NCBI GenBank assembly: GCA_964363475.1 | Contig: CAYIII010000002.1 | Location: forward strand, 6,661-70,660 | Direction: 5' to 3' | DNA length: 64,000 bases | From: an uncultured Candidatus Saccharibacteria bacterium | GTDB lineage: Bacteria; Patescibacteriota; Minisyncoccia; UBA6257; UBA11618 | Shown here: positions 1-64,000 of the stretch, piece after piece | Layout: the number at the start of each line of letters is the position of its first letter | How positions within the stretch are numbered: the stretch's first letter is position 1 | The notes under the pieces: generated by a model | Told to the model about the DNA's origin: nothing | The model's input: the letters and a program-made list of their open reading frames with translations, nothing else | The model's database searches: none | Program-made: the position numbers and the translations under genes

Positions 1-677
1 AAAATTACCGGCATATTCTAATTTAAAAGTAATGCCTACCGGCTTGTGGAAACCATTTATTAATTCCTCACTTTGATTTTCCAGGTCGCTAACGCGCACA
101 TCCGCCCCCTCTTTAAATCCAAAAGTTATAATGCGCGCTCGGGTCTTCTCTTTCATTTCCATAACCGTTTCATCGTCAAAATTTAAAATTCCGAGTCCTA
201 TGGGAAGCAAGGCCTCAATAATTTTACTTTTTTCTTCAGCTACCGCGTCTGGATTAGGATAAAATTCAACATGAACCGGTATTTCGCCTACCGCGGTAAC
301 TATACTGATTTGCGGTTTGGCTATTTCCAGTAAATATCTTATGTCTCCCGGTTTGTCAGCGGCATATTCTAAAATTAAAATTTCCGGATATTGTTTTGAA
401 AAAATTAAATTAAAAACAGCATAGAAGATTACTTTGGGCCAAAAAAATATTCCTTTAATTTCCGTCCATGGTCCGAGAATAGTCAGCGGTACCCCCAATT
501 CATTGTTGAAATTTCCGCTGGCGGATCTGACCCTTCTCACATTTCTTAAAAGAGTATAAATCGCTTCTTTGGTGGAGGTTTTGCCGACACTGCCGGTAAT
601 AATAATTACTCCCGGCTGGTATTTTTTTATGGTAAATATCGCTAATTTTTTTAAGACCTTTTTAAGAGTTGAGATCA
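1..677 (-). CDS. murF: UDP-MurNAc-tripeptide--D-Ala-D-Ala ligase MurF, partial (C-terminus lies outside the window). N-terminal domain is truncated: only ~19 aa precede the P-loop.
   Basis: Reverse-strand translation from the ATG at 677 gives MISTLKKVLKKLAIFTIKKYQPGVIIITGSVGKTSTKEAIYTLL...NFNNELGVPLTIL. ITGSxGKTSTKE and NxNNExGVPLT are the MurF P-loop and adjacent motifs as I recall them from E. coli MurF. Sits at the end of the dcw cluster, overlapping the ftsI stop by 16 nt. Confidence 0.7.
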
Positions 678-2299
678 TCTGGGGGTATATTATAGTAGTT
701 TAGTATAAACTTCGCTAATTCGCGAAATGCGGGTACAACCGTTGCGCCCGCTAATGGCGCCCCAAGCGGTTTATCCAGTTTTATTAAAATAATAAATTTT
801 GAATCAAAAGCCGGGACAAAACCGATATAACTGTTAATCACATCCGTTGTGTAGCCGCCGTGTTTGAAGTCGGGAACTTGGGCCGTGCCCGTCTTGCCGG
901 CGACATTATATCCTGGTATTTGAGCCACCGTTGCTTTATTTACCGCCGATACCATCATTTTTGTCATTTCTTTGGCCGCGTCCGAAGATATAACCTGCCT
1001 GATTTCTTGGGGTTCTTGACTAGTAGTTATATAGGGCATCATCAATTTTCCCCCATTGGCTATGGCTGACACCGCGGCGATTAATTGCATTGGCGTTACC
1101 GATATGCCCTGGCCAAATGACGCGGCCGCAAAATCAATGCCGGCGTTTTTGGTTTTTATATTTTTTATATTGCCGCTGACTTCTCCCGGGAGTTCAATTT
1201 GAGTCAAATCGTTAAAACCAAACTTATCAAGATAATCATAAAATGCCTTGTGTCCTATCTGGCTTTCAACAAAAGCGCTGCCGGTGTTAATGGATTGTTC
1301 TATGACTTCGCTCATATTTATTTGACCATGGGCTTTTAAATCCCAATTTTTAATTTTCTTTCCGTCTGAAAAAGTTATCGCTCCGGAATCATAATATGTG
1401 GTTTTCGGAGTTATTTTTTTACTGTCTAATCCCGCGGACATAGTTATCACTTTAAATACGGAGCCGGGTTCATAAACGGACTGGACCGCCGGATTTATAA
1501 AAGTTGCGATGTCGTATGTTGAATAGTTATTTAAATCAAAGGTCGGATAATTGGCTAGAGCGATAATTTTTCCCGTTTGTGATTCCTGCGCTATGATGGT
1601 CCCGCCAACGGCGCTGTGTTTTTCTACTAATTCTTTTAGCTTGCTCTCAATTTCTATTTGGATATTGCGGTCTATTGTTAATACTATGTCATCGCCTCTA
1701 ATTGGTTTTGTGGCTTTTCCGTTTTCAATTATGCCGGGCTTGCCGCCTAATAAGTCGTTAAATCTTTTTTCTATTCCATATTGCCCGCTGGCCAAATTAC
1801 TTTGGTCGTTATAGCCCAAAAATCCCAACACTTGAGACGCAAGTTCTCCGAAAGGATAGTAGCGCCATTCTTGGTCGTCAATATAAATTCCTTTTATCGG
1901 GGACTCGTTAATTTTAGATATTTGTTCCGGACCGGCTTTTCTTAATAACGGCTCGTATAAATTATTTTGGGTTATTTTATTTCTTAATTGCTCTTGGTCA
2001 ATATTTAATATCGGACCTAAATTTTCTATTGTTTTGTCAACGTCCTCAATTTCTTTGGGGACCGCAAAAATAGTTTGGTGGGACTTGTTAATCACCGCGG
2101 GGATGCGATTATTATTTTTGTCAGAAAAATAAATAAGGCCTCGGTGCGGTTCCAAAAACCCTGAAAGGCGGTATTGCGACTGCGCTTTTTCGGAATAGTA
2201 TTGCCCATTCCGAATCTGTAAATTATAAATATTAAGAATTAAAAAAAAATAAGCGCTTAAAACGCTAGTTATTAGTATTGTAAAATGAAACCGATTCAT
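662..2299 (-). CDS. ftsI: Class B penicillin-binding protein / peptidoglycan transpeptidase (FtsI-like)
   Basis: 545 aa. N-terminal TM helix; SVFK (SxxK), an SxN-type motif and AGKTGTAQ (KTG) transpeptidase motifs. Position between ftsL-like gene and murF. Confidence 0.85.
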   Translation of the reverse strand: MNRFHFTILITSVLSAYFFLILNIYNLQIRNGQYYSEKAQSQYRLSGFLEPHRGLIYFSDKNNNRIPAVINKSHQTIFAVPKEIEDVDKTIENLGPILNIDQEQLRNKITQNNLYEPLLRKAGPEQISKINESPIKGIYIDDQEWRYYPFGELASQVLGFLGYNDQSNLASGQYGIEKRFNDLLGGKPGIIENGKATKPIRGDDIVLTIDRNIQIEIESKLKELVEKHSAVGGTIIAQESQTGKIIALANYPTFDLNNYSTYDIATFINPAVQSVYEPGSVFKVITMSAGLDSKKITPKTTYYDSGAITFSDGKKIKNWDLKAHGQINMSEVIEQSINTGSAFVESQIGHKAFYDYLDKFGFNDLTQIELPGEVSGNIKNIKTKNAGIDFAAASFGQGISVTPMQLIAAVSAIANGGKLMMPYITTSQEPQEIRQVISSDAAKEMTKMMVSAVNKATVAQIPGYNVAGKTGTAQVPDFKHGGYTTDVINSYIGFVPAFDSKFIILIKLDKPLGAPLAGATVVPAFRELAKFILNYYNIPPDDLNS

Positions 2300-2579
2300 T
2301 GATTTCTAAAAACTCCGGATTTTTTATTTTAATCATCCCCAGGTCTTTTGCCAACTCGCTTAAATTTTTTAGGTCTAAAATTTGATAAAGTTTGTTTTTA
2401 AGGTCGGCATCCGCCAATTTAAGGCCCTCCAGGTCTTTTGTCTGAATGGTTATAAGATGCTGCAAGTTCACTATTTTATTATAAACAAAGACATTGCTGA
2501 GGGTAAAAATTATCAGCGCGAAACCGGCGATTATAATCCATTTCCTTATTTTCTTATTTTTGTTTCTAGCGATTGTCAT
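2265..2579 (-). CDS. ftsL: FtsL-like cell-division protein (single TM + coiled coil)
   Basis: 104 aa with basic N-terminus, one TM helix (WIIIAGFALIIFTL) and a heptad-like C-terminal region. Syntenic slot between rsmH and ftsI. Confidence 0.5.
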   Translation of the reverse strand: MTIARNKNKKIRKWIIIAGFALIIFTLSNVFVYNKIVNLQHLITIQTKDLEGLKLADADLKNKLYQILDLKNLSELAKDLGMIKIKNPEFLEINESVSFYNTNN

Positions 2580-3456
2580 TGATTTTTACTCCTCTTAACT
2601 TTGCTGACCTCGCTCTCGGATTTAGTTGTATTTCCCCTAAAGACGGCGTTATCGGCTTTTTTGTTAATAATTCCGCATGGTTTTCTTTATGTAAATTTCT
2701 AAAATAATTTTTAACCAAACGGTCTTCCAGCGAGTGAAAGGATATAATCGCTATTCTGCCTCCGGTATTCATCACGTGTTTTAATTCCATTAAAATTTTC
2801 TCCAAATTTTCTAATTCTTTATTGGCGTAAATTCTCAAAGCCATGAAAGTTTTGGTGGCGGGGTGGATTCGCTGATGATGATAATAAGGCGGAGTGGCTT
2901 TAATAATTATTGAAACCAAATCCAGGGTGGTCTCTATCGGACGCTTTTTCAAGGCCTCTTTAATAGTCGCCGCGATTTTTCCGGCAAATCTTTCTTCCCC
3001 AAAGTCCCTAATCACTTTTTCCAGTTCTTTTACTCTTAATTCTTTGAGAATTGTTTTGACCGGTTTTTGCTCGTTGCTAAAAGTCATAAAGAGCGGCTCA
3101 TTTTTTTGGAAACTGAATCCCCTTCCGGAATTTTCCAATTCATCGGATGAAATTCCCAAATCAATCAACAGCCCGTCAGCTTTAGGAAAATTAATTTTTT
3201 TAGCGATGTGCGCTAGGTCCGCGAAATTTGCGTTGAGGCACTCAACGTGACTAAATTCTTTAGCGTATGATTTACATAAATTTATCGCTTCTAAGTTCCA
3301 GTCAATGGCTAGTAATTTCCCGTCCTTTCCGATTTTCTCCAATATTTTTTTTGAATGTCCTCCTCCGCCAAAAGTGCAATCAATAAAAGTTTCTCCCAAC
3401 TTCGGCTCTAAAAGGGCCATTGCTTCATTCAAAAGAACCGGCAGGTGGCTTGTCAT
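2566..3456 (-). CDS. rsmH: 16S rRNA (cytosine1402-N4)-methyltransferase RsmH (MraW)
   Basis: 296 aa; MTSHLPVLLNEAMALL...DCTFGGGGHS N-terminus is typical of RsmH. Lies directly downstream of mraZ. Confidence 0.9.
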   Translation of the reverse strand: MTSHLPVLLNEAMALLEPKLGETFIDCTFGGGGHSKKILEKIGKDGKLLAIDWNLEAINLCKSYAKEFSHVECLNANFADLAHIAKKINFPKADGLLIDLGISSDELENSGRGFSFQKNEPLFMTFSNEQKPVKTILKELRVKELEKVIRDFGEERFAGKIAATIKEALKKRPIETTLDLVSIIIKATPPYYHHQRIHPATKTFMALRIYANKELENLEKILMELKHVMNTGGRIAIISFHSLEDRLVKNYFRNLHKENHAELLTKKPITPSLGEIQLNPRARSAKLRGVKINDNR

Positions 3457-3457
3457 T

Positions 3458-3889
3458 TTATATTCCTAATTCGGACAATTTTTCCGCGATTTCGTCAGAA
3501 TTGGATTCGGTCTTAGATTTGTATTGTTGCCAAGCGTTTTCATCCCAAATTTCTATGCGGTTATAAACTCCAGCGACCACTGTTTGTTTTTTTAAGCCGG
3601 CATATTGCCTTAAATAATCGGGCAAGAGAATTCTTCCCTGATTATCTAATTCAACCTCCATCGCGCCCGCTAACATCAAACGAGCGAATGCCCGCGAGTT
3701 GGACTGCGCCAATGGCAGAGCCACTAATTTTTTTGCTAATTCTTGCCACTCGTTTTCCGTGAATATAAATAGACAGTGGTCTAATCCGCGGGTTACTATC
3801 GCGCCTTTGCCAATTTGCGAACGAAATTTGACCGGCACCGCCATTCTCCCCTTTTCATCTATATTGTGTTGATATTCTCCAATAAACAT
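3458..3889 (-). CDS. mraZ: Transcriptional regulator MraZ
   Basis: 143 aa, duplicated MraZ fold (MFIGEYQHNIDEKGRMAVP...); first gene of the dcw cluster. Confidence 0.9.
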   Translation of the reverse strand: MFIGEYQHNIDEKGRMAVPVKFRSQIGKGAIVTRGLDHCLFIFTENEWQELAKKLVALPLAQSNSRAFARLMLAGAMEVELDNQGRILLPDYLRQYAGLKKQTVVAGVYNRIEIWDENAWQQYKSKTESNSDEIAEKLSELGI

Positions 3890-3899
3890 AGGATTTTAC

Positions 3900-3955
3900 G
3901 AGTTATCCCCAGACCAACTAGTTTTCCCCATACTTTTCCACAATTCCCCACTAAC
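3900..3955 (-). promoter_or_regulatory. Putative MraZ operator: ~10-bp-phased direct repeats of TGGGGA (minus-strand reading) upstream of mraZ
   Basis: Plus strand carries TCCCCA-type repeats at 3906-3911, 3925-3930, 3945-3950 and a degenerate TTCCAC at 3936-3941, i.e. GTGGGGA/ATGGGGA/CTGGGGA on the mraZ strand. MraZ is known to bind TGGGN direct repeats in its own promoter. Confidence 0.35.
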
Positions 3956-4066
3956 CGCTACTTTTAATAATAAACTAGCCGCTTTGGTGGTCAATAGGAC
4001 GGTCTTGTGGATAACTCGAAAATTTGTTATTTTCTTGAAAGCTCACTACTTTGAAAGGGAGAATAT

Positions 4067-4399
4067 ATGGGAATGCAAAAAAGTAAAATTATTACACAGG
4101 GAATTAAATTGTCTATTAGCGATGGCGTCAAAGAAATAGCTCGAGCTAGAGTGTATTTCATATACAATGATCTTCATAGCAATCCTTACGCTTATATTGA
4201 AGATGTTTTTGTTGACCCTAATTATCGCAAAAGAGGCCTTGCCACTCAATTAGAGGATGAGATAGAAAAAGAAGCCCGGGCGAGAGGTTGCTATAAAATA
4301 ATCCAAACCAGCAGATTTGAGAACGAAAATGTTCATAGAATTTACGAGCGTTGTGGATTTACGCAGTGGGGATATGAATTCAGAAAGGATTTGATATAG
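4067..4399 (+). CDS. GNAT family N-acetyltransferase
   Basis: 110 aa; acetyl-CoA binding motif region YRKRGLATQL followed by a conserved C-terminal GF. Confidence 0.7.
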   Translation: MGMQKSKIITQGIKLSISDGVKEIARARVYFIYNDLHSNPYAYIEDVFVDPNYRKRGLATQLEDEIEKEARARGCYKIIQTSRFENENVHRIYERCGFTQWGYEFRKDLI

Positions 4400-4471
4400 T
4401 GCGCGCAGTTGGGATTGAACCAACGGCCCCTGCAATGTGAATGCAGTGCTCTGCCACTGAGCTATGCGCGC
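4400..4471 (-). tRNA. tRNA-Val (anticodon CAC)
   Basis: Minus-strand read GCGCGCATAGCTCAGTGGCAGAGCACTGCATTCACATTGCAGGGGCCGTTGGTTCAATCCCAACTGCGCGCA. 7-bp acceptor stem, D stem GCTC/GAGC, anticodon stem CTGCA/TGCAG with loop TTCACAT, T stem GTTGG/CCAAC, T loop TTCAATC. 72 nt; no CCA encoded. Confidence 0.85.
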
Positions 4472-4585
4472 TCTCCTACGCTTTGTGTTTCACAAAGCTT
4501 CGGAAGAGCAAGATTTCTTTGCACAAAGATACTTGCCCATCCGAAGCCCTATGAAATAGGGCGAAGGAGGGAGCTATGCGCGCTC

Positions 4586-4611
4586 TCCCGCTATAAGCGG
4601 GATTTTTTTAT
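4586..4611 (+). terminator. Hairpin plus T-run (intrinsic-terminator-like) at the end of a multi-hairpin region
   Basis: CTCCCGCTATAAGCGGG followed by ATTTTTTTATT. Confidence 0.4.
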
Positions 4612-4979
4612 TGTAATTCCACTGTGGCGCCGGCCGCTTCTAATTTTTTCTTTAATTCTTCCGCCTCTTCTTTCTTTAGTCCTTCTTTAACTACTTTCGG
4701 CGCTCCGTCAACGATGGTTTTAGATTCTTGCAGTCCAAGACCAGTAGCTTCTTTAACGGCTTTAATGACTTGTATTTTTTGCGTTCCGCTTTCCTTTAAT
4801 AAGACACTCCAGGCGGTTTTTTCTTCAGCTATCGCTTCACCGCTACCGGCTCCCCCGGCTACAGCTACCGGCACGGAAGCAGAGATGTTAAATTTCTCTT
4901 CCATAGCTTTTACCAATTCAGATAATTCTAAAGCGTTCATTTGTTCTATTTTAGACAATAAATCTTGAAATTTTTCCAT
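4608..4979 (-). CDS. rplL: 50S ribosomal protein L7/L12
   Basis: 123 aa; N-terminal dimerisation helix, Ala/Gly hinge ([11 protein letters not shown]), C-terminal domain with KVVKEGL...[20 protein letters not shown]. Confidence 0.9.
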
Positions 4980-4984
4980 ATTTT

Positions 4985-5500
4985 TTAATTTGATTTTTGC
5001 GTTTTTCCGACCTCATTTAACGCAATCATTATTTTTTTAACAGGCATGGTAAGCATAATCGCTATCTGCGTCAGCAATATTTCCCTGGGCGGTAATTTCG
5101 CTATTTTTACAAATTCTTCGGAAGTTATATTTTTATTTTCCGGAAGATTAAAGCCGCCTAATATTTTTAGGTCCTTTTTTGTTTTAGCCAGTTCTTTAAC
5201 GAATTTGTACAAATTACCGGCCGCAGAAAATATATCTTTAGATAACAAGATGGCGCCGACTTGGCTTTTAAATTGAGTCGGGTCGGAGTCCTTTTCTGAT
5301 TTTCGCAAGGCAATCTTCAGTAATCTTTTTTTAATCACCTTAAACTTCCCGCCAACTTCTTTCAGCATCAAGCGCAAATTTCTTAATTCGGAAGTTGAAA
5401 TGCCGGTAAAATCCGCAAATAAAATGGTCTTGCTATTTTTGATTTCAGCAACACCTTCCTCAACCTGTTTAATTTTCTGTTGTTTTGTAAGCATATTCAC
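4985..5500 (-). CDS. rplJ: 50S ribosomal protein L10
   Basis: 171 aa; immediately upstream of rplL; typical L10 length and composition. Confidence 0.85.
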
Positions 5501-5672
5501 TTATCGTAACCCCTTGACGCGACTCTGGGTTCTTTTTCTTTTGAAAAAGAAAAACGACCTTTCGGGCCGTAGACAAAAAAGCGTCCTCGGCGGGTTGCTT
5601 CGGTAAGCTCGGAGGAGCTTATCACCCGCTGTCTACGGAATAATGCCATTATAAAAAAATAAAGCTCAAATG
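5501..5672 (-). promoter_or_regulatory. Structured 5' leader of rplJ-rplL (candidate L10 autoregulatory leader)
   Basis: A 170-nt non-coding region directly upstream of rplJ with a perfect 9-bp long-range inverted repeat CCGTAGACA / TGTCTACGG (about 5566-5638) enclosing GC-rich sub-hairpins (GCGGGT...ACCCGC). L10 leaders are structured rRNA mimics in many bacteria. Confidence 0.3.
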
Positions 5673-6608
5673 TCAATCCTGCGCTTGTAGGATTTGTTTG
5701 AGCTTTAAGCAATTTTGTAATTTTCTTTTAGCTTTAAATTCTATTTGTCTAATCCTTTCTCTTGATAGTTCTAATACATCCCCGATGTCCCTTAAGGTGC
5801 AGATTCTATCTTTTGATTGAAGCTTTCCCCATTTCTTATAAAAATAATTTTCCTCCGAATTTGTTCCCGCTTTTTTATCCAGTTTTTTAAATATGGATTG
5901 GTGATAGTTAAGACCGAATCTGTTCAGAATAACAAAGGCCTCTCCGGGACTTAAATTGCCAATAATTACATCCACTACATTTTGAGTTGCAATCGTATTG
6001 CAATTTGCGTCCCCTTCGGTATCCCAATCACGGTCGTTCCAATATTCGTCTATTGAACAACAACTTTTAAACGTTAATTCTATATTTTCTACGGACTTTA
6101 CAGTTTCTCCCATTTCTTTTGCAATAGAAGCCGTATCCGGCTTAGATTGGTTTTTTGTTTCATGCTGAATCTTCCTCACGGCCGCCAAATATTTTATTTG
6201 TTTATTAATTGCGTTAAAGGGTATGCGAATAGTTCTCCCGTACTTTTTTATGTAGTCCAATATTTCTCTATAAATCCAATGTATGGCATAAGTAGAAAGT
6301 TTATTAGCCCCCTTGCCATATCTAAACCTGTCTATTCCTGTTATCAAACCAATGCTTCCTGCGCTAATTAAATCTTCAAGATGAAGAATTGGATTATAGG
6401 AATCGTAATATTTTTTTGCAATACTTATAACAAAAAAAAGATTGCGTTCTATTAATACGCGTCTGGCTTCCGCCGCTTCTCTTTGAACTATTTTTGATTG
6501 CGATTTGCGTCCCCTTTCCATTTTCATTAACAATTCCCTTTCTTCTTTCGGAGTTAATCTGTTTCCGCATTTTTTAATGTCTTCCAGATATTCTCCCAAG
6601 AGATTCAT
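5673..6608 (-). CDS. Sigma-70 family RNA polymerase sigma factor (RpoD-like, no region 1.1)
   Basis: 311 aa; region 2 (FVISIAKKY...STYAIHWIYREI) and region 4.2 HTH (TLRDIGDVLELSRERIRQIEFKAKRKL). Has a Cys-containing insert between regions 3 and 4. Confidence 0.8.
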   Translation of the reverse strand: MNLLGEYLEDIKKCGNRLTPKEERELLMKMERGRKSQSKIVQREAAEARRVLIERNLFFVISIAKKYYDSYNPILHLEDLISAGSIGLITGIDRFRYGKGANKLSTYAIHWIYREILDYIKKYGRTIRIPFNAINKQIKYLAAVRKIQHETKNQSKPDTASIAKEMGETVKSVENIELTFKSCCSIDEYWNDRDWDTEGDANCNTIATQNVVDVIIGNLSPGEAFVILNRFGLNYHQSIFKKLDKKAGTNSEENYFYKKWGKLQSKDRICTLRDIGDVLELSRERIRQIEFKAKRKLQNCLKLKQILQAQD

Positions 6609-6704
6609 TGAGCCTCCTTTCCGGCTAATAAGCAGTTGTCAAAAAACCATTAATATATAATCACATTAACCATTTTTTGTAAATACTAGTTTAACTTCCC
6701 CTAA

Positions 6705-7075
6705 TACAACAAAACGGGTCCTGACAGGAGCATTGTCTCGAAAACACGCTATCAAATTTCCCAGCGAGAAATTTGCGCTCGCTCTCGGCCTCGCTCGCCC
6801 AGCGCTATTTTAGACAAGTTAATTATAAAATAGCACTGGGCACCTGCCCGCTCGGCCTGCGAGACGGTTTTCTCAACAATGTTCCTGTCACCCGTTTGCC
6901 AATATTAAAGAAAGAACCCGTTCCGTGAGGCAATTGGCGGAGGCCGCGCCGGCAGGGTCTTTTTGTTACACTTATCTAAAAACAAAAAGCGGCGAGCCGA
7001 GCCGATAGGCGGTTCCGCCTCGCAGGGGCGGAAACCGCCGGTGCCTTTAGGAACGGGTTCTTTCTTGAGAAAACT
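6705..7075. ncRNA. Candidate structured RNA or palindromic element: GC-rich, nested inverted repeats in a 480-bp intergenic gap. Identity unknown.
   Basis: Imperfect IR arms 6712-6745 / 6867-6897 enclosing IR 6800-6840 (CAGCGCTATTTTA / TAAAATAGCACTG). Second IR 6907-6924 / 7049-7065 (AAAGAAAGAACCCGTTCC / GGAACGGGTTCTTTCTT) enclosing GGCGGTTCCGCC..GGCGGAAACCGCC. GC content is far above the flanking DNA. No RNase P, tmRNA or SRP consensus motifs were found by eye. Confidence 0.25.
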
Positions 7076-7092
7076 ATTTTTCTACAGCTTGT

Positions 7093-7716
7093 CTAAAATC
7101 TTTTCCTCCATTTATTAATCTTATCGTGATTACCGGAAAGCAGGATTTTCGGCGCTTTCCAATTATTAAATATTTCGGGCCTGGTATAAACGGGATATGA
7201 ACCTTTGACTGCTTCTAACGATTCTTTTTTGCCCAATACTTTTGGAATAAAACGAGATACCGCGTCAACAACTATCATTGCCGGTATTTCTCCCCCAAAC
7301 AAAACAAAATCACCTATGGATATTTCTTCATCGGCTATATATCTAGCAACTCTTTCATCAACCCCCTCATAGCGTCCGCAAATTAAAATTAACTGGTCGT
7401 ATTTTGACAATCCTTGAGCAGTTTTTTGATTAAATGTTTTTCCGCGAGTTGAAAACAAAATCACCCTGCTTTTATTCTTTTTATTTTTGTATTTTATATT
7501 TTGCACCGCCCTATAAACAGGAGCAACTTTCAGCACCATTCCCGGACCGCCTCCATAAGGAGAATCGTCAATTTTTTTATGCTTATCTTCGGCAAAGTCC
7601 CTTAAGTTGTGGATGTTAATTTTGATTAGTTTTTTTTCTTGGGCGCGTTTAAGAATGGACTCATTAAAATAGCTTGAAAATATTTCTGGGAAAATTGTGA
7701 TTATATTGAATTTCAT
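7093..7716 (-). CDS. trmD: tRNA (guanine37-N1)-methyltransferase TrmD
   Basis: 207 aa; MKFNIITIFPEIF... SPOUT fold; synteny rpsP-KH-trmD. Confidence 0.9.
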   Translation of the reverse strand: MKFNIITIFPEIFSSYFNESILKRAQEKKLIKINIHNLRDFAEDKHKKIDDSPYGGGPGMVLKVAPVYRAVQNIKYKNKKNKSRVILFSTRGKTFNQKTAQGLSKYDQLILICGRYEGVDERVARYIADEEISIGDFVLFGGEIPAMIVVDAVSRFIPKVLGKKESLEAVKGSYPVYTRPEIFNNWKAPKILLSGNHDKINKWRKRF

Positions 7717-7787
7717 AAATTAGGATTTATAAACAAAAACGCCGCAAAAAATCTTTGTGGCGTTTTTGTTTTATTTTTTATGTGCTA

Positions 7788-8081
7788 TTAGAAGCTTGAT
7801 TCTGGATTGCGCTCAGAACCGTGAGTAGAACCTTCCGGTTCGTTAATTTTTAGGTTAACGTGAGCATTATGCTTTATTCCAACAATTCTCAAAAGAGAAC
7901 GGATGGACCTTGCGGTAGAACCTTGTCGGCCAATTACTTGGCCCATATCCTTTGGGCTCACTGACAATGAAAGCAAAACTCCTCGCTCATCTATTGCTCT
8001 GTCCACTTTAACTTCTTCTGGATGGTCAACGATGGACTTAACCAAAAAATCTAAAAATTCTTTATCAGTATTTGTATTCAT
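7788..8081 (-). CDS. KH-domain RNA-binding protein (UPF0109/YlqC-like)
   Basis: 97 aa; GxxG KH motif (IGRQGSTARSIRSLL); located between rpsP and trmD as in many bacteria. Confidence 0.7.
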   Translation of the reverse strand: MNTNTDKEFLDFLVKSIVDHPEEVKVDRAIDERGVLLSLSVSPKDMGQVIGRQGSTARSIRSLLRIVGIKHNAHVNLKINEPEGSTHGSERNPESSF

Positions 8082-8170
8082 CGCGATAAAACAACTTTTT
8101 ACTTGCTAACGACCTTTTCCTGCTTCTATACTATTATATTAAAAATTTTAAAGAAGTCAATCCCATCGTC

Positions 8171-8455
8171 TTAACCTTTCTCAACTTTCTTCGGCTGTCC
8201 GTGTACCGGTCGTTTTTTGTCTTCTATAATACTTGCCGTAATAAGAAGATTATGGACGGTGTCTGTTTTTTGCGCTCCGTTTTTCAGCCAATATAAAACC
8301 CTTTCCCCTTTAAATTCCATTTTATCTGTTTTTGGATTATACCAGCCCAGGTATTCCAGTTGTTTGCCGTTTAATTTAGTGCGTTTTTCTCCAATCACCA
8401 AACGGAAGTGAGCTTGGTGTTTTTTGCCAATTCTTTGCAGTTTTAGAACTAACAT
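8171..8455 (-). CDS. rpsP: 30S ribosomal protein S16
   Basis: 94 aa; MLVLKLQRIGKKHQAHFRLVI... canonical S16 N-terminus. Confidence 0.9.
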   Translation of the reverse strand: MLVLKLQRIGKKHQAHFRLVIGEKRTKLNGKQLEYLGWYNPKTDKMEFKGERVLYWLKNGAQKTDTVHNLLITASIIEDKKRPVHGQPKKVEKG

Positions 8456-8478
8456 AATTTTAGATTATGGTAATCTAT

Positions 8479-8925
8479 TTATTCAAAAGTGTAAAGTCCC
8501 GGAGTGCAACCTGGCGGTGGCTTAGAAGAACAACTCTTAGATTTAGACGAAATTTGCATGTCTATAATCTCAAAGTTAGTCACTTGGCCACCATTACAAG
8601 TCATTCCTATGGTCAATGCTAAATCAGTGAAAGTGCTTGAGTTGTCCCTGCAAGAACACCTAACTCCCTCCCATATGCAAGCGGCTCCGGTTCCAGTTGG
8701 CCAACTTAACCGAGTGATGCCACCTAAAGAAATAGCATTAGCTATAAAATTATTCACCGCCAAATCTCCGCTTTTAACTTGATAACCCGGACCAACATTA
8801 ACTGGCGCCGGAACATTGCCATCTGGCGGAGGAAGCGTCGGTTGCTGAAAAACGGCAAGAGCCAAATAATTCATTGCAAAAATAGATACGACAGCGATAA
8901 GAACCACTAAAAGCATATTATTCAT
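8479..8925 (-). CDS. Hypothetical secreted or membrane-anchored Cys-rich protein
   Basis: 148 aa; N-terminal hydrophobic helix, then a Pro-rich stretch and 8 Cys (CIWEGVRCSC, CNGG, CSSKPPPGC). No recognisable family. Confidence 0.4.
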   Translation of the reverse strand: MNNMLLVVLIAVVSIFAMNYLALAVFQQPTLPPPDGNVPAPVNVGPGYQVKSGDLAVNNFIANAISLGGITRLSWPTGTGAACIWEGVRCSCRDNSSTFTDLALTIGMTCNGGQVTNFEIIDMQISSKSKSCSSKPPPGCTPGLYTFE

Positions 8926-8975
8926 AATTTAATTTAATTATACTGAAACATATTTAAATGTTCATGTGGATAACT

Positions 8976-9662
8976 TTAATAAGGATGTCTTCTTAGGGCT
9001 TTTTTTGCGGCTTCCACCTCCGCTTCCTGTTTGGAATAACCCTCTCCCGAAGCCAAAAATTCGTCCTCCGAATAAACTCCCACTTTAAATAATTTTTGAT
9101 GTTCCGGCCCGCTTTCTTCCAGGTTTTTATAAGTCGGCGTAATTTTTTTCTCGCTTTGCATTTTTTCTTGCAGTAAGCTTTTGGCGTCTTTATAAGAGCC
9201 GTTGCGCAAAACCTCTTCAACTTTGATTAGAATAAATTTATTAACAAAATTTTTAATTTGAGAATAATCCGAGTCCAAATAAATCGCGCCAATGAGCGCT
9301 TCCATCGCGTTGGCGATAATAACATCTCGGGCCTTTCCCGTGTCTTTTGCCTCGCCTTTTGACAGTAAAATTTCTTTGTCCAGTATTATCTCTTTTCCTA
9401 TTTGAGCAAGAATTTGATAATTAACCAGAGCCGCCCTCAAGGTGGTCAGCTTGCCCTCGTCGTCATTTGGGAAGCGGTTAAATAATTCTTCCGTAACGGC
9501 TAATTCCAAAACAGCATCCCCTAAAAATTCCAATCTCTCGTTATGAGGAAATTTCCAGTCAGTATTTTCATTTAAATAAGAGCGATGCGTCATCGCCTCC
9601 TTCAAAAAAGATTGGTCTTTAAAATTATATTCAATTGTTTTTTCTAAATTAGATATGGACAC
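8976..9662 (-). CDS. rnc: Ribonuclease III
   Basis: 228 aa; RNase III signature ERLEFLGDAVLELAV plus a C-terminal dsRBD. Confidence 0.9.
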   Translation of the reverse strand: MSISNLEKTIEYNFKDQSFLKEAMTHRSYLNENTDWKFPHNERLEFLGDAVLELAVTEELFNRFPNDDEGKLTTLRAALVNYQILAQIGKEIILDKEILLSKGEAKDTGKARDVIIANAMEALIGAIYLDSDYSQIKNFVNKFILIKVEEVLRNGSYKDAKSLLQEKMQSEKKITPTYKNLEESGPEHQKLFKVGVYSEDEFLASGEGYSKQEAEVEAAKKALRRHPY

Positions 9663-9663
9663 T

Positions 9664-10098
9664 TTAACTGGTTTTTTTGCTAGCTTCTATTTCTTTATAA
9701 ACAGTTCCCAATACTCCATTGATAAATTTTCCGGAATTAGGGCCGCCATAGTTTTTAGCGATTTCTATGGCCTCGTTAATGGCAACTTTTGGGGGCACTT
9801 CTTCGGGATTGGCATAAATTAATTCATAAAGCCCGATTCTTAACGCGTTTCTGTCAACTATTGCCACTCTTTCCAATGGCCAATCAGGAGCCGCCTTTCT
9901 AATAATATCGTCTAAGGTCTTCATATTTTCTACTATTCCATTAACTATTTTCCAAACAAAATCGGGCTCGTCTAATCCGGGAGCAAATTCATTAAGATTG
10001 CGCTCCACAGTTGATTTTAAATCAACTTTTTTGTCCCAAAAATCCCATTCATAAAGCGATTGAAGAACTATAGATCTTGCAAGGTGCCTTGTGGCCAT
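9664..10098 (-). CDS. nusB: Transcription antitermination factor NusB
   Basis: 144 aa; [20 protein letters not shown]... typical NusB. Confidence 0.85.
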
Positions 10099-10150
10099 GT
10101 TTTATAAATTTTCAATTATCAATTTTTAATTTTCAATTATTGATATGGTC

Positions 10151-10306
10151 TTACTTGTACTTTCCGCATTGTTTGCATGAACGATGTGGCAATACCGGTC
10201 CTCTGCAATTAGAACAGGCAAACAGGCCTATTTTTTTTAGAGCCAAGTGAGAGCGACGACGCCCCACTTTGCCCTTGCTATGATGTTTGACCGGTACTCC
10301 TCCCAT
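10151..10306 (-). CDS. rpmF: 50S ribosomal protein L32 (absent from the supplied ORF track because it is short)
   Basis: Minus-strand translation MGGVPVKHHSKGKVGRRRSHLALKKIGLFACSNCRGPVLPHRSCKQCGKYK (51 aa). Basic N-terminus and CxxC...CxxC zinc ribbon typical of L32. Confidence 0.7.
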   Translation of the reverse strand: MGGVPVKHHSKGKVGRRRSHLALKKIGLFACSNCRGPVLPHRSCKQCGKYK

Positions 10307-10408
10307 ATACTTTGTATTAAAACAATACTAACAATGATTGCTGAATTTGTCAAAATATGAGAGAAGTTTTTAATTAAATTTTTTTCTAGTTATACTTAAT
10401 TAAAAATA

Positions 10409-13400
10409 ATGTCTAAATTCGTCCATCTTCACACGCACAGCCACTATTCTTTGCTGGATGGTTTGGCGAAAATTCATGAGCTGGTTAATCGGGCCAAAGA
10501 ATTGGGTATGGATTCTTTAGCGTTAACTGACCACGGAAATCTTTACGGAGCCGTAGAATTTTATAAAGCCGCGAAAAGCGTCGGCATCAAACCCATCTTG
10601 GGAGTTGAGGCGTATTTGGCTCCGCGGTCTCGCACGGACAAAACACACGGCATAGATGATAAATACTTTCATTTAACGCTTCTTTGTAAAAATATTGACG
10701 GCTGGAAAAATTTAATTAAATTAATCACCAAAGCTAATTTAGAAGGATTTTATTATAAAGCCCGTGTTGATAAACAATTATTAAGACAATATCATGATGG
10801 GCTGATTGCCTTGTCCGGCTGTTTTTCCGGCGAATTGATTAAGAGTATTTTAGCCGGAAAAATAGAGCAGGCGGAAAAAATAGCGCTGGAGTATCAAGAT
10901 ATTTTTGGAGCGGGTAATTATTTTTTAGAAATAGGCCATCATCCCAATTGGTCTCCGCAAAATCATGAAAAAGCGCGCTCCGTTTTGATTTTATTAAGCA
11001 AAAAATTGAATATCCCGCTGGTTGCCACTCAAGACATCCATTATCTAAAGAAAGAAGACGCTCATTATCACGATATTTTAATGGCAATCGGCACTGGCAA
11101 TAAGATTGCCGACACTAACCGTCTGACGTTAAAAATGGACGATTTCTCTATGACTTCGCCCCAAGAAATGGCGGAAAGATTTAGCGATGTGCCGGAAGCG
11201 GTAGAAAATTCCGTCAAAATATCTGAACAATGCAATGTGGAATTTGTTTTAGGAAAGCCCATTCTCCCGTCTTTCCCTCTGCCGGAAGAAGAAACCCCGA
11301 ATTCTTTTTTAAGAAAAATAATAATGGAAAGATTGCCTCATCGCTACGAAAATATTACTCCGGAAATAAAAGAAAGAATTGAATACGAATTAACCGTTAT
11401 AGAAAAAACCGGCTATGCCGTTTATTTTCTTATCGTTCAGGATTTTATCAACTGGGCAAAAGAAAGAAAAATTATTGTAGGGCCAGGCCGCGGTTCGGCC
11501 GCCGGCAGTATAGTTTCTTATATCGCGGGCATAACCGATGTTGAGCCGTTAAAATTTAATTTGCTCTTTGAAAGATTTTTAAATCCCGACCGCATTCAAA
11601 TGCCTGACATTGACGTTGATTTGGCTGATTTGAGACGTAATGAAGTAATGGGATATTTAAATGAAAAATATGGCCGCGATAATGTCGCTCATATTATTAC
11701 TTTCGGCACTATGGCGGCGAGAGCCGCTATTCGCGATGTGGGGCGAGTGTTAGGCGTTCCTTATTCTCTTTGCGACAAAATTTCTAAAATGATTCCGTTT
11801 AATCAAGATTTGGACGATGCTTTAAGCAATGTTCCTGAATTGGCGGAAATGTATAAAAATGACCAATTGGTAAAAGAAGTTATTGACGGCGCCAAGCATT
11901 TGGAGGGCGTAGCTAGACACGCCTCCGTTCACGCCTGCGGCATTGTGCTTAGCAAGGAGTCCCTTACTGAATATTTGCCTTTGCAATATGCCCCGCAAGA
12001 CCCAAACACCATTATTACGCAATTTGAAATGCACGGCGTGGAGGATTTGGGATTATTAAAGATGGATATTTTAGGATTAAAAAACTTAACAATTTTAGAA
12101 AAAGTTACGCGTTTAATTAAAGAAAGCGGCAAGGGCGAAGTGGATGTTAATCATTTGCCAGTAAATGACAAAAAAACTTTTGAAATGCTGCGGGATGGAG
12201 ATACAACCGGAGTTTTTCAGTTTGAAAGCTCCGGCATGCGCCGTTATATGAAGGCCCTCAAACCAACGGAGCTGGAGGACTTAGTTGCGCTGGTTGCCGC
12301 TTATCGTCCCGGACCGATGGAACTTATCCCCTCTTTCATTAAAAGAAAACACGGTCAAGAAAAAATAACCTATCTGCATCCTAAATTAGAGCCGATTATG
12401 AAAAATACTTACGGCGTGGGCATTTATCAGGAACAAATGATGCAAATTGCCCGTGATTTAGCCGGCTTTACTTTGGCGGAGGCCGATACTTTGCGTAAAG
12501 CAATAGGCAAAAAAATTAAGGAATTATTGGATAAGCAAAAAGACAAGCTTGTAAACGGAATGATAAGCAATGGAATTGAACCGACAATTGCCAGAGCTAT
12601 TTGGGATATGTTTCCTCCGTTTGCCAAATACGGCTTCAATAAAAGTCACGCGGTTTGTTATGCCTACATTGGCTATCAAACTGCCTACCTGAAAGCGCAT
12701 TACCCCACTGAATTTATGACGGGACTTTTTAACGCGGATGCGGGCGATGTGGACAGAGCTACTTTTTTAGCCGGAGAATGCGCGAAAATGGAAATCAAAA
12801 TTTTGCCCCCCGATATAAATAAAAGCTGGTCTAATTTTACTCCCGGCGATAAATCAATCCAATTTGGTTTATTGGCTATTAAAAATGTCGGCCAAAATAT
12901 TGTTGAGGCCATTATCGCGGAAAGACAAAATGGCGGGCCATTTAAGGGACTGTCTGATTTTCTTTTTAGAATCCAACATAAAGACCTTAATAAAAAGTCG
13001 TTGGAAAGTTTGATTAAATGCGGCGCTTTAGATTTATTTGGCGCGGAAAGAGGCCTTTTATTGGCCAATCTGGAGGATTTATTAAAGTTTAACAATAATA
13101 TAAAAAAACAGCGCCTTAACAATCAGATAGGTTTATTTATTCATGATTTTTCTAATACCGTCCTAAAATTAAAACAGGCGTCAGAAATTCCCCTTATGGA
13201 AAAATTATCATGGGAAAAGGAATTATTGGGATTATATATTTCAGACCATCCTTTAAATTCTTATCGCCAGAAAATTAAAAATATGCAGGCCATGTCGTTA
13301 AAAGACGCGATGACGGTTAAATCAGAACTTCAGGATATTATCATTGTGGGACTGGTAACCAGAGCTCAAAAAATAATTACCAAAACCGGCAAGCCCATGC

Positions 13401-13573
13401 TTTTTGCTAAAGTGGAAGATTTTATGCACAACATGGAAGTGATAGTTTTTCCCGAGACATTTTTGAAAACAGCCAGCGTATGGAGAGAAAATGCCGTTGT
13501 GGGTATTTTAGGAAGAATGTCGTGGCGGGATGGAGAGCCAAAGCTGATTTGCAATAATGCCAAGGAGTTATAA
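10409..13573 (+). CDS. dnaE: DNA polymerase III alpha subunit (DnaE)
   Basis: 1054 aa; N-terminal PHP domain (LHTHSHYSLLDG), palm/fingers (GRGSAAGS), C-terminal OB fold. Confidence 0.9.
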   Translation: MSKFVHLHTHSHYSLLDGLAKIHELVNRAKELGMDSLALTDHGNLYGAVEFYKAAKSVGIKPILGVEAYLAPRSRTDKTHGIDDKYFHLTLLCKNIDGWKNLIKLITKANLEGFYYKARVDKQLLRQYHDGLIALSGCFSGELIKSILAGKIEQAEKIALEYQDIFGAGNYFLEIGHHPNWSPQNHEKARSVLILLSKKLNIPLVATQDIHYLKKEDAHYHDILMAIGTGNKIADTNRLTLKMDDFSMTSPQEMAERFSDVPEAVENSVKISEQCNVEFVLGKPILPSFPLPEEETPNSFLRKIIMERLPHRYENITPEIKERIEYELTVIEKTGYAVYFLIVQDFINWAKERKIIVGPGRGSAAGSIVSYIAGITDVEPLKFNLLFERFLNPDRIQMPDIDVDLADLRRNEVMGYLNEKYGRDNVAHIITFGTMAARAAIRDVGRVLGVPYSLCDKISKMIPFNQDLDDALSNVPELAEMYKNDQLVKEVIDGAKHLEGVARHASVHACGIVLSKESLTEYLPLQYAPQDPNTIITQFEMHGVEDLGLLKMDILGLKNLTILEKVTRLIKESGKGEVDVNHLPVNDKKTFEMLRDGDTTGVFQFESSGMRRYMKALKPTELEDLVALVAAYRPGPMELIPSFIKRKHGQEKITYLHPKLEPIMKNTYGVGIYQEQMMQIARDLAGFTLAEADTLRKAIGKKIKELLDKQKDKLVNGMISNGIEPTIARAIWDMFPPFAKYGFNKSHAVCYAYIGYQTAYLKAHYPTEFMTGLFNADAGDVDRATFLAGECAKMEIKILPPDINKSWSNFTPGDKSIQFGLLAIKNVGQNIVEAIIAERQNGGPFKGLSDFLFRIQHKDLNKKSLESLIKCGALDLFGAERGLLLANLEDLLKFNNNIKKQRLNNQIGLFIHDFSNTVLKLKQASEIPLMEKLSWEKELLGLYISDHPLNSYRQKIKNMQAMSLKDAMTVKSELQDIIIVGLVTRAQKIITKTGKPMLFAKVEDFMHNMEVIVFPETFLKTASVWRENAVVGILGRMSWRDGEPKLICNNAKEL

Positions 13574-13625
13574 TATATAAGCCAGTAGTGGTCTTTGAAA
13601 CTTTACATAAAGGAGTGATGTTGTT

Positions 13626-14591
13626 ATGAATAAGTCGTTACGGGAAACAGAAATAGAATTTTTGAGATATGAAGAAGATAAGATTAATCATAATGCCGAT
13701 TTATATAAAAGGTACGGCAAGCCAATTTTCTGGCGTTGGTTAATCAATATTTTAGCAGATTGGATTGTCGTTATTGGGGTTTATTGGCTTATGAGTTGGT
13801 CCAATAATAATGTTTCCTATTGGTTGTTGCCTGGTATTTATTTTATAGCTATTTTAGTTATTGGTAATCGCCAGCACGCTATTTCCGTAATGGGTCATGA
13901 AGGAACGCATCGTTTAGCTAGTCAAATTCGTTGGTTTAATGATTTTGTTACTGATTTTTTTTGTTGGTGGCCTTTAGGAACCGGCTTTAAAAGATTTCGT
14001 TTATTTCACATGGAGCATCATCGTTATTTGGGGACAGAGCTGGATCCAGAATATGGCAAGAAAGTTATTTCTGATCCAATTTTTGATATTCCCAAAACAA
14101 AAGGTCAAATTGTGAGGCGTTTCTTATTGGGATTGATAGGATTTCATGGCGGTTGGAAGGAATTATTTGCAGCTATCTGGGATTTTCGTCCGATAACTTT
14201 TTACGAAAATATTGGCCTTTGGCTTTGGCGAGGAGCAGTCTTTCTTATTTTGTGGCAATTACAAATCTGGTGGTGGGCTATTCCTTTATGGTTTATAGCT
14301 CAAGGCACTGCTTTTTGGTCTATGTTTCGTTTACGACTTTGGACAGAACATGTCGGTACTTCTGAGACACATCGTGTTTGGGTACCTTTATGGCAGAGAA
14401 TTTTATACTTACCTCATTATGTTTGGCTTCATTGGGAGCATCATCAATGGGATTTTATTCCTTTTTGGAATTTACCTAAAGTGCGTCTTTTGAATCAATC
14501 GGTGAAAATTATTCCTGTTGGCGAGGTACTTGATTCTTACGCTACAAGTCATTTTTATAAGACTGGGATTGTAAGGGAAACGTTGGTATAG
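13626..14591 (+). CDS. Membrane fatty-acid desaturase family protein (three-His-box di-iron enzyme)
   Basis: 321 aa, multiple TM helices; His boxes HEGTHR, HMEHHRY, HWEHHQW. Confidence 0.65.
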   Translation: MNKSLRETEIEFLRYEEDKINHNADLYKRYGKPIFWRWLINILADWIVVIGVYWLMSWSNNNVSYWLLPGIYFIAILVIGNRQHAISVMGHEGTHRLASQIRWFNDFVTDFFCWWPLGTGFKRFRLFHMEHHRYLGTELDPEYGKKVISDPIFDIPKTKGQIVRRFLLGLIGFHGGWKELFAAIWDFRPITFYENIGLWLWRGAVFLILWQLQIWWWAIPLWFIAQGTAFWSMFRLRLWTEHVGTSETHRVWVPLWQRILYLPHYVWLHWEHHQWDFIPFWNLPKVRLLNQSVKIIPVGEVLDSYATSHFYKTGIVRETLV

Positions 14592-14693
14592 ACAATTGCT
14601 CCGAAAGGGGCTTTTTTATTAAATGATCATCTAAATAGGATTATTAATTCCTAATTCTTGCTTCTTAATTTCTAATTCTTTATTCTTAAACTA

Positions 14694-15899
14694 ATGAAAC
14701 ATCGAGATCATCGTGAGTTAGGGCAGTTGATGGATTTATTTTCTTTTCACGACATTGCTCCCGGCGCGCCTTTTTGGCATCCCAAAGGAATGATTATTTT
14801 CCGCGAATTAGAAAAATTAGGGCGATATATCAATGATAAAAATGATTATCAGGAGATTTCCACTCCGATAATGGTGAAGGCGGAAGTTTTTAAAAAATCG
14901 GGGCATTGGGACCATTATCGTGATAATATGTTTTATTTTAGAAATCCCGTTGATGAAAAAGAAGAGTTAGTTATCAAACCCATGAATTGTCCCGAATCCA
15001 CTTATGTTTTTAATGCAAAAGTACGAAGTTATCGTGAGTTGCCGTTAAGATTGGCTGAAATTGGACGACTGCATCGCAATGAACTGTCTGGCACTTTAGG
15101 CGGCATGTTTCGCGTAAGGCAAATTACTATGGACGACGCGCATATTTATTGTCGTCCCGATCAAGTTGAGGATGAAGTAAAAAATATTATTGATATTTTT
15201 GAGAAGTTTTATTCTATTTTTGAAATGAAACCGCGCTATGTTTTGGCTACAAGGCCGGAAAAGTTTTTAGGCGATAAAGAAGATTGGAACAAGGCGGAAG
15301 AGTCCCTAATAAGCGCTCTAAAGAAAAGCGAAATTAAATATGAAATAAAACAAGGTGAAGGCGCTTTTTACGGACCAAAAATTGAAGTTCATTTAAAAGA
15401 TTCGCAAGAGCGCGATTGGCAAATGGGCACCGCTCAACTGGATTTAGTTATGTTGCCGAAACAATTTGACGTTCGTTATATAGACGAGAGTGGACAAAAG
15501 AAAATGCCGTGGGTAATACATCGCGCTATTTTCGGTTCTTTTGAGAGATTTATCGGCATGCTGTTAGAACATCTTGACGGCAGTTTGCCGATTTGGCTTT
15601 CGCCTGTTCAGGTCTCTGTGATTAATGTTGGAGAAAAACATTTAGAATATGCCCAAAAAATTAAAAAAGAGTTGGAAAAAATTGGCGTGAGAGTTAGTTT
15701 AGATGAACAAAATTTAACTGTCGGCAAAAAAATAAGAGAAACGGACACGCAAAAAATTCCTCTGGCCGTTGTCGTCGGGGATAAAGAGGTTAACGATAAC
15801 ATGGTCAGTTTAAGAGAACTGGGCGAAGATAAGGGCGTTTTTTCTTTAAAAGAATTTTCAGAGAATATTTTAAAAAAAGTAACCCCCCCGTCTTTTTAA
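14694..15899 (+). CDS. thrS: Threonyl-tRNA synthetase, catalytic + anticodon-binding domains only (N-terminal TGS and editing domains absent)
   Basis: 401 aa, begins MKHRDHRELGQLMDLF, corresponding to about residue 243 of E. coli ThrRS (RDHRKIGKQLDLY). Class II motifs (KPMNCPES, FRVRQITMDDAHIYC) and a C-terminal anticodon-binding domain. No upstream ORF could encode the missing N-terminus. Confidence 0.8.
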   Translation: MKHRDHRELGQLMDLFSFHDIAPGAPFWHPKGMIIFRELEKLGRYINDKNDYQEISTPIMVKAEVFKKSGHWDHYRDNMFYFRNPVDEKEELVIKPMNCPESTYVFNAKVRSYRELPLRLAEIGRLHRNELSGTLGGMFRVRQITMDDAHIYCRPDQVEDEVKNIIDIFEKFYSIFEMKPRYVLATRPEKFLGDKEDWNKAEESLISALKKSEIKYEIKQGEGAFYGPKIEVHLKDSQERDWQMGTAQLDLVMLPKQFDVRYIDESGQKKMPWVIHRAIFGSFERFIGMLLEHLDGSLPIWLSPVQVSVINVGEKHLEYAQKIKKELEKIGVRVSLDEQNLTVGKKIRETDTQKIPLAVVVGDKEVNDNMVSLRELGEDKGVFSLKEFSENILKKVTPPSF

Positions 15900-15908
15900 C
15901 GGAGGGTA

Positions 15909-16331
15909 TTATTTCATAATTTGTATTTCTTGAAGAATAATACGGGGATATTCTTCGTCAAACACGTGAATAACTATTCCAGCAATCTCTTTATTTCTTC
16001 TCATGAGTCTTACTATCCATTTTTCTCTTTTTTCCAGTTTATGCCATTGCCCGTCTATTTTTATGATGGTATTCATCTTTTTTTCATTATTATTTTCCCA
16101 CCACATTTGTATGCGCGACTCATTGTGGTCAAAAATACTTACAAGGCGCGCGCGAATTATCTCGTTATTAAAGTTATGACGGTAACTTCTTACAGTCAGA
16201 ATCGGACCCTTGCCCTTTTTCGCTTCTCTTTTCTTGCTTGTTACCCATTCTTTCTGAAAATAAAAATAAGTTGTCGTGTATAATTCCCAGCCAGTTACGT
16301 TTATTTCTTTAACCCCGTTTTTTGCTTTCAT
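15909..16331 (-). CDS. Hypothetical protein (downstream member of a paralogous pair)
   Basis: 140 aa, Trp/Lys-rich, no recognisable domain. Weak similarity to the upstream gene around an ESRI...NN segment. Confidence 0.4.
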   Translation of the reverse strand: MKAKNGVKEINVTGWELYTTTYFYFQKEWVTSKKREAKKGKGPILTVRSYRHNFNNEIIRARLVSIFDHNESRIQMWWENNNEKKMNTIIKIDGQWHKLEKREKWIVRLMRRNKEIAGIVIHVFDEEYPRIILQEIQIMK

Positions 16332-16333
16332 AA

Positions 16334-16828
16334 TTAAAACTCCTGTGATGACGATTGTCTGGTGGTCGTATGAACTTGTGTTGGTTTGCCGGTATGTTTA
16401 TTTATAATAACGAACTGAATTGCATAAACGCCTTTTTTATCTAAACTACTAACAAAGTTAGATTCGCTTATTGTTTCATTTTCATCTAATTGCCACCAAT
16501 TATTTTTGCCTTTTATTAAAATACGCGATTCTTTCAGGTCAATGTCATATAAAGTTTTTTCACGAATTACTATTGGCCCATGTTGGAACAGGCAAACAAC
16601 AGAAAGATCCACTTCTTTTACGGCTGTTCCATCTCCCTTAAATACACCGCTGAATTTATATGCCCATCCCAGTAAATCTTTTTTAGAAACCATAGAGGGT
16701 CTAACCTCTATGATGCTAATATGGCCGTCAGACGGATTGACTTGACACAAAACGGCATTTTTTATTCTTAATTGCCACGGCGGATATGGACGGGCAAAAT
16801 CTATGTTAATAGGCTGGACAATTTTCAT
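16334..16828 (-). CDS. Hypothetical protein (upstream member of a paralogous pair)
   Basis: 164 aa, no recognisable domain; 2-nt gap to the downstream gene, so a likely operon. Confidence 0.4.
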   Translation of the reverse strand: MKIVQPINIDFARPYPPWQLRIKNAVLCQVNPSDGHISIIEVRPSMVSKKDLLGWAYKFSGVFKGDGTAVKEVDLSVVCLFQHGPIVIREKTLYDIDLKESRILIKGKNNWWQLDENETISESNFVSSLDKKGVYAIQFVIINKHTGKPTQVHTTTRQSSSQEF

Positions 16829-16888
16829 TGTCTATCCCCTTTTCATTTTGACAAGGTTCTGTCTGATTTTAACGATACACGATTTGTT

Positions 16889-18316
16889 TTATTTTAAAAG
16901 GTCTTCAAATAATTCTTTTAGTATTTGCGGATTTGCCTTGCCTTTTAATTCTGACATTGCCTTGCCGATTAAAAACTGAAGCGAATTCTTTTTGCCGCTA
17001 CGGTAGTCCGACATCGCATTCGGATTTTCTTTAATAATTTTTTCCGCTAATTTTTTTAAATGTTCGGAATCCGAGACCTGTTGCCATTTTTTTTCTTTTA
17101 TAATTTCATGAGGGTCCAGCCCGGTTTTAAACATTTCCAATAATAAGTCCTTGGCAATGCGGCTGGAAATGTCCTTAGAAGCCAGTAAGCCAATCAAATG
17201 GGCTAAATTCACCGGAGGGATTTTTATATCGCCAATTAAGACCTCATTTTTCTTCATTAATCCCCACAAATCAGACGTCAGATAATTATAGAGCGACAGC
17301 AACTCATTTTTATTTTCCAGTTCAGAAACCGCTTCTTCAAAATAATTTGAAGAAAATCGGTCTTGTATCAAAACATCGGCTTGTTCGGCAGATAATTTAT
17401 ATTCTTCAATAAACCTATTTTTTTTAGGCAACGGCAATTCCGGTATCCCTAATTTTATTTGTTCTAAACTAAAAGCATCAGCCGTCAGAGGGGGCAGGTC
17501 TGGTTCGGAAAAATAGCGGTAATCGTGGGCCTCTTCCTTGCTTCGTTGCGATACCGTGGCTTGTTTACTTTCGTTCCACCCTCGGGTTTCTTGAGAAATT
17601 TTTTTATTTTTCGCCAATAAATCTTTTTGCCTTTTATATTCGTAATTAATAGCTCCCTCCAGCGATTTAAAAGAGTTAATATTTTTTACTTCCACTTTAA
17701 CGCCCATCGCGATAGAGATATTCGCTTCTAGTCGCATTTGCCCTTTTTCCATATCGGCGTCTGATACTTCCAGATATCGGAGAATGAGTTGCAGTTGTTT
17801 GGCAAATTCCACTGCTTGCGAGGCGCTGGTTATATCTGGCTCTGTGACCAACTCCATTAAAGGAACTCCGGAACGGTTATAATCAACCAAGCTAGCCCCC
17901 TTAATGTGAATGAGAGTGCCCGTGTCTTCTTCTAAATGTATTCTTCTTATGCGCGCGTTAAGCAACTCCCCCCCTTCCACTAACGGTTCATCATATTGTG
18001 AAATTTGATAACCTTTCGGCAGGTCCGGATAGAAATAATTCTTGCGGTCAAATTTTGTTTTGCCGTTTGGAATAATTTTTCCCCCCAAAGCCAAGCCAAC
18101 TTTCAACACGCTTTCTATGGCTTTTTTATTTAAGGTAGGCAGTGTTCCGGGATGACCGGCGCAAATGGGGCAGATATTAACATTAGGATGATGCTCGTCG
18201 GGGTCATTAAGGCAATCGCAAAACATTTTTGTTTTGGTCTTAAGTTCGGCGTGAACTTCTAAGCCAATGGTTAAGTCGTTCATATTATATATTTCAATTA
18301 TATTGAGCTTATCCAA
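16889..18316 (-). CDS. gatB: Asp-tRNA(Asn)/Glu-tRNA(Gln) amidotransferase subunit B
   Basis: 475 aa; MNDLTIGLEVHAELKTKTKMFCDC..CPICAGHPGTLP... canonical GatB. Confidence 0.9.
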   Translation of the reverse strand: MDKLNIIEIYNMNDLTIGLEVHAELKTKTKMFCDCLNDPDEHHPNVNICPICAGHPGTLPTLNKKAIESVLKVGLALGGKIIPNGKTKFDRKNYFYPDLPKGYQISQYDEPLVEGGELLNARIRRIHLEEDTGTLIHIKGASLVDYNRSGVPLMELVTEPDITSASQAVEFAKQLQLILRYLEVSDADMEKGQMRLEANISIAMGVKVEVKNINSFKSLEGAINYEYKRQKDLLAKNKKISQETRGWNESKQATVSQRSKEEAHDYRYFSEPDLPPLTADAFSLEQIKLGIPELPLPKKNRFIEEYKLSAEQADVLIQDRFSSNYFEEAVSELENKNELLSLYNYLTSDLWGLMKKNEVLIGDIKIPPVNLAHLIGLLASKDISSRIAKDLLLEMFKTGLDPHEIIKEKKWQQVSDSEHLKKLAEKIIKENPNAMSDYRSGKKNSLQFLIGKAMSELKGKANPQILKELFEDLLK

Positions 18317-18369
18317 ATATTACTATACTATTCTGAAAGCCGTAACTTTGACAAAAAGGAGCTTATTGT

Positions 18370-19518
18370 ATGAGCCGGCTTAAATATTTCTCACCCCACT
18401 ACAGGTCTTATTATCCCGGAACCAGATTGGAATGGGGCTGTGATTCTTTAGTCAGGGATACCCACGATAATACTTATATTGACGCCACGAGCGGATGGGG
18501 TGTTTTGGCCCTTGGGCACAATTTCCCGAAAATTCAAGAAGCGGCTACCGACCAAATAGAAAATTTAACCCATACTTGCGGTTGTAATTTTGACCATAGG
18601 CCACAAAATGTCTTGGCTAAAGAGATAATGAAAAAAATGCCGAAGGGGCATGATTGGGAATTATTTTTTACAAATAGCGGCGCTGAATCGGTTGAGGGAG
18701 CGATGAAATTAACCAGATATCATACAAAGAAATCATGTTTTATCGCATTTCAAGGCGGCTTTCATGGAAGAACTTTTGGCGCAATGAGTTTGGGCTCGGC
18801 ATTTCCCAGATTAAGAGAAGGATTTGAACCTATTTTGTTTGGAGTAGAAATACTGCCGTACAATAATCAAGATGAAATTTTAAAGAGATGGCCAAATATC
18901 GCGGCTGTTTTTGTGGAGCCGGTGCAGGGAGTCGGCGGTTGCAAGGTTGCGAGTAAAGAATTTATGAAGGCCATCAGAAATTTTTGCGACAGAAGCGGTG
19001 CCTTAATGGTTGTTGATGAGATTCAATGCGGGATTGGGCGCACGGGAAAGTTTTGGGCGTTTGAACATTCCGCGGTTGTTCCCGATATTGTTTGTTCGGC
19101 CAAAGCCCTTGGCGGCGGCTTTCCTCTGGGAGCCGTTATCGCAAAAAAAGAAATTATGACTTGGCCTCCGGGCTCTCATGGGAGTACTTTTGGCGGCCAT
19201 CCCGTGGCTTGCATGGCTGGCGTGGTTGTATTGAAAACAATTAACAAAATTTTTTTGGAAAAAGTTAAGGCAAAAAGCTGTCTTCTTAGGAAAGGATTAG
19301 AGAATATTCCCAACTGTAAAGTTAACGGTTTGGGTCTTATGTTGGCTGTTGATGTTTTTGATTCATCCAGAAGAGACGAAGTTATGAGAGAATGCGGGGA
19401 AAATGGTTTATTGGTTTTGCCGGCAGAGCCAAGCGCTATTAGATTGTTGCCACCGCTTAATTGTAAAAATAAAGTATTAAAAGAAATAATTAGTATTTTG
19501 AGAAGCGCTATTAATTAA
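18370..19518 (+). CDS. Class-III PLP-dependent aminotransferase (ArgD/GabT family)
   Basis: 382 aa; DEIQCGIGRTGKFWAFEH PLP-lysine region; GG..FHGRT motif. Confidence 0.8.
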   Translation: MSRLKYFSPHYRSYYPGTRLEWGCDSLVRDTHDNTYIDATSGWGVLALGHNFPKIQEAATDQIENLTHTCGCNFDHRPQNVLAKEIMKKMPKGHDWELFFTNSGAESVEGAMKLTRYHTKKSCFIAFQGGFHGRTFGAMSLGSAFPRLREGFEPILFGVEILPYNNQDEILKRWPNIAAVFVEPVQGVGGCKVASKEFMKAIRNFCDRSGALMVVDEIQCGIGRTGKFWAFEHSAVVPDIVCSAKALGGGFPLGAVIAKKEIMTWPPGSHGSTFGGHPVACMAGVVVLKTINKIFLEKVKAKSCLLRKGLENIPNCKVNGLGLMLAVDVFDSSRRDEVMRECGENGLLVLPAEPSAIRLLPPLNCKNKVLKEIISILRSAIN

Positions 19519-19541
19519 AACCCTAAATAAGGGTTTTTTAT
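19516..19541. terminator. Bidirectional intrinsic terminator
   Basis: AAAACCCTAAATAAGGGTTTTTTAT hairpin between convergent genes. Confidence 0.5.
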
Positions 19542-20002
19542 TACAAGAGGCGTCTAAATAAATCTTCGGGCGTTCCAACAACTTCATGAATTAATTTATG
19601 AGCGGACGGTTCTTCGTACAAATCATGAGGGTAATGTCCCATAAGAGTTCTGCCGTCCAAAGAATAACAAAGTTTTCCCGCCATGGCGGCGGCAAAAAGT
19701 TCTCCCGTGGTATTTACTCCCAAATATCCGTCTTTATTAAAGATAAAACAAACATCCGCCACTCGTACTTTGCGAAACAGGTGGTCATAAACTTTACCGG
19801 CAATTACCTCCCGATAATGAGAGTCCCGCAAACGATCTTTTTCGTGCGCGTGCTTATCAAATTTTTCTTCTATTTCGCTAAAATTTGGTTCTAAGATAAC
19901 CAAATGATGTCCCTCGTTATTAGATATTTTTTTTAAATCATCAATAAACTTTTTTAATTCCGGTCCGAATCTTTGGCTGGAACAAAAAACCACGCTCTTC
20001 AT
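19541..20002 (-). CDS. DNPH1/Rcl-like nucleoside 2-deoxyribosyltransferase-superfamily protein (putative 2'-deoxynucleoside 5'-phosphate N-hydrolase)
   Basis: 153 aa; N-terminal VVFCSSQRF (compare Rcl YFCGSIRGG as I recall it) and ADVCFIFNKDGYLGVNTTGELFAAAMAGK (D-x-GT-x-E motif of the NDT fold). Paralog of 20534..20959. Confidence 0.5.
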   Translation of the reverse strand: MKSVVFCSSQRFGPELKKFIDDLKKISNNEGHHLVILEPNFSEIEEKFDKHAHEKDRLRDSHYREVIAGKVYDHLFRKVRVADVCFIFNKDGYLGVNTTGELFAAAMAGKLCYSLDGRTLMGHYPHDLYEEPSAHKLIHEVVGTPEDLFRRLL

Positions 20003-20077
20003 TAAATTAAGAATATCTAATTTTTATTTTTACAGCAACTATTTAATAGAAAATATTTAGTTAATAAAAAACCCTCA

Positions 20078-20521
20078 CTATTTGAGAGTTATGTCTAGGG
20101 AAAGTTCTGGAATTATATAAGTAAACCAAGCTGGGTCAACCTCTCCCTTACTAATGTAGTAAGCTATTACTGACGCAGACAGAAATTCAACGAATCTATG
20201 TTTCGTAGGTTCCATTAATTTGGGCTTTCCTTCGTACTTGGAAACATTATAAACAAACCATTCATGGCCATCATATCCTGGCGGCCGCGCGCATGGGTTG
20301 GGAAAAACTTTGTTTAAAACTAGTTCGCACCTTACTACTTTTAGTCCAGATTCTTCCATAACTTCTCTTATCAATGCGTCTTTGGGGGTCTTATCCGTTG
20401 AATCAATGTGTCCAGCTATAAAAGCTAATCCTGTTGGGTGTTTAAGGCGATATAGGCAAAGATATTCGCTTTTTTCATTTTTAATAATCGCTCCCACGCT
20501 TTTTCCCGGGCAAAGGTTCAT
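20078..20521 (-). CDS. Nudix hydrolase
   Basis: 147 aa; Nudix box GHIDSTDKTPKDALIREVMEESGL. Confidence 0.75.
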   Translation of the reverse strand: MNLCPGKSVGAIIKNEKSEYLCLYRLKHPTGLAFIAGHIDSTDKTPKDALIREVMEESGLKVVRCELVLNKVFPNPCARPPGYDGHEWFVYNVSKYEGKPKLMEPTKHRFVEFLSASVIAYYISKGEVDPAWFTYIIPELSLDITLK

Positions 20522-20533
20522 ATATCTCCTTTC

Positions 20534-20959
20534 TTAGACCAGTCGTTTCACTAGTTCTTCGGGTGTGTCTAAAATTTCCGTGAAAAGAATATCACGGCAA
20601 ACTTCTCCCCCGCTCTCAATGGCTCTTTCCGGTTCCAACGCGTAAATAACCATGTTCTTGCCATGAGCAAAGCCAATCTCTAGGGTCGTATTAATGCCAA
20701 GATATCCGTTTTTATTAAAAATAAAACACACATCCGCTTTTCTTAATCTGTCAAAGTGCTCATGCACCAATCCGGGGATTCTGTCTCTATAGGACTTGGA
20801 CTTAAGCCGTTCCTTTTCCTTTTTATGAATCATTTTTTGGCGATGGCGCTGAAAGTTTGGCTCAAATACCACCGAAACCCCTAAGCCCTTTAATCTATTA
20901 GAAAAGGCCTTTATCTCATCTTTATATCGTTGAGAGCCACAGATACATACTGTTTTCAT
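20534..20959 (-). CDS. DNPH1/Rcl-like nucleoside 2-deoxyribosyltransferase-superfamily protein (paralog)
   Basis: 141 aa; TVCICGSQRY...ADVCFIFNKNGYLGINTTLEIGFAHGK, same motif set as 19541..20002. Confidence 0.5.
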   Translation of the reverse strand: MKTVCICGSQRYKDEIKAFSNRLKGLGVSVVFEPNFQRHRQKMIHKKEKERLKSKSYRDRIPGLVHEHFDRLRKADVCFIFNKNGYLGINTTLEIGFAHGKNMVIYALEPERAIESGGEVCRDILFTEILDTPEELVKRLV

Positions 20960-21021
20960 ATGTATACTTGAATCATATTACGGGGTTAGGAATGCGCAAG
21001 TATTGACAATTTATAGATAAT

Positions 21022-21840
21022 TTGTTACAATGTGGGGCAATGAATTCTGTCAAAAATGCCGTCATTTTAAGTATAATTTTGATAGTTTTAGCGTCGGCTT
21101 TTTATGCTGGCGAGGCGCGCGCCGAATATGCGGGTATTTGTAGCGGTGAAAAAATTATTGATTCTCAAAGCAATATAAAAATTCCTTTTGGGGCATCTGT
21201 GCATCGTAGGGTTATCAGAGGACGTGACATAACGGTTTTGTGTCCCCCTCGTATTTCCGCGATAAAAATAAATAATGCTCCGGTTTGGTTTCAATTGCCG
21301 ACGCAATCCGCTTTTGCCGGAGGCGGCCTTCAGTTCGTTGTTTCGGCTGCCGATATGGAGCATGATAATTTAACTTACAGAGCGTTGAATCTTCCTAACG
21401 GAGCATTGTTTGATGGGAGTTCAAGAACTTTTACATGGATTCCTACAAATGAACAATTCGGCGTTTATAAAATTATTTTTAGGGCATCAGATGGATTCAA
21501 TTTTTCCGATATGACTGTGGAGATAGATATTTATCCTTACGCCTTTTCTGTTTATCCGATTCCAACTAAATTAAATTTTTTTAATATTAATCCCCCGTTA
21601 ATGGTTAATGAGAAGGAATTGTATATAACCACTCTTCAGGTAAATGGCGGCAATAATTTGTACTACCGAATTATCAACGGCCCAAGGGGCCTAAAAATTG
21701 ATAATAATTTTGGCGTGGTTTATTGGGTTCCTGATATTAATCAGGGAAGACAAGAGCCCTATTTGGTTTCTATCGGGGTTACTAACGGAAAAATTGAAGT
21801 GTCAAAAAGTTTTTATATAACTGTTTATGAAAAAATATAA
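21022..21840 (+). CDS. Secreted protein with two He_PIG/cadherin-like Ig domains (true start probably the Met at 21040)
   Basis: Signal peptide AVILSIILIVLASAFYAGEARA; domain pattern LTYRALNLPNGALFDGSSRTFTWIPTNEQFGVYKIIFRASDG fits the putative-Ig (He_PIG) consensus; second copy YYRIINGPRGLKIDNNFGVVYWVP. Confidence 0.55.
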   Translation: MLQCGAMNSVKNAVILSIILIVLASAFYAGEARAEYAGICSGEKIIDSQSNIKIPFGASVHRRVIRGRDITVLCPPRISAIKINNAPVWFQLPTQSAFAGGGLQFVVSAADMEHDNLTYRALNLPNGALFDGSSRTFTWIPTNEQFGVYKIIFRASDGFNFSDMTVEIDIYPYAFSVYPIPTKLNFFNINPPLMVNEKELYITTLQVNGGNNLYYRIINGPRGLKIDNNFGVVYWVPDINQGRQEPYLVSIGVTNGKIEVSKSFYITVYEKI

Positions 21841-23530
21841 TATAAATTATTTAATTTTTGCGGCTGGATTATTGATGGCTTTTACGGCTCCTGCCGTTTA
21901 TGCCGCCCCTAACGACGTAACAAAAGTGACCACAGACCCCGCTACGAGCCATGTTGATGGCGGTGGCTCATTGATGCTGGATACTAAAACTGGCCTGCTT
22001 ACCGTTGGCAGACAAACCGACCGCAACGCTCCCAGCGTTGATATGCATTTTGTTATTACTTTAGAATCAGGACAAAATTTGCTTCACGTGGCGAATATGA
22101 AGGGAGCGGGAGCCAGTAATCAATTGCCCGGCGGTTGGGGTAATGTCCAAAGCGCTTCTTTTTCTCTCACAAGAGACGTGCCTCGTTATCCCACCAGTCA
22201 TTGCGGTTATAAAACTTCTCCCAGCAATAATTTATATTACAAAGAAGAGGGCTTGCAATACGGATTTCATTGGAGCGATGGTTCTAAAGACAGATGCGGA
22301 CCGATTAGAGTAATTAATGCGGTATGGTTTATAAGTAATGCATTACCAACACCTGCGCCTATACCAACACCTCCGCCAGCGCCTACTCCCCCACCTCCTT
22401 CTCCGATACCCACACCAGTAATTCCTCCACAAATTATTTACCAAGCACCTATTTATCAACCGCCAATTTATCAGCCACCGATTTATCAAACACCTATTTA
22501 TTATCAGTTGCCGGCGTTTTATTATTCGCAAATTTATAACCAGCCGCCTGTCTGGATTCCCGTCCCAAATCAAACAGTTAATGTGGGCAGAGTATTACAA
22601 TTTACAGTATTAGCCGTTGACCCTAATAATGACTATGTAAATTACAGAGTCGGCACTATGCCGGTTGGCGCCTCTTTTAATAGCGACACCAGAACATTTA
22701 TGTGGGTGCCGAGCAGTAATCAATCAGGAATTCATACCGTGATTTTTATTGCCTCTGACCCGTATAACAGCGTTGATATGAGCGTTTATATTCGCGTTGG
22801 CGAAGACGACGCTAAATTAGGATGTTTTGCTCCGTCATTCACTAACGATACTATTCCCGTATCTGCCAAAGAAGGCCAATTATATACCGCAACTATTTTA
22901 GCCAATGGCGGTGGCATCACTTATAAAATAATTAACGGTCCTCAAGGACTAACCATTAATCCTAACTTCGGAGTTATTGTTTGGGCGCCTAATTTTTCTC
23001 AAGGGAAATCAGAATCATATCCGGTGACCGTCAGCGCCGTTAATTGCCAGGGAGAAGTTACTAAAACATTCAATATTACCGTTCAAGATGTTAATGGTGT
23101 TTATACTCCCCCGGTCGTGTCCGCCTGTGCTGGCGAGAAATTATCAATTTATAATATTAAGGTTAGCAATTGGCAAAACAATGTCGCGATTTCTTGGAAC
23201 ACTAACAAACCGGCAACTTCTGGATTGATGTATGATACGGTCTCAAAAGCCGATTTAACCAAAGAATTTAATTATTCTAATTCTTCTCCAATTAACTACA
23301 ACTTGACTACTGACCATAAAATTATTTTGCCTTTATCACAAGCTAACGAGACCTATTATTTCAGAGTGTCTTCTAAAACTGATTGCGATGCGTTAGTTAT
23401 AAGCAGTGAAAGAATTTTTGCGCCTTTATATTATTATGGTTGGATAGGGTGGTGTTTAAGTGTATTATTGTTTTTGGCGTTATTAACGCTTATGACGATA
23501 ATAGTGGCGCTAATAATTAAAAAAAGATAA
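21827..23530 (+). CDS. Large cell-surface protein: signal peptide, Pro-rich linker with QxPIY tandem repeats, He_PIG-like Ig domains, C-terminal hydrophobic anchor ending in KKR
   Basis: 567 aa; PTPAPIPTPPPAPTPPPPSPIPTP then (QxPIY)x4; He_PIG-like VNYRVGTMPVGASFNSDTRTFMWVPSSNQSGIHTVIFIASD; C-terminus GWIGWCLSVLLFLALLTLMTIIVALIIKKR. Confidence 0.55.
   Translation: MKKYNINYLIFAAGLLMAFTAPAVYAAPNDVTKVTTDPATSHVDGGGSLMLDTKTGLLTVGRQTDRNAPSVDMHFVITLESGQNLLHVANMKGAGASNQLPGGWGNVQSASFSLTRDVPRYPTSHCGYKTSPSNNLYYKEEGLQYGFHWSDGSKDRCGPIRVINAVWFISNALPTPAPIPTPPPAPTPPPPSPIPTPVIPPQIIYQAPIYQPPIYQPPIYQTPIYYQLPAFYYSQIYNQPPVWIPVPNQTVNVGRVLQFTVLAVDPNNDYVNYRVGTMPVGASFNSDTRTFMWVPSSNQSGIHTVIFIASDPYNSVDMSVYIRVGEDDAKLGCFAPSFTNDTIPVSAKEGQLYTATILANGGGITYKIINGPQGLTINPNFGVIVWAPNFSQGKSESYPVTVSAVNCQGEVTKTFNITVQDVNGVYTPPVVSACAGEKLSIYNIKVSNWQNNVAISWNTNKPATSGLMYDTVSKADLTKEFNYSNSSPINYNLTTDHKIILPLSQANETYYFRVSSKTDCDALVISSERIFAPLYYYGWIGWCLSVLLFLALLTLMTIIVALIIKKR
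22437..22506 (+). repeat. In-frame 15-bp tandem repeat (about 4.5 copies) encoding QAPIY-QPPIY-QPPIY-QTPIY
   Basis: caagcacctatttat / caaccgccaatttat / cagccaccgatttat / caaacacctatttat. Confidence 0.6.
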
Positions 23531-23562
23531 AAAAACACCCGAACTTCAATTCGGGTGTTTTA
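23531..23562. terminator. Bidirectional intrinsic terminator between convergent surface-protein genes
   Basis: AAAAAACACCCGAACTTCAATTCGGGTGTTTTAG: a 10-bp stem flanked by an A-run and a T-run. Confidence 0.6.
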
Positions 23563-23568
23563 GAAATT

Positions 23569-24777
23569 CTACCTTTGTGGCTCTTGCGCTGCGGCTCTTG
23601 TTAATCGGCCCCATGCTCCGCAAGGCACATTATGCAATGCATCTCCTAAAGCTCCTGCGGCTGGTCCTTTGCCCTCCTTTCTTGAATCTTGGAATTCACA
23701 TACCGCTTTACTTGTTAAATTACCATAATATCCAGTTGCTCCCGTTTCAGCTAACAATCTAGCAATAGGACCAGTACCCCATTTAATTAATAGTTTTTGT
23801 AATTTTTTAACATCATTGCCTTTATCTCCCTTTGATAAGCCAGGCGGTGGTAAATCATCAGAAGACGCGGCGATATTACTTGATATTGATAAGCTGGCCA
23901 ATTGTTTTTGCGCTTCCGGAGAAATAGTTTTTCCGGATTTAACTGAATCTTGTAGTAACGCCAATACTTGAGCGATAAGTCCCGTTAATTGCTGTTTTAC
24001 AGATGCAATTAAAGCGATTCTATTTGAAGAGTCAGCGCCAACTGATGTAGTTGCTTGAGTAGGCGGGATTCCCTTTCCGGGTTTACCCAACACAGTAAAG
24101 TAACTGGTTTTACTGGTCGTAACATTTACTCTTACAACGCCATCTACTGACACCTTGGTTGGTAACGGTTCCCAATTACTATTTGCGCTATCCCAACGAT
24201 AACCTATTAACGAACTAACGTCCTTATTTTTTACTTGCTCTGAAGCATATTCAAATTTAATTTCAATTGTACCGGACAAAACCACGTTGTTTCCCGTAGA
24301 ATCTGATATTTTTACGCTTAATAAATTATCATTTACAGCAGATAAGTTAGATGGCAAGGACCCAACTAATCCATTAACCGATGAAGATCCGTGACTTACC
24401 GCGTTTAATTTAACAACCGCAGTACTAGGAACTCTTTCTGCTGGAACAGTGACGGCCATAACAGTGCCATCATTTGGTTTTACCCCTTCACTAAAACCCA
24501 ACGCTTTACTCACATTAAAAGAAACTTCGTTTTTTATTACTCCTGCATAAGTACCAGATACAGAAACACTGCCTCCGCCTCCACCGCCACCACCACCACC
24601 GCTCCCACCATGAGAAGAACCAAAAGCTACCCTATAAGAAAGAGGCACTCCTGAATTATTAAATAATACCGACGCGACTATAAAAATTACAAAAACAAAA
24701 ATACCAATCGCTGACTTTAAGGACTGGTTTCCCTTTTCGCTTTTTAATAAACTTAAAAAATCTTTGACCATATTCAT
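23569..24777 (-). CDS. Membrane-anchored surface protein with Gly-rich linker and C-terminal peptidoglycan-binding (PG_binding_1-like) domain
   Basis: 402 aa; N-terminal TM; GGSGGGGGGGGGGS; C-terminus DVKKLQKLLIKWG...GYYGNLTSKAVCEFQ matches the PG-binding domain pattern. Confidence 0.55.
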   Translation of the reverse strand: MNMVKDFLSLLKSEKGNQSLKSAIGIFVFVIFIVASVLFNNSGVPLSYRVAFGSSHGGSGGGGGGGGGGSVSVSGTYAGVIKNEVSFNVSKALGFSEGVKPNDGTVMAVTVPAERVPSTAVVKLNAVSHGSSSVNGLVGSLPSNLSAVNDNLLSVKISDSTGNNVVLSGTIEIKFEYASEQVKNKDVSSLIGYRWDSANSNWEPLPTKVSVDGVVRVNVTTSKTSYFTVLGKPGKGIPPTQATTSVGADSSNRIALIASVKQQLTGLIAQVLALLQDSVKSGKTISPEAQKQLASLSISSNIAASSDDLPPPGLSKGDKGNDVKKLQKLLIKWGTGPIARLLAETGATGYYGNLTSKAVCEFQDSRKEGKGPAAGALGDALHNVPCGAWGRLTRAAAQEPQR

Positions 24778-24797
24778 TAATTTTCTCCTTGTTTATT

Positions 24798-26198
24798 TTA
24801 GTTGTCAATATCATTATTGGGGATAACTTCTCCTCTCCAAAAATGTTCGCTAATTTTCTTAAAAAATCCTAGTTGTTTCAAGTCCAACTCCGGTCCTCTT
24901 CTTCCCATATAAATGTATACCTCTTTATTAGAAATTTCTTCTAAATTTACAATGGGATGACCTCCGTATCCCTTTAAAACATGAATATATCTTGTGTCAC
25001 TGCTTGCAACGGGAATACCATTCTCTGTTTTAGAGAATAATTTTATTTCTTCCAGCTCTTTATTATTGATTATTGGCTCCATAACCCAACTTTGATAAGC
25101 AATGTTACCTATTAAAACCACTAAAATAATTGTAAAAATTATCCTCATTAGCTTATTTGTCCAAAATATCTGCAGGAAATTAAGCAAAACTTCTCCGGCC
25201 AGAATAATAAATATGATGTCTAAAAGAATTATGAATCGGTTATGAAATATAAAATTAAGATATACAAAAGAAAAATTCACTAACGCGTAATAAAACAGAA
25301 AAGTAAATTTTTTATTGTAAACCAATCTTATAAATCCCAATATGGCGAATGGAAGATAAATCAGGGCTAAAAAGTTTTGATAAAAATCCAGTTGCACAAA
25401 ATTACCGGCTAATATTTCTGATATGCCTCTCGCGTAATCCCCTCTTAAATACTTTTCCGCGTAATAAACATAACCCCAAAATTTATCCCAGTTAATAAAA
25501 AATGATGATACTAAAACAGAAAAGAAACTAACTAACAAAAAAAATCTATTCTTTTCAAAAATAGAAAATAATAAAATTGTTAATAAAAACGGCAATAGCG
25601 TTAGCGGATGAAAGAATCCGATTAAGATTGCGATAGGAATTAATTGCCACGACTTTTTTTGTATTAAATTGGCGGCAAAAAGCGTAAGCGCTATCGCCGC
25701 CGTCATTTTTGCATAGAAAACCCAATAAACCAAGAATTGGGAAATTGATAGGGAAAAAATTAATAAACTGAAAAACGCCGCTTTCTCATTAAAATATTTT
25801 TTGGTGACTTCATAAATACCGAATCCCGCCAACAGATTAAGCAGAATATGTATTGTATAAATTACCGGTATTGAAACGTACGGTCTGAAATTTTCTATAT
25901 AGACACCGGCGTCGGCCGCCAGCGGAAATTCCCCCCAGCGAAAAAAAGGAATCAATCTTGATAACACTAATATTGAAAAAGGCAGCCAGAGCCAACTTTT
26001 ATTAATTTTTATTTCGCATTCTTTATAATTTAATCCCACCAGCCAATAGAGAAGCAGGGAAAATGTCCAAAAAATTAGTTTGGATGGCCAATTTAGAAGC
26101 GCAGGAGTTGAAAACCAGATGAGTAAAATATATCCTAAGAGAAAAATATGAGGAAAAAATTTTTGGTAACCGGAGGCGCTGGTTTCATTGGTTCTCAT
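24798..26198 (-). CDS. Polytopic membrane protein (about 12 TM; GT-C- or Wzy-like glycan-processing enzyme candidate)
   Basis: 466 aa, hydrophobic throughout, with a ~90-aa C-terminal soluble tail. No diagnostic motif recognised. The annotated start overlaps the divergent gene at 26148, so the true start is probably internal. Confidence 0.4.
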   Translation of the reverse strand: MRTNETSASGYQKFFPHIFLLGYILLIWFSTPALLNWPSKLIFWTFSLLLYWLVGLNYKECEIKINKSWLWLPFSILVLSRLIPFFRWGEFPLAADAGVYIENFRPYVSIPVIYTIHILLNLLAGFGIYEVTKKYFNEKAAFFSLLIFSLSISQFLVYWVFYAKMTAAIALTLFAANLIQKKSWQLIPIAILIGFFHPLTLLPFLLTILLFSIFEKNRFFLLVSFFSVLVSSFFINWDKFWGYVYYAEKYLRGDYARGISEILAGNFVQLDFYQNFLALIYLPFAILGFIRLVYNKKFTFLFYYALVNFSFVYLNFIFHNRFIILLDIIFIILAGEVLLNFLQIFWTNKLMRIIFTIILVVLIGNIAYQSWVMEPIINNKELEEIKLFSKTENGIPVASSDTRYIHVLKGYGGHPIVNLEEISNKEVYIYMGRRGPELDLKQLGFFKKISEHFWRGEVIPNNDIDN

Positions 26199-27086
26199 TT
26201 GTGTGAAAATTTATTGAATAAAGGCAACGAAGTTATTTGTTTTGATAATTTAAGCACAGGAAAACTAAAAAATATAGAGCATATAAAAAACAAAGTTATT
26301 TTTGTAAAAGGAGACGCCAACAGTTTTAATGATTTGGAAGTAATTTTCAAAGAAAATAAATTAAGCGGAGTTTTTCATCACGCGGCTATTGTGGGAGTTA
26401 AACGCACGATGGAGTCCCCCGTTGATGTTCTAAATGATATTGAGAGCGCGCGCAATATTTTAAATTTGGCCTTGAAATACGGCAAGCCCAAAATTATATT
26501 TGCTTCCAGTTCGGAAGTTTATGGTGAACCTGTGGAAATACCGGAATTGGAGAACGGCCACATTAACGCGCAAATACCTTATGCCGTAACGAAACTGTAT
26601 TGCGAAAAACTTATGTCGGCTTATTGGCAAAAATATAAACTTCCGACCTGTTCTTTAAGATTTTTTAATGTTTACGGCCCTCGCCAGGAGTCCAGCGATT
26701 ACGGTTTTGTTATCGGTATATTTATTAAGAGTGTCCTGCGGGGTATGTCGCCTGTAATATACGGAGACGGCACGCAAACGCGTGATTTTGTTTACATTGA
26801 CGATAATGTGGAGGCCTCCATTAAAGCGCTGGAATCGCGGACTAACGGAGAAGTAATAAATATTGGTACGGGAAGGCCGACTACAATTTTGGATTTAGCC
26901 GAAAAAATTATTGCTCTTTGCGGACTCAAGAAAAATTTAAAGCCAAAATTTATTAAACATAGGGATGATGTAAGGCATCGTTTTCCTGATATCGGTAAAA
27001 TGAAAAACTTATTAAATTTTACGTCCCGATATAATCTTAAAAGCGGTTTAGAAAAAACAATAAATTGGTATAAAAAAGAGATATGA
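26148..27086 (+). CDS. NAD-dependent nucleotide-sugar epimerase/dehydratase (UXS/GalE-like SDR)
   Basis: 312 aa; TGGAGFIGSHL Rossmann motif, YAVTK (YxxxK) catalytic motif. Confidence 0.8.
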   Translation: MRKKFLVTGGAGFIGSHLCENLLNKGNEVICFDNLSTGKLKNIEHIKNKVIFVKGDANSFNDLEVIFKENKLSGVFHHAAIVGVKRTMESPVDVLNDIESARNILNLALKYGKPKIIFASSSEVYGEPVEIPELENGHINAQIPYAVTKLYCEKLMSAYWQKYKLPTCSLRFFNVYGPRQESSDYGFVIGIFIKSVLRGMSPVIYGDGTQTRDFVYIDDNVEASIKALESRTNGEVINIGTGRPTTILDLAEKIIALCGLKKNLKPKFIKHRDDVRHRFPDIGKMKNLLNFTSRYNLKSGLEKTINWYKKEI

Positions 27087-27754
27087 AAGTTGCCTTGGTA
27101 ATTCCGGCTCATAACGAAGAAAAAAATATACAAAACGTAATTAAAAAATCAGCCAGTTACGTTGATTGGGTGATTATTGTTAATGATGGTTCAAGCGATG
27201 CCACTAAAAAGATATGCGAGGCAAATCGTTGCGATAAAAAAATAATATTGCTTAACCATAAAATTAATTTAGGCAAGGGCTCCGCTTTGAAGACGGGATG
27301 TGAGGCGGCCCGTAAATTAGGCAGTGATATTATTGTCACAATTGACGGCGACGGCCAACATTCCCCGGAGTATATTCCTAAAATTTTACAGTATATGGAG
27401 TCCAATAAATTGGATTTTATTTTTACCGTTCGTCAAGGTGGCGACAAGATGCCCTTGATTCGCTTTCTGGGCAATAGAACTTTAAATTTGACTGCCCAAT
27501 GTCTTTTTAATGTCAATTTAAAGGATATGTGGTGTGGTTTTAGAGCGTTTCGCGTCAGTTGCCTACCTAAAATCTCTTGGAGTAAAAGCGATTATTCCGG
27601 AGAAATCCAAATGGCGCTCAAAGTCGGGAAAAATAAAATTACTTACGGAGAATATGCCATTCCCACTATTTACAGCGACAATGTTAAGGGAGTTCATATT
27701 TTGCATGGGCTCAAGTTATTGTTGCAAATGATTGTGTGGCGTATAATGCTATAA
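27083..27754 (+). CDS. GT2 glycosyltransferase, polyprenol-phosphate sugar synthase-like (DPM1/ArnC/GtrB type)
   Basis: 223 aa; VIPAHNEEKNI...VNDGSSDAT...DGDGQH (DxD). Confidence 0.75.
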   Translation: MKVALVIPAHNEEKNIQNVIKKSASYVDWVIIVNDGSSDATKKICEANRCDKKIILLNHKINLGKGSALKTGCEAARKLGSDIIVTIDGDGQHSPEYIPKILQYMESNKLDFIFTVRQGGDKMPLIRFLGNRTLNLTAQCLFNVNLKDMWCGFRAFRVSCLPKISWSKSDYSGEIQMALKVGKNKITYGEYAIPTIYSDNVKGVHILHGLKLLLQMIVWRIML

Positions 27755-28098
27755 AAATGATTGGCATTCAACTTATAGGTGTTGTTGTCGGATTGGCGGC
27801 TATTCATCTTACTTATCTCTATTATAAAAGGTCTAATTTTACTAAAAAAGAATTGTTTTTTTGGGGATTTATTTGGCTAACCTTCGTTTTTGTTTCTGTT
27901 TTTCCCAGAAGCGTATCTCCTCTAGTCGGTTATTTGGGCTTGAGTAGGCCGATGGATTTAATAATGATTGTCGCTTTTGTTATTTTATTTATGCTTACCT
28001 TTCATAATTACATAGTCAATAGACAGCAAAAACAGAAATTAGAAAGATTAGTTAGAGAATTAGCGCTGAAGGATATAGATGGTAATGAGTTCCGTTAA
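27736..28098 (+). CDS. Small integral membrane protein associated with the GT2 gene (DUF2304/GtrA-like candidate)
   Basis: 120 aa, 3-4 TM helices, basic C-terminal tail; 4-nt-scale overlaps with its neighbours. Confidence 0.4.
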   Translation: MAYNAIKMIGIQLIGVVVGLAAIHLTYLYYKRSNFTKKELFFWGFIWLTFVFVSVFPRSVSPLVGYLGLSRPMDLIMIVAFVILFMLTFHNYIVNRQQKQKLERLVRELALKDIDGNEFR

Positions 28099-29227
28099 AA
28101 GTATTTTGATTTTTGCCGCTTTTTACCATCCCTATAAAGGCGGTTATGTTGAAAGCATTCATGGATTATCTGTCGGGCTTCTGCAAAGAGGATATGAAAT
28201 CACCATCGTTGCTTGTGGTGAGCAGGGTCGAACCACTTGTGGTGAGATAGATGGGATTAAATTGTATAATTTGTCTTGCTGGAATCCGGATTGGTTAAAT
28301 AATAGTTTTCCTATTCCTCACCCATACAGCGTTTATAAGGTATTAAAAATTCTATATAAAAAAAATTTTGATTATATTTTAACCAATACCCGTTTTTTTA
28401 TTTCAACATGGCTCGGCTTTATTTTTGGCAAATCGCTTGGATTGCCGGTGATTCACATAGAAAGAGGCGGCCAACATTCTTCAACCGGAAATTTGTTTAT
28501 TAATTTTGTGGCTAAAATAGTAGACCACACTATCGGTTTCATTATTGTCCGTTTTTCTAATGTTGTTGTCGGCGTGTCAGAAGCCACCTGTTCTTTTTTA
28601 TTGCATCTTGGGGCTGTTAAACCTGTCAAAATTTATAATGGAATTAGCGTGGCGCCTGAAAAAAATGTAATTTATAAAAATAATTTGCCGTATAAAATTA
28701 CTTTTGTTGGCCGCTTAATTTATGCGAAAGGACTAACTGAATTGGTTCAGGCAACTGCATCTCTTTCGGATAATATAATTGTGCAAATAATTGGAGGCGG
28801 CCCATATAAAAAAGATTTGGAGAAAATAATTAATGAACTAAAGCTCAATAAAAAAATTATTTTTTTAGGGGAATTGAATCACCAAGAAATAATAAATATT
28901 CTTTTAGAATCAACTATTTTTATTAATCCTTCATATTCAGAGGGCCTACCTCGCTGTGTATTAGAGGCTGGTTCTGTTGGGCTTCCCGTTATTGCCACTG
29001 ATGTGGGCGGCACCAAAGAAATAATTTGCAATGAAGAACACGGCATTTTAATAATTCCAAAAAATATTGAAGCGATTATCGTAAGTATTAATAAATTAAT
29101 CAATGATATTGACTTAAGAGAGAGATTGGGAAGAAATTTAAAAAATCGCGTCAAGTTAGTTTTTAACTGGGATGAAATTGTCTCAAGATATGAAAAAGAA
29201 TGTTTTAATACTCACAACATTTTATAA
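28079..29227 (+). CDS. GT4 (GT-B fold) glycosyltransferase
   Basis: 382 aa; EGLPRCVLEAGSVGLPVIATDVGG (the E-x7-E motif region). Confidence 0.8.
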   Translation: MVMSSVKSILIFAAFYHPYKGGYVESIHGLSVGLLQRGYEITIVACGEQGRTTCGEIDGIKLYNLSCWNPDWLNNSFPIPHPYSVYKVLKILYKKNFDYILTNTRFFISTWLGFIFGKSLGLPVIHIERGGQHSSTGNLFINFVAKIVDHTIGFIIVRFSNVVVGVSEATCSFLLHLGAVKPVKIYNGISVAPEKNVIYKNNLPYKITFVGRLIYAKGLTELVQATASLSDNIIVQIIGGGPYKKDLEKIINELKLNKKIIFLGELNHQEIINILLESTIFINPSYSEGLPRCVLEAGSVGLPVIATDVGGTKEIICNEEHGILIIPKNIEAIIVSINKLINDIDLRERLGRNLKNRVKLVFNWDEIVSRYEKECFNTHNIL

Positions 29228-30293
29228 GCCGTTTATTGGCGGGGCTGAAGTTTTTGTAGAAGAGATTACTAAAAGACTAAATAAAGATTTTAATTTTTTT
29301 ATTTTCACCACAAAAAACTTAAAGAATCTTCCCAGAAAAGAAATTATTGATAACACAGTGATTTATCGTCTGGGTTTTGGTTCTAAATACGATAAGTTTT
29401 TTTTTCCTTTTTTAGCGTTGATAAAAAGTTATTCCGTTAATTTTGATTTCTCATACGCTATTATGGCAAGTTACGCCGGCGCGGCGGCTCTCTTAATTAA
29501 ATTTTTTAGAAGAAAAGAATACATATTAAATATGCAAAGCGGAACTTTAGATACTAAAAATTATTTAAAAATATTAAAACTTTTTTGGTTTTTTTACAAA
29601 AAAATACACACCGAAGCATTATTTATTCATGTTATAAGCAATGCTCTTAAAGAAAGGGCCATAAAATTTGGCGTACCAATAAATAAAATATTTCTTATTC
29701 CTAACGGAATAGATTTGAGTAATTTCAAAGTATTGAGTTTGAATAGAAATTATTGGCAAATGATTTCGGTAGCCAATTTAAAAAAAGTAAAAGGACTGGA
29801 ATATCTTTTGCGTGCCATGCCAATAATAACGACCAAATTTCCTCAAGTAAAACTTTTATTAGTTGGTGATGGAGAGGAAAGAATTTTTTTGGAGAATTTA
29901 GTTAATGATTTAAAGATAGAAAATCATGTCCAATTTTTAGGTACGATTTGTCGCGATAAAATACCTGATATTTTGAATCATTCTAATATCTTTATCGGGC
30001 CTTCTTTAGCAGAGGGCCTGGGAATCGCTTTTTTGGAAGCCATGGCCTGCGGGGCTATTGTTATTGGCACAAAAGTTGGAGGGATTTGTGATATTATCAA
30101 AAATCATTATAATGGTCTATTAATAGAGCCCGCCAATTATATGGAGATTGCAAATAGCGTTTTATATCTATTAGAAAATAAAACCGTGTTGGAATCTTTA
30201 AGAAGCAATGCTTTAAAATTTGTTAAGGAATATGATTGGAATATTATTTCTTTTTCCATAAAATCATTGCTGGAAAAATATGAAAAAAGTTAG
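29172..30293 (+). CDS. GT4 glycosyltransferase
   Basis: 373 aa; EGLGIAFLEAMACGAIVIGTKVGG. Confidence 0.8.
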   Translation: MKLSQDMKKNVLILTTFYKPFIGGAEVFVEEITKRLNKDFNFFIFTTKNLKNLPRKEIIDNTVIYRLGFGSKYDKFFFPFLALIKSYSVNFDFSYAIMASYAGAAALLIKFFRRKEYILNMQSGTLDTKNYLKILKLFWFFYKKIHTEALFIHVISNALKERAIKFGVPINKIFLIPNGIDLSNFKVLSLNRNYWQMISVANLKKVKGLEYLLRAMPIITTKFPQVKLLLVGDGEERIFLENLVNDLKIENHVQFLGTICRDKIPDILNHSNIFIGPSLAEGLGIAFLEAMACGAIVIGTKVGGICDIIKNHYNGLLIEPANYMEIANSVLYLLENKTVLESLRSNALKFVKEYDWNIISFSIKSLLEKYEKS

Positions 30294-30894
30294 AAAAATA
30301 AAATCTTTAATTTTTTATACGGTTTCATTTTTAATGATAATTTTAATCTCTATATTTTTTTCGTCTTTAGTTACTTTAAATGTCATTTATTCTTGCTCTA
30401 ATCAAATAAGAAACGGTTATTTATCGGAATTTTTATGTGGTGATGTTGGGAAGACAGTAGAGGAAATTAAAGAAGATGAGTTTGTTTGGATAAAGCCAGA
30501 AGATATTTTACGAGCGTATTCTAATGATATTTTAGAGATAAATGAAAAAAGCAAAGCCGACAAATTAATTGATGGAGACATTAACACCGGCGCTTATCCC
30601 GGAAACAAGCAATTTGATTACATAGTTGAATTCATAGACGAGTACGAAATAAGTAGAATAGAGCTTATTTGGGGCGGCAGTGGAACGAGCAGACAACATA
30701 TCCAAGAATGGTCTTTAGAGTCCAAGTCCGGTTTATTGGGAGAATGGCAAGTTGTGGCTGGCGAGAAAGAATCTCTGGGCACGGAAAAAACGGTTTTAGA
30801 TATAAATATAAAAGCGGACTCTATAAAAATTCGTGCGAGTTCTCAAGATAATTGGATTGGAATTTTAGAGGTAAAAATCTTAAGAAAATCTTAG
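30280..30894 (+). CDS. Membrane-anchored protein with discoidin (F5/8 type C) carbohydrate-binding-like domain
   Basis: 204 aa; N-terminal TM; LIDGDINTGAYPGNKQFDYIVEFIDEYEISRIELIWGG...WQVVAG resembles the discoidin-domain consensus (xIDGdxxTxW...vDLg...i.xv.l.W). Confidence 0.45.
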   Translation: MKKVRKIKSLIFYTVSFLMIILISIFFSSLVTLNVIYSCSNQIRNGYLSEFLCGDVGKTVEEIKEDEFVWIKPEDILRAYSNDILEINEKSKADKLIDGDINTGAYPGNKQFDYIVEFIDEYEISRIELIWGGSGTSRQHIQEWSLESKSGLLGEWQVVAGEKESLGTEKTVLDINIKADSIKIRASSQDNWIGILEVKILRKS

Positions 30895-32968
30895 ATAAGG
30901 GAATAATCAGTAGGCAAGAAAAAAACAATAAAAATGGCATTAACGGCACGGAATGTCTTCGTTGGTCGACGGCAAAAAGGATAATAGTTGCGAGATGAGT
31001 CCATATAAATCCTCCGGTAATTAAATAATCCTTTCTTTTAGCCATTTTGGAAAATAAACTAGGTTTTAAAATAAATAAAATAGAGCAGACAAGGAATAGG
31101 ACAAACGGAATGGAGAGCCAAAGAGTTGCCTCGCTGGCACTAAAACCCAAAAAATAAAATAATCTTTGCGTTATTAATCTTAAATAGTCCAACGGCTGTT
31201 CTAATATCCACTGGATTGACGGAAAAGCTCTTGAGTCAAAAAAAATATTAGCAAAATTCATTACTGTATCGTAGTTTTTTTCTAAAGGCACATAATTATT
31301 AGGCACATGATTGGCTTGAACAAAATTAATTGTAACCGCTGGTTCTGATATTAAAATAAATTTACCGGTTAATAACCAATTTCTAGCCAAAAATGGTATT
31401 AATGGCAATATTATTCCTGTTACAAAAATAACAAACGGGACTAAAAAATATTTTTTAAAACTAAATATGAACCATAAAAATATAACCAGCATCATCGCCG
31501 CCATATTATTTCTCATTAGAATGCTTAATCCTAAAAATATTCCGGCCGTAAAAAAGTAAATCAAAGCCCCCCACTTTTTATTTTTATTGTCGCTAATTTT
31601 TCTTTCTGCTAGAAAAAGAAACAATATCACTAATGCTATTAGCAGTGTGCCAACAGGAAACATCTGAAACGCTTGTTTAAGCGTAATTGGATTGAGGGCA
31701 ATTAATACTAAAAGGGGTAAAAATATCAAAGAATCTTTTTTTATAAATAATTTACAAATCCAAACGACTATCAATGCTGCCAAAAGAACTGAAATTAATT
31801 GGAAAAATATTATAGGGAATAATGGCTCTCCCATTAGATAATGAGCAATAACTAGGGCGTGATAATATAAAATTTGATAATAATAACCGTAACCTGTTTC
31901 TAGGGCGCTCATACTCCAATTACCTGTTAATTGAACGTGTCTTGCAAATGTCTCATAAGTTAAAGGATCATTGCCGGTAATTAAAACATTAAAATATTCC
32001 GAATTTATTTGACCAAGTAATTTTTTTATCAATAAACCGAAACTCAATAAAAAAGACATAAAAATATAAAAACGCAAAGATAAGAACCATCCCTTCCAAT
32101 TTTCTTTATAAATAAGCAGGGTTAGAATTATTAAAATAAGTAAAAATATTATAATTTTTATAAAATTATCAATAAAATTTACGACATTATCACTATATAT
32201 TTGAAAATTTGAGTATTTTTGAGGGAAAAGACGGGTATTTAAAATATCAAGTTTTAAAAATTGCGTTGTTCCCTGTCCCCTGTGATAAATTAATTCTATC
32301 GGAACTAATTTATCAGTCGCATTTAATTCAATATGCTTATTATTTTTTTGAATGCTTAATTGGTCACTTCCTTGAACATCTAAAATTTTATCTTTATTTA
32401 TATATAATTCCGCCCTATTATCGGTAGATAAATCAATTTTTAAGGCACTTAAACCTGGATTATAAATATAACCTTTCCAGACAACGCTAATAGGAATAGT
32501 ATGGCTTCTTATATTGGGGTCATTAAATTTTGTATTATTATTTAAAAACCAAAACTGAAATGGTTTTTTATGGAAAGAATATCCAATACTTTCAAAATTA
32601 ATTTCCTCATCAATTCTTGTGCCGTCTATTTTGGGATTTATGAATTCGGTGGATTTCTGCAAAACCCCGTTTTCAATTGACGGTTGATAGTAATAACCCA
32701 TTAATCCTTCCGGTAAAGAAATAATTCCGAGCAATATTTTTATTATTATAATCAGCAGTATTATATAACTTGCTGGTCGCAATATTAAAACGTGTTTTTT
32801 TTGAAAATTTTTAAACTGAGGCAAGAAAAAAATAAAAAAAGCAGCTAATAAAACTAAAAAAAACAATTCATGAAATTGGCTTAATGGAATTCCGTCAAAC
32901 CAGCCATTTCTGCCAGAGATAATAAAGAATAAAACACATAAAAGAAAAATCAGCACATTGATAGTCAA
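30821..32968 (-). CDS. Large polytopic membrane protein with PA14-like extracytoplasmic insert (GT-C superfamily, GT39/GT83-like candidate)
   Basis: 715 aa; 2 TM, then a ~180-aa soluble insert (IDGTRIDEEINFESIGYSF...VVWKGYIYNPGLSALKIDLSTDNRAELYINKDKIL, PA14-like), then more than 10 TM helices. Confidence 0.45.
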   Translation of the reverse strand: MTINVLIFLLCVLFFIISGRNGWFDGIPLSQFHELFFLVLLAAFFIFFLPQFKNFQKKHVLILRPASYIILLIIIIKILLGIISLPEGLMGYYYQPSIENGVLQKSTEFINPKIDGTRIDEEINFESIGYSFHKKPFQFWFLNNNTKFNDPNIRSHTIPISVVWKGYIYNPGLSALKIDLSTDNRAELYINKDKILDVQGSDQLSIQKNNKHIELNATDKLVPIELIYHRGQGTTQFLKLDILNTRLFPQKYSNFQIYSDNVVNFIDNFIKIIIFLLILIILTLLIYKENWKGWFLSLRFYIFMSFLLSFGLLIKKLLGQINSEYFNVLITGNDPLTYETFARHVQLTGNWSMSALETGYGYYYQILYYHALVIAHYLMGEPLFPIIFFQLISVLLAALIVVWICKLFIKKDSLIFLPLLVLIALNPITLKQAFQMFPVGTLLIALVILFLFLAERKISDNKNKKWGALIYFFTAGIFLGLSILMRNNMAAMMLVIFLWFIFSFKKYFLVPFVIFVTGIILPLIPFLARNWLLTGKFILISEPAVTINFVQANHVPNNYVPLEKNYDTVMNFANIFFDSRAFPSIQWILEQPLDYLRLITQRLFYFLGFSASEATLWLSIPFVLFLVCSILFILKPSLFSKMAKRKDYLITGGFIWTHLATIILFAVDQRRHSVPLMPFLLFFSCLLIIPLSKIFLRFLPLKFQSNYLENSHEFL

Positions 32969-33013
32969 TCTCGCATAGTTTGATATTCAAAACAAGTACT
33001 ATAGAATGAGGAA

Positions 33014-33712
33014 ATGAATAATAAGCTATCTCGAGTTTCTTTCTTTTGCCCGGCTTATTTTGAAGAAAAAAACTTGCCGATTCTTATTCCCAAAGCTATT
33101 TCTTTATTATCAAAAATTGCCGATCAATTTGAAATTATCATCGTTGAAGATGGCAGTCCCGATAAAACTGGGGAAGTGGCTGATAATTTATCAAGTAAAT
33201 ATCCTTGCGTCAGAGTTATACATCATCATCATAATCTTGGTTATGGCGCGTCTTTAAGAGACGGATTTTGTAATGCTAAGTATGAATATATAATGTATAC
33301 TGACGGAGATAATCAATATGATATTGATGAATTTATACCTTATATGCACTTGCTGTCTGACGCAGACATTATTAGTGGATATGCTACCAAAAAAGCTTTA
33401 ACGCCTTTAAGAAAAACTCAATCAGCCATATTTAATTTATTGGTCAAAATTTTATTTTTTGTAAATATTAAAGATATTAATTGCTCAATGAAGATTTATA
33501 AGAGGAAAGTTTTGGATTTAGTGTCCATAAAAAGCACTAGCGCATTTATTGATGCCGAAATGCTTATTAAGGCCAGTAGATTAGGTTTTACGATTGCGCA
33601 ATTTCCCGTTACTCATTATCCGAGAAATAGCGGTGTGGCTAGCGGCTCTAATCCCGGCGTTATTGTTTCTACAATAAAAGATATGTTTAAGTTTAGGTTT
33701 GGATTGCTCTGA
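33014..33712 (+). CDS. GT2 glycosyltransferase, polyprenol-phosphate sugar synthase-like
   Basis: 232 aa; CPAYFEEKNL...IIVEDGSPDKTGEVA...YTDGDNQYD. Confidence 0.75.
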   Translation: MNNKLSRVSFFCPAYFEEKNLPILIPKAISLLSKIADQFEIIIVEDGSPDKTGEVADNLSSKYPCVRVIHHHHNLGYGASLRDGFCNAKYEYIMYTDGDNQYDIDEFIPYMHLLSDADIISGYATKKALTPLRKTQSAIFNLLVKILFFVNIKDINCSMKIYKRKVLDLVSIKSTSAFIDAEMLIKASRLGFTIAQFPVTHYPRNSGVASGSNPGVIVSTIKDMFKFRFGLL

Positions 33713-34625
33713 TCAGATTATGACAAAAAATAATGTAATGTTAGTAACTGGTTGTGGTGGAATGTTAGGGGAAGCCGTCTATAATTTTTTTAAAGATAAG
33801 TGTAAGGTTTTTGCTACCGATATTGATATTAATGAAAAGTGGCTGTCCTATTTAGATGTTAATTCCGTGTCATCTTTAAAGAAAACCTGCGATAAAATAA
33901 AACCAAATTTTATAATTCATTTAGTCGCCTTAACTGATTTGGAATATTGTGAATCTAATCCGGAAAAGGCCTATCAAATAAATACTTGGGGTGTTTATAA
34001 TGTTGTTGCGGAAGCTCATAAGAGAAAAATTCCTCTTGTTTGCATGTCTACTGCCGGCGTTTTTGACGGATTAAAAGGAAAATATAAAGAAGACGACCTG
34101 CCCAATCCAATTAGCATTTATGGCAAATCTAAATATTTAAGTGAATTAATTGCCTGTTCTTATGAAAAAGCCATTGTTATAAGAGCCGGATGGATGATAG
34201 GCGGCGGTCCTAAGAAAGACAAAAAATTTGTCAATAAAATTATACAAAAAATAAATGCGGGGAATGAAGAAATAGCCGTGGTTAATGATAAATTTGGCAG
34301 TCCTTCTTATACATATGATTTGGTTAAAGTTATGTATTTTTTATTAAAGAATAAAAAATACGGTCTTTTTCATGGTTGTTGCGGTGGAAGTTGTAATAGA
34401 CTAGACATTGCCAATCAGATTATTTCTTTAATGGGCATGAGTGATAAGATAAAAATTAAAATTGTGGATTCCAAATATTTTAATAAAGATTATTTTGCTC
34501 CTCGACCAGTTTCAGAAAATTTGATTAACTCAAAATTAAATCTAATAGGCGTCAATCTAACCAGAGATTGGCGAGATGCTTTAAAAGATTATTTAGGTAG
34601 GTTTGATTGGTTATCACACAAATGA
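33699..34625 (+). CDS. SDR-family nucleotide-sugar reductase (RmlD/dTDP-4-dehydrorhamnose-reductase-like)
   Basis: 308 aa; VTGCGGMLG Rossmann, YGKSK (YxxxK). Confidence 0.6.
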   Translation: MDCSDQIMTKNNVMLVTGCGGMLGEAVYNFFKDKCKVFATDIDINEKWLSYLDVNSVSSLKKTCDKIKPNFIIHLVALTDLEYCESNPEKAYQINTWGVYNVVAEAHKRKIPLVCMSTAGVFDGLKGKYKEDDLPNPISIYGKSKYLSELIACSYEKAIVIRAGWMIGGGPKKDKKFVNKIIQKINAGNEEIAVVNDKFGSPSYTYDLVKVMYFLLKNKKYGLFHGCCGGSCNRLDIANQIISLMGMSDKIKIKIVDSKYFNKDYFAPRPVSENLINSKLNLIGVNLTRDWRDALKDYLGRFDWLSHK

Positions 34626-35296
34626 AAATTTGTTTGTCATTTCACACCGAACGATTGCATGATGATAAAACTTGGAGCCAAATTAAATGGCTTGTTGAAT
34701 TATTAAATAAATTTAATATCCGAGCCGTGTGGTTTTCTGTTAACCCAACCTTTTTCCTTTATAAGGAAATGGGGTTTGATGAAAAAAAATGGATTGAAAG
34801 GCTTAAGTATTTGTCTAGTCATAACCAAAAAATAGAACAACACACAACTTTTTATTTTAAAAATAAACAAGAATGTAATTTAGAACCAAATTATATCAGA
34901 AAGAGATTATTAGAAGATAAAAAATGGCTTGAAAATCATGGACATTGCATCTCTGGTTTTGTGAGCGGGACTTGGATAATTAATAATGACGTAATTAATG
35001 CTTTGAATGAATTAAATTATAAATATGATTGCACGGCTCGGATGTTTAACTTGAATTATCTTAAAAATAATCCTAATCAGATGATTATTAATAATCCTAT
35101 AAAAATTGGTAATATTTGGGAAATTCCCACAACAGCTCCCGTCAAATATATTTTTTTAAAATCTAAAGGCAATTATAAAATGGTTTATCTTCATGATTAT
35201 GATTTAAATAATTTTATAATTAGAAATTTATTAAAAGCATTCATTATATTAAACAGTAAAAAACAATTTGTAACTCCTTTGGAACTTAATATATGA
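34607..35296 (+). CDS. Hypothetical protein (possibly polysaccharide-deacetylase-like)
   Basis: 229 aa; no confident motif. Confidence 0.3.
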   Translation: MVITQMKICLSFHTERLHDDKTWSQIKWLVELLNKFNIRAVWFSVNPTFFLYKEMGFDEKKWIERLKYLSSHNQKIEQHTTFYFKNKQECNLEPNYIRKRLLEDKKWLENHGHCISGFVSGTWIINNDVINALNELNYKYDCTARMFNLNYLKNNPNQMIINNPIKIGNIWEIPTTAPVKYIFLKSKGNYKMVYLHDYDLNNFIIRNLLKAFIILNSKKQFVTPLELNI

Positions 35297-35991
35297 CATC
35301 CTTAAATATAAGAGAATTGATTTCCAAAAGAGGTTGTTTTGATAAAAAAGAAAATCTTCGTATTTATGATAAATTTTTTAAAAAAACTCCTAGAACCTTT
35401 CGAATGCCACTGCAAAAATACCAATTATACGAAAAGAAAGTTTTAGATATCGGCTGTAGTTATGGTCAGTATTTGATTCGTTTCGGTCCTGAATCTGTTG
35501 GTATTGACATTCAAGAGAAAATGATTAATTTTGGTAGGGGTTTGGGATTGCAAATAATAAAATCAGATGTTGATAAGGACATAGCTGTATCAAACAACTC
35601 TTTCGATGCTATTTGGTGTTCTAATCTATTAGAACATGTAATTTCTCCACATAAATTTTTAAAGATTTGTCACGATAAGTTAAATTCTCAAGGACTGCTT
35701 TTTATAAAAGTTCCGTTAATCCCCTCTCTTTTTGTAGATTTTATTTATAGTAAAATTTTTGGTGATGTTGGTTACAGGCAAAGCGAGCATATTTATGCTT
35801 ATACCAAAAAATCCATTGAGTTTATCGTTAATAGGGCTGGTTTTAGGGTAATCGAAGGAAATATTTTTTTGTTTTCCAATAAGTTACTAGATAGATTATT
35901 AAATCCCCCACTATCCCGTTTAAATCTTACTATAACAATAGTGGCAAAAAAGATTGACAACTTTTCTTTATCAGAAAAACGACCCGTATGA
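35293..35991 (+). CDS. Class I SAM-dependent methyltransferase
   Basis: 232 aa; motif I VLDIGCSYGQY. Confidence 0.75.
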   Translation: MTSLNIRELISKRGCFDKKENLRIYDKFFKKTPRTFRMPLQKYQLYEKKVLDIGCSYGQYLIRFGPESVGIDIQEKMINFGRGLGLQIIKSDVDKDIAVSNNSFDAIWCSNLLEHVISPHKFLKICHDKLNSQGLLFIKVPLIPSLFVDFIYSKIFGDVGYRQSEHIYAYTKKSIEFIVNRAGFRVIEGNIFLFSNKLLDRLLNPPLSRLNLTITIVAKKIDNFSLSEKRPV

Positions 35992-36590
35992 AATATAAAA
36001 TCGTCACTCATCCTCATGACCACAAGAAAGAAAAGGACTGGGTAATTATTTTAGATTTTATTAATAAAAATATAAAAAGTTATAATTTAAAAAAGACCTT
36101 AGAATTGGGTGCTGGCATGGGTAATATTTCTTCTTATTTCGCCTCTCAAGGTGTTATCGCTTTTGCTGAAGATACTAATTTAGAATATTTAAATATCATT
36201 CAGAATAGAAACTCGTTAATATCAGTTTTACAGCACGATATTAATAATCCTCTCCCATTTTCTGATAATAGTTTTGATTTAGTTTCTTGTATTGGTACTT
36301 TACATTACGGATATATTAAAAACTTGCCGTTAATTTGGAACGAAATGATTCGTGTATCTAATAGATATATATTAGTGGATTTTTTTTCTAAATATTCTAT
36401 TTATCGGTTTTTAGAAAGAATTTATAATCCCCTATATAATCCTAGAACCTATTCTAAAAAAGAAGCGTTTAATTTAATAAAAAAATTTAATTTAGATGTT
36501 GTTTCTAAAACAAGCACAAAGTCATTATCAATTATTCGGCAAACCTTTCCGTTTGCTGGCAAGGCCGCTTATTTTCTTCTAGAAAAATAA
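35988..36590 (+). CDS. Class I SAM-dependent methyltransferase
   Basis: 200 aa; motif I TLELGAGMGNIS. Confidence 0.7.
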   Translation: MKYKIVTHPHDHKKEKDWVIILDFINKNIKSYNLKKTLELGAGMGNISSYFASQGVIAFAEDTNLEYLNIIQNRNSLISVLQHDINNPLPFSDNSFDLVSCIGTLHYGYIKNLPLIWNEMIRVSNRYILVDFFSKYSIYRFLERIYNPLYNPRTYSKKEAFNLIKKFNLDVVSKTSTKSLSIIRQTFPFAGKAAYFLLEK

Positions 36591-36595
36591 AGTTT

Positions 36596-37681
36596 ATGAA
36601 AATATTATTGATTACCAGTATTTTTCCTCCCGACATCGGAGGTCCGGCCGGTTATGTCTTTAATTTATTTAATGGATTGCGTCAGCTGAATCACGATGTA
36701 GATGTTATTGCTTACGGGAAAGACATATCTAAAAAATATCCTCTGCCTCTAAGAATGTTATTTTTTCTATTCTTAATTTTACAAAAAGGGAGAAAATATA
36801 ATTTATTTTATGCTCATGGAGGGTTATCGTCCACATTGCCGGCATTATTGGCGTGCAGATTATTAGGAAAAAAAATTGGAGTTAAGGTTACCGGTGACTA
36901 TGCATGGGAACAATCCACTAATTTAGGATTGGTTACGGATGACATAGATATTTTTCAGACAAAAAAATACGGTTTTTTTATTAAGATATTAAAATTATCG
37001 CAAAATTTTGTAGTCAAAAATTCTGATTTTATTGTTGCGCCAAGTCAATATTTAAAAAAAATGGTTGGCGAATGGGGAGTAAAGGAAGAAAAAATTTATA
37101 TTATATATAATTCGGTAATAATAAATTATTTACCGAGTATCCCCAAAGACGAATTCCAATATATATTATCCGTCGGTCGTTTAGTTTCTTGGAAAGGATT
37201 TGACGCGCTAATTGAGGCCTTTTCCGAAATTCGCGGTGATTTTACTAATTTAAAGTTAGTTATAGTTGGCGATGGGCCGCTCTTGTTTCGTCTCAAGGAA
37301 TTAGCAAAAAAAACTTCCTGCTCCGATAGTATTTTATTTACCGGAGCATTAAATAAAGAAGATGTTTTTCAATGGTATGCCAGAGCCAGTTGTTTTGTTT
37401 TATTTTCGGGATATGAGGGCTTGTCTCATGTTCTTTTGGAGGCGTTATCTTTTAAATTGCCGGTTATTGCAAGTGACAAAGGAGGCAATAAGGAACTTAT
37501 ACAAAATGGAATTAACGGCTTCTTAGTTCCTTGGAAGAATAAAGAATTATTAAAAAAATCTTTATATGATGTTTGCAATAACAAGAATTGTGTTATCAGG
37601 CCCGGATTGTTAAATAATCAGATTTTTTCTTGGCAATTTATGTTAAATTCCACGGTTAATCTTTTACAAAAATTTTCATGA
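36596..37681 (+). CDS. GT4 glycosyltransferase
   Basis: 361 aa; YEGLSHVLLEALSFKLPVIASDKGG. Confidence 0.8.
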   Translation: MKILLITSIFPPDIGGPAGYVFNLFNGLRQLNHDVDVIAYGKDISKKYPLPLRMLFFLFLILQKGRKYNLFYAHGGLSSTLPALLACRLLGKKIGVKVTGDYAWEQSTNLGLVTDDIDIFQTKKYGFFIKILKLSQNFVVKNSDFIVAPSQYLKKMVGEWGVKEEKIYIIYNSVIINYLPSIPKDEFQYILSVGRLVSWKGFDALIEAFSEIRGDFTNLKLVIVGDGPLLFRLKELAKKTSCSDSILFTGALNKEDVFQWYARASCFVLFSGYEGLSHVLLEALSFKLPVIASDKGGNKELIQNGINGFLVPWKNKELLKKSLYDVCNNKNCVIRPGLLNNQIFSWQFMLNSTVNLLQKFS

Positions 37682-38754
37682 ATGTTTTAGCTATTGTGCA
37701 AAGAATGGACCATAACGATCCTTTTGGAGGTTTTATTTTTGACTGGATGATTGCTTTATCAAAAAAAGTAGATAGATTAGTGATACTAACATTAAAGAAA
37801 AATATAAAACTTCACGATGTGCCGAATAATGTCAGTATTTATTCTTTAGGTAAGGAAAAATATACCGGTTTTGGTTGTTGGCTTTTTTATCTTTATAACT
37901 GGCATCAGAATATTAAACAAATATTAAAAAAAGAAAAAATAGATATTGTATTTACTCATATGACGCCGACTTATTCGGTTTTAGCTTATCCGTATTTTTT
38001 TAGAAAAAAAATACCCATTGTAACTTGGTTTCTTCATCCTAAATTATCAGTAGTTCTTAAATTAGCTCATTATTGTTCGGCTAAAATTGTTTCGGCAATG
38101 CCGGCTTCTTATCCTTATAAAAAAGATAAGTTGATAGCAATAGGCCACGGTGTTAATACGGAAATTTTTAATTATGGAGAAGCTAATGATGATAAAAAGA
38201 TTATTTTAAGCGTCGGCAGATTGTCCCCTATCAAGGATTACGTTACTTTATTAAAAGCCGTTGCGTTGGGAGGCAAGCAATTCAAATTATTTATCATAGG
38301 AAGCTCGACTGATAGTAAAGACAGAAAATATGAAAAAGAGCTTTTAGATATTATTCGTATTTTAAATTTAGAAGAAAAAGTAAAGATTTTACCGGCGATG
38401 GCTATGAATGATTTATCTTATTGGTATAAACAATGTTTTGTTTTGGTTAATGCAACCCCGAATGGTTCTTTTGATAAAGTAGCGTTGGAGGCAATGGCTT
38501 GTAAAAAATTAATTTTAGTTGCAAGTAATAATTTTCAAGAAATTCTTGGTCCTTACCGTGATGAGCTTCTTTTTAAATTTGGAGATCATAATGATTTACA
38601 TAATAAATTAATTTCTATTTTCAATCTGCCTTCAAGCAAAAGAGATCAAATTACGCTATATCTTCAACGAAAAATAATCGAAGAATATAGTTTAGATAGC
38701 TTAATGGAAAGATTGGTTAAGGTTTTTGAATCAGTTAATGCTGAAAATATATGA
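37678..38754 (+). CDS. GT4-like (GT-B) glycosyltransferase
   Basis: 358 aa; FDKVALEAMACKKLILVASNN. Confidence 0.65.
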   Translation: MNVLAIVQRMDHNDPFGGFIFDWMIALSKKVDRLVILTLKKNIKLHDVPNNVSIYSLGKEKYTGFGCWLFYLYNWHQNIKQILKKEKIDIVFTHMTPTYSVLAYPYFFRKKIPIVTWFLHPKLSVVLKLAHYCSAKIVSAMPASYPYKKDKLIAIGHGVNTEIFNYGEANDDKKIILSVGRLSPIKDYVTLLKAVALGGKQFKLFIIGSSTDSKDRKYEKELLDIIRILNLEEKVKILPAMAMNDLSYWYKQCFVLVNATPNGSFDKVALEAMACKKLILVASNNFQEILGPYRDELLFKFGDHNDLHNKLISIFNLPSSKRDQITLYLQRKIIEEYSLDSLMERLVKVFESVNAENI

Positions 38755-40940
38755 AGGTCTTAATGATTTCTATTGATAAAAAAATAGCTCAAACAAACTC
38801 AAAGAGCCAAAAAAGGATGGAGGATTACGGCAGTATAGTTGATGAATTGCATATCGTAGTTTTAACCCCCTTTGTTTTGGGAGGTTCAAATACTATAAAA
38901 ATTGGCAATGTTTTTATCTATCCGACAAATAACAGATTCAAAATTTTTTACTTTTTAAAAGCTCTTTTAATAGGCAGAAATATTATAAAAAAGTTTAAAT
39001 TTTCCAATAATTCCGATTTAATTACCACTCAAGATTCATTTCCAACCGGTATAGTTGGTTATTGTTTAAAAATAATTTATGGATTGCCCCTGCAAATTCA
39101 GGTTCATATTAATTTTTTTAATCCATTCTTCTTAAGAGAATCTATTTTGAATAAAATTTATTTTTTATGCGCCGGATTTTTATTGCCCAGAGTCAATAAT
39201 ATAAGAGTTGTTTCCTGTGAGATAAGGGATTATTTAATTGAAAAATTAAAAATAAATTCCGATAAAATATCGGTCTTACCGGTTTTCGCCAATTTTAACT
39301 TTATTAACCAGTATTCGGCAAAAATTAATTTGCACGATAAATATCCGCAGTTCAATTTCATTATCTTAATGCCTACTAGATTGGTGAGGCAAAAAAATAT
39401 AAAAATGGCGATGTGCGCAATGCATAAATTGGTAAAAAAATATCCTCAAATAGGTCTTGTTATGCCGAGTACGGGACCAGAAGAAAAAAATCTTAAAGAA
39501 TTAAGTCGGGCGCTGAAATTAGAAAATAACATAATTTTTGAATCATGGGATTGCGACTTATTTTCTTACTATAAAACTGCCGATTTGTTCTTATTAACAT
39601 CTAATTATGAAGGTTGGGCTTTAACTGTTACCGAAGCAATGGCCTCTTCACTCCCTGTGATAAGCACCAAGGTTGGGTGTGCTAACGAAATAATTAAGGA
39701 TGGTCATAATGGATTACTGGTCTCTTTAAACGATAGCGAAGAATTATATAAGGCCATTGAAAAATTATACTTAAATTTAGATCTTTGCAAAAATATAGCC
39801 AAGAATGGTTATGAATCCATAAAAAATTTACATCCGGTCACCAAAGAGGAATATTTAAACAAATATTTAGATGGATTTAAAAAAACTCTTTATGTTAAAC
39901 CGCTTTGGAAAACAATGCCATTAGCAATTAAAAAGTTTAACTTATCTTATAGTTTGCCAAATAATTTATTGCCTGCCTTACCTATTATGGCTGGATTTAG
40001 AAAAAATAAAGATAATGGCAAGCCCACCGTTTTAATATGTTCTATATCAGAGGATTACGTAAAATTATGGTTATATTTTGCCAGTAAATTTCTTAATAAT
40101 AAAGATTGGAATTTTTTAGTGGTTGACGGCGCGGGAGATATTGATTCAAAAATATTAAACAACGATTTAAGCGTTAAGGTAATAAAGTTTTTAAATATTT
40201 ATCATGGGCAAAAAGTAGATATAGTTTTGAGAAAAATTATTAATTCCAATTTAGTTTTTCTTTGCGATGATGATAAATATATTATTTCTGACATTAATCC
40301 GGCGTTAAATTTATTATCTGACGATAAGATTAAGGCCGTATCTTTATGCCATCGTACCTGGTATAAAAATTTAATAAATAATAGGGAGTATTGGCCAATG
40401 GGCTCTTACGCGCTACTTTTTAATAGAAAATTTTTTATAGAAAATCAGATTAAAATTAAATCTCGTCGTCATTTAAAAACAAAAAATAGAATTTTTTTAA
40501 ATAACGCGAAGTCCAATTTCGGATATGATACATCTGATTATGCCAATGAACAAATATTATCAATGGGTTACAATATCCCAACTTATCCGGAAGGAAAATA
40601 TGTGTTGGGATTTAATAATATGAGCGGATGCAGAATTTTACTGATGTATTATGGAGTAAATTACATCAAACAAGTTTTATTGCAGGCAAAACATTTTGAA
40701 GGCATTAACGGGTCAATTATTAATTCGCTGTATTGTCGCAGTCATTTTGAGAAATTATTTTATGATGCGTTTAATAAAACGCCAAAACTTGTATCCGGCT
40801 TCAATATGGGGGACTTAATTGATATAGTTAATAATAATCGTAATATTACCCAAGAACAAAAGGAGAAAATATTATTTTGCTTTCAAAGTATTGACTCAAC
40901 ATATAAAAAATTGAATCAATTAATAAAAACAGGCGCTTAA
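38751..40940 (+). CDS. Two-domain protein: N-terminal GT4 glycosyltransferase plus ~350-aa C-terminal domain of unknown function (nucleotide-diphospho-sugar-transferase-like?)
   Basis: 729 aa; YEGWALTVTEAMASSLPVISTKVGC in the N-terminal half; C-terminal half has FLVVDGAGD and FLCDDDKY acidic motifs. Confidence 0.65.
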   Translation: MKVLMISIDKKIAQTNSKSQKRMEDYGSIVDELHIVVLTPFVLGGSNTIKIGNVFIYPTNNRFKIFYFLKALLIGRNIIKKFKFSNNSDLITTQDSFPTGIVGYCLKIIYGLPLQIQVHINFFNPFFLRESILNKIYFLCAGFLLPRVNNIRVVSCEIRDYLIEKLKINSDKISVLPVFANFNFINQYSAKINLHDKYPQFNFIILMPTRLVRQKNIKMAMCAMHKLVKKYPQIGLVMPSTGPEEKNLKELSRALKLENNIIFESWDCDLFSYYKTADLFLLTSNYEGWALTVTEAMASSLPVISTKVGCANEIIKDGHNGLLVSLNDSEELYKAIEKLYLNLDLCKNIAKNGYESIKNLHPVTKEEYLNKYLDGFKKTLYVKPLWKTMPLAIKKFNLSYSLPNNLLPALPIMAGFRKNKDNGKPTVLICSISEDYVKLWLYFASKFLNNKDWNFLVVDGAGDIDSKILNNDLSVKVIKFLNIYHGQKVDIVLRKIINSNLVFLCDDDKYIISDINPALNLLSDDKIKAVSLCHRTWYKNLINNREYWPMGSYALLFNRKFFIENQIKIKSRRHLKTKNRIFLNNAKSNFGYDTSDYANEQILSMGYNIPTYPEGKYVLGFNNMSGCRILLMYYGVNYIKQVLLQAKHFEGINGSIINSLYCRSHFEKLFYDAFNKTPKLVSGFNMGDLIDIVNNNRNITQEQKEKILFCFQSIDSTYKKLNQLIKTGA

Positions 40941-40955
40941 ATCGCCTGTTACAAC
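40925..40955. terminator. Hairpin at the convergent gene junction (terminator for the minus-strand gene)
   Basis: AACAGGCG-cttaaat-CGCCTGTT; a T-run follows on the minus strand. Confidence 0.4.
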
Positions 40956-41194
40956 TTATCTGGACACTCCACCTTATCCGGACATTTTGTTCCGGAAAGC
41001 CATTGAACTTTCTTATCTAACAGTTCTTTACATTTCTCCAAAAAAATAATTGCTTCTTCTTCTGACATCTTGATTCTTTCCAAATGTTTCAAGCAGGCAT
41101 CTCTGTTGTAATTCAAAATATACATTAATGTATTTTCTCCTGAATAAGTTACTTTACCGCCAATAATCAAATCCCTAAAGTCGGCTTGATTCAT
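40949..41194 (-). CDS. Hypothetical small protein
   Basis: 81 aa, no motif. Confidence 0.3.
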   Translation of the reverse strand: MNQADFRDLIIGGKVTYSGENTLMYILNYNRDACLKHLERIKMSEEEAIIFLEKCKELLDKKVQWLSGTKCPDKVECPDKL

Positions 41195-41237
41195 CGTTCC
41201 CCCTCCTTAGATTTTCAAGAAACAAACCTGACGCATT

Positions 41238-41771
41238 TTACAAGATATTCAATATTTTATCAACAACCTGCTCTTCAGACAAATTGCCGGTAGTTATTCT
41301 TTTTTCAGAATATTTTTTATATAGAGGTAATCTGTAATTATAAACCTTTCTCAATCCCCCTTTTTCTTTGAGGCCGATTACAGCCCCGCGAGTTTTGCCA
41401 TGCGTTGTTCTATCTTCAATAAGAGAAAATGGCGTGTCTATAAAAATAATTAACGCGTTCTTTCTTAATTCTTCCATAGCTTTTTTAGATAAAATAATAC
41501 TCCCTCCCGGGGAGATTACGGTATTTCGAGGTTTATTTTTAAGCAAATTAATCAAGTATTTTTCTTCCAGCTCTATGAATTTTTTCTCCCCGACATCTTT
41601 TATGATTTGGTCAAGATTTTTTTTGCACTTTATTTCCAGCAAATCGTCTATGTCCAGAAATATGAATTTAAGCTTGAAGGCCAGTTTTTTGCCAACCATG
41701 CTCTTTCCCGCTCCAGCCATACCTATTAGGGCGATATTTTGTTTGCTTATAGTATTTTTTTTTATTAGCAT
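41238..41771 (-). CDS. P-loop kinase of the shikimate-kinase/gluconokinase fold (start taken at the internal Met to avoid overlap)
   Basis: Walker A IALIGMAGAGKSMVGKKLA followed by FIFLDIDDLLE, as in AroK-type kinases. Confidence 0.5.
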   Translation of the reverse strand: MLIKKNTISKQNIALIGMAGAGKSMVGKKLAFKLKFIFLDIDDLLEIKCKKNLDQIIKDVGEKKFIELEEKYLINLLKNKPRNTVISPGGSIILSKKAMEELRKNALIIFIDTPFSLIEDRTTHGKTRGAVIGLKEKGGLRKVYNYRLPLYKKYSEKRITTGNLSEEQVVDKILNIL

Positions 41772-41789
41772 TGGTGTTATTAAATAATA

Positions 41790-43028
41790 ATGAATACCAG
41801 CCATTATATAGCATCCTGCAGAATTTGCCAAAACAAAACACTTGTCCCTTTTTTTGACCTTGGCCACCATCCCTTAGCTAATTCTCTTATTAAAAATTTA
41901 GATAAAAAAGAATTTTTTTTTCCTTTATGTTTATGTTGGTGCAATGCTTGTAAGGTTGTTCAATTAAATTATACAGTTGACCCTAAAATTCTTTTTTCAA
42001 ATTATTTTTGGGTTACCGGCACCTCTCAAACGGCTAAAGATTTTTCTTTTAAGTTTTATCAAAAACTAATCAAGCGTTCTGTTAATTCTTCCAAAAATTT
42101 TGTTTTAGAAATAGCGAGCAATGACGGCACTTTTTTAAGGCCTTTCATTAAAAATGGCTATAAGGTTATGGGAGTTGATCCCGCTAAAAATGTTGTGGAG
42201 ATAGCTCAAAAAAACAATATACCCACTATTTGCGGATTTTGGAATAAAAGTTTCGCAATTAAATTTAAAAAGAAATACGGACTAGCACAAATAATCTTTG
42301 CTAGAAATGTTTTGCCTCATGTTAACGATATTCATGGTTTTATAGATGGGGCGGTATATTGTTTAAGCGACGATGGAATATTGGCTATTGAGGCGCATTA
42401 TGCCGGTAATATTTTAGACGGTTTGCATTACGATTCAATTTATCATGAGCATTTATTTTACTTTACTTTAAAATCACTGGAAGGATTATTTAATAAATTT
42501 AATTTATTTATTTTTGACATTGAACCAAGTCCTATTAGTGGAGGAGCCATTATTGTTTATGCTAAAAAGAAAAAAGTAGCGGAAAATAATAATCTTAAAA
42601 AATATAGAAATTATGAATTAAAAAATAAGATTAATAGTTTTTTGAGTTGGAAAAAATTTGCTAATAACGCTTTCAGACATAAAAAAGAATTAATCAATTT
42701 AATGAAAAATATACCTAATAAAGAAAATAATCTAATTGGATGGGGAGCATCTGCCAGAAGCTCCACTCTATTGAATTTTTGTAAAATTGATTCTAAAATA
42801 ATACCTGTTATTGCCGACCAAAATTTTTTAAAGCATAAACATTTTACTGCCGGCTCCCATATTTTGATTGATTCTCCGGATTCAGTTATGAAAAGAAAGC
42901 CGAAATTTGTAATAATTTTAGCGTGGAATTTTACTAAAGAAATAATCGGCATATTAAAAAATAAATATAAATATTCCGGTAAATATATAATTCCATTGCC
43001 GAATAAACCCAAAATTCAATTAAAATAA
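41790..43028 (+). CDS. Nucleotide-sugar C-methyltransferase family protein (Zn-ribbon + class I MTase + C-methyltransferase C-terminal domain; TylCIII/EvaC-like)
   Basis: 412 aa; N-terminus CRICQNKTLVPFFDLGHHPLANS is the hallmark Zn-binding motif of the sugar 3-C-methyltransferase family; central SAM-binding domain. Confidence 0.7.
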   Translation: MNTSHYIASCRICQNKTLVPFFDLGHHPLANSLIKNLDKKEFFFPLCLCWCNACKVVQLNYTVDPKILFSNYFWVTGTSQTAKDFSFKFYQKLIKRSVNSSKNFVLEIASNDGTFLRPFIKNGYKVMGVDPAKNVVEIAQKNNIPTICGFWNKSFAIKFKKKYGLAQIIFARNVLPHVNDIHGFIDGAVYCLSDDGILAIEAHYAGNILDGLHYDSIYHEHLFYFTLKSLEGLFNKFNLFIFDIEPSPISGGAIIVYAKKKKVAENNNLKKYRNYELKNKINSFLSWKKFANNAFRHKKELINLMKNIPNKENNLIGWGASARSSTLLNFCKIDSKIIPVIADQNFLKHKHFTAGSHILIDSPDSVMKRKPKFVIILAWNFTKEIIGILKNKYKYSGKYIIPLPNKPKIQLK

Positions 43029-43029
43029 A

Positions 43030-43557
43030 ATGATTTTTACAAAAACATCAATTAACGGTTTATATGTTATTGAATTAGAACCTAAAATGGATGAACGAGG
43101 TTATTTTTTAAGAGTTTTTTGCCAGGACGAATTCAAAAATGCCGGTCTTAATTATAATATAATAAACACAAATCGTTCTTTCAGCAGATATAAGGGCACT
43201 GTAAGAGGCCTTCATTTTCAAAAAGAGCCAATGGCCGAAGTAAAAATTGTTCAATGTTTAAGGGGTAGGATATTTGATGTGGTTGTTGATTTAAGAACAG
43301 AGTCATCAACCTATAAGCAGTGGTTTGGAATAGAATTAACTGAAAATAATAATAAAATGCTTTATGTGCCCAAGGGATTTGCTCATGGCATACAAACTTT
43401 ATCGGATAATTGTATTTTAGAATATTTTATAAATCAGTTCTATTCTCCACAACATGAAGGTGGATTTCTTTGGAATGACCCGGCTTTTAAAATTATTTGG
43501 CCATTGCCAGTTTCTGTAATGTCAGAAAGAGATAAAAAATGGCGTTTATTTAATTAA
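43030..43557 (+). CDS. NDP-4-keto-6-deoxy-sugar 3,5-epimerase (RmlC/DmhB-like cupin)
   Basis: 175 aa; LYVIELEPKMDERGYFLRVF...VRGLHFQ...FAHGIQTL...YSPQHEGGF. Confidence 0.8.
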   Translation: MIFTKTSINGLYVIELEPKMDERGYFLRVFCQDEFKNAGLNYNIINTNRSFSRYKGTVRGLHFQKEPMAEVKIVQCLRGRIFDVVVDLRTESSTYKQWFGIELTENNNKMLYVPKGFAHGIQTLSDNCILEYFINQFYSPQHEGGFLWNDPAFKIIWPLPVSVMSERDKKWRLFN

Positions 43558-43560
43558 TTT

Positions 43561-44541
43561 ATGATAATATCCAGAACGCCATTGCGTATAAGTTTTGCCG
43601 GCGGTGGTTCTGATTTTAAGTTATTTTATAAAAATGGCTATGGTTCAGTAGTAAGCGCCACTATTAATAAATATGTTTATGTGATTGTAAATAAAAGAAT
43701 TGATAATTTAATTCGTGTTGGTTATTCAAAAACAGAATTTATCAGCGATGTTAATGAGATAGAGCATGATATTATACGGGAGTCATTAAAATTTTTAAAA
43801 ATAGATAAAGCATTAGACATTACCTATATTGGCGATATCTCAATTGGTAATATGGGTACCGGATTGGGGTCCTCCAGCGCTCTTGCCGTTGGCGTTTTAA
43901 ATGCCTTATATGCCTATAAAAACCAAACAGTTTCTCCAGAAAAATTGGCTCAAGACGCTTGTAAGATAGAAATAGATATTCTCAAGAGACCCATTGGCAA
44001 ACAAGACCAATACGCCTCCGCGTATGGCGGATTAAATTTTATAAAATTTAATCCCGATGAAAGCGTAAGCGTAAAATCGCTAAAAATTAAAAAAGAGATC
44101 AGAGAAAAACTTAATAGTAATTTGCTAATGTTTAATACTGGCCTCAATGTCCAATCAAGCGTTGTTTTAAATGAACAAAAAAATAGAATTAAGAATAACT
44201 ACGAACTCTTATCGGGAGTTGTTAAACTATCCCAAGTATTAGAAAAAAATTTAAACAAACAAAATATAAATGATTTTGGACAAATATTACATCGAAATTG
44301 GCTTTTAAAAAAACAATTTGCTGCTAAAGTCAGTAATAGTATCATTGATAGTTATTATAATTTAGCATTGGAAGCAGGCGCTTCCGGCGGTAAAATTTTA
44401 GGTTCGGGGGGCGGTGGTTATTTACTTTTTCATTGCAATTCAGAAAAATCCAAAAAACAAGTAAAGCGGGCGCTTGCTGGTTTGGAGGAATTAAATTTTA
44501 AATTTGCCCCTGTGGGCAGTGAAATAGTTTATTCTGACTAA
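43561..44541 (+). CDS. GHMP-family sugar kinase (HddA/fucokinase-like anomeric kinase)
   Basis: 326 aa; PLRISFAGGGSD (motif I), GTGLGSSSALAV (motif II), GSGGGGY (motif III). Confidence 0.8.
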   Translation: MIISRTPLRISFAGGGSDFKLFYKNGYGSVVSATINKYVYVIVNKRIDNLIRVGYSKTEFISDVNEIEHDIIRESLKFLKIDKALDITYIGDISIGNMGTGLGSSSALAVGVLNALYAYKNQTVSPEKLAQDACKIEIDILKRPIGKQDQYASAYGGLNFIKFNPDESVSVKSLKIKKEIREKLNSNLLMFNTGLNVQSSVVLNEQKNRIKNNYELLSGVVKLSQVLEKNLNKQNINDFGQILHRNWLLKKQFAAKVSNSIIDSYYNLALEAGASGGKILGSGGGGYLLFHCNSEKSKKQVKRALAGLEELNFKFAPVGSEIVYSD

Positions 44542-44545
44542 TAAA

Positions 44546-45538
44546 ATGAAAAAGGAAAAAATTCTTATAACGGGCATAACCGGATTTGTGGGTTCACATA
44601 TGGCGGATTATTTATTGGCAAGGGGCAATGTTGATGTCTATGGGTTAAAAAGATGGAATTTATCACGAATGAGAAATATTCATCACATTCTTGATAAAAT
44701 AAATTTGTTAGATTGCGATATTACCGACCCAATTAGCGCTCGCAGAATAATTAAAGAAATAAAGCCGGACAAAGTTTTTCATTTTGCGGCTGAAAGTTTT
44801 GTAAGTCCATCATGGCATCATCCCAATCATTATATGGATGTTAATTATAAAGGCACGGTTAATTTATTAGATGCTATTTTAGAAACCGGCATTAATCCTA
44901 GATTTCATATTGCCAGTTCTTGTGAAGAATATGGGGAGATAAATAAAAACGAATTACCTATTACAGAAAATACGGTTCTGAGACCAGTTAATCCATATGC
45001 CGTAAGTAAAGTTGCGCAAAATTTTATAGGTTATGTTTATTTTAAGTCCTATGGTTTAAATATTATTAGGACTAGAGCATTTAATCATGAAGGTCCTCGT
45101 AGAGATTATGTTTTTGGAATACCGTGGTATGCCTATCAAATCGCCCTTATAGAGCATGGAAAACAAAAACCAATGGTGCGTGTCGGTTACATTAAGGATA
45201 AAAGAAATTTTACCCACATTAGCGATATCGTAAAGGCGTATTGGTTAGCCATGGAAAAATGTAATTCGGGAGAATTATATTTAATTGGTTCTGACGAAAG
45301 CGCTCATATCCATACTTTTAAAGAAGCTCTCGAAGCACTTATTAAAATGTCATCAGTAAAAAAAATAGAATTTGAACAAGACCCCAAATTTGTAAGGCCT
45401 AGCTCTGTTCCTAATTTAATTGGCAATACTAGCAAGTTTAGAAAACTTACTGGCTGGAAGCCAAAAATAGGATTTAAACAGATTCTTGAAGATACCCTTA
45501 ATTATTGGAGAAGATTCGTAAAAAATGACGCCTATTAA
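44546..45538 (+). CDS. NDP-sugar 4,6-dehydratase (GMD/DmhA-like SDR)
   Basis: 330 aa; ITGITGFVGSHMADYLL...YGLKRWNLSRMRNIHHI...DCDITD follows the GDP-mannose-4,6-dehydratase pattern. Confidence 0.65.
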   Translation: MKKEKILITGITGFVGSHMADYLLARGNVDVYGLKRWNLSRMRNIHHILDKINLLDCDITDPISARRIIKEIKPDKVFHFAAESFVSPSWHHPNHYMDVNYKGTVNLLDAILETGINPRFHIASSCEEYGEINKNELPITENTVLRPVNPYAVSKVAQNFIGYVYFKSYGLNIIRTRAFNHEGPRRDYVFGIPWYAYQIALIEHGKQKPMVRVGYIKDKRNFTHISDIVKAYWLAMEKCNSGELYLIGSDESAHIHTFKEALEALIKMSSVKKIEFEQDPKFVRPSSVPNLIGNTSKFRKLTGWKPKIGFKQILEDTLNYWRRFVKNDAY

Positions 45539-46271
45539 ATTAAAACAAGCGGTAATATTAGCCGGTGGTCTGGGAGTTCGTTTGCGTCCCCTGACAAATA
45601 ATGTTCCAAAGCCGATGGTGAAAGTGAATGAAAGGCCGTTTTTGGAACATCTTTTTGAACTGCTCAAATCAAATGGAATCAGTGAAGTAGTTTTGCTTTT
45701 GGGATATCTGCCAGAAAAATTTATAAATTATTTTGGCGATGGTTCCGGTTTCGGCTTAAAAATAAAATATTCTATTGGGGATGTTGATTGGGAAAGCGGA
45801 ACAAGAATAAAAAAAGCCAGGCATTTATTTGATGACCAATTTCTTTTAATGTATGGCGATATTTATTGGCCGCTTAATCTGAAAAGGATAATGGATTCTT
45901 ATAATAAGATGGGATTGCCGGCTATGATGACTGTTTATAATAATTACAAGAAGGATGGTGAATATAAAATAAATAATGTTGATATTAATGAAAATAGTAT
46001 CATCACTTATTATGGAAATTGTATGGATAAGATTGGGTTTAGCGGTTTAGATATAGGATTTTTTATTTTAAAAAAAGATGTTTTAAAAAGAATGCCAAAT
46101 GATAATTTTAATTTTCAGAATGGTTATTTGCCCAAATTAATTTCTAAAAGACAATTAGCCGCCTATATAACTAATGAACAGTATTGCACCATCACGAACA
46201 TAGATTTTTTTAAAAAAGCCGAGGTTTTTTTAAAGAAAATTAATAAAAAACTGCCCAAAAAGGACAGTTAA
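45525..46271 (+). CDS. Sugar-1-phosphate nucleotidyltransferase (RfbF/HddC-like)
   Basis: 248 aa; AVILAGGLGVRLRPLTNNVPKPMV. Confidence 0.8.
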   Translation: MTPIKLKQAVILAGGLGVRLRPLTNNVPKPMVKVNERPFLEHLFELLKSNGISEVVLLLGYLPEKFINYFGDGSGFGLKIKYSIGDVDWESGTRIKKARHLFDDQFLLMYGDIYWPLNLKRIMDSYNKMGLPAMMTVYNNYKKDGEYKINNVDINENSIITYYGNCMDKIGFSGLDIGFFILKKDVLKRMPNDNFNFQNGYLPKLISKRQLAAYITNEQYCTITNIDFFKKAEVFLKKINKKLPKKDS

Positions 46272-46996
46272 ACTTCTTCATGCTGATGAACAAAATTTGG
46301 CGAATAAAGCAAGGGAATAGATTCCTGCTTTTTGTCATGTCCAAGCAGGCCGGCTAATTTTGTTTCTATTGGAATTACAATAGAATCATAAACTTCTCTA
46401 TGAGTTTTCCCGTGTTTTTCGGCAAAAACTTTTCCCAAATGAAAATATCTTCCCCCTTCCTCAAAATGCGGCTTGAGGTCATCAAACCGTCTTTTATAAG
46501 TAGTAACTTGATAGTTTGAAGTACAACAATCGGCATAGAATACTATCATTGCATCAAGATCGGCATCGCCACTTAGCATCCTTTCGATGCCAATATCGCC
46601 AGTAGTGCTTGCAAGCGAAACAACGTGTTCCGGTATCCCCATTTTTAGCAATAACTCAAAACCCTCTTTATCCGTTTTCCCCCCTTCTTGCTCTTGTCGT
46701 TTAAACCAATCATGCAACAACAATGCTCGAACAACTGAATTTAGTGAAACGCCATGTCTTTTGGTATTTAAAGCCAAATTGTAACCCAATGTGGCAGAAA
46801 CAGCCATATGGGCCACAACATTAAGCCAAGATCGTTTTAAACGATAATTATCATCCCATTGCGGATGCAAAAGACCGCCAACCTCCCAAATACGCAATAT
46901 AAGATCGTCAAAACAATGATCTGGAAAATACTCCATGCATCTTGATATAACAGCGTTTATTTCACAATTTTGAGCGAAATAATCGCATGCGTTCAT
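46268..46996 (-). CDS. HD-domain phosphohydrolase-like protein (only opposite-strand gene inside the sugar-nucleotide module)
   Basis: 242 aa; H...HD...D arrangement (VAHMAV ... LLLHDWFK ... D). Locally higher GC than its neighbours. Confidence 0.5.
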   Translation of the reverse strand: MNACDYFAQNCEINAVISRCMEYFPDHCFDDLILRIWEVGGLLHPQWDDNYRLKRSWLNVVAHMAVSATLGYNLALNTKRHGVSLNSVVRALLLHDWFKRQEQEGGKTDKEGFELLLKMGIPEHVVSLASTTGDIGIERMLSGDADLDAMIVFYADCCTSNYQVTTYKRRFDDLKPHFEEGGRYFHLGKVFAEKHGKTHREVYDSIVIPIETKLAGLLGHDKKQESIPLLYSPNFVHQHEEV

Positions 46997-47065
46997 TTGC
47001 GCGCCACTCCTTTCAAGGAACTTCTTGCTAGGAGCACTGTAAGGTATTACAATCTACTGGTCAAT

Positions 47066-47941
47066 ATGAGAATTTTTGTTACAGGCGGTACTGGTTTTAT
47101 TGGTAGCCATGTAATTGATTTATTGAAAAAGGAAAAGCAGGAACTATTGTTATTGTCTAGAAAAAATAATAAAAGACCCTTTATTAAAGGCAATCTCAAT
47201 TCTATTCAAAAATGGAAAGATAAGTTGATTGAGTTTAGACCTGAAGCGACTATACATTTAGCTTGGGAAAATACTCCTCATGGTAGCGCTTCCAAACATA
47301 GCTCTTTGGACAGCGCTGGTAACTTAACTTATGGACTTAATTTAATTAAAGCCCTTACTGAAACTGGTTGTAAAAAAATTTTAGCAACAGGAAGCTGTTG
47401 GGAATATGGCAGGTCTTTTGGAAAATTAGAAGAAATCAGTTCGGTAGATTATTCTAATTCCTTTGTTATTGCCAAAAATTGCTTACATTTTTTGGGTAGA
47501 AAGATAGCTGAAGAAAATAATATGCAGTTTATTTGGACAAGACTTTTTTTTGTTTATGGTCCGGGACAAAGACGTCAATCTATAATTCCTTATCTTTTTG
47601 ATTGTTATAATAGAAATTTAAAGCCGGATATTAAAAATCCATTTAATAAAAATGACTTTGTTTATGTAGAAGATGTAGTAGAGGCAATCTGGGAAATATT
47701 AAGAAATAATAATTCAAGCTCCATTTATAACATTGGCACAGGACATTCGGTGTCAATTGAAAAAATTGCCAATATTATCTATGGTACTAGCAAGAAAGAA
47801 TTATTAAATAAAGGTTCCCAAAATAAACCTACTTGTGATTTTTATGCAAACATTGCCAAAATTAAAAAAGATATCGGATGGTACCCCAAAATTAGCATTG
47901 AAGCAGGAATTAAAGAGCTCAAAGAAATTAACGGTATCTGA
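47066..47941 (+). CDS. SDR-family NAD(P)-dependent nucleotide-sugar reductase/epimerase
   Basis: Start taken at MRIFVTGGTGFIGSHV. The longer ORF beginning at 46970 overlaps the HD gene on the opposite strand. Confidence 0.65.
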   Translation: MRIFVTGGTGFIGSHVIDLLKKEKQELLLLSRKNNKRPFIKGNLNSIQKWKDKLIEFRPEATIHLAWENTPHGSASKHSSLDSAGNLTYGLNLIKALTETGCKKILATGSCWEYGRSFGKLEEISSVDYSNSFVIAKNCLHFLGRKIAEENNMQFIWTRLFFVYGPGQRRQSIIPYLFDCYNRNLKPDIKNPFNKNDFVYVEDVVEAIWEILRNNNSSSIYNIGTGHSVSIEKIANIIYGTSKKELLNKGSQNKPTCDFYANIAKIKKDIGWYPKISIEAGIKELKEINGI

Positions 47942-49631
47942 ATATATAATTTCTCTTATAGAAAAAACGAGTGTTGATTTAGTGCCTGTTATTACTGGTG
48001 GGGCTATTATGAAATTAGTAGATGATATTGGGCGGAATTCTAAATTAAAATATTTATGTCCAAATCATGAACAAGCTTTGGCTATGATTGTTGATGCTTA
48101 CGCTAGGATTAAAGGATTTGGAGTGGGATTGGTGACTAGCGGACCCGGTGGCACTAATTTAATAACCGGCATTTGCTGTTCTTATTATGATTCTATTCCT
48201 TGTCTTTTTATTTCAGGACAAGTAGGCATGTTTCATATGAAAGGCAAACGAGTTATCCGCCAACGCGGCTTTCAAGAAACTGATATTATAAGCGTTGTTA
48301 AATCAATTACTAAACACGCCGTCTTATTAGATAATCCGGAAAAGACACGCTATGAGTTTGAAAAAGCTGTTTACATGGCTAAATCAGGAAGACCTGGGCC
48401 AGTTTTAATTGACCTTCCCTACAACATTCAACGGGCACTTATTGACCCTGATAAACTTATCGGCTTTATTCCAGAAAAGTGGTTCGACCACGCTCACCAC
48501 AAGAAGAAAAATGATTCCGAAAAGCAATTAGAAAAAGCAAGTAGGGTAATTATAAAAGAATTAAAAAATGCTAAAAAACCCCTTATTTTAGTTGGTGGTG
48601 GCGTTCGTTTGGCAAATCAAGTAGAAACTATTAATAAGGTAGTTAGCTATCTTCAAATCCCAGTTGTTACCACTTGGGGAGCTTTGGATAATTTTGACTG
48701 GAATCATAAATTATATGGAGGTAATATCGGCAGATTAGGGAATCCGTCGGCTTTAAAAATGATTGATGAATGCGATTTACTGTTGGCTTTAGGCACAAGA
48801 TTTACCACTAAAGCTATTATTAATGAAAAAGAATTTTCTAAACAAGCAAAAATTATTTCCGTTGATGTAGATAATGGAGAGCTAAACGAAGGATTGATTT
48901 CTCCCCAAATTAAAATTCAGGCAGAATTACAAGATTTTTTGCCTAACTTTCTAAATTTAGTAAAAAAACAAAAAATTACTTTAAATATTAATGAATGGAG
49001 AAAAAGGGTTAATGAGTTAAAGATTAATTTTTTTCATATTAAATCACCGTCCGCTGATGATAAGAATTATGTTAATCCGTATTATTTTATGGAAATTTTA
49101 TCAGAATTATTACAGCATGATGATATAATTGTCGCCGATTGCGGCACAAATCTTACTTGGGCGGTTCAAGGATATAAACCTAAAAAGGGGCAAAGATTTA
49201 TATCTGCTTGGGGTAATTCGCCAATGGGTTATGCTTTGCCCGCGGCTATTGGCGCTTATTATGCGAATAAAAATGTTAATGTTGTTGTCACTACGGGAGA
49301 CGGCGGTTTTCAAATGAATATTCAGGAATTACAAACAATAGCCGTTAATAAAATACCGGTTAAGGTTTTTATACTTAATAATCAGTGTTACGCGAATATT
49401 AAATTTCCTGCTCGAGAACAATTTAATGGAAGGACTTTTGCCACCGAATCAAGTAACGGATATGAAGCGCCCGATTTTGTTAAAATTGCCACAGCTTATG
49501 GTTTAAAATCTTTAAGAATAAAATTTAATAAAAACTTAAAAGAGAAAATAAAAAGTATATTATCAAAAAAAGAACCGATAATTATTGATGTTATGTGCGA
49601 TCCAGAACTTTATGTTTTTGATAATGTATGA
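47844..49631 (+). CDS. Thiamine-diphosphate-dependent enzyme of the acetolactate-synthase large-subunit family (YerE-like candidate)
   Basis: About 595 aa; three-domain ALS-like layout; ThDP motif TTGDGGFQMNIQELQ...VFILNNQCY (GDG...NN). Start is uncertain (GTG at 47835 or ATG at 47844), with about 100 nt overlap with the preceding gene. Confidence 0.75.
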   Translation: MQTLPKLKKISDGTPKLALKQELKSSKKLTVSEYIISLIEKTSVDLVPVITGGAIMKLVDDIGRNSKLKYLCPNHEQALAMIVDAYARIKGFGVGLVTSGPGGTNLITGICCSYYDSIPCLFISGQVGMFHMKGKRVIRQRGFQETDIISVVKSITKHAVLLDNPEKTRYEFEKAVYMAKSGRPGPVLIDLPYNIQRALIDPDKLIGFIPEKWFDHAHHKKKNDSEKQLEKASRVIIKELKNAKKPLILVGGGVRLANQVETINKVVSYLQIPVVTTWGALDNFDWNHKLYGGNIGRLGNPSALKMIDECDLLLALGTRFTTKAIINEKEFSKQAKIISVDVDNGELNEGLISPQIKIQAELQDFLPNFLNLVKKQKITLNINEWRKRVNELKINFFHIKSPSADDKNYVNPYYFMEILSELLQHDDIIVADCGTNLTWAVQGYKPKKGQRFISAWGNSPMGYALPAAIGAYYANKNVNVVVTTGDGGFQMNIQELQTIAVNKIPVKVFILNNQCYANIKFPAREQFNGRTFATESSNGYEAPDFVKIATAYGLKSLRIKFNKNLKEKIKSILSKKEPIIIDVMCDPELYVFDNV

Positions 49632-50479
49632 AAGTCATTATTACCGGTTCAGAAGGTTTTATTGGTAAGGAGCTTTCAAAACAATGCCGTAAACTCGGTC
49701 ATAAAGTTGTTGGTATAGATTTAATAAATGGTTTAGATATAAGATCTGCTGATATAGCAGACCACTTGCCTATTAACTCGGACGTACTAATTCATCTCGC
49801 CGCTCTTGCTCAACCCAAACAGTGTTTGAATAATGCGAAAAGTTGTTTTGATAATAACATTTTAGGAACAGTTAATATTTTTGAGGCCGCTATGATAAAA
49901 AAAGTAAAACATTTTATTTTTGCTTCCAGTGAATGGATTTATGGAGATTTTAATTCTAATAAGGAACTTTTAGAAGATTCTTTTATTGATTTAAAATCTA
50001 TTAATAGCGAATACGCCCTATCTAAACTTGTCTCCGAATGTTATCTAAAACAGTATTATCTTAAATATTTAATACCGACTACTATTTTACGCTTTAGTAT
50101 AGTTTATGGACCAGACAATAAACACCAAACCGCAGTTGAATCTTTATTTAATTCTATTAAAATAGGTAATAAAGTTAGCGTTGGTTCTCTAAAAACAGCT
50201 AGAAGATTTATCCACGTGGAAGATGTTGCTTCGGGGATTATTACCAGTTTTTCAAAAAAAAGGTTGGGATTTGAAATTTATAATTTATCATATAATAAAT
50301 TAATTGCTTTAAAAGAAATTATAGAAACTAGCGCCAAGCTTTTAAGAGTTAAACCTACGATAATAGAATTAGACCCAAACAACTTTATTATTAGAAATCC
50401 ATCTAATAATAAATTTAAGAAAATATTTAAATGGAAACCAAAAATTGATTTAAAAACAGGATTAAAAACTTTAAATTAA
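49628..50479 (+). CDS. SDR-family NAD-dependent epimerase/reductase
   Basis: 283 aa; ITGSEGFIGKEL, YALSK (YxxxK). Confidence 0.7.
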   Translation: MKVIITGSEGFIGKELSKQCRKLGHKVVGIDLINGLDIRSADIADHLPINSDVLIHLAALAQPKQCLNNAKSCFDNNILGTVNIFEAAMIKKVKHFIFASSEWIYGDFNSNKELLEDSFIDLKSINSEYALSKLVSECYLKQYYLKYLIPTTILRFSIVYGPDNKHQTAVESLFNSIKIGNKVSVGSLKTARRFIHVEDVASGIITSFSKKRLGFEIYNLSYNKLIALKEIIETSAKLLRVKPTIIELDPNNFIIRNPSNNKFKKIFKWKPKIDLKTGLKTLN

Positions 50480-50487
50480 CATTTAAA

Positions 50488-51636
50488 ATGAAATATAAAT
50501 TTAGTAAAAGATTGTGTGCTTTATGCGGATCCAATAGAAAATTTAAAAATCTATTTACGCAAAGATCCGAACGCCTAAAAGTTAATTATGTTGTTTCGGA
50601 ATGTTTATCTTGCGGATTTATTCATCAAAATCCCGCATGGGAACAGAAATTTTATAATGATCTTTATGCGGATCTTATTTATGACCCTACCAATCATAAA
50701 TTTTATCCGGCTCAAGTTAAAAGATATAAGGGGGTGGCAGATATTATTGCCACGCTTTTCCCTTCTAATAAGATAGAAAGATTGTTAGATTTTGGTTGTT
50801 ATGACGGTTCTTTTATTGAGTGGCTAAAAAAATTTACCAATTGGGGAAAGCGTATTCAATTAGTCGGTTATGACATTCACTTAAAAAATATAGCGAATAA
50901 AAGTGGTTTTTATAATTCTTTAGATTTTTTAACAAAAAAAGAGGGTGGGTTTGATGTTGTGGTTTTAAATCATGTTTTAGAGCATATATATAATCCATTA
51001 GAAACTTTAAAGTTTATTAAAAATAATTTATTGAGAAACAATGGATTTATAATTATAGAGGTTCCCGATGTTTCTTTTTTAAGGGAAGATGATGTTGTCC
51101 CTGCTTATATCCAGCATATTAATTATTTTACTCCGCATACCATAACTAGATTGAGCAACAAGGCCAATTTATCAACGCAATATTTAAAAACTTTTAAAAA
51201 CTTTGATGTAAATCGAGAACCCTACTCCCCCACTTTGTTAGTTGTTTTTCAAAATGATTTAAATTATTTAGCCGATGGACAATCGCTTAAATCAGCTTTT
51301 AAATTAAATGAAAGCAAATTAAAAGGAAAACTCTCTAAAATTAAAAAAAATACCTCTTTGGGCGTAATTGGCTGTGGAGATGCATTGTTTACTGTTTTTA
51401 ATTTTATAAAAAAAGAATTTAAAAATATAACTGTAAATTCTTTATTTGATAATAATAAAAATATTTGGAATCAAAAAATGTTCGGAATGCTCGTTCAGCC
51501 GGTAGAAAAAATAAAGGAAGGAAAATGCGATTTATTTCTAATATGCACCCTAAACAAACACAATGCTGAGCAAATTTTGTCTCAAATATCCGAATATACT
51601 TCTCCCAATAAAATTATTACGGTCTTAAATATTTGA
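50488..51636 (+). CDS. Zn-ribbon-containing SAM-dependent methyltransferase with extra C-terminal Rossmann-like domain
   Basis: 382 aa; CALCGS...CLSCGF (2x CxxC); LLDFGCYDGSF motif I; VVVLNHVLEHI. Confidence 0.55.
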   Translation: MKYKFSKRLCALCGSNRKFKNLFTQRSERLKVNYVVSECLSCGFIHQNPAWEQKFYNDLYADLIYDPTNHKFYPAQVKRYKGVADIIATLFPSNKIERLLDFGCYDGSFIEWLKKFTNWGKRIQLVGYDIHLKNIANKSGFYNSLDFLTKKEGGFDVVVLNHVLEHIYNPLETLKFIKNNLLRNNGFIIIEVPDVSFLREDDVVPAYIQHINYFTPHTITRLSNKANLSTQYLKTFKNFDVNREPYSPTLLVVFQNDLNYLADGQSLKSAFKLNESKLKGKLSKIKKNTSLGVIGCGDALFTVFNFIKKEFKNITVNSLFDNNKNIWNQKMFGMLVQPVEKIKEGKCDLFLICTLNKHNAEQILSQISEYTSPNKIITVLNI

Positions 51637-52379
51637 TTATAAATATGGACCCAATTAAAGCGTTTCAATTAGAAAGAGAAGGTAACATAAAAAAATTAGG
51701 AAAAAATAAGGAGCTTAAAAAAATAGCCGAAAATTTTATTATAAAATCCAGCAAGATTAAATATGTTTATAATTTCAATTGGCTAGGCAGGCCGATTATC
51801 CAGTTTCCACAGGAGATAGTCGCTATACAAGAAATTATTTGGTCCGTAAAGCCAGATTTAATTATTGAAACAGGTATTGCGCATGGCGGGTCAATTATTC
51901 TATCAGCATCCATATTAGAATTAATTGGCAAAAACGGACTTGTGGTAGGAATTGACATTGATATTAGAAAACATAATAAGAAACTAATTAAAGCGCACTT
52001 TTTGTTTAAAAGGATTCGGATGTTAGAGGGCTCATCTATTGATATGGACATATATAATCAAGCAAAAAAAATTACTCAAGACAAAAAGAAGGTTATGGTT
52101 TTTTTAGATTCCAATCATACTTATAATCATGTTTGGCAAGAATTGTGTTTATATTCTAAATTAGTAAGTAAAAATAGTTATATTGTAGTTTTTGATACTG
52201 TTACCGAAATAATACCAAAAGAAATTTCTAAAAATAGACCTTGGGGGAAAGGTAATAATCCAAAAACAGCTGTTGATAGGTTTTTAAGAGAGAATAAAAA
52301 TTTTGTAGTAGACAAAAATATTAATAATAAATTATTGATTACTACCAATCCCGGCGGATATTTAAAAAAAATAAGCTAA
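51633..52379 (+). CDS. CmcI/'cephalosporin hydroxylase'-family SAM methyltransferase (sugar O-methyltransferase type)
   Basis: 248 aa; PDLIIETGIAHGGSIILSA...VVGIDIDIRKHN. Confidence 0.65.
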   Translation: MIINMDPIKAFQLEREGNIKKLGKNKELKKIAENFIIKSSKIKYVYNFNWLGRPIIQFPQEIVAIQEIIWSVKPDLIIETGIAHGGSIILSASILELIGKNGLVVGIDIDIRKHNKKLIKAHFLFKRIRMLEGSSIDMDIYNQAKKITQDKKKVMVFLDSNHTYNHVWQELCLYSKLVSKNSYIVVFDTVTEIIPKEISKNRPWGKGNNPKTAVDRFLRENKNFVVDKNINNKLLITTNPGGYLKKIS

Positions 52380-52380
52380 A

Positions 52381-53238
52381 ATGAACCGACCATTAGTTAG
52401 TATAGGAATGGCAATATATAACGAAGAAAGATTTCTTTCTCAAACTCTGGACTCATTATTAGCTCAAGATTATTCTAATCTGGAAGTTATTATCTGTGAT
52501 AATGTTTCTACTGATAAAACTGGAGGAATAGCTCAAGAATACTCTAAAAAAGATAATCGTATTAAATATTATCTTAACGAAAGCAATGTCGGCGGAACAA
52601 GAAACTATAACAAAGTATTTTTTCTATCTTCCGGAGAATATTTTATGTGGGTTGGCGGACATGATTTGTATGATAAAAGTTTTATTTCCTCTTGCGTAGA
52701 AATTTTAGAAAAAGATAAAAATGTGGTTCTGGTGTATTCTTTAACAAATATTATTGATGATTTAAATAATAAAACTGGGTCACTGTCTCATCATATAGAT
52801 ACTCGTTCTCTAAATCCTTTATTGAGATTTCATTTATTTTTTTATTATTTAACGAAGGTTCACCCCACCCATGGCCTAATAAGATACGATTCAATAAAAA
52901 GAACCGGTCTCTATAAAAAAGTATTAAATCCAGACAATATGCTTTTTAGTCAATTAGCCTTAATGGGAGAATTTGCTCATATACCCAAATTTTTATTTTA
53001 TTTTCGTACAATTAGGCCCAAAGAAACCGGTTGGGAAACTACCCTGAGACACATAAAAGACATATATAGTCCAAGGCATCAAAATTATCCTTATATTTTT
53101 TATACATTACATCAGTTTTATTATCATGTTCTCTCTATTTATGAAGCTCCTGTAAGTTGGTACTATAAGCCAATTCTTGTTTTTATACTTATTTTCGAAG
53201 GTCTTCTATTACGCATAAGAATAGCTATGAAAATTTAA
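52381..53238 (+). CDS. GT2 glycosyltransferase, tandem paralog 1 of 4
   Basis: 285 aa; SIGMAIYNEERFLSQTLDSLLAQDYSNLEVIICDNVSTDKTG. Confidence 0.75.
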   Translation: MNRPLVSIGMAIYNEERFLSQTLDSLLAQDYSNLEVIICDNVSTDKTGGIAQEYSKKDNRIKYYLNESNVGGTRNYNKVFFLSSGEYFMWVGGHDLYDKSFISSCVEILEKDKNVVLVYSLTNIIDDLNNKTGSLSHHIDTRSLNPLLRFHLFFYYLTKVHPTHGLIRYDSIKRTGLYKKVLNPDNMLFSQLALMGEFAHIPKFLFYFRTIRPKETGWETTLRHIKDIYSPRHQNYPYIFYTLHQFYYHVLSIYEAPVSWYYKPILVFILIFEGLLLRIRIAMKI

Positions 53239-53241
53239 AAG

Positions 53242-54129
53242 ATGAATAATAAACCATTGGTTAGCATAGGAATGCCTGTTTTCAACGAAGAAAGATTTCT
53301 TTCTCAAACATTAGATTCATTATTGGCTCAAGATTATTCTAATCTGGAAATTATTATTTGTGATAATATTTCTACTGATAAAACTGGGGAAATAGTTCAG
53401 GAATATGAAAAAAAAGATAACCGTATTAAATATTATCTTAATAAGAATAACATTGGCTTATTAAGAAATTCTAATAAAGTATTCACTTTGTCTTCCGGAA
53501 AGTATTTTATGTTAGTTGGTGGACACGATTTGTATGATAAAAGCTTTATTTCCTCTTGCGTAGAAATTTTAGAAAAAGATAGAAATGTAGTTTTGGTGTA
53601 TGCATTAACATATTTCATTGATGATTTAAATAATAAGATTGGGGCTTGGTCTAATCGCCTAGATACCCGTTCTTTAAATCCTTTATTAAGATATCATTTA
53701 TTCTTTTATTATTTATTGAGGATTCATTATATTCATGGATTGATGAGACGCGATTTAATAAAAAAGACTGATTTTTTCAAAAATACGGTAAATGCTGATT
53801 GTATGCTCATAAGCCGCTTGTCTTTAATAGGCGAATTTACTTATATACCAAAATTTTTATTTTATTATCGCATGGTTAGACCAAAAGAAACTGGTTCGGA
53901 AAATATTCAGAAACAAATAAGAGATATATATAGTAAAAAACACCAAAATCACTTCTACATCTTTTATCTTCTGCACCAATTTTATTATCATATTCTTCTT
54001 ATTTATAAAGCTCCTGTAGCTTGGTATTATAAGCCAATTATTATTTTTATACTTATTTTTGCGTTTTTTTCATTACGTATAAGGTTGATTATCAAAAATT
54101 TAAAACATGAACAATCGCTCATTGGTTAG
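53242..54129 (+). CDS. GT2 glycosyltransferase, tandem paralog 2 of 4
   Basis: 295 aa; SIGMPVFNEERFLSQTLDSLLAQDYSNLEIIICDNISTDKTG. Confidence 0.75.
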   Translation: MNNKPLVSIGMPVFNEERFLSQTLDSLLAQDYSNLEIIICDNISTDKTGEIVQEYEKKDNRIKYYLNKNNIGLLRNSNKVFTLSSGKYFMLVGGHDLYDKSFISSCVEILEKDRNVVLVYALTYFIDDLNNKIGAWSNRLDTRSLNPLLRYHLFFYYLLRIHYIHGLMRRDLIKKTDFFKNTVNADCMLISRLSLIGEFTYIPKFLFYYRMVRPKETGSENIQKQIRDIYSKKHQNHFYIFYLLHQFYYHILLIYKAPVAWYYKPIIIFILIFAFFSLRIRLIIKNLKHEQSLIG

Positions 54130-54991
54130 TATAGGACTTCCCGTTTTCAACGAAGAAAGATTTCTTTCTCAGACACTGGACTCATTATTGGCTCAAGATT
54201 ATTCTAATCTGGAAATTATTATTTGTGATAACGCTTCTACTGATAAGACCGGGGAAATAGCCCAAGAATATGCTAGAAAAGATAGCCGTATTAAATATCA
54301 TCTTAATGAAAGTAATATTGGCGGAACAAGAAATTTTAATAAAGTATTTCTCTTGTCTTCCGGAGAATATTTTATGTGGGCAGGCGGACATGATTTGTAT
54401 GATAAAAGTTTTGTTTGTAAGTGTTTAAATATGTTTAAGGTAGAAAATAAAGTGGTATTAGTATATCCGATAACATCGTCAATAGATTGCGAAAATAATA
54501 ATTTAGGAACAATGCCAGGAAGATTGGATACGAGGGATTTGGGCATATCTCGTAAATTACACTGTATCCTTTGGGGAATACCCAACGGCAACCCCGTGTA
54601 TGGATTAATTAAAAGAAGCGCTATGGAGAAAACATTGTTATTCCAAAATATTTTAGGAATGGACTTAGTGTTTCTTTTCGAACTGTCTTTAGTTGGTGAT
54701 TTTGCTCATATTTCGGAAAAACTTTTTTACAGAAGAGAGGTTCATCCTGAAGAAAAAAACGGGGGCGCTAAACAGAGGCGCTTAAATGATACATATTTAA
54801 AAAAAATAAACGGCGCTAGTTTATTGCCTTATTGGTACTTAGTTTATAAAAAGTTAATAGTAATCAAAAAAGTTAATTTAAATAAATTAAAAAAAATAGG
54901 TCTTTTTGTATCCATTCTATTTAATTTAATTATTATATATGGATTAGCAATGTTGAGGGACTTAAAAAGAATATGGAAAAAAATAATCTAA
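54107..54991 (+). CDS. GT2 glycosyltransferase, tandem paralog 3 of 4
   Basis: 294 aa; SIGLPVFNEERFLSQTLDSLLAQDYSNLEIIICDNASTDKTG; overlaps paralog 2 by 23 nt. Confidence 0.75.
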   Translation: MNNRSLVSIGLPVFNEERFLSQTLDSLLAQDYSNLEIIICDNASTDKTGEIAQEYARKDSRIKYHLNESNIGGTRNFNKVFLLSSGEYFMWAGGHDLYDKSFVCKCLNMFKVENKVVLVYPITSSIDCENNNLGTMPGRLDTRDLGISRKLHCILWGIPNGNPVYGLIKRSAMEKTLLFQNILGMDLVFLFELSLVGDFAHISEKLFYRREVHPEEKNGGAKQRRLNDTYLKKINGASLLPYWYLVYKKLIVIKKVNLNKLKKIGLFVSILFNLIIIYGLAMLRDLKRIWKKII

Positions 54992-56268
54992 CCAAAAGTA
55001 ACATAGAATCAATTAATAGTTTAGGGCAATTTTATCATGGTCACTGGGATTTTAATGGGGGCTCTATTAACCACGAAGAAGGTATGAGGGGCAGGGCTGA
55101 TTTTCTTTTAAGAAAAGTACAAGAAATAATAAAAAATAATTTCAGTAATAATGAGATTAAAAAAGCGTCTATTATTGACATTGGATGTTATGACGGCTGG
55201 ATTACTCATCAATTAAGTCACTTACCCTTTAAGGAAATAATTGGTATTGAGCCAAGAATAAATAATATTACAAAGGGTAAAATGATAAGAAAAATTTTAA
55301 ACATTAAGACACGCGTAAAATTTAAACAAGATTCTTTAGAATCATTAGCAAAACATAAAAAACAATTTGATATAGTTCTTTGTCTTGGGGTACTACATCA
55401 TTGTGAGTCCATTTTTTTAGCGTTGAAACAATTAGATAAAATATCAAAAAAAATACTTGTAATTAGCACGATTTGTTTGCCGTCAAAATTCATTACAGAA
55501 AATATTAAAAATTATATTGAATTAAAGGATGTCGTTTATTTTAATCAAAAAAAAATATATGGTTTAACAGGGCAAAAATATGAGTCCGCATATTCTGATG
55601 GGTCAACATTTAATAATACAGTAGTTAGCATCCCCTCTCTTGAATCCTTAATTATGTACCTTAATGTTCTTGATTATGATTATAAAATCATTGCAAATCA
55701 CGATGACTTTAGTAAGTCCATTCCTAAGGACCCCAGAATCTCTCAAGAAATATTAATTTGTGCTGTAAAAAGAGAAGAAAATAAAAAATTAAATTATATG
55801 AATAACCCCATAAAAGATTATGAACAGGGCTTAATAGAGACCAATATTCAGTCCAATTATATATTACCAATATTTGATTATATTTGTTTAAAAAAAAGAG
55901 ATGTCAAAATGAATTTGATGGTAAAAAAAATAATTGCGTATATTGATTTTCCGGATGATAAAAAATTAAAAAATATATTTAATTTCTTTAAAAATATTTA
56001 TCAACAAGAAATTATTAAGAATTTGAAGTATAATCCTGCTGATAAAATTGGTCTTGAATGGGGAAAAATACTATACTCGCAAAAAAAATATAACGAGGCC
56101 ATTCAAGTTTTACAAAGCATAACTCAAAGATTAAATACTGATTGGCGATGTGTTTACCGTTCTTTTTATTTACTAAAAATAATATATGAGAAAATCGGAG
56201 ATAATAAAAAGGCAGAATATTATCACAGATTATGTAAAAATTGTAATCCCAATTTCCCTCTTTTATGA
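54973..56268 (+). CDS. Class I SAM-dependent methyltransferase with helical C-terminal extension
   Basis: 431 aa; IIDIGCYDGWITHQL motif I. Confidence 0.6.
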   Translation: MEKNNLTKSNIESINSLGQFYHGHWDFNGGSINHEEGMRGRADFLLRKVQEIIKNNFSNNEIKKASIIDIGCYDGWITHQLSHLPFKEIIGIEPRINNITKGKMIRKILNIKTRVKFKQDSLESLAKHKKQFDIVLCLGVLHHCESIFLALKQLDKISKKILVISTICLPSKFITENIKNYIELKDVVYFNQKKIYGLTGQKYESAYSDGSTFNNTVVSIPSLESLIMYLNVLDYDYKIIANHDDFSKSIPKDPRISQEILICAVKREENKKLNYMNNPIKDYEQGLIETNIQSNYILPIFDYICLKKRDVKMNLMVKKIIAYIDFPDDKKLKNIFNFFKNIYQQEIIKNLKYNPADKIGLEWGKILYSQKKYNEAIQVLQSITQRLNTDWRCVYRSFYLLKIIYEKIGDNKKAEYYHRLCKNCNPNFPLL

Positions 56269-57125
56269 AATTAGTTAATATAGGGGTTCCCGCTTTGAAT
56301 GAAGAAAGATTTCTTTCTCAGACACTGGACTCATTATTGGCTCAAGATTATTCCAATCTGGAAATTATTATTTGTGATAACGCTTCTACTGATAAGACCG
56401 AAGAAATATCTTGTAAATATGCGGGAAAAGATAGTCGCATTAAATATTTTAAAAATAAAGAACGATTATCTGGGCCAGAAAATTGGAATAGAGCCTTTCA
56501 ATTATCATCAAGTAAATATTTCATGTGGGCTAGTGGGCATGATTTATATGATAAAAGTTTTGTTTCTTCTTGTATGGAAATTTTAGAGAAGGAAGAAAAT
56601 GTGACTCTGGCTTATTCTTTAACTTATTCAATAGATGAATATAACAATAAATTACAAATTATACCGCAATACCTTGACACTAGAACATTAAATTTAATAT
56701 CAAGATTTAATAAGTTTATATTGGCTTCCAATAATTCTAGTTGTATACTTACTGGTTTAATAAGGTCAGAATCAATTAGAAAAACTCATTTAATGCAAAA
56801 TACATTGGCGGCAGACACGCTTTTTTTAAGTGAATTATCTTTATTGAGCTATTTTGCTCAAACACAAAAACCATTATATTATCGTCGAGAAATAAGACCA
56901 CATGAAACTCCCATTATGACTTCAAAAAGAAGAATTAAGGATATTTTTAGAAATAAAAAAAAATATCCAGCAATATTTTATTTATTTCATTTAATATATA
57001 AATATCTTATAACGATATGGCGATCTTCAATAAATTTCGGCTATAAAATAATTCTTTCTTTTTTTATTTTTTTTGATTTAGGAATTTTATATTTTAAAAC
57101 AATACTAAAATATGTGAAAAAATGA
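56265..57125 (+). CDS. GT2 glycosyltransferase, tandem paralog 4 of 4
   Basis: 286 aa; NIGVPALNEERFLSQTLDSLLAQDYSNLEIIICDNASTDKTE. Confidence 0.75.
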   Translation: MKLVNIGVPALNEERFLSQTLDSLLAQDYSNLEIIICDNASTDKTEEISCKYAGKDSRIKYFKNKERLSGPENWNRAFQLSSSKYFMWASGHDLYDKSFVSSCMEILEKEENVTLAYSLTYSIDEYNNKLQIIPQYLDTRTLNLISRFNKFILASNNSSCILTGLIRSESIRKTHLMQNTLAADTLFLSELSLLSYFAQTQKPLYYRREIRPHETPIMTSKRRIKDIFRNKKKYPAIFYLFHLIYKYLITIWRSSINFGYKIILSFFIFFDLGILYFKTILKYVKK

Positions 57126-58282
57126 AGATTGCTTATATAATTAACGCCAGATTACCAACGGAAAAAGCGCATGGTTACCAAATTGTAAAAATGTGCGAAG
57201 CCTTCGCTATTCAAGGCGCTGATGTTTTATTGTGCCATCCGTTTCGCTTTCAAAATAAAGATTTACAAAATATGAATGTATTTGATTTTTACAAAGTTAA
57301 AAAAAACTTTAAAGTTATAACCACAGCGAATCTAGATTTGCTTCCGTTATCAGATAATAAAATATTATTTATTTTACAAACATTGCTTTGGGGAGCTTTT
57401 GCTGTATTTAAATTAAGAAAAGAAGAAATTGATATTTACTATACAAGAGACGCTTTAACAGTGTTTTGGATGTCAATTTTTGGTTTCCCGATTGTTTACG
57501 AAGAACATGTAATTCATAGTGGAGCAGGACAATTTTTATTAAGAATGGTTTCTCAAAAATCTTCCCTTAAATTAGTTGTAGTTTTAACAAATTTTATAAA
57601 AGATAATTTTATTAAGCTTGGATTTTCTCCAAATAAAGTAATTGTTGCCTCTGATGGTGTAGATTTGGCAATGTTTAAAAATTTGCCAGATAAAATTAAT
57701 TGCAGAAAGAAATTAGAATTGCCGGAATTTGTATTTATAGTGGGATATGTGGGCAGATTTAAGGTTTTTGGCAATCAAGAAAAAGGAATTCCCCAGCTAA
57801 TAGAAGCGATATCTATATTAAAAAATAAAAATATTTTATTACTATTGGTTGGCGGGCCACAAAACGCCGTAAATGATTATCTAAATTTAGCCAAAAAATT
57901 AAATGTCCGAAATATAAAAATTGTTAATCAAGTTCCGGTGTCAGAAGTCCCCTACTGGATGAGAGCTTGTGATGCGGTCACTATTCCGTGGACATGGACT
58001 AAATTTTCTGCTTATTACACTTCTCCGCTTAAGCTTTTTGAATACATGGCATCTAAAACGCCGATCATTGCCAGTAATTTACCATCATTAAGAGAAATTC
58101 TTAATGAGAAAAATTCAATTTTGGTTAAGCCGGGAGATTCTATGGATTTAGCCGATGGAATTGAAAAAGTTTTAAACAATAAAAATTTAGCCAATCAAAT
58201 ATCAGAACAAGCTTATAGGGATGTGCAAAATTACACTTGGGAAAACAGAGCTAGGAAGATATTATCATTTTTATGCATATAG
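57122..58282 (+). CDS. GT4-like (GT-B) glycosyltransferase
   Basis: 386 aa; C-terminal domain LKLFEYMASKTPIIASNLPS. Confidence 0.65.
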   Translation: MKIAYIINARLPTEKAHGYQIVKMCEAFAIQGADVLLCHPFRFQNKDLQNMNVFDFYKVKKNFKVITTANLDLLPLSDNKILFILQTLLWGAFAVFKLRKEEIDIYYTRDALTVFWMSIFGFPIVYEEHVIHSGAGQFLLRMVSQKSSLKLVVVLTNFIKDNFIKLGFSPNKVIVASDGVDLAMFKNLPDKINCRKKLELPEFVFIVGYVGRFKVFGNQEKGIPQLIEAISILKNKNILLLLVGGPQNAVNDYLNLAKKLNVRNIKIVNQVPVSEVPYWMRACDAVTIPWTWTKFSAYYTSPLKLFEYMASKTPIIASNLPSLREILNEKNSILVKPGDSMDLADGIEKVLNNKNLANQISEQAYRDVQNYTWENRARKILSFLCI

Positions 58283-59400
58283 TGCTTATTAGCAGTACTA
58301 ATGAAAATAATTCCGGCTGGGGCACAATAACACACAACCATTGTCTTGCGCTGTTAAGTAAAAAACAGTCTTTTATATTGCTCCTTCCTAAAAAGGCCAA
58401 AAGAATAGTTACCGCATATTCAAATAATATAGAATATATTTTACCTAACCTGCCTCTTAGTTTTAATTCTATTAAAGGAATTTTACAATTACCTCTTTTA
58501 TATAAAAAAATAAAAATTAATTATCAAAAACCCGCTGTTATCCATTCATTATTAGACTTCCCGTATGCCTTGCTTGGATGGCATATGGCTCGTAGAAATA
58601 AATTACCATTTATTTTTACTGCTCACGGAACATATTCTGTAAAACCTTTTTTTAATTTATTAGACAAAATTTTATTTACACCAGCATATAAAAATGCTAA
58701 TTCAATAATTGCAGTAAGCCAATTTACATCTAAAAATATAACGAAAGTTTCTGCTTATGAGAGGAAAATTAATATTATTAATAATCCCATTGCTTATACA
58801 AAAACAAAGATTCATCAAAATTATAATTTTTTAGGTTTTGCGCCTCCTAACTTTAAAATTATTTTAAGCGTTGGCCCTTTAAAGCCAAGAAAGGGTCACG
58901 AAATATTAATAAAAGCTTTTAACGAAGTTAATAGAATCATCGCTGATTCATGTTTAATTATTATAGGATCTGGTGATAATAATTTTTATAAAAATTTGAT
59001 TGATAATGATAAAAAACATTTAGTTTTTTTTATTCCTCAAGCTTCTTCTGAAGAATTGGCGTTTTGTTTTCAGCATTGCAGTGTTTTTGCAATGCTGCCA
59101 AAATACATTGACCATGAATTTGAGGGTTATGGATTGGTCTACTTAGAAGCCGGTTTATACAAGAAACCGGTTGTCGGCACTTTTTCAGGAGGAGTACCGG
59201 AAGCTGTAATTAATGGAAAAACTGGCATTTTGGTGTCAGAAAATGACGAAAAATCAACAGCGACGGCAATTATCAAAATATTACAAAATAAATATCTGGC
59301 AGAAAGCTTGGGTAATAATGGTTATAAATTGGCCAGGCAAAGAAATTGGGATGATTATATAAATAAAATTATAAAAATTTATGAATCTGTTTGTAGCTAG
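58273..59400 (+). CDS. GT4 glycosyltransferase
   Basis: 375 aa; GYGLVYLEAGLYKKPVVGTFSGGVPE. Confidence 0.75.
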   Translation: MHIVLISSTNENNSGWGTITHNHCLALLSKKQSFILLLPKKAKRIVTAYSNNIEYILPNLPLSFNSIKGILQLPLLYKKIKINYQKPAVIHSLLDFPYALLGWHMARRNKLPFIFTAHGTYSVKPFFNLLDKILFTPAYKNANSIIAVSQFTSKNITKVSAYERKINIINNPIAYTKTKIHQNYNFLGFAPPNFKIILSVGPLKPRKGHEILIKAFNEVNRIIADSCLIIIGSGDNNFYKNLIDNDKKHLVFFIPQASSEELAFCFQHCSVFAMLPKYIDHEFEGYGLVYLEAGLYKKPVVGTFSGGVPEAVINGKTGILVSENDEKSTATAIIKILQNKYLAESLGNNGYKLARQRNWDDYINKIIKIYESVCS

Positions 59401-60760
59401 CTTTCACTTTCTATCTTCAAGGAACTTTTTTACCACTGATGTGTTTAGCGCGCTAAAACAAAATAAAAAAATTAACCTAATAGTATTTGTTCCTAAAAGT
59501 AAATTAGATCTTTTACGAAATAATTATGAACATGAAAATGTCAAATTAGTTGGCATAGACGAACAACTTATTTTAGGCAGAAACTTTTCTAAATTTAAAT
59601 GGTTGAATTTTTTTTTAATCCCGACGCGCGCAGTAAGATTTAGAGCTCAGGAAAAATGGAATAGAGAAAGAACTTTTACGGGTCTTATAGAATTAGGGTT
59701 ATCTTATTTTTTGTCATTATTTTTATCAAAATTTAAGTTTGCAAGAAATATAGTAAGATATTTAGATAAAAAATTTGATAGATCGCCAATGTTGTTAGAA
59801 TATTTTAACAAATATAGACCAGAATATATTCTAGTAACTGACGTTTTTAATAATGCAGACATCTGTTTTCTAAAAGAAGCAGAGGTCAATAATGTGTTTT
59901 CTATGGGATTAGTTCGTTCTTGGGACAACACCACTACAAAGGGATTAATGAGGATAATTACTAATAAATTAATCGTTAACAATGAAATCATAAAAAATGA
60001 GGCCGTAAAATTTCATGATGTAAATCCTAGAGATATTTTTATTAGTGGAATTCCTCAATTTGATATATATTTTCGCAACGCATATAACACGCGTGAAGAG
60101 TTTTTTAAAGAAATTGGAGCCGATATTAATAAAAGATTAATATTATTTGCGCCCGCCGGATCTATTTTGTCAGATACAGATTGGCAGTTATGCCAAATAT
60201 TAAAAGATGGCTTGCGTAAAAAAATATTACCGAGCAACATTCAATTCTTAATTAGAAAACATCCTTTAGGGCATCCAGGGTTTTTAGAAAAATTTATAAC
60301 TGATAAAAATTTTTTAATAGAATGGCCCGGCACAAAACCCGAAAATAGCGACCATCCTAAAATAACAGAATTAATTAATAAGGACCAGAAACATTTAGTT
60401 AATTCTTTACACTATTCTGAAATGATAATTTATGTTAATTCTACGATTGGCATTGACTCTCTACCTTTTAATAAGCCACAGATAATGATTGAGTTTGATG
60501 GATGGGAAAAGAAACGTTATATTGAAAGCGTTAAACATTATCACGACGAGGAGCATATGCAGAAATATTTGCAAACAGGAGCAGTAAAAATAGCGAAAAC
60601 ACCAGAAGAGTTATTGCTTCTAATTAATATTTTCCTTAATAATCCCAAAATAGATGAAGAAAAAAGAAAGACGGCTATTAAAGAACAATTATATTATTCT
60701 GATGACCAATGTGGCAAAAGAGTTGCGAATTTCGTTTTAAAACAAATCAATAATTTATGA
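59381..60760 (+). CDS. GT-B-like transferase, possibly a TagB/TagF-type glycosyl/glycerophosphotransferase
   Basis: 459 aa; C-terminal MIIYVNSTIGIDSLPFNKPQIMIEFD resembles the LITDYSS...kP motif of CDP-glycerol glycerophosphotransferases; assignment is weak. Confidence 0.35.
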   Translation: MNLFVASFHFLSSRNFFTTDVFSALKQNKKINLIVFVPKSKLDLLRNNYEHENVKLVGIDEQLILGRNFSKFKWLNFFLIPTRAVRFRAQEKWNRERTFTGLIELGLSYFLSLFLSKFKFARNIVRYLDKKFDRSPMLLEYFNKYRPEYILVTDVFNNADICFLKEAEVNNVFSMGLVRSWDNTTTKGLMRIITNKLIVNNEIIKNEAVKFHDVNPRDIFISGIPQFDIYFRNAYNTREEFFKEIGADINKRLILFAPAGSILSDTDWQLCQILKDGLRKKILPSNIQFLIRKHPLGHPGFLEKFITDKNFLIEWPGTKPENSDHPKITELINKDQKHLVNSLHYSEMIIYVNSTIGIDSLPFNKPQIMIEFDGWEKKRYIESVKHYHDEEHMQKYLQTGAVKIAKTPEELLLLINIFLNNPKIDEEKRKTAIKEQLYYSDDQCGKRVANFVLKQINNL

Positions 60761-61749
60761 AAAAAAATAAAGTAGCTTTAATAACGGGAATTAATGGACA
60801 AGACGGTTCTTATTTAGCGGAATTATTATTATTAAAGAATTATGAAGTGCACGGCATTATTCGCAGGTCTTCAGTAATAAATACCGGACTCATAAAACAT
60901 ATAATGCCAAAATTATTTTTGCATTACGGCGACTTAATAGACGCCAATACAATAAGAAAATTAGTTTATAAAATCAAACCGAATGAAATCTACAATTTAG
61001 CGGCGCAATCACAAGTAAGAGTAAGTTTTGATATTCCCGAATATACCCTCAACGTTACTGGTTTGGGGCCGACAAGAATATTGGAAGCTATTAAGGATTT
61101 TGAGGACGGTGGCAACGAGAAAATAAAATTTTACCAAGCCAGTTCCAGCGAGATGTTTGGCAATACTTCGCCTCCGCAAAATGAAAAATCTTTATTTTTC
61201 CCGAGAAGCCCGTACGGATGCGCAAAACTCTTGGGTTATCATTCAACTTGTAATTATAGAGACGGATTTAATATTTTTGCGGTAAATGGGATTCTTTTTA
61301 ATCATGAATCCCCTCGTCGCGGCGAAGAATTCGTTACCAGAAAAATAACTTCCGGCGTAGCCAAAATTAAGGCCGGTCTAATGAAAAAAATTTCTTTGGG
61401 TAATTTAAGCGCCAAACGCGACTGGGGTTACGCTCCTGAATATATGGAGGCCGTTTGGTTGATGATGCAACAAGATAAGCCGGATGATTATGTTATTGGT
61501 ACTGGAGAAAGCCACTCAATTGAAGAATTTCTAGATGAATCATTTAAGGCGGTTGGCATTGATAAGTGGAAAAAATATGTTGAAATTAATTCGTCTTATT
61601 TCAGACCGACGGATGTTCATAATTTAGTTGCTGATTATAGTAAAGCCCAAAAAAAACTTGGCTGGTGTCCCAAAGTTAAATTTCATGATTTAGTAAAAAT
61701 TATGGTGGAAGCTGATTTAAAACATATAAAAAATGATAAAACTGGTTAA
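60757..61749 (+). CDS. gmd: GDP-mannose 4,6-dehydratase
   Basis: 330 aa; ALITGINGQDGSYLAELLLLKNYEVHGIIRRSS...LHYGDLID...NLAAQSQV...FNHESPRRG: canonical Gmd motifs. Confidence 0.9.
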   Translation: MKKNKVALITGINGQDGSYLAELLLLKNYEVHGIIRRSSVINTGLIKHIMPKLFLHYGDLIDANTIRKLVYKIKPNEIYNLAAQSQVRVSFDIPEYTLNVTGLGPTRILEAIKDFEDGGNEKIKFYQASSSEMFGNTSPPQNEKSLFFPRSPYGCAKLLGYHSTCNYRDGFNIFAVNGILFNHESPRRGEEFVTRKITSGVAKIKAGLMKKISLGNLSAKRDWGYAPEYMEAVWLMMQQDKPDDYVIGTGESHSIEEFLDESFKAVGIDKWKKYVEINSSYFRPTDVHNLVADYSKAQKKLGWCPKVKFHDLVKIMVEADLKHIKNDKTG

Positions 61750-62899
61750 ATCTACATTTTATAAAGAAAAAGAAACTAAAAAAAAGCTAATTAATTTTAT
61801 CAAGAAATCCGCCATTCTTAGCATGAATAGCGAGTGCCGCAAATTTGAAGATGCATTTGCTGAAAAGCAAGGCAGAAGACATGCGGTTTTTGTTAGTAGT
61901 GGCAGTAGCGCTAATTTAGTTTTAATACAATCACTCCTTAATTTAAATTGGCTTAGAAAGAATTATGTTATTGGCGTATCAGCACTAACCTGGCCAACAA
62001 ATATAATGCCACTTATTCAATTGGGGTTAAAAGTCCTATTCTTAGATTGCGAAATGAAAACTATTAATGTTTCACCGGATATATTTAAAAGAAAAATTAA
62101 AAATTTAGACGGCCTTTTTTTAACTAATGTTTTGGGATTTAGCGATCATATAGAAACAATAGCTAGTTTGTGTAAAAAAAATGATATTATTTTTTTGGAA
62201 GATAATTGTGAATCTTTGGGTTCTAAAGTTAACGGTAAGTTATTAGGTAATTTTGGATTGGCTGCCACCTTTTCTTTCTTTGTCGGTCATCATCTGTCTA
62301 CCATTGAAGGCGGTATGATTGTTACAGATAATTCAGAATTATATCATATGCTTTTAAAGGTTCGGGCGCATGGCTGGGACAGAGATTTGCCAAAAGAAGA
62401 AATGTATAATATCAGATTAGTTCATAATATTAATAATTTTTTTTCTCGTTATACTTTTTATGATTTGGCTTATAATGCTAGACCGACAGAAATAAGCGGT
62501 TTTTTGGGCAATAATCAACTGCGCTACTGGGACGAAATAGTTAATAAACGCTTTAATAATTTCAAAAAGTTTCATGACGCGCAAAGAAAAAATGATGATT
62601 TTATTTTATTAGATATGAATCATATGGATTTGGTATCCAATTTCGCAATGCCAGTTATTTGTAAAAATAAGGATTGTTTTGAGAAATATCAAAAGAGATT
62701 TGAAAAAAATAATGTAGAAATTAGACCTATTATAGCTGGTAATATTATGGAACAACCGTTTTATTTAAAATATAAAGATAAAAATGGCATTAATTGTAAA
62801 AATACCCGACTTATTCATGAAAACGGATTTTACTTTGGCAATAATCCGGAATTAACAACAAAAGAAATTAAATTTTTATGCAATTTGCTCAAAAAATGA
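61733..62899 (+). CDS. DegT/DnrJ/EryC1-family PMP-dependent NDP-4-keto-6-deoxy-sugar 3-dehydratase (ColD/E1-like; His replaces the Schiff-base Lys)
   Basis: 388 aa; at the position of the conserved SF..K....GEGG lysine the sequence reads FSFFVGHHLSTIEGG, as I recall it for the ColD/DdhC dehydratases; adjacent to gmd. Confidence 0.65.
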   Translation: MIKLVKSTFYKEKETKKKLINFIKKSAILSMNSECRKFEDAFAEKQGRRHAVFVSSGSSANLVLIQSLLNLNWLRKNYVIGVSALTWPTNIMPLIQLGLKVLFLDCEMKTINVSPDIFKRKIKNLDGLFLTNVLGFSDHIETIASLCKKNDIIFLEDNCESLGSKVNGKLLGNFGLAATFSFFVGHHLSTIEGGMIVTDNSELYHMLLKVRAHGWDRDLPKEEMYNIRLVHNINNFFSRYTFYDLAYNARPTEISGFLGNNQLRYWDEIVNKRFNNFKKFHDAQRKNDDFILLDMNHMDLVSNFAMPVICKNKDCFEKYQKRFEKNNVEIRPIIAGNIMEQPFYLKYKDKNGINCKNTRLIHENGFYFGNNPELTTKEIKFLCNLLKK

Positions 62900-63840
62900 T
62901 TAATTTGAAAAATAAAAAAATTTTATTGACAGGCGGAGGTGGATTTTTGGGAAATTATGTGTTTGAAGCATTAATAAAGAGGAGGGTCAAGAAAGAAAAT
63001 ATATTTATCCCCCGCTCACAGGAATATGATCTAAGAAAGAGAAGTGTATGTAATCAGGTGGTGCGTAATAAAGATATTATTATACATCTAGCCGCCCTTG
63101 TTGGAGGCATAGGTTTCAACCAAAAAAATCCCGCATCAGTTTTTTATGATAATGCTTCAATGGCGCTTAATTTAATTGATGCCGCTTATAAATCTGGTAT
63201 TGAAAAGTTTGTTGGTATTGGAAGCGTGTGTTCTTATCCTAAATTTTCAAAAATACCATTTGTGGAAACAGACTTGTGGCTTGGTTATCCGGAAGAAACG
63301 AATGCTCCCTATGGTTTAGCTAAAAAAATGATGCTGGTTCAATCACAGGCCTATCATAAGCAGTATGGATTTAATGCTATTCATTTATTAATGATTAATT
63401 TATATGGACCTGGAGATAATTTTGACCCGCAGAGTTCTCATGTTGTGCCAGCTTTAATTAAAAAAATAGTTAATGCTAAAAAAAATAAGTTGCCATTTAT
63501 AGAAATATGGGGAAGCGGTAAAGCTACTAGAGAGTTTTTGTATGTTGAAGATGCGGCGAAGGGAATTATATTGGCCACAGAAAAATATGATAAATCAGAT
63601 CCGGTTAATATTGGATGCAACGCAGAAACTTCTATAAAAGATTTAGTTGGTTTAATTTGTAAAATAATTAAATATAAAGGCGAAGTTCGTTGGGATAAAA
63701 CTAAACCCGACGGACAACCAAGAAGGATGTTAAATGCTGACTTAGCGAAAAAAGAATTCGGGTTTATCAGCAAAACTCAATTAAATAAAGGTTTAAAGAA
63801 AACAATTAATTGGTATATAAAATCTAAATCTCTTGTCTAA
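62878..63840 (+). CDS. GDP-L-fucose synthase / GDP-L-colitose synthase-like (Fcl/ColC family SDR)
   Basis: 320 aa; ILLTGGGGFLG Rossmann, YGLAK (YxxxK); follows gmd and the 3-dehydratase. Confidence 0.7.
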   Translation: MQFAQKMINLKNKKILLTGGGGFLGNYVFEALIKRRVKKENIFIPRSQEYDLRKRSVCNQVVRNKDIIIHLAALVGGIGFNQKNPASVFYDNASMALNLIDAAYKSGIEKFVGIGSVCSYPKFSKIPFVETDLWLGYPEETNAPYGLAKKMMLVQSQAYHKQYGFNAIHLLMINLYGPGDNFDPQSSHVVPALIKKIVNAKKNKLPFIEIWGSGKATREFLYVEDAAKGIILATEKYDKSDPVNIGCNAETSIKDLVGLICKIIKYKGEVRWDKTKPDGQPRRMLNADLAKKEFGFISKTQLNKGLKKTINWYIKSKSLV

Positions 63841-64000
63841 ATATTTTATTTTCTTTTAATAACATTTGTTCCGAACGTAATAATGGAAGAGAGTGATAAT
63901 CATTATTGCCTAAATAGGCTGCCCACCAAGAAAAGGTGGATCCGCCACCTATTATCGATTGAGCATTTTTAAGCATCCAAAAATCAAAAATATAATCTGG
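63823..64000 (-). CDS. Partial CDS (C-terminal fragment): GT11 alpha-1,2-fucosyltransferase-like glycosyltransferase
   Basis: Minus-strand translation ...PDYIFDFWMLKNAQSIIGGGSTFSWWAAYLGNNDYHSL...; (S)TFSWWAAYL is, as I recall it, the C-terminal signature of family GT11 fucosyltransferases. Stop overlaps the end of the Fcl-like gene by about 17 nt. Confidence 0.4.

Follow-up and report, generated by a model that had tools for sequence, protein, structure and literature searches.

The poly-G tracts of the lgt locus of Neisseria gonorrhoeae confer phase variation. According to its published descriptions (PMC2191774; PMC2192810), this lipooligosaccharide locus, lgtABCDE, contains ORFs 1 and 2 homologous to ORFs 4 and 5 with an unrelated gene between them, carries poly-G tracts, and shows a rearrangement in strain 15253 at least. 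In Helicobacter pylori, the alpha-1,3-fucosyltransferase paralogs futA and futB exchange short segments by homologous recombination, and paralog diversity within an isolate is not above the diversity between strains (PMC2583950). For prokaryotes in general, concerted evolution describes paralogs that are more alike within a species than orthologs are between species, as a result of gene conversion (Wang & Chen 2018, PMC6053082; for rRNA operons, PMC6002687).

Here we analysed four tandem GT2-family glycosyltransferase genes (GT1 to GT4) in a 64,000-nucleotide stretch of DNA, the window. The array is part of a surface-glycan cluster that is low in GC and spans at least 38 kb, in an ultra-small candidate-phyla-radiation (CPR, Patescibacteria) bacterium from the groundwater of an aquifer. 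Taken as a whole, its features are very likely best explained by segmental gene conversion, that is, concerted evolution, of old tandem GT2 paralogs. As with futA/futB, paralogous glycosyltransferases of one surface-glycan pathway would be trading short segments. Unlike the genes described here, futA and futB occupy separate loci, belong to another GT family, and owe phase variation to poly-C tracts and heptad repeats, and their chimeras segregate within one population (PMC2583950); the present array consists of tandem GT2 genes with exchange confined to a donor-side core of ~120 nt, and no segregating chimeras or simple sequence repeats were seen. The division of the array into GT1-3, a methyltransferase gene and GT4 recalls lgtABCDE, which is also a tandem glycosyltransferase cluster split by an unrelated gene; neither poly-G tracts nor a rearrangement of the lgt kind was found in the window array, as seen in five assemblies and a second species. 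The defining pattern of concerted evolution, paralogs closer than orthologs, is present here, but it is segmental (about 14% of the gene) and involves four copies at once, while the remainder of the gene has escaped conversion. The process is a known one, and the array is a clean further example of it in a CPR bacterium.

All genes of the array are on the forward strand. GT1 (52381..53238, 285 residues), GT2 (53242..54129, 295 residues) and GT3 (54107..54991, 294 residues) are followed by a 431-residue class I SAM-methyltransferase (54973..56268; PF13847, PF13489 and PF08003) and by GT4 (56265..57125, 286 residues). PF00535 matches all four GT proteins (E 3e-25 to 9e-30, with 1.7e-29 for GT1; 89.5-104.2 bits against a gathering cutoff of 23.3). 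GT3 starts within the last 23 nt of GT2, an overlap kept in the genome of a second species (genome B), and the single-copy methyltransferase gene overlaps both GT3 and GT4 and has the same position in genome B (contig L005, 4105-5400). Directly upstream of GT1 lies a CmcI / rhamnosyl O-methyltransferase-like gene (51633..52379, forward strand; PF04989, E 2e-82), whose match to the NCBIfam RhmsylMtase model scores under the cutoff. We note that public gene calls place the start too late in two of the genes.

The AlphaFold model of GT3 (pLDDT 92.8, pTM 0.90) has a GT-A fold, in which an N-terminal Rossmann-like nucleotide-binding half is followed by an acceptor half. Its top PDB matches are all GT2 enzymes of the GT-A type (probability 1.00), and Foldseek comparisons with the solved enzymes give E values of 1e-15 to 1e-11 and TM scores of about 0.6. 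The fold is shared with 8viw (P. multocida heparosan synthase 2), 2z86 (E. coli K4 chondroitin polymerase), 5hea (GalT1/CgT), 1qg8 (SpsA), TarS/TarP and RmlT. Compared with these solved enzymes, identity is 14-25%, sequence likeness is limited to the ~100 N-terminal nucleotide-binding residues, and residues 260-293 form a long C-terminal helix; in place of the DSDD of 5hea, the alignment shows GGHD, then LYD, a non-canonical DXD variant. The CDNxSTD motif (D40/D45) and D95/D98 are invariant in eight of eight copies from the two arrays, and all of 57 homologs keep D41, D46 and D96 (GT3 numbering). A specific function could not be assigned through NCBIfam, where every match was N-terminal only and the best reached 57-71 bits against cutoffs of 400-450.

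A repeat search found one four-copy family of 300-nt direct repeats, at 52389, 53253, 54118 and 56267, whose copies 2, 3 and 4 are 83%, 85% and 72% identical to the first. The first ~300 nt of the four GT genes show 72-86% nucleotide identity and the genes diverge downstream, with pairwise identity at ~0.8-0.9 over codons 1-120 and only 0.4-0.6 further on in all pairs but GT1-GT2 (GT1 is the nearest paralog of GT2, with 78% nucleotide and 72% amino acid identity over the whole gene). The sequence GAAGAAAGATTTCTTTCTCARAC is present once in each gene and nowhere else in the window, four times in all, with 0 occurrences expected by chance. The stretch specific to GT1 and GT2 is an exact run of 37 nt, and GT3 and GT4 have two such runs in common, one of 53 nt, the longest of all, and one of 46 nt. 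Identical residues within codons 1-120 have the same codon in 63-79% of cases, where local codon usage would predict 51-53% (binomial p 5e-7 to 0.04), and in the 3' halves same-codon use is at chance level, GT1-GT2 excepted. The original prediction of tandem GT2 paralogs with similar 5' ends and diverged 3' halves agrees with the ORF coordinates, the PF00535 matches and the repeat search, as does its placing of the third copy 23 nt inside the second and of a methyltransferase gene between copies 3 and 4. The 5' likeness exceeds protein-level constraint in this codon test, and the shared part does encode the donor-binding domain, being the nucleotide (donor)-binding N-terminal half of the GT-A fold.

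We compared the window genome (W) with genome B and with a one-gene fragment of a third genome (contig L129, gene C4). The window genome is represented by five assemblies, the window and four from separate samples or replicates; all sequences compared, those of the other genomes included, are metagenome consensus sequences. The locus in genome B (contigs L005 and L004, 99.9% identical to each other) is ~86% identical to the window at the nucleotide level and has the same GT-GT-GT-MT-GT order; the orthologs of GT1, GT2 and GT4 are B1 (L005 1494-2384), B2 (L005 2374-3261) and B4 (L005 5397-6254), and C4 (L129 590-1447) is a further ortholog of GT4. The 284-residue third GT of L004 was rejected as a variant, being merely a different start call. 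We note that a GatB search returned Parcubacteria-group CPR relatives, at odds with the 'Saccharibacteria' label of the genome B record. Scans of genome and metagenome contigs for further orthologous arrays returned only genome B, the window's own replicate contig L049 and distant homologs of at most 45% identity, and an additional ortholog search added only the L129 fragment. Four loci from other taxa with two copies each (L028, L032, L052 and L064) were rejected as cases of the same pattern; their copies have no nucleotide similarity to each other.

Each gene is a mosaic, with a core of ~120 nt (alignment columns 61-180; codons ~17-56) that covers alpha1-beta2-alpha2 of the nucleotide-binding half. 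On the forward strand, this core lies at 52426..52545 in GT1 (NEERFLSQTLDSLLAQDYSNLE.IICDN.STDKTGEI), 53290..53409 in GT2, 54155..54274 in GT3 (residues about 17-56, including the CDNxSTD loop between beta2 and alpha2) and 56304..56423 in GT4. In columns 61-120, paralogs are 0.92-0.98 (W) and 0.88-0.95 (B) identical, compared with 0.83-0.90 for orthologs, and downstream the relation is reversed, with 0.7-0.92 for orthologs and 0.35-0.65 for paralogs. Quartet sites in columns 61-180 support the concerted over the orthologous pattern by 9:1 (pair 3/4), 5:0 (1/3), 5:1 (1/4) and 5:3 (2/4), with 6:7 for pair 2/3 and 3:4 for pair 1/2, a signal of only about 15 concerted-pattern columns; outside the core, the ratios are 4-9 to 161-225. 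For five of the six pairs, core and elsewhere differ with Fisher p of 1e-6 to 2.5e-11 (the latter for pair 3/4, with 7:214 elsewhere), values that are approximate because the six pairs are not independent. Synonymous sites alone give 16:5 in codons 21-60 and 6:92 downstream, and pS in codons 21-60 is 0.17-0.41 between paralogs and 0.24-0.55 between orthologs. In neighbor-joining trees of the core, W3 groups with W4 (96% bootstrap) and B1 with B3 (86%), and from column 331 the 3' halves group strictly by position, that is, by orthology (98-100%). The topology thus shifts along the gene, synonymous sites included. The third genome follows the same division: the B4 core is 0.88-0.90 identical to B1-B3 and 0.84 to its nearest ortholog C4, and downstream B4 is 0.89-0.92 identical to C4 and 0.5-0.7 to its paralogs. 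These data bear out the proposal that gene conversion homogenises the 5' part, with paralogs grouping by genome in columns 61-180 and orthologs grouping downstream. Homogenisation is incomplete, and episodic rather than continuous, because pairs 1/2 and 2/3 are mixed in the core.

The one exception to the ortholog grouping of the 3' parts concerns columns 331-540, which correspond to 52696..52902 in GT1 and 53560..53766 in GT2 (forward strand; quartet sites and trees). Here B1 groups with B2 (86% bootstrap), pair 1/2 has seven concerted and two orthologous sites, and B1 and B2 are 100% identical in columns 421-480. A second conversion tract thus joins GT1 and GT2 in genome B. Paralogs are more similar than orthologs in two parts of the alignment only: columns 61-180 and, in the case of B1/B2, columns 331-540.

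We propose that the four old tandem paralogs, members of a GT2 (GT-A fold) subfamily without characterised function, have had the ~120-nt core repeatedly overwritten from copy to copy by non-reciprocal homologous recombination, so that they would evolve in concert there, while weaker, pair-specific extensions of conversion may reach about 300 nt. Their 3' two-thirds, comprising the acceptor side and the C-terminal helix, have been evolving separately for longer than at least two species have been apart, and are maintained by purifying selection. Conversion would be of the RecA type, seeded by exact runs as long as 53 nt, which conversion itself may maintain. Selection would purge any tract extending into the acceptor-side half, as it would abolish linkage specificity. 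As the N-terminal segment appears interchangeable, all four enzymes probably use one nucleotide-sugar donor, or similar ones, and may form different linkages in succession on a single glycan. DNA imported from a related strain may also have recombined with a non-allelic copy, a route indistinguishable here from strictly intragenomic conversion. The original prediction that conversion creates acceptor-specificity variants is reversed: the donor side is homogenised, and the acceptor halves are independent and under purifying selection.

The repeats had also been read as substrates for gain, loss or shuffling of glycosyltransferases, in which frequent unequal recombination would delete, duplicate or fuse genes, so that the glycan would undergo phase or antigenic variation. 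With exact runs of up to 53 nt, the direct repeats are adequate RecA-dependent substrates, and comparable exchange takes place in futA/futB (PMC2583950), but gene number and order are the same in the five window-genome assemblies and the second species. At this consensus level, with minority variants below its reach, there were no hybrid ORFs and no gene gain or loss between repeats, and all ORFs were intact; contig L049, considered as a structural variant for a match longer than one gene, was rejected, being collinear with the window at 100% identity. The GT region has only two SNPs, at 54065 and 54093, both in the 3' end of GT2, and none among the assemblies compared falls in the homogenised segments as a trace of ongoing conversion. 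The GT genes contain no G/C runs of at least 6 nt and, by repeat search, no short tandem repeats; their A/T runs of 8-9 are not conserved between orthologs and are nothing unusual at a GC content of 28%. Purifying selection acts on each of the four genes, with ortholog pN/pS about 0.1-0.4. Frequent shuffling and phase or antigenic variation thus found no support in these consensus assemblies, and we consider an array of this kind quite unlikely.

A recent tandem duplication, as originally suggested, would mean young copies that underwent no conversion and whose 3' halves diverged faster because selection on them was relaxed or positive. This account fits the high 5' identity with its gradient toward the 3' end, and the GT1/GT2 and GT2/GT3 junctions are alike, as expected of a tandem-duplication origin. 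However, each of the four genes has its one-to-one ortholog in genome B, which is about 14% diverged and keeps the gene order, and the 3' halves group with these orthologs. Paralog pS in the 3' parts is saturated (0.55-0.83, compared with 0.27-0.45 for orthologs), and synonymous sites are not driven by protein selection. The grouping by position and this saturation establish that the duplications are old and that the four-gene array predates the split of the two species. A duplication of that age cannot leave core paralogs closer than orthologs without conversion, and a recent origin is therefore very unlikely.

Selection on a functional nucleotide-level element in the 5' part, such as an mRNA structure, an internal regulatory site or a recombinase target, is highly improbable. 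A small palindrome, AGAAAG-ATTT-CTTTCT, does lie in the motif common to all four window copies, but it is disrupted in B2, the four core segments fold no better than shuffled sequences (z = 0.10, -0.27, 0.71 and 0.94), and no recombinase gene was found among the scanned ORFs of at least 150 residues in the cluster. Moreover, synonymous divergence between orthologs is normal in the core, and the likeness is confined to paralogs of the same genome. We give equally little credence to co-adaptation of the proteins to a common partner or donor, with the same residue changes selected in parallel in each genome. The copies do share a non-synonymous Leu/Phe difference in the nucleotide-binding half, CTG in four of four window copies and TTT in four of four B copies, with Leu (CTA) retained in C4, which is nearer to B; however, every one of the four copies shows the same pair of nucleotide changes, and most genome-specific sites are synonymous. 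An assembly artefact from a collapsed or chimeric repeat, which the modest coverage of the metagenome assembly (about 5-7x per contig names) might suggest, is practically negligible, because four independent assemblies from the same aquifer well (contigs L001, L002, L003 and L049) are collinear and at least 99.8% identical (99.85-100%) over all repeat junctions, the copies are just 72-86% alike with no exact run above 53 nt and are easily resolved, and the related species, assembled in an independent study, shows the same layout.

For annotation and binning, these results mean that the array is genuine and its repeats can be resolved. The case opens no new question; segmental gene conversion is a textbook process, and the link to antigenic or phase variation is unsupported. 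The core may also act as maintained 'homology arms' through which acceptor-specific 3' modules are swapped, lost or imported from the same genome or related cells, with rare hybrid or copy-number variants below consensus visibility; we regard this as unlikely, but if true, reduced-genome, probably host-attached CPR bacteria would re-tailor their surface glycan in a modular way. The probable sharing of a donor sugar would mean that fewer biochemical tests are required to resolve the glycan. The array also suggests that homologous recombination between paralogs works in a small-genome CPR bacterium, and it provides a well-controlled natural case of segmental concerted evolution, in which the nucleotide-binding core stays uniform in four enzymes and the specificity-determining rest diverges.

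Four GT2-family glycosyltransferase genes lie in tandem on the same strand, in an array of 4.8 kb: GT1 (52381-53238), GT2 (53242-54129), GT3 (54107-54991) and GT4 (56265-57125). GT3 starts 23 nt inside GT2, and a class I methyltransferase gene (431 aa, 54973-56268) is located between GT3 and GT4. All four GTs match Pfam PF00535 (Glycos_transf_2), with E values of 3e-25 to 9e-30. A repeat search found one direct-repeat family, with four copies of 300 nt beginning 8-12 nt into each GT; copies 2, 3 and 4 are 83%, 85% and 72% identical to the first. In the codon alignment, nucleotide identity between the window GTs is 0.78-0.89 over codons 1-60; in the 3' half it is down to 0.36-0.6 in every pair but GT1-GT2, which is 78% identical across the whole gene. 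The shared motif quoted in the original prediction has four exact occurrences in the window, with none expected. Its description of four paralogs alike at the 5' end and diverged at the 3' end, including the overlap and the intervening methyltransferase gene, is accurate.

The 5' identity is above the level set by protein constraint, the opposite of one outcome that the original prediction named as refuting it. Over codons 1-120, 63-79% of the amino acids identical between two GT copies also have their codon in common, compared with 51-53% expected from the codon usage of the surrounding cluster (binomial p 5e-7 to 0.04). The same-codon fraction in the 3' halves is at chance level (0.43-0.57), except for GT1-GT2 (0.70). 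Nor is the array an assembly artefact. Other assemblies from this location (Hainich aquifer well H51, 0.1 and 0.2 µm fractions, replicates R1-R3; accessions ERZ1292623, ERZ1292627, ERZ1292641 and ERZ1292643) contain contigs that code for an identical GT3 protein. The contigs L001 (36.9 kb), L002 (19 kb), L003 (1.3 kb) and L049 (1.8 kb) show the same arrangement as the window through all repeat junctions, differing from it at 1, 6, 2 and 0 positions, respectively. The GT copies are 72-86% alike and their longest shared exact run is 53 nt, so assemblers are able to separate them.

Through homologs P0002, P0003, P0005 and P0008 we reached contigs L004 (NCBI GCA_964488085.1) and L005 (ENA ERZ27284378), which are 99.9% identical and represent one second genome, B. 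Over the cluster, B is ~86% identical to the window and has the same gene order: CmcI-like methyltransferase, GT, GT, GT, methyltransferase, GT, GT4-family gene. The 23-nt GT2/GT3 overlap (54107-54129) is kept in B (L005 3239-3261), and GT1 and GT2 overlap by 11 nt in B (L005 2374-2384) compared with a 3-nt gap in the window (53238-53242). Genome B also carries an insertion of ~300 bp with an 86-aa GIY-YIG nuclease-domain ORF (L004 5804-6112) ahead of the GT array, between an epimerase and a methyltransferase gene, where the window has only a 10-nt spacer (50479-50487). GT2 and GT3 have similar sequences just before their start codons, which is consistent with growth of the array via tandem duplication of a GT1/GT2-like unit. 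Public gene calls place the GT1 and GT2 starts 9-10 codons late (276 and 285 aa; L001 8302 and 9166) and drop LVSIG, a conserved beta1 strand that all eight copies of the two genomes share with distant homologs; the ORFs starting at 52381 and 53242 are longer and likely the true genes.

The eight GT genes, W1-W4 from the window and B1-B4 from genome B, were codon-aligned over 903 columns. In columns 61-120, paralog identity is 0.92-0.98 in the window and 0.88-0.95 in B, compared with 0.83-0.90 for the four ortholog pairs, whereas from column 331 onward orthologs (0.70-0.92) are closer than paralogs (0.33-0.65), except for pair 1/2. We counted quartet site patterns that are genome-specific (concerted) or position-specific (orthologous). 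In the core tract, columns 61-180, the concerted to orthologous counts are 9:1 for pair 3/4, 5:0 for 1/3, 5:1 for 1/4, 5:3 for 2/4, 6:7 for 2/3 and 3:4 for 1/2, compared with 4-9 : 161-225 outside these columns (Fisher p 1e-6 to 2.5e-11 in five of the six pairs). In neighbour-joining trees, columns 61-180 group W3 with W4 (96% bootstrap) and B1 with B3 (86%); columns 331-540 and 541-903 group W3 with B3 and W4 with B4 (100%) and recover a GT1/GT2 clade (98-100%). GT1-GT4 are old tandem paralogs in which a core of ~120 nt is under segmental concerted evolution in all four copies.

A single codon illustrates this process. Columns 115 and 117 differ between the window and B in all four paralogs, where W1-W4 have the codon CTG (Leu, DYSNLE) and B1-B4 have TTT (Phe, DYSNFE). 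A third genome, C, represented by one 1.8-kb contig with GT4 (L129), shares 91.7% identity with B and 85% with the window. Since C4 keeps Leu (CTA) and C is nearer to B than the window is, the Phe codon arose on the branch leading to B, once it had separated from C, and then spread to all four copies. The B4 core resembles B1-B3 (0.88-0.90) more than C4 (0.84), and most core states derived in B4 occur in B1-B3; downstream of the core, B4 is 0.89-0.92 identical to C4 versus 0.5-0.7 to its paralogs. The homogenised sequence also includes pair-specific extensions of the core and a second tract in GT1/GT2. For pair 1/2, columns 331-540 contain seven concerted and two orthologous sites, B1 and B2 do not differ at all (100% identity) in columns 421-480, and a B1+B2 clade has 86% bootstrap (columns 331-540), which indicates a separate GT1/GT2 conversion in genome B.

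The original prediction offered gene conversion, recent duplication and variation-generating shuffling. Gene conversion stands, as the core groups within each genome, and the other two readings are not supported, so the prediction is right in part. Active shuffling or phase variation, with minority variants below the consensus level, is unlikely: five assemblies and two species agree in how many genes the array has and how they are ordered, the consensus assemblies contain neither hybrid ORFs nor SNPs in the cores, and the GTs lack homopolymers of G/C, their A/T runs of 8-9 not being conserved. Ortholog pN/pS is ~0.1-0.4 in all four genes, which also argues against this reading. Each GT is under purifying selection, and the array is structurally stable. 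Recent duplication as the source of the 5' similarity is very improbable, given the one-to-one orthologs in B and the saturated synonymous sites of the 3' parts (pS 0.55-0.83 for paralogs versus 0.27-0.45 for orthologs). A conserved nucleotide or RNA element in the core has just as little chance of being the cause, as ortholog synonymous divergence there is normal (pS in codons 21-60 of 0.24-0.55, versus 0.17-0.41 for paralogs) and the core folds no better than shuffled sequence. Protein-level co-adaptation is equally hard to credit, because quartets restricted to synonymous differences, in codons where the four sequences agree in amino acid, are 16:5 concerted to orthologous in codons 21-60 and 6:92 downstream.

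The futA/futB genes of H. pylori and the gonococcal lgt locus phase-vary through their repeat tracts and differ in structure from strain to strain; neither feature was found in the assemblies of the GT array. The array pattern fits concerted evolution as defined for prokaryotic paralogs (PMC6053082). Its closest functional precedent is futA/futB, paralogous fucosyltransferases that swap short segments and whose chimeras occur together in one stomach (PMC2583950). The array layout also resembles the lgt locus, where homologous GT pairs flank an unrelated gene (PMC2191774). Where other taxa have this GT2 subfamily in two copies, the copies showed no nucleotide similarity, so homogenisation of the core is lineage-specific.

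The AlphaFold model of GT3, from 57 homologs, is confident, with a pLDDT of 92.8 and a pTM of 0.90. The predicted elements include beta1 7-13, alpha1 20-28, beta2 35-41, alpha2 48-58, beta3 62-66, alpha3 73-83, beta4 88-91 and, at the end, a long C-terminal helix 260-293, an order that in the model is typical of GT-A. Foldseek matches at probability 1.00 include heparosan synthase 2, K4 chondroitin polymerase, CgT/GalT1, SpsA, TarS/TarP and RmlT; sequence matches to solved structures mostly cover residues 1-102 only. The GT3 core tract (54155-54274) encodes residues ~17-56, comprising alpha1, beta2, the CDNxSTD loop and alpha2, which in GT-A enzymes make up the nucleotide-binding part. At the DXD position, all eight copies have GGHD (or SGHD) followed by LYD (52654-52674 and its equivalents in GT2-GT4); GGHD aligns to DSDD of 5hea, and D96 is invariant in the 57 homologs. 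The His-containing variant is also kept in distant homologs (pattern [GS]GHDLYDK). No NCBIfam equivalog was applicable to the GTs. A methylated 6-deoxyhexose glycan would be a plausible product, because a CmcI/rhamnosyl-O-methyltransferase-like gene is a neighbour and the cluster contains RmlC and RmlD. The same genes make dTDP-rhamnose a candidate donor for the GTs.

The first 24 kb of the window have ~40% GC (0.36-0.43) and contain housekeeping genes (PBP, MraW, sigma-70 factor, DnaE, aminoacyl-tRNA synthetase and GatB). From ~25 kb to the window end, GC is 27-33% across the entire glycan cluster, and nearly all genes encode GT2- and GT4-family glycosyltransferases, methyltransferases, NDP-sugar dehydratase/epimerase/reductase, RmlC or RmlD, together with an aminotransferase, a TPP enzyme and a glycerophosphotransferase. 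This part, at least 38 kb long, is a surface-glycan cluster. It looks like a compositional island, possibly reflecting horizontal acquisition or a different mutational or selective pressure. A TPP-dependent acetolactate-synthase-like enzyme (47835-49631; 399 bits against TIGR00118, under the cutoff of 538) lies amid NDP-sugar dehydratases/epimerases, a few kb downstream of a sugar C-methyltransferase (PF08421/PF08484, 41790-43028), and the two point to production of a sugar that is branched-chain or C-methylated. A shikimate kinase gene (41238-41870, minus strand) is an odd neighbour for these sugar-pathway genes in the middle of the cluster. At E <= 1e-5, Pfam gave no match for four sizeable ORFs within the cluster or next to it (30821-32968, minus; 34607-35296, plus; 46268-46996, minus; 24798-26198, minus), one of which encodes 715 aa on the opposite strand. 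The nearest named relatives of GatB (16889-18316) are 60-64% identical and all belong to Patescibacteria/CPR, Parcubacteria group, at odds with the deposition of genome B as 'uncultured Candidatus Saccharibacteria bacterium'. The CPR assignment is thus firm but the class-level label is uncertain, and either the Parcubacteria-group or the Saccharibacteria label is probably wrong at class level.

We propose that homologous recombination would be seeded in the long exact runs, which conversion itself would maintain, and that selection would purge tracts reaching into the acceptor-side half. Since copies can exchange the converted segment, one donor type probably serves all four enzymes. The GT array is of modest interest: the process is a known one, and the new case comes from a lineage that has been little studied.

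Follow-up and report, generated by a model that had tools for sequence, protein, structure and literature searches.

A predicted GDP-L-colitose cassette in a Parcubacteria-group genome of the Candidate Phyla Radiation

A predicted colitose-type gene cassette and its host

Three overlapping genes, gmd, a DegT-family gene and an Fcl-family SDR gene, lie on the forward strand at positions 60757 to 63840 of the window, the 64,000-nucleotide stretch of DNA analyzed here. This cassette, carried by a Parcubacteria-group genome, probably makes GDP-L-colitose, which the product of a neighboring GT11 gene would transfer onto a surface glycan. As a prediction this is well supported; the pathway is a known one, and the host group is new. 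The Gmd-ColD-ColC chemistry is textbook, and elsewhere colitose, a rare sugar, has been described chiefly in the lipopolysaccharide (LPS) of Gram-negative pathogens. The contig also encodes DnaE, which assigns the host to the Parcubacteria group within the Candidate Phyla Radiation (CPR), bacteria thought to lack an outer membrane, in line with what the initial annotation had supposed of this organism. The host is a tiny groundwater bacterium and not an LPS-bearing Gram-negative.

In the proposed route, Gmd would oxidize and dehydrate GDP-D-mannose to GDP-4-keto-6-deoxy-D-mannose. The PMP cofactor of the ColD-type enzyme would then condense with the C4 keto group to a Schiff base, and His186 would serve as the acid/base in expelling the C3 hydroxyl; hydrolysis would release GDP-4-keto-3,6-dideoxy-D-mannose and glutamate would regenerate PMP, a step predicted to proceed without an iron-sulfur cluster or a reductase partner. 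The Fcl-family SDR would epimerize C5 via a Cys/His pair and reduce C4 with NAD(P)H to give GDP-L-colitose. Finally, the GT11 enzyme would probably attach colitose, and perhaps fucose as well, to a surface glycan. The surrounding low-GC cluster would assemble this glycan, a putative non-LPS wall or envelope glycopolymer. The analysis establishes the protein families, the catalytic residues, the fold, the coupling of the genes and their conserved synteny; the substrates, the product, the donor used by the GT11 enzyme and the kind of acceptor polymer are inferred.

Organization of the cassette and identity of gmd

All four features of the initial annotation lie at the coordinates given there, and the family matches of the three cassette genes are too strong to be due to chance. 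The first gene (60757 to 61749, forward strand; 330 amino acids) was confirmed as gmd, as initially called. Its product exceeded the curated cutoff of the NCBI equivalog model TIGR01472 (457.5 bits against 415; E value, 2.8e−137), scored 414 bits with PF16363 and was 46% identical to the Gmd of the E. coli O55 O-antigen cluster. It overlaps by 17 nt the DegT-family gene (61733 to 62899, forward strand; 388 amino acids), predicted to encode a ColD-type, PMP-dependent GDP-4-keto-6-deoxymannose 3-dehydratase. The SDR gene follows on the same strand (62878 to 63840; 320 amino acids from the first ATG) and overlaps colD by 22 nt from that ATG, or by 4 nt (ATGA, with the colD stop codon) from position 62896, which is the probable start. 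The gmd-colD-fcl cassette is translationally coupled. In E. coli O55, by contrast, colD and colC are separated from gmd, manB and manC across gnd. The window and its downstream extension, 73 kb in all, contained a single gmd reaching the equivalog cutoff, a single ColD-like gene and a single close homolog of Fcl/ColC, so that the donor of the GT11 enzyme must derive from the cassette operon.

The DegT-family protein is of the ColD type

The DegT-family protein matched Pfam DegT_DnrJ_EryC1 (PF01041; E value, 2.8e−54). Its nearest solved relative is ColD (WbdK) of E. coli O55 (PDB 2GMS, 2GMU, 2R0T, 3B8X and 3GR9), which has the same length and shares 36% identity over 377 amino acids (2gms: E value, 7e−64; 219 bits). 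Scores against other solved structures were 124 bits for E1, at most 77 bits for aminotransferases and about 53 bits for perosamine synthases. The top 12 Foldseek matches in the PDB for an AF2 model of the protein (pLDDT, 87) were all ColD chains, with TM scores of 0.88 to 0.89.

The motif FSFFVGHHLSTIEGG occupies residues 180 to 194 (62270 to 62314), with the codon for His186 at 62288 to 62290. In HMMER alignments, His186 aligned with ColD His188, the column that holds the Schiff-base Lys in aminotransferases. Alignments to ColD and its engineered variants placed the first His of the "GHH" in this column, which is fixed by the variant structures themselves (Lys in H188K and S187N/H188K, Asn in H188N). 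The His was invariant in the closest homologs (120 of 120), as were the residues at the positions of ColD W88, D159, E162, S183, H215, W217, R219, N248, R250, E329 and R331. Of these, H215, W217, R219, R250 and E329 are positions at which E1 differs. ColD Ser187, in contrast, is Gly throughout the CPR-type clade, which stands apart from the ColD group of enterobacteria and alphaproteobacteria (55 to 65% identical to E. coli ColD).

These data upheld the reported substitution of His for Lys; the alignment that would have refuted the initial annotation, with Lys in the Schiff-base position, was not what we observed. They also bear on the reading of the protein as a conventional sugar aminotransferase (for instance, GDP-perosamine synthase) making a 4-amino-4,6-dideoxy sugar. 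Pfam membership and the aminotransferase names that NCBI gives to relatives point that way, but genuine E. coli ColD also carries the generic name "aminotransferase" at NCBI, so the name has no weight; with His in the Schiff-base column of every homolog and perosamine synthases scoring far below ColD, we consider an aminotransferase very unlikely.

The other PMP-dependent 3-dehydratase in which His replaces Lys is E1 (DdhC/AscC/RfbH; PDB 3BCX and 3BB8), CDP-6-deoxy-L-threo-D-glycero-4-hexulose 3-dehydrase, of the abequose, tyvelose and ascarylose routes. The best NCBIfam match of the DegT-family protein was in fact the RfbH model, and relatives bear the automatic JGI name "CDP-6-deoxy-D-xylo-4-hexulose-3-dehydrase." Yet the score of 192 bits fell below the RfbH cutoff of 423, as does that of genuine ColD (263 bits). 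E1 is 437 amino acids long, acts on a CDP-sugar, contains a four-Cys [2Fe-2S] site and requires an E3 reductase, none of which applies here. Alignment confirmed that the cysteine-rich insert of E1 (CYCAPGCDNTC) is absent, and no ferredoxin-reductase (E3-like) domain was detected in the cluster open reading frames of the 73 kb scanned against Pfam or NCBIfam. The sole match in the 73 kb to the glucose-1-phosphate cytidylyltransferase model, a nucleotidyltransferase, reached 83 bits against a cutoff of 300, and the flanking gmd and fcl encode GDP-sugar enzymes. An E1-type CDP-hexose 3-dehydrase is accordingly the most improbable of the readings considered. The replacement of Lys by His and the lack of an Fe-S cluster are reviewed as defining features of ColD in comparisons with E1 and SpnQ (PMC8987622).

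The reductase and the possibility of a fucose operon

The third protein is predicted to be a 5-epimerase/4-reductase acting as a GDP-L-colitose synthase. It scored 271 bits with the NCBIfam Fcl model (E value, 1.4e−80), under the equivalog cutoff of 500, which genuine E. coli ColC also fails to reach (304 bits). Its top PDB matches were GDP-L-fucose synthases (E value, 1e−57), and the equivalents of the Fcl (WcaG) catalytic residues S107, C109, Y136, K140 and H179 were all retained. This Ser-Cys-Tyr-Lys-His set, the extended SDR family and a position next to colD are shared with ColC (WbdJ) of E. coli O55 and Y. pseudotuberculosis O:6. The family assignment of the initial annotation thus stood, but its ColC label did not: about as similar to E. 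coli ColC (35% identity) as to E. coli Fcl (34%), the protein is not assignable by sequence to a dedicated ColC and belongs to a parcubacterial Fcl group. In three of four sampled genomes, orthologs directly follow gmd with no DegT gene, a difference from ColC. A parcubacterial Fcl ortholog recruited for ColC-like work is therefore the better description, and colD appears to have been inserted, as a module, into an operon for fucose.

It follows that some GDP-fucose may be made too, as a co-product or even as the main product. In the stronger form of this alternative, the operon makes GDP-L-fucose, the GT11 enzyme is an ordinary α-1,2-fucosyltransferase, the ColD-like enzyme takes minor, conditional or no flux, and fucose or a fucose/colitose mixture is displayed. 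Besides the plain gmd-fcl pairs, it would account for the thousands of SDR relatives (64 to 70% identical) named GDP-L-fucose synthase and for the canonical Fcl (50 to 56% identical to E. coli Fcl) that follows ColD in most other CPR loci. However, a ColD-type gene with all catalytic positions intact overlaps both the gmd and fcl frames, the gmd-colD-fcl order recurs in many genomes, and true ColC is homologous to Fcl, with 40% identity. The product of Gmd would also meet ColD before the reductase; with the 3-dehydratase gene between gmd and fcl, a 3-deoxy ketosugar is the expected substrate to reach the SDR. A fucose operon is rather unlikely, though the most probable of the alternatives, and GDP-L-colitose is the product we favor.

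The GT11 gene

Convergent with the SDR gene, and overlapping it by 17 nt, is the 3′ end of a GT11 glycosyltransferase gene (63824 to 64000, reverse strand; last 58 codons plus stop). Its translation contains GGGSTFSWWAAYLG, with STFSWWAAYL encoded at 63911 to 63940 on the reverse strand. An ENA contig aligned to window positions 51733 to 64000 with one mismatch in 12,268 nt, and the complete gene (278 amino acids), which extends beyond the window, was recovered from near-identical contig L001 (12092 to 12928, reverse strand). The GT11-like assignment first made from the partial gene was borne out, as the full-length protein passed Pfam PF01531 (36.2 bits; cutoff, 23.9).

GT11 is classically a fucosyltransferase family, which would suit a fucose operon. 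A colitose precedent comes from WbgN of E. coli O55, reportedly identified by Wu et al. in 2016 as an α-1,2-colitosyltransferase of this family. WbgN, a GT11 α-1,2-colitosyltransferase, accepts GDP-fucose well too (PMC12723683), a further point for the fucose alternative. The two proteins share PF01531, aligned HxRRGD and S(T/S)FSWW motifs and a cluster with gmd, colD and an Fcl-family reductase gene, but their similarity is weak (26% identity; E value, 2e−10). We therefore propose the protein as a candidate α-1,2-colitosyl/fucosyltransferase, whose donor would be set by the cassette. A GT11 gene occurs with the cassette in only 3 of 80 related loci (L008, L030 and L041).

The surrounding cluster and GDP-mannose supply

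The cassette lies in a low-GC cluster spanning ∼38 kb of the window and 9 kb downstream, which encodes GT2 and GT4 transferases, methyltransferases and a TagB/TagF-family glycerophosphotransferase-like enzyme (PF04464 Glyphos_transf, 36.3 bits; cutoff, 22.1). The gene for the last (59381 to 60760, forward strand) is directly upstream of gmd; the two overlap by 4 nt at the gmd start and probably belong to one operon. The same family adjoins the cassette in L008 (77% identity) and a gmd-fcl pair in a Yanofskybacteria contig (L088).

The initial annotation had proposed looking for manB and manC; a search of the 73 kb for homologs of ManB, ManC and Gmm found none, and the sole candidate of this kind was an HddC/ManC-like nucleotidyltransferase well under cutoff. 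It forms part of an HddA/HddC-like module at 43561 to 46271. With this nucleotidyltransferase and an HddA-like kinase, the cluster encodes a second 4,6-dehydratase, RmlC, a C-methyltransferase and an acetolactate-synthase-like ThDP enzyme. Such genes could suit a 3-dehydratase that does not lead to colitose. The enzyme might act on another GDP-4-keto-6-deoxy sugar, such as a heptose supplied by the HddA/HddC-like module, or its 4-keto-3,6-dideoxy intermediate might be converted to another stereoisomer or to a branched sugar. The 36% identity of the clade to the assayed ColD leaves room for this, as do the ∼30 of 80 related loci in which gmd and Fcl-family genes are both missing within 6 kb, which suggest that the wider clade may not have a uniform substrate. 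Against it, colD is translationally coupled to a gmd that reaches the equivalog cutoff for GDP-mannose dehydratase, whereas the second dehydratase, 15 kb distant, falls short of it (164 against 415 bits); neither the ThDP enzyme nor its neighbors co-occurred with ColD-like genes in the 80 other loci; and the SDR retains the Cys/His pair for epimerization that is expected of an enzyme with an L-sugar product. We judge a different product to be unlikely, less so than a CDP-sugar or amino sugar, and retain colitose as the predicted one.

Distribution and synteny

The synteny of gmd, ColD-like and Fcl-family genes is recurrent. Of 36 relatives at least 57% identical, 27 had gmd within 1.2 kb, 31 had an Fcl-family SDR gene within that distance and 24 had both; the cultured Minisyncoccus archaeiphilus is included. 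The same gene order in so many genomes argues that the ColD-type gene is used and, with the ColD-type residues and fold, supports the original reading of the locus as a Gmd-ColD-reductase colitose route. The accompanying claim of novelty held in part: our literature search found no paper linking colitose with CPR bacteria, but the genes are already abundant in public CPR genomes. Close relatives of the cassette, whose ColD-like proteins are usually annotated as generic aminotransferases, occur in at least 593 species-representative genomes, mostly of Patescibacteria, and also in a few Streptomyces and archaeal MAGs.

A gmd-colD-fcl cassette with overlapping genes

The last 3.2 kb of the window comprises three same-strand ORFs followed by the opposite-strand 3′ end of a convergent gene. 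The first ORF is gmd (60757-61749, + strand, 330 amino acids), the second a DegT-family, ColD-like gene (61733-62899, + strand, 388 amino acids), and the third encodes an Fcl-family short-chain dehydrogenase/reductase (SDR) of 320 amino acids (62878-63840, + strand); the convergent gene is of the GT11 type (63824-64000, − strand) and continues past the window. A TagB/TagF-family glycerophosphotransferase-like gene (59381-60760, + strand) overlaps the start of gmd by 4 nt, gmd and the DegT gene overlap by 17 nt, and an ATGA at 62896 joins the stop codon of the DegT gene to an in-frame ATG of the SDR gene, such that the cassette genes are packed in a manner fit for translational coupling. Scans for consensus promoters and terminators across 59 to 64 kb returned site counts no higher than those of shuffled sequence. 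Both motifs quoted in the initial annotation were recovered: FSFFVGHHLSTIEGG occupies residues 180 to 194 of the DegT protein (62270-62314), and STFSWWAAYL is encoded at 63911-63940 (− strand).

A ColD-type route to GDP-colitose together with a GT11 transferase, as the initial annotation had put forward, here in a Candidate Phyla Radiation (CPR) bacterium, is the best-supported reading of this arrangement. We judge it rather more probable than its opposite, given that ColD is the nearest characterized protein to the DegT product, that the genes overlap, and that the synteny recurs in other genomes. The chemistry of such a pathway is already known, and the whole case made here is a prediction from sequence.

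The identification of gmd stands, with the protein passing the TIGR01472 equivalog model (457.5 bits; cutoff, 415). Homologs of manB and manC, which it had been suggested to look for, were not detected: ManB, ManC, and Gmm of E. coli gave no tblastn match in the window or its extension. The sole candidate guanylyltransferase in the 73 kb (the window plus a ∼9-kb extension) is an HddC/ManC-like protein that scored far below cutoff. The O-antigen locus of O55:H7 strain CB9615 (NC_013941.1) carries gmd, gmm, manC, manB, the GT11 gene encoding WbgN, wzy, wzx, and two further glycosyltransferase genes, with ColC and ColD encoded beyond gnd. BLASTN of the 3-kb cassette against E. coli genomes matched only short 5′ fragments of gmd.

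The DegT protein resembles ColD rather than E1 or aminotransferases

The DegT protein matched PF01041 (185 bits). Among solved relatives, E. coli ColD (2gms) scored highest (219 bits; E value, 7e−64), ahead of the CDP-hexose 3-dehydrase E1 (124 bits), a putative NDP-hexose 3-dehydratase (110 bits), and any aminotransferase (77 bits or less). ColD is thus the nearest characterized protein, yet identity to it is 36% over 377 amino acids, and proteobacterial ColD homologs form a tighter group separate from the clade of the DegT protein.

As ColD structures in the PDB include the wild type and the H188N, H188K, and S187N/H188K variants, the catalytic column could be fixed without ambiguity. His186 of the query, the first His of GHH, aligned with H188 of 2gms, the Lys of 2r0t and 3gr9, and the Asn of 3b8x, and His occupied this column in all 120 closest homologs, which bears out the His-for-Lys substitution proposed earlier. 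The expected lack of a [2Fe-2S] motif was likewise confirmed: the E1 cysteine segment DCYCAPGCDNTC meets a gap or non-Cys residues of the DegT protein, whose eight Cys residues are scattered (positions 35, 106, 147, 159, 310, 315, 355, and 383). A review of nucleotide-sugar dehydratases (PMC8987622) gives His in place of Lys as a mark of the 3-dehydratases and distinguishes ColD from E1 and SpnQ by its lack of the [2Fe-2S] site. No E3-like reductase domain was found among the ORFs scanned in the 73 kb.

An AlphaFold (AF2) model built from 30 homologs (pLDDT, 87; pTM, 0.87) was compared with solved structures. The first 12 matches to this predicted fold were all ColD chains (TM score, 0.88 to 0.89), followed by E1 (0.83 to 0.86) and then aminotransferases. 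By family match and modeled fold, the protein is a fold-type I, DegT-family PLP/PMP enzyme.

A protein-collection search with the DegT protein returned at least 7,984 matches at an E value of 1e−20 or better. The best 120 of these were 59 to 100% identical and, where named, came from Doudnabacteria, Microgenomates, Peregrinibacteria, Saccharimonadales, the "Patescibacteria group," and the cultured Minisyncoccus archaeiphilus. Positions equivalent to ColD W88, D159, E162, S183, H215, W217, R219, N248, R250, E329, and R331 were invariant in these 120 homologs, and the position of Ser187 was Gly in 119 of them. Since E1 carries a different residue at six of the invariant positions (162, 215, 217, 219, 250, and 329), the clade follows ColD, not E1. 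Several of the invariant positions are reportedly cofactor or GDP contacts in the structures of Cook and Holden.

An ordinary aminotransferase, such as a perosamine synthase, would belong to the same family, but with His in the Lys column and perosamine synthases scoring about 53 bits against 219 for ColD, it is effectively excluded. The same applies to E1 (DdhC/RfbH), given the missing Cys insert and a score of 192 bits on the RfbH model (cutoff, 423), on which genuine ColD reached 263 bits. The predicted ColD-type activity is C3 deoxygenation of GDP-4-keto-6-deoxymannose with glutamate-dependent regeneration of PMP. At 36% identity to the assayed ColD, whether the substrate of this clade would be exactly that of ColD is a main uncertainty.

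An Fcl ortholog probably acts as the colitose synthase

The SDR scored 271 bits on the NCBIfam Fcl equivalog model (NF047922), below the cutoff of 500, as did genuine ColC (304 bits). Its best solved relatives are GDP-L-fucose synthases (E value, 1e−57), and it holds the residues at Fcl S107, C109, Y136, K140, and H179, i.e., the Ser-Tyr-Lys triad and the Cys/His epimerization pair; these five were also kept in the SDRs of all but a handful of related loci. Pairwise identity was of no use as a discriminator, with 35% to ColC (174 bits) versus 34% to Fcl (192 bits).

The typical SDR after ColD in related loci is a canonical Fcl, 50 to 56% identical to E. coli Fcl and 40 to 45% identical to ColC, and that of Minisyncoccus reached 459 bits on the Fcl model. 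The SDR of the window is of a different, more divergent type common to 8 of 80 loci at 54 to 82% identity. A reverse search with this SDR recovered thousands of relatives, 64 to 70% identical, from Yanofsky-, Zambryski-, and Wolfebacteria and Paceibacterota, all named GDP-L-fucose synthase at NCBI. The contexts of four such relatives (loci L088 to L091) were sampled. Three (L088, L089, and L091) were plain gmd-SDR pairs with a 17-nt overlap and no DegT gene, and the fourth (L090) was a NUDIX-ColD-like-SDR arrangement, in which the DegT protein is 48% identical to that of the window and carries FSFFVGHHMSTIEGG.

The initial description of an Fcl/ColC-type reductase therefore held in part: the protein is an Fcl-family SDR with the full catalytic set, but the near-equal identities and the gmd-SDR pairs lacking colD in three of the four contexts gave no reason to file it as a member of the ColC lineage. 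Nevertheless, its function is probably that of ColC. Most simply, colD would be a module inserted in the gmd-fcl operon of this lineage, with the resident Fcl ortholog doing the job of ColC. Such a role is chemically reasonable, since ColC, too, is an Fcl homolog (40% identity) and a 3-deoxy substrate leaves only C5 to epimerize. GDP-fucose may also be formed to some extent, and how flux would divide between colitose and fucose is a main uncertainty.

In the three plain pairs, fcl starts 17 nt ahead of the gmd stop codon, the same length as the gmd/colD overlap at 61733-61749 of the window. The junction may have been preserved when colD was inserted.

The GT11 transferase

An ENA contig (Hain_H51_01um, here L001) differs from the window by a single mismatch in 12,268 nt and supplied the whole of the convergent gene. 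The 278-amino-acid product passed PF01531 (GT11; 36.2 bits; gathering score, 23.9) and was 26% identical to WbgN (E value, 2e−10). Its motifs LHVRRGDF and STFSWWAAYL aligned with HIRRGDY and SSFSWWGAWL of WbgN, corresponding to the HxRRGD and SxFSWW signatures, and the assignment first made from the partial gene was thereby strengthened. PMC12723683, citing Wu et al. 2016, describes WbgN of E. coli O55 as a GT11 alpha-1,2-colitosyltransferase that also tolerates GDP-fucose, a direct precedent for the role proposed here. By analogy, GDP-colitose is a candidate donor only. Within the 73 kb, a single gmd reaches the equivalog cutoff, and there is a single ColD-like gene and a single close homolog of Fcl/ColC, so that no GDP-6-deoxyhexose donor for the GT11 enzyme is evident other than the product of the cassette. 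Only 3 of the 80 related loci had a GT11 gene close to the cassette, and it is not a conserved partner.

Distribution and naming of related loci

A scan with the DegT protein against one genome per species identified relatives in at least 593 genomes. Identity in the 80 best loci was 50 to 81%; by record label, 52 belonged to Patescibacteria lineages, 4 to unlabeled bacteria, 3 to Streptomyces, 3 to archaeal MAGs, 2 to Bacteroidota, and 1 to Caldisericia, with the remaining 15 assigned by record label alone to "uncultured Gammaproteobacteria," Burkholderiales, or Pseudomonadales (GC content, 0.32 to 0.50). Of 78 loci, 32 had gmd immediately upstream in the same orientation, and of 79 loci, 37 had an Fcl-family SDR immediately downstream. 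When only the 36 relatives of ≥57% identity were considered, 27 had gmd within 1.2 kb, 31 had the SDR at that distance, and 24 had both. M. archaeiphilus carries the gmd-DegT-SDR trio in its complete genome, and a gmd-ColD-Fcl trio was found in two Streptomyces species next to genes for a methyltransferase and a GT2. In about 30 of the 80 loci, neither gmd nor an Fcl-family partner lay within 6 kb, and thus the wider clade may be functionally mixed.

Members of the CPR-type ColD clade at 50 to 57% identity occur in Streptomyces (L033, L036, and L044), archaeal MAGs (L063, L064, and L084; Woesearchaeota type), and Chitinophaga (L086). The neighbors of the Streptomyces trio include BNR-repeat, methyltransferase, and GT2 genes, and these carriers are cultivable.

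An NCBIfam scan gave no ColD- or ColC-specific match, the genuine E. coli enzymes included. At the O55 locus, RefSeq names WbgN an "alpha-1,2-fucosyltransferase," ColC a "GDP-L-fucose synthase family protein," and ColD a "DegT/DnrJ/EryC1/StrS family aminotransferase." Genuine ColD and ColC thus behave like the window proteins, whose generic or wrong names in public records are exactly what the real enzymes receive. Literature searches returned no relevant paper linking colitose, dideoxyhexose, or gmd with CPR/Patescibacteria, in keeping with the novelty claimed at the outset; the genes of the cassette, however, are common in public CPR genomes under uninformative names.

Host assignment and implications

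The closest named relatives of the DnaE encoded on the same contig (62 to 64% identity) are from Harrisonbacteria, Liptonbacteria, and the "Parcubacteria group," which identifies the host as a Parcubacteria-group CPR bacterium; the initial annotation had supposed an organism that likely lacks an outer membrane. Record names suggest that it came from the 0.1-µm fraction of Hainich groundwater. To our knowledge, CPR bacteria have neither LPS nor an outer membrane. In Gram-negative O-antigens, colitose and the other 3,6-dideoxyhexoses are well known as immunodominant sugars.

We propose tentatively, at slightly less than even likelihood, that 3,6-dideoxyhexoses are no speciality of LPS: colD within a gmd-fcl operon could let many Patescibacteria place L-colitose on non-LPS surface glycopolymers (teichoic-acid-like or other envelope polymers), with a bona fide Fcl ortholog doubling as the colitose synthase, and the same may hold for some DPANN archaea and Streptomyces. 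If so, this class of sugars would reach beyond its known range into monoderm-like, ultra-small episymbionts and perhaps also into archaea and actinomycetes, and episymbiotic CPR cells would display a surface determinant that is both widespread and variable and that might bear on host attachment or phage evasion. A concrete function would also be given to thousands of genes labeled "DegT/DnrJ/EryC1/StrS aminotransferase" or mislabeled CDP-hexulose 3-dehydrase. The route to sugar diversification would be a simple one, in which a single 3-dehydratase gene placed in a gmd-fcl pair turns a fucose operon into a colitose operon. M. archaeiphilus, as a cultured CPR organism, offers a testable surface marker.

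The surrounding glycan cluster

The first 24 kb of the window is housekeeping in content (PBP2-type transpeptidase, MraW, sigma factor, RNase III, NusB, DnaE, GatB, and TrmD). GC content is about 0.39 in this part (1-24000) versus about 0.30 in the glycan cluster (28000-64000); surface-polysaccharide loci that vary and are exchanged horizontally typically show such a drop. Starting near 26 kb, the cluster extends to the end of the window and for another 9 kb, with the cassette at its end; it spans at least 47 kb, a large share of a CPR genome of presumably roughly 1 Mb. Numerous GT2 and GT4 genes lie in it, along with methyltransferases, homologs of RmlC and RmlD, nonulosonic-acid-like genes, and a second sugar-nucleotide module. 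The TagB/F-type gene at the operon fits a teichoic-acid-like wall polymer, and a gene of this family also adjoins the gmd-fcl pair of a Yanofskybacteria contig (L088, 462-1841), which hints at deoxyhexoses decorating such a polymer.

The second sugar-nucleotide module (41790-50479, + strand) is separate from the cassette. Its genes encode a sugar C-methyltransferase (PF08421/PF08484), an RmlC that passes TIGR01221, an HddA-like GHMP kinase, a second NDP-sugar 4,6-dehydratase, an HddC/ManC-like nucleotidyltransferase, two SDRs, and an acetolactate-synthase-like ThDP enzyme. The last of these (47835-49631) is reminiscent of YerE, an enzyme that forms branched-chain sugars. Conversion of the ColD product by this enzyme into a branched, yersiniose-like sugar was considered and is unsupported, as the ThDP gene, the neighboring SDRs, and the nucleotidyltransferase were found in none of the 80 other ColD-like loci.

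Directly downstream of the window end, a nonulosonic-acid-like module (L001, 12915-21140) includes a PseF-like cytidylyltransferase (163 bits; cutoff, 206) and a NeuB-like synthase (243 bits; cutoff, 400), along with a GT2, a 583-amino-acid B12/radical-SAM methyltransferase-like protein, an SDR, a methyltransferase, and two ORFs without an assigned family. A 466-amino-acid ORF inside or beside the cluster (24798-26198, − strand) had no family match. The product of a 714-amino-acid ORF (30821-32968, − strand) is hydrophobic and membrane-like, with a subthreshold PMT_2 (GT-C) match only, and on comparison was unrelated to the Wzy_C/TPR proteins flanking gmd-fcl in other Parcubacteria.

In the housekeeping part, a fatty-acid desaturase family protein (13626-14591, + strand; PF00487, 80.6 bits) is encoded between dnaE and a class II aminoacyl-tRNA synthetase gene. 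The host lineage is generally held to be unable to make its own lipids, and a desaturase is notable there.
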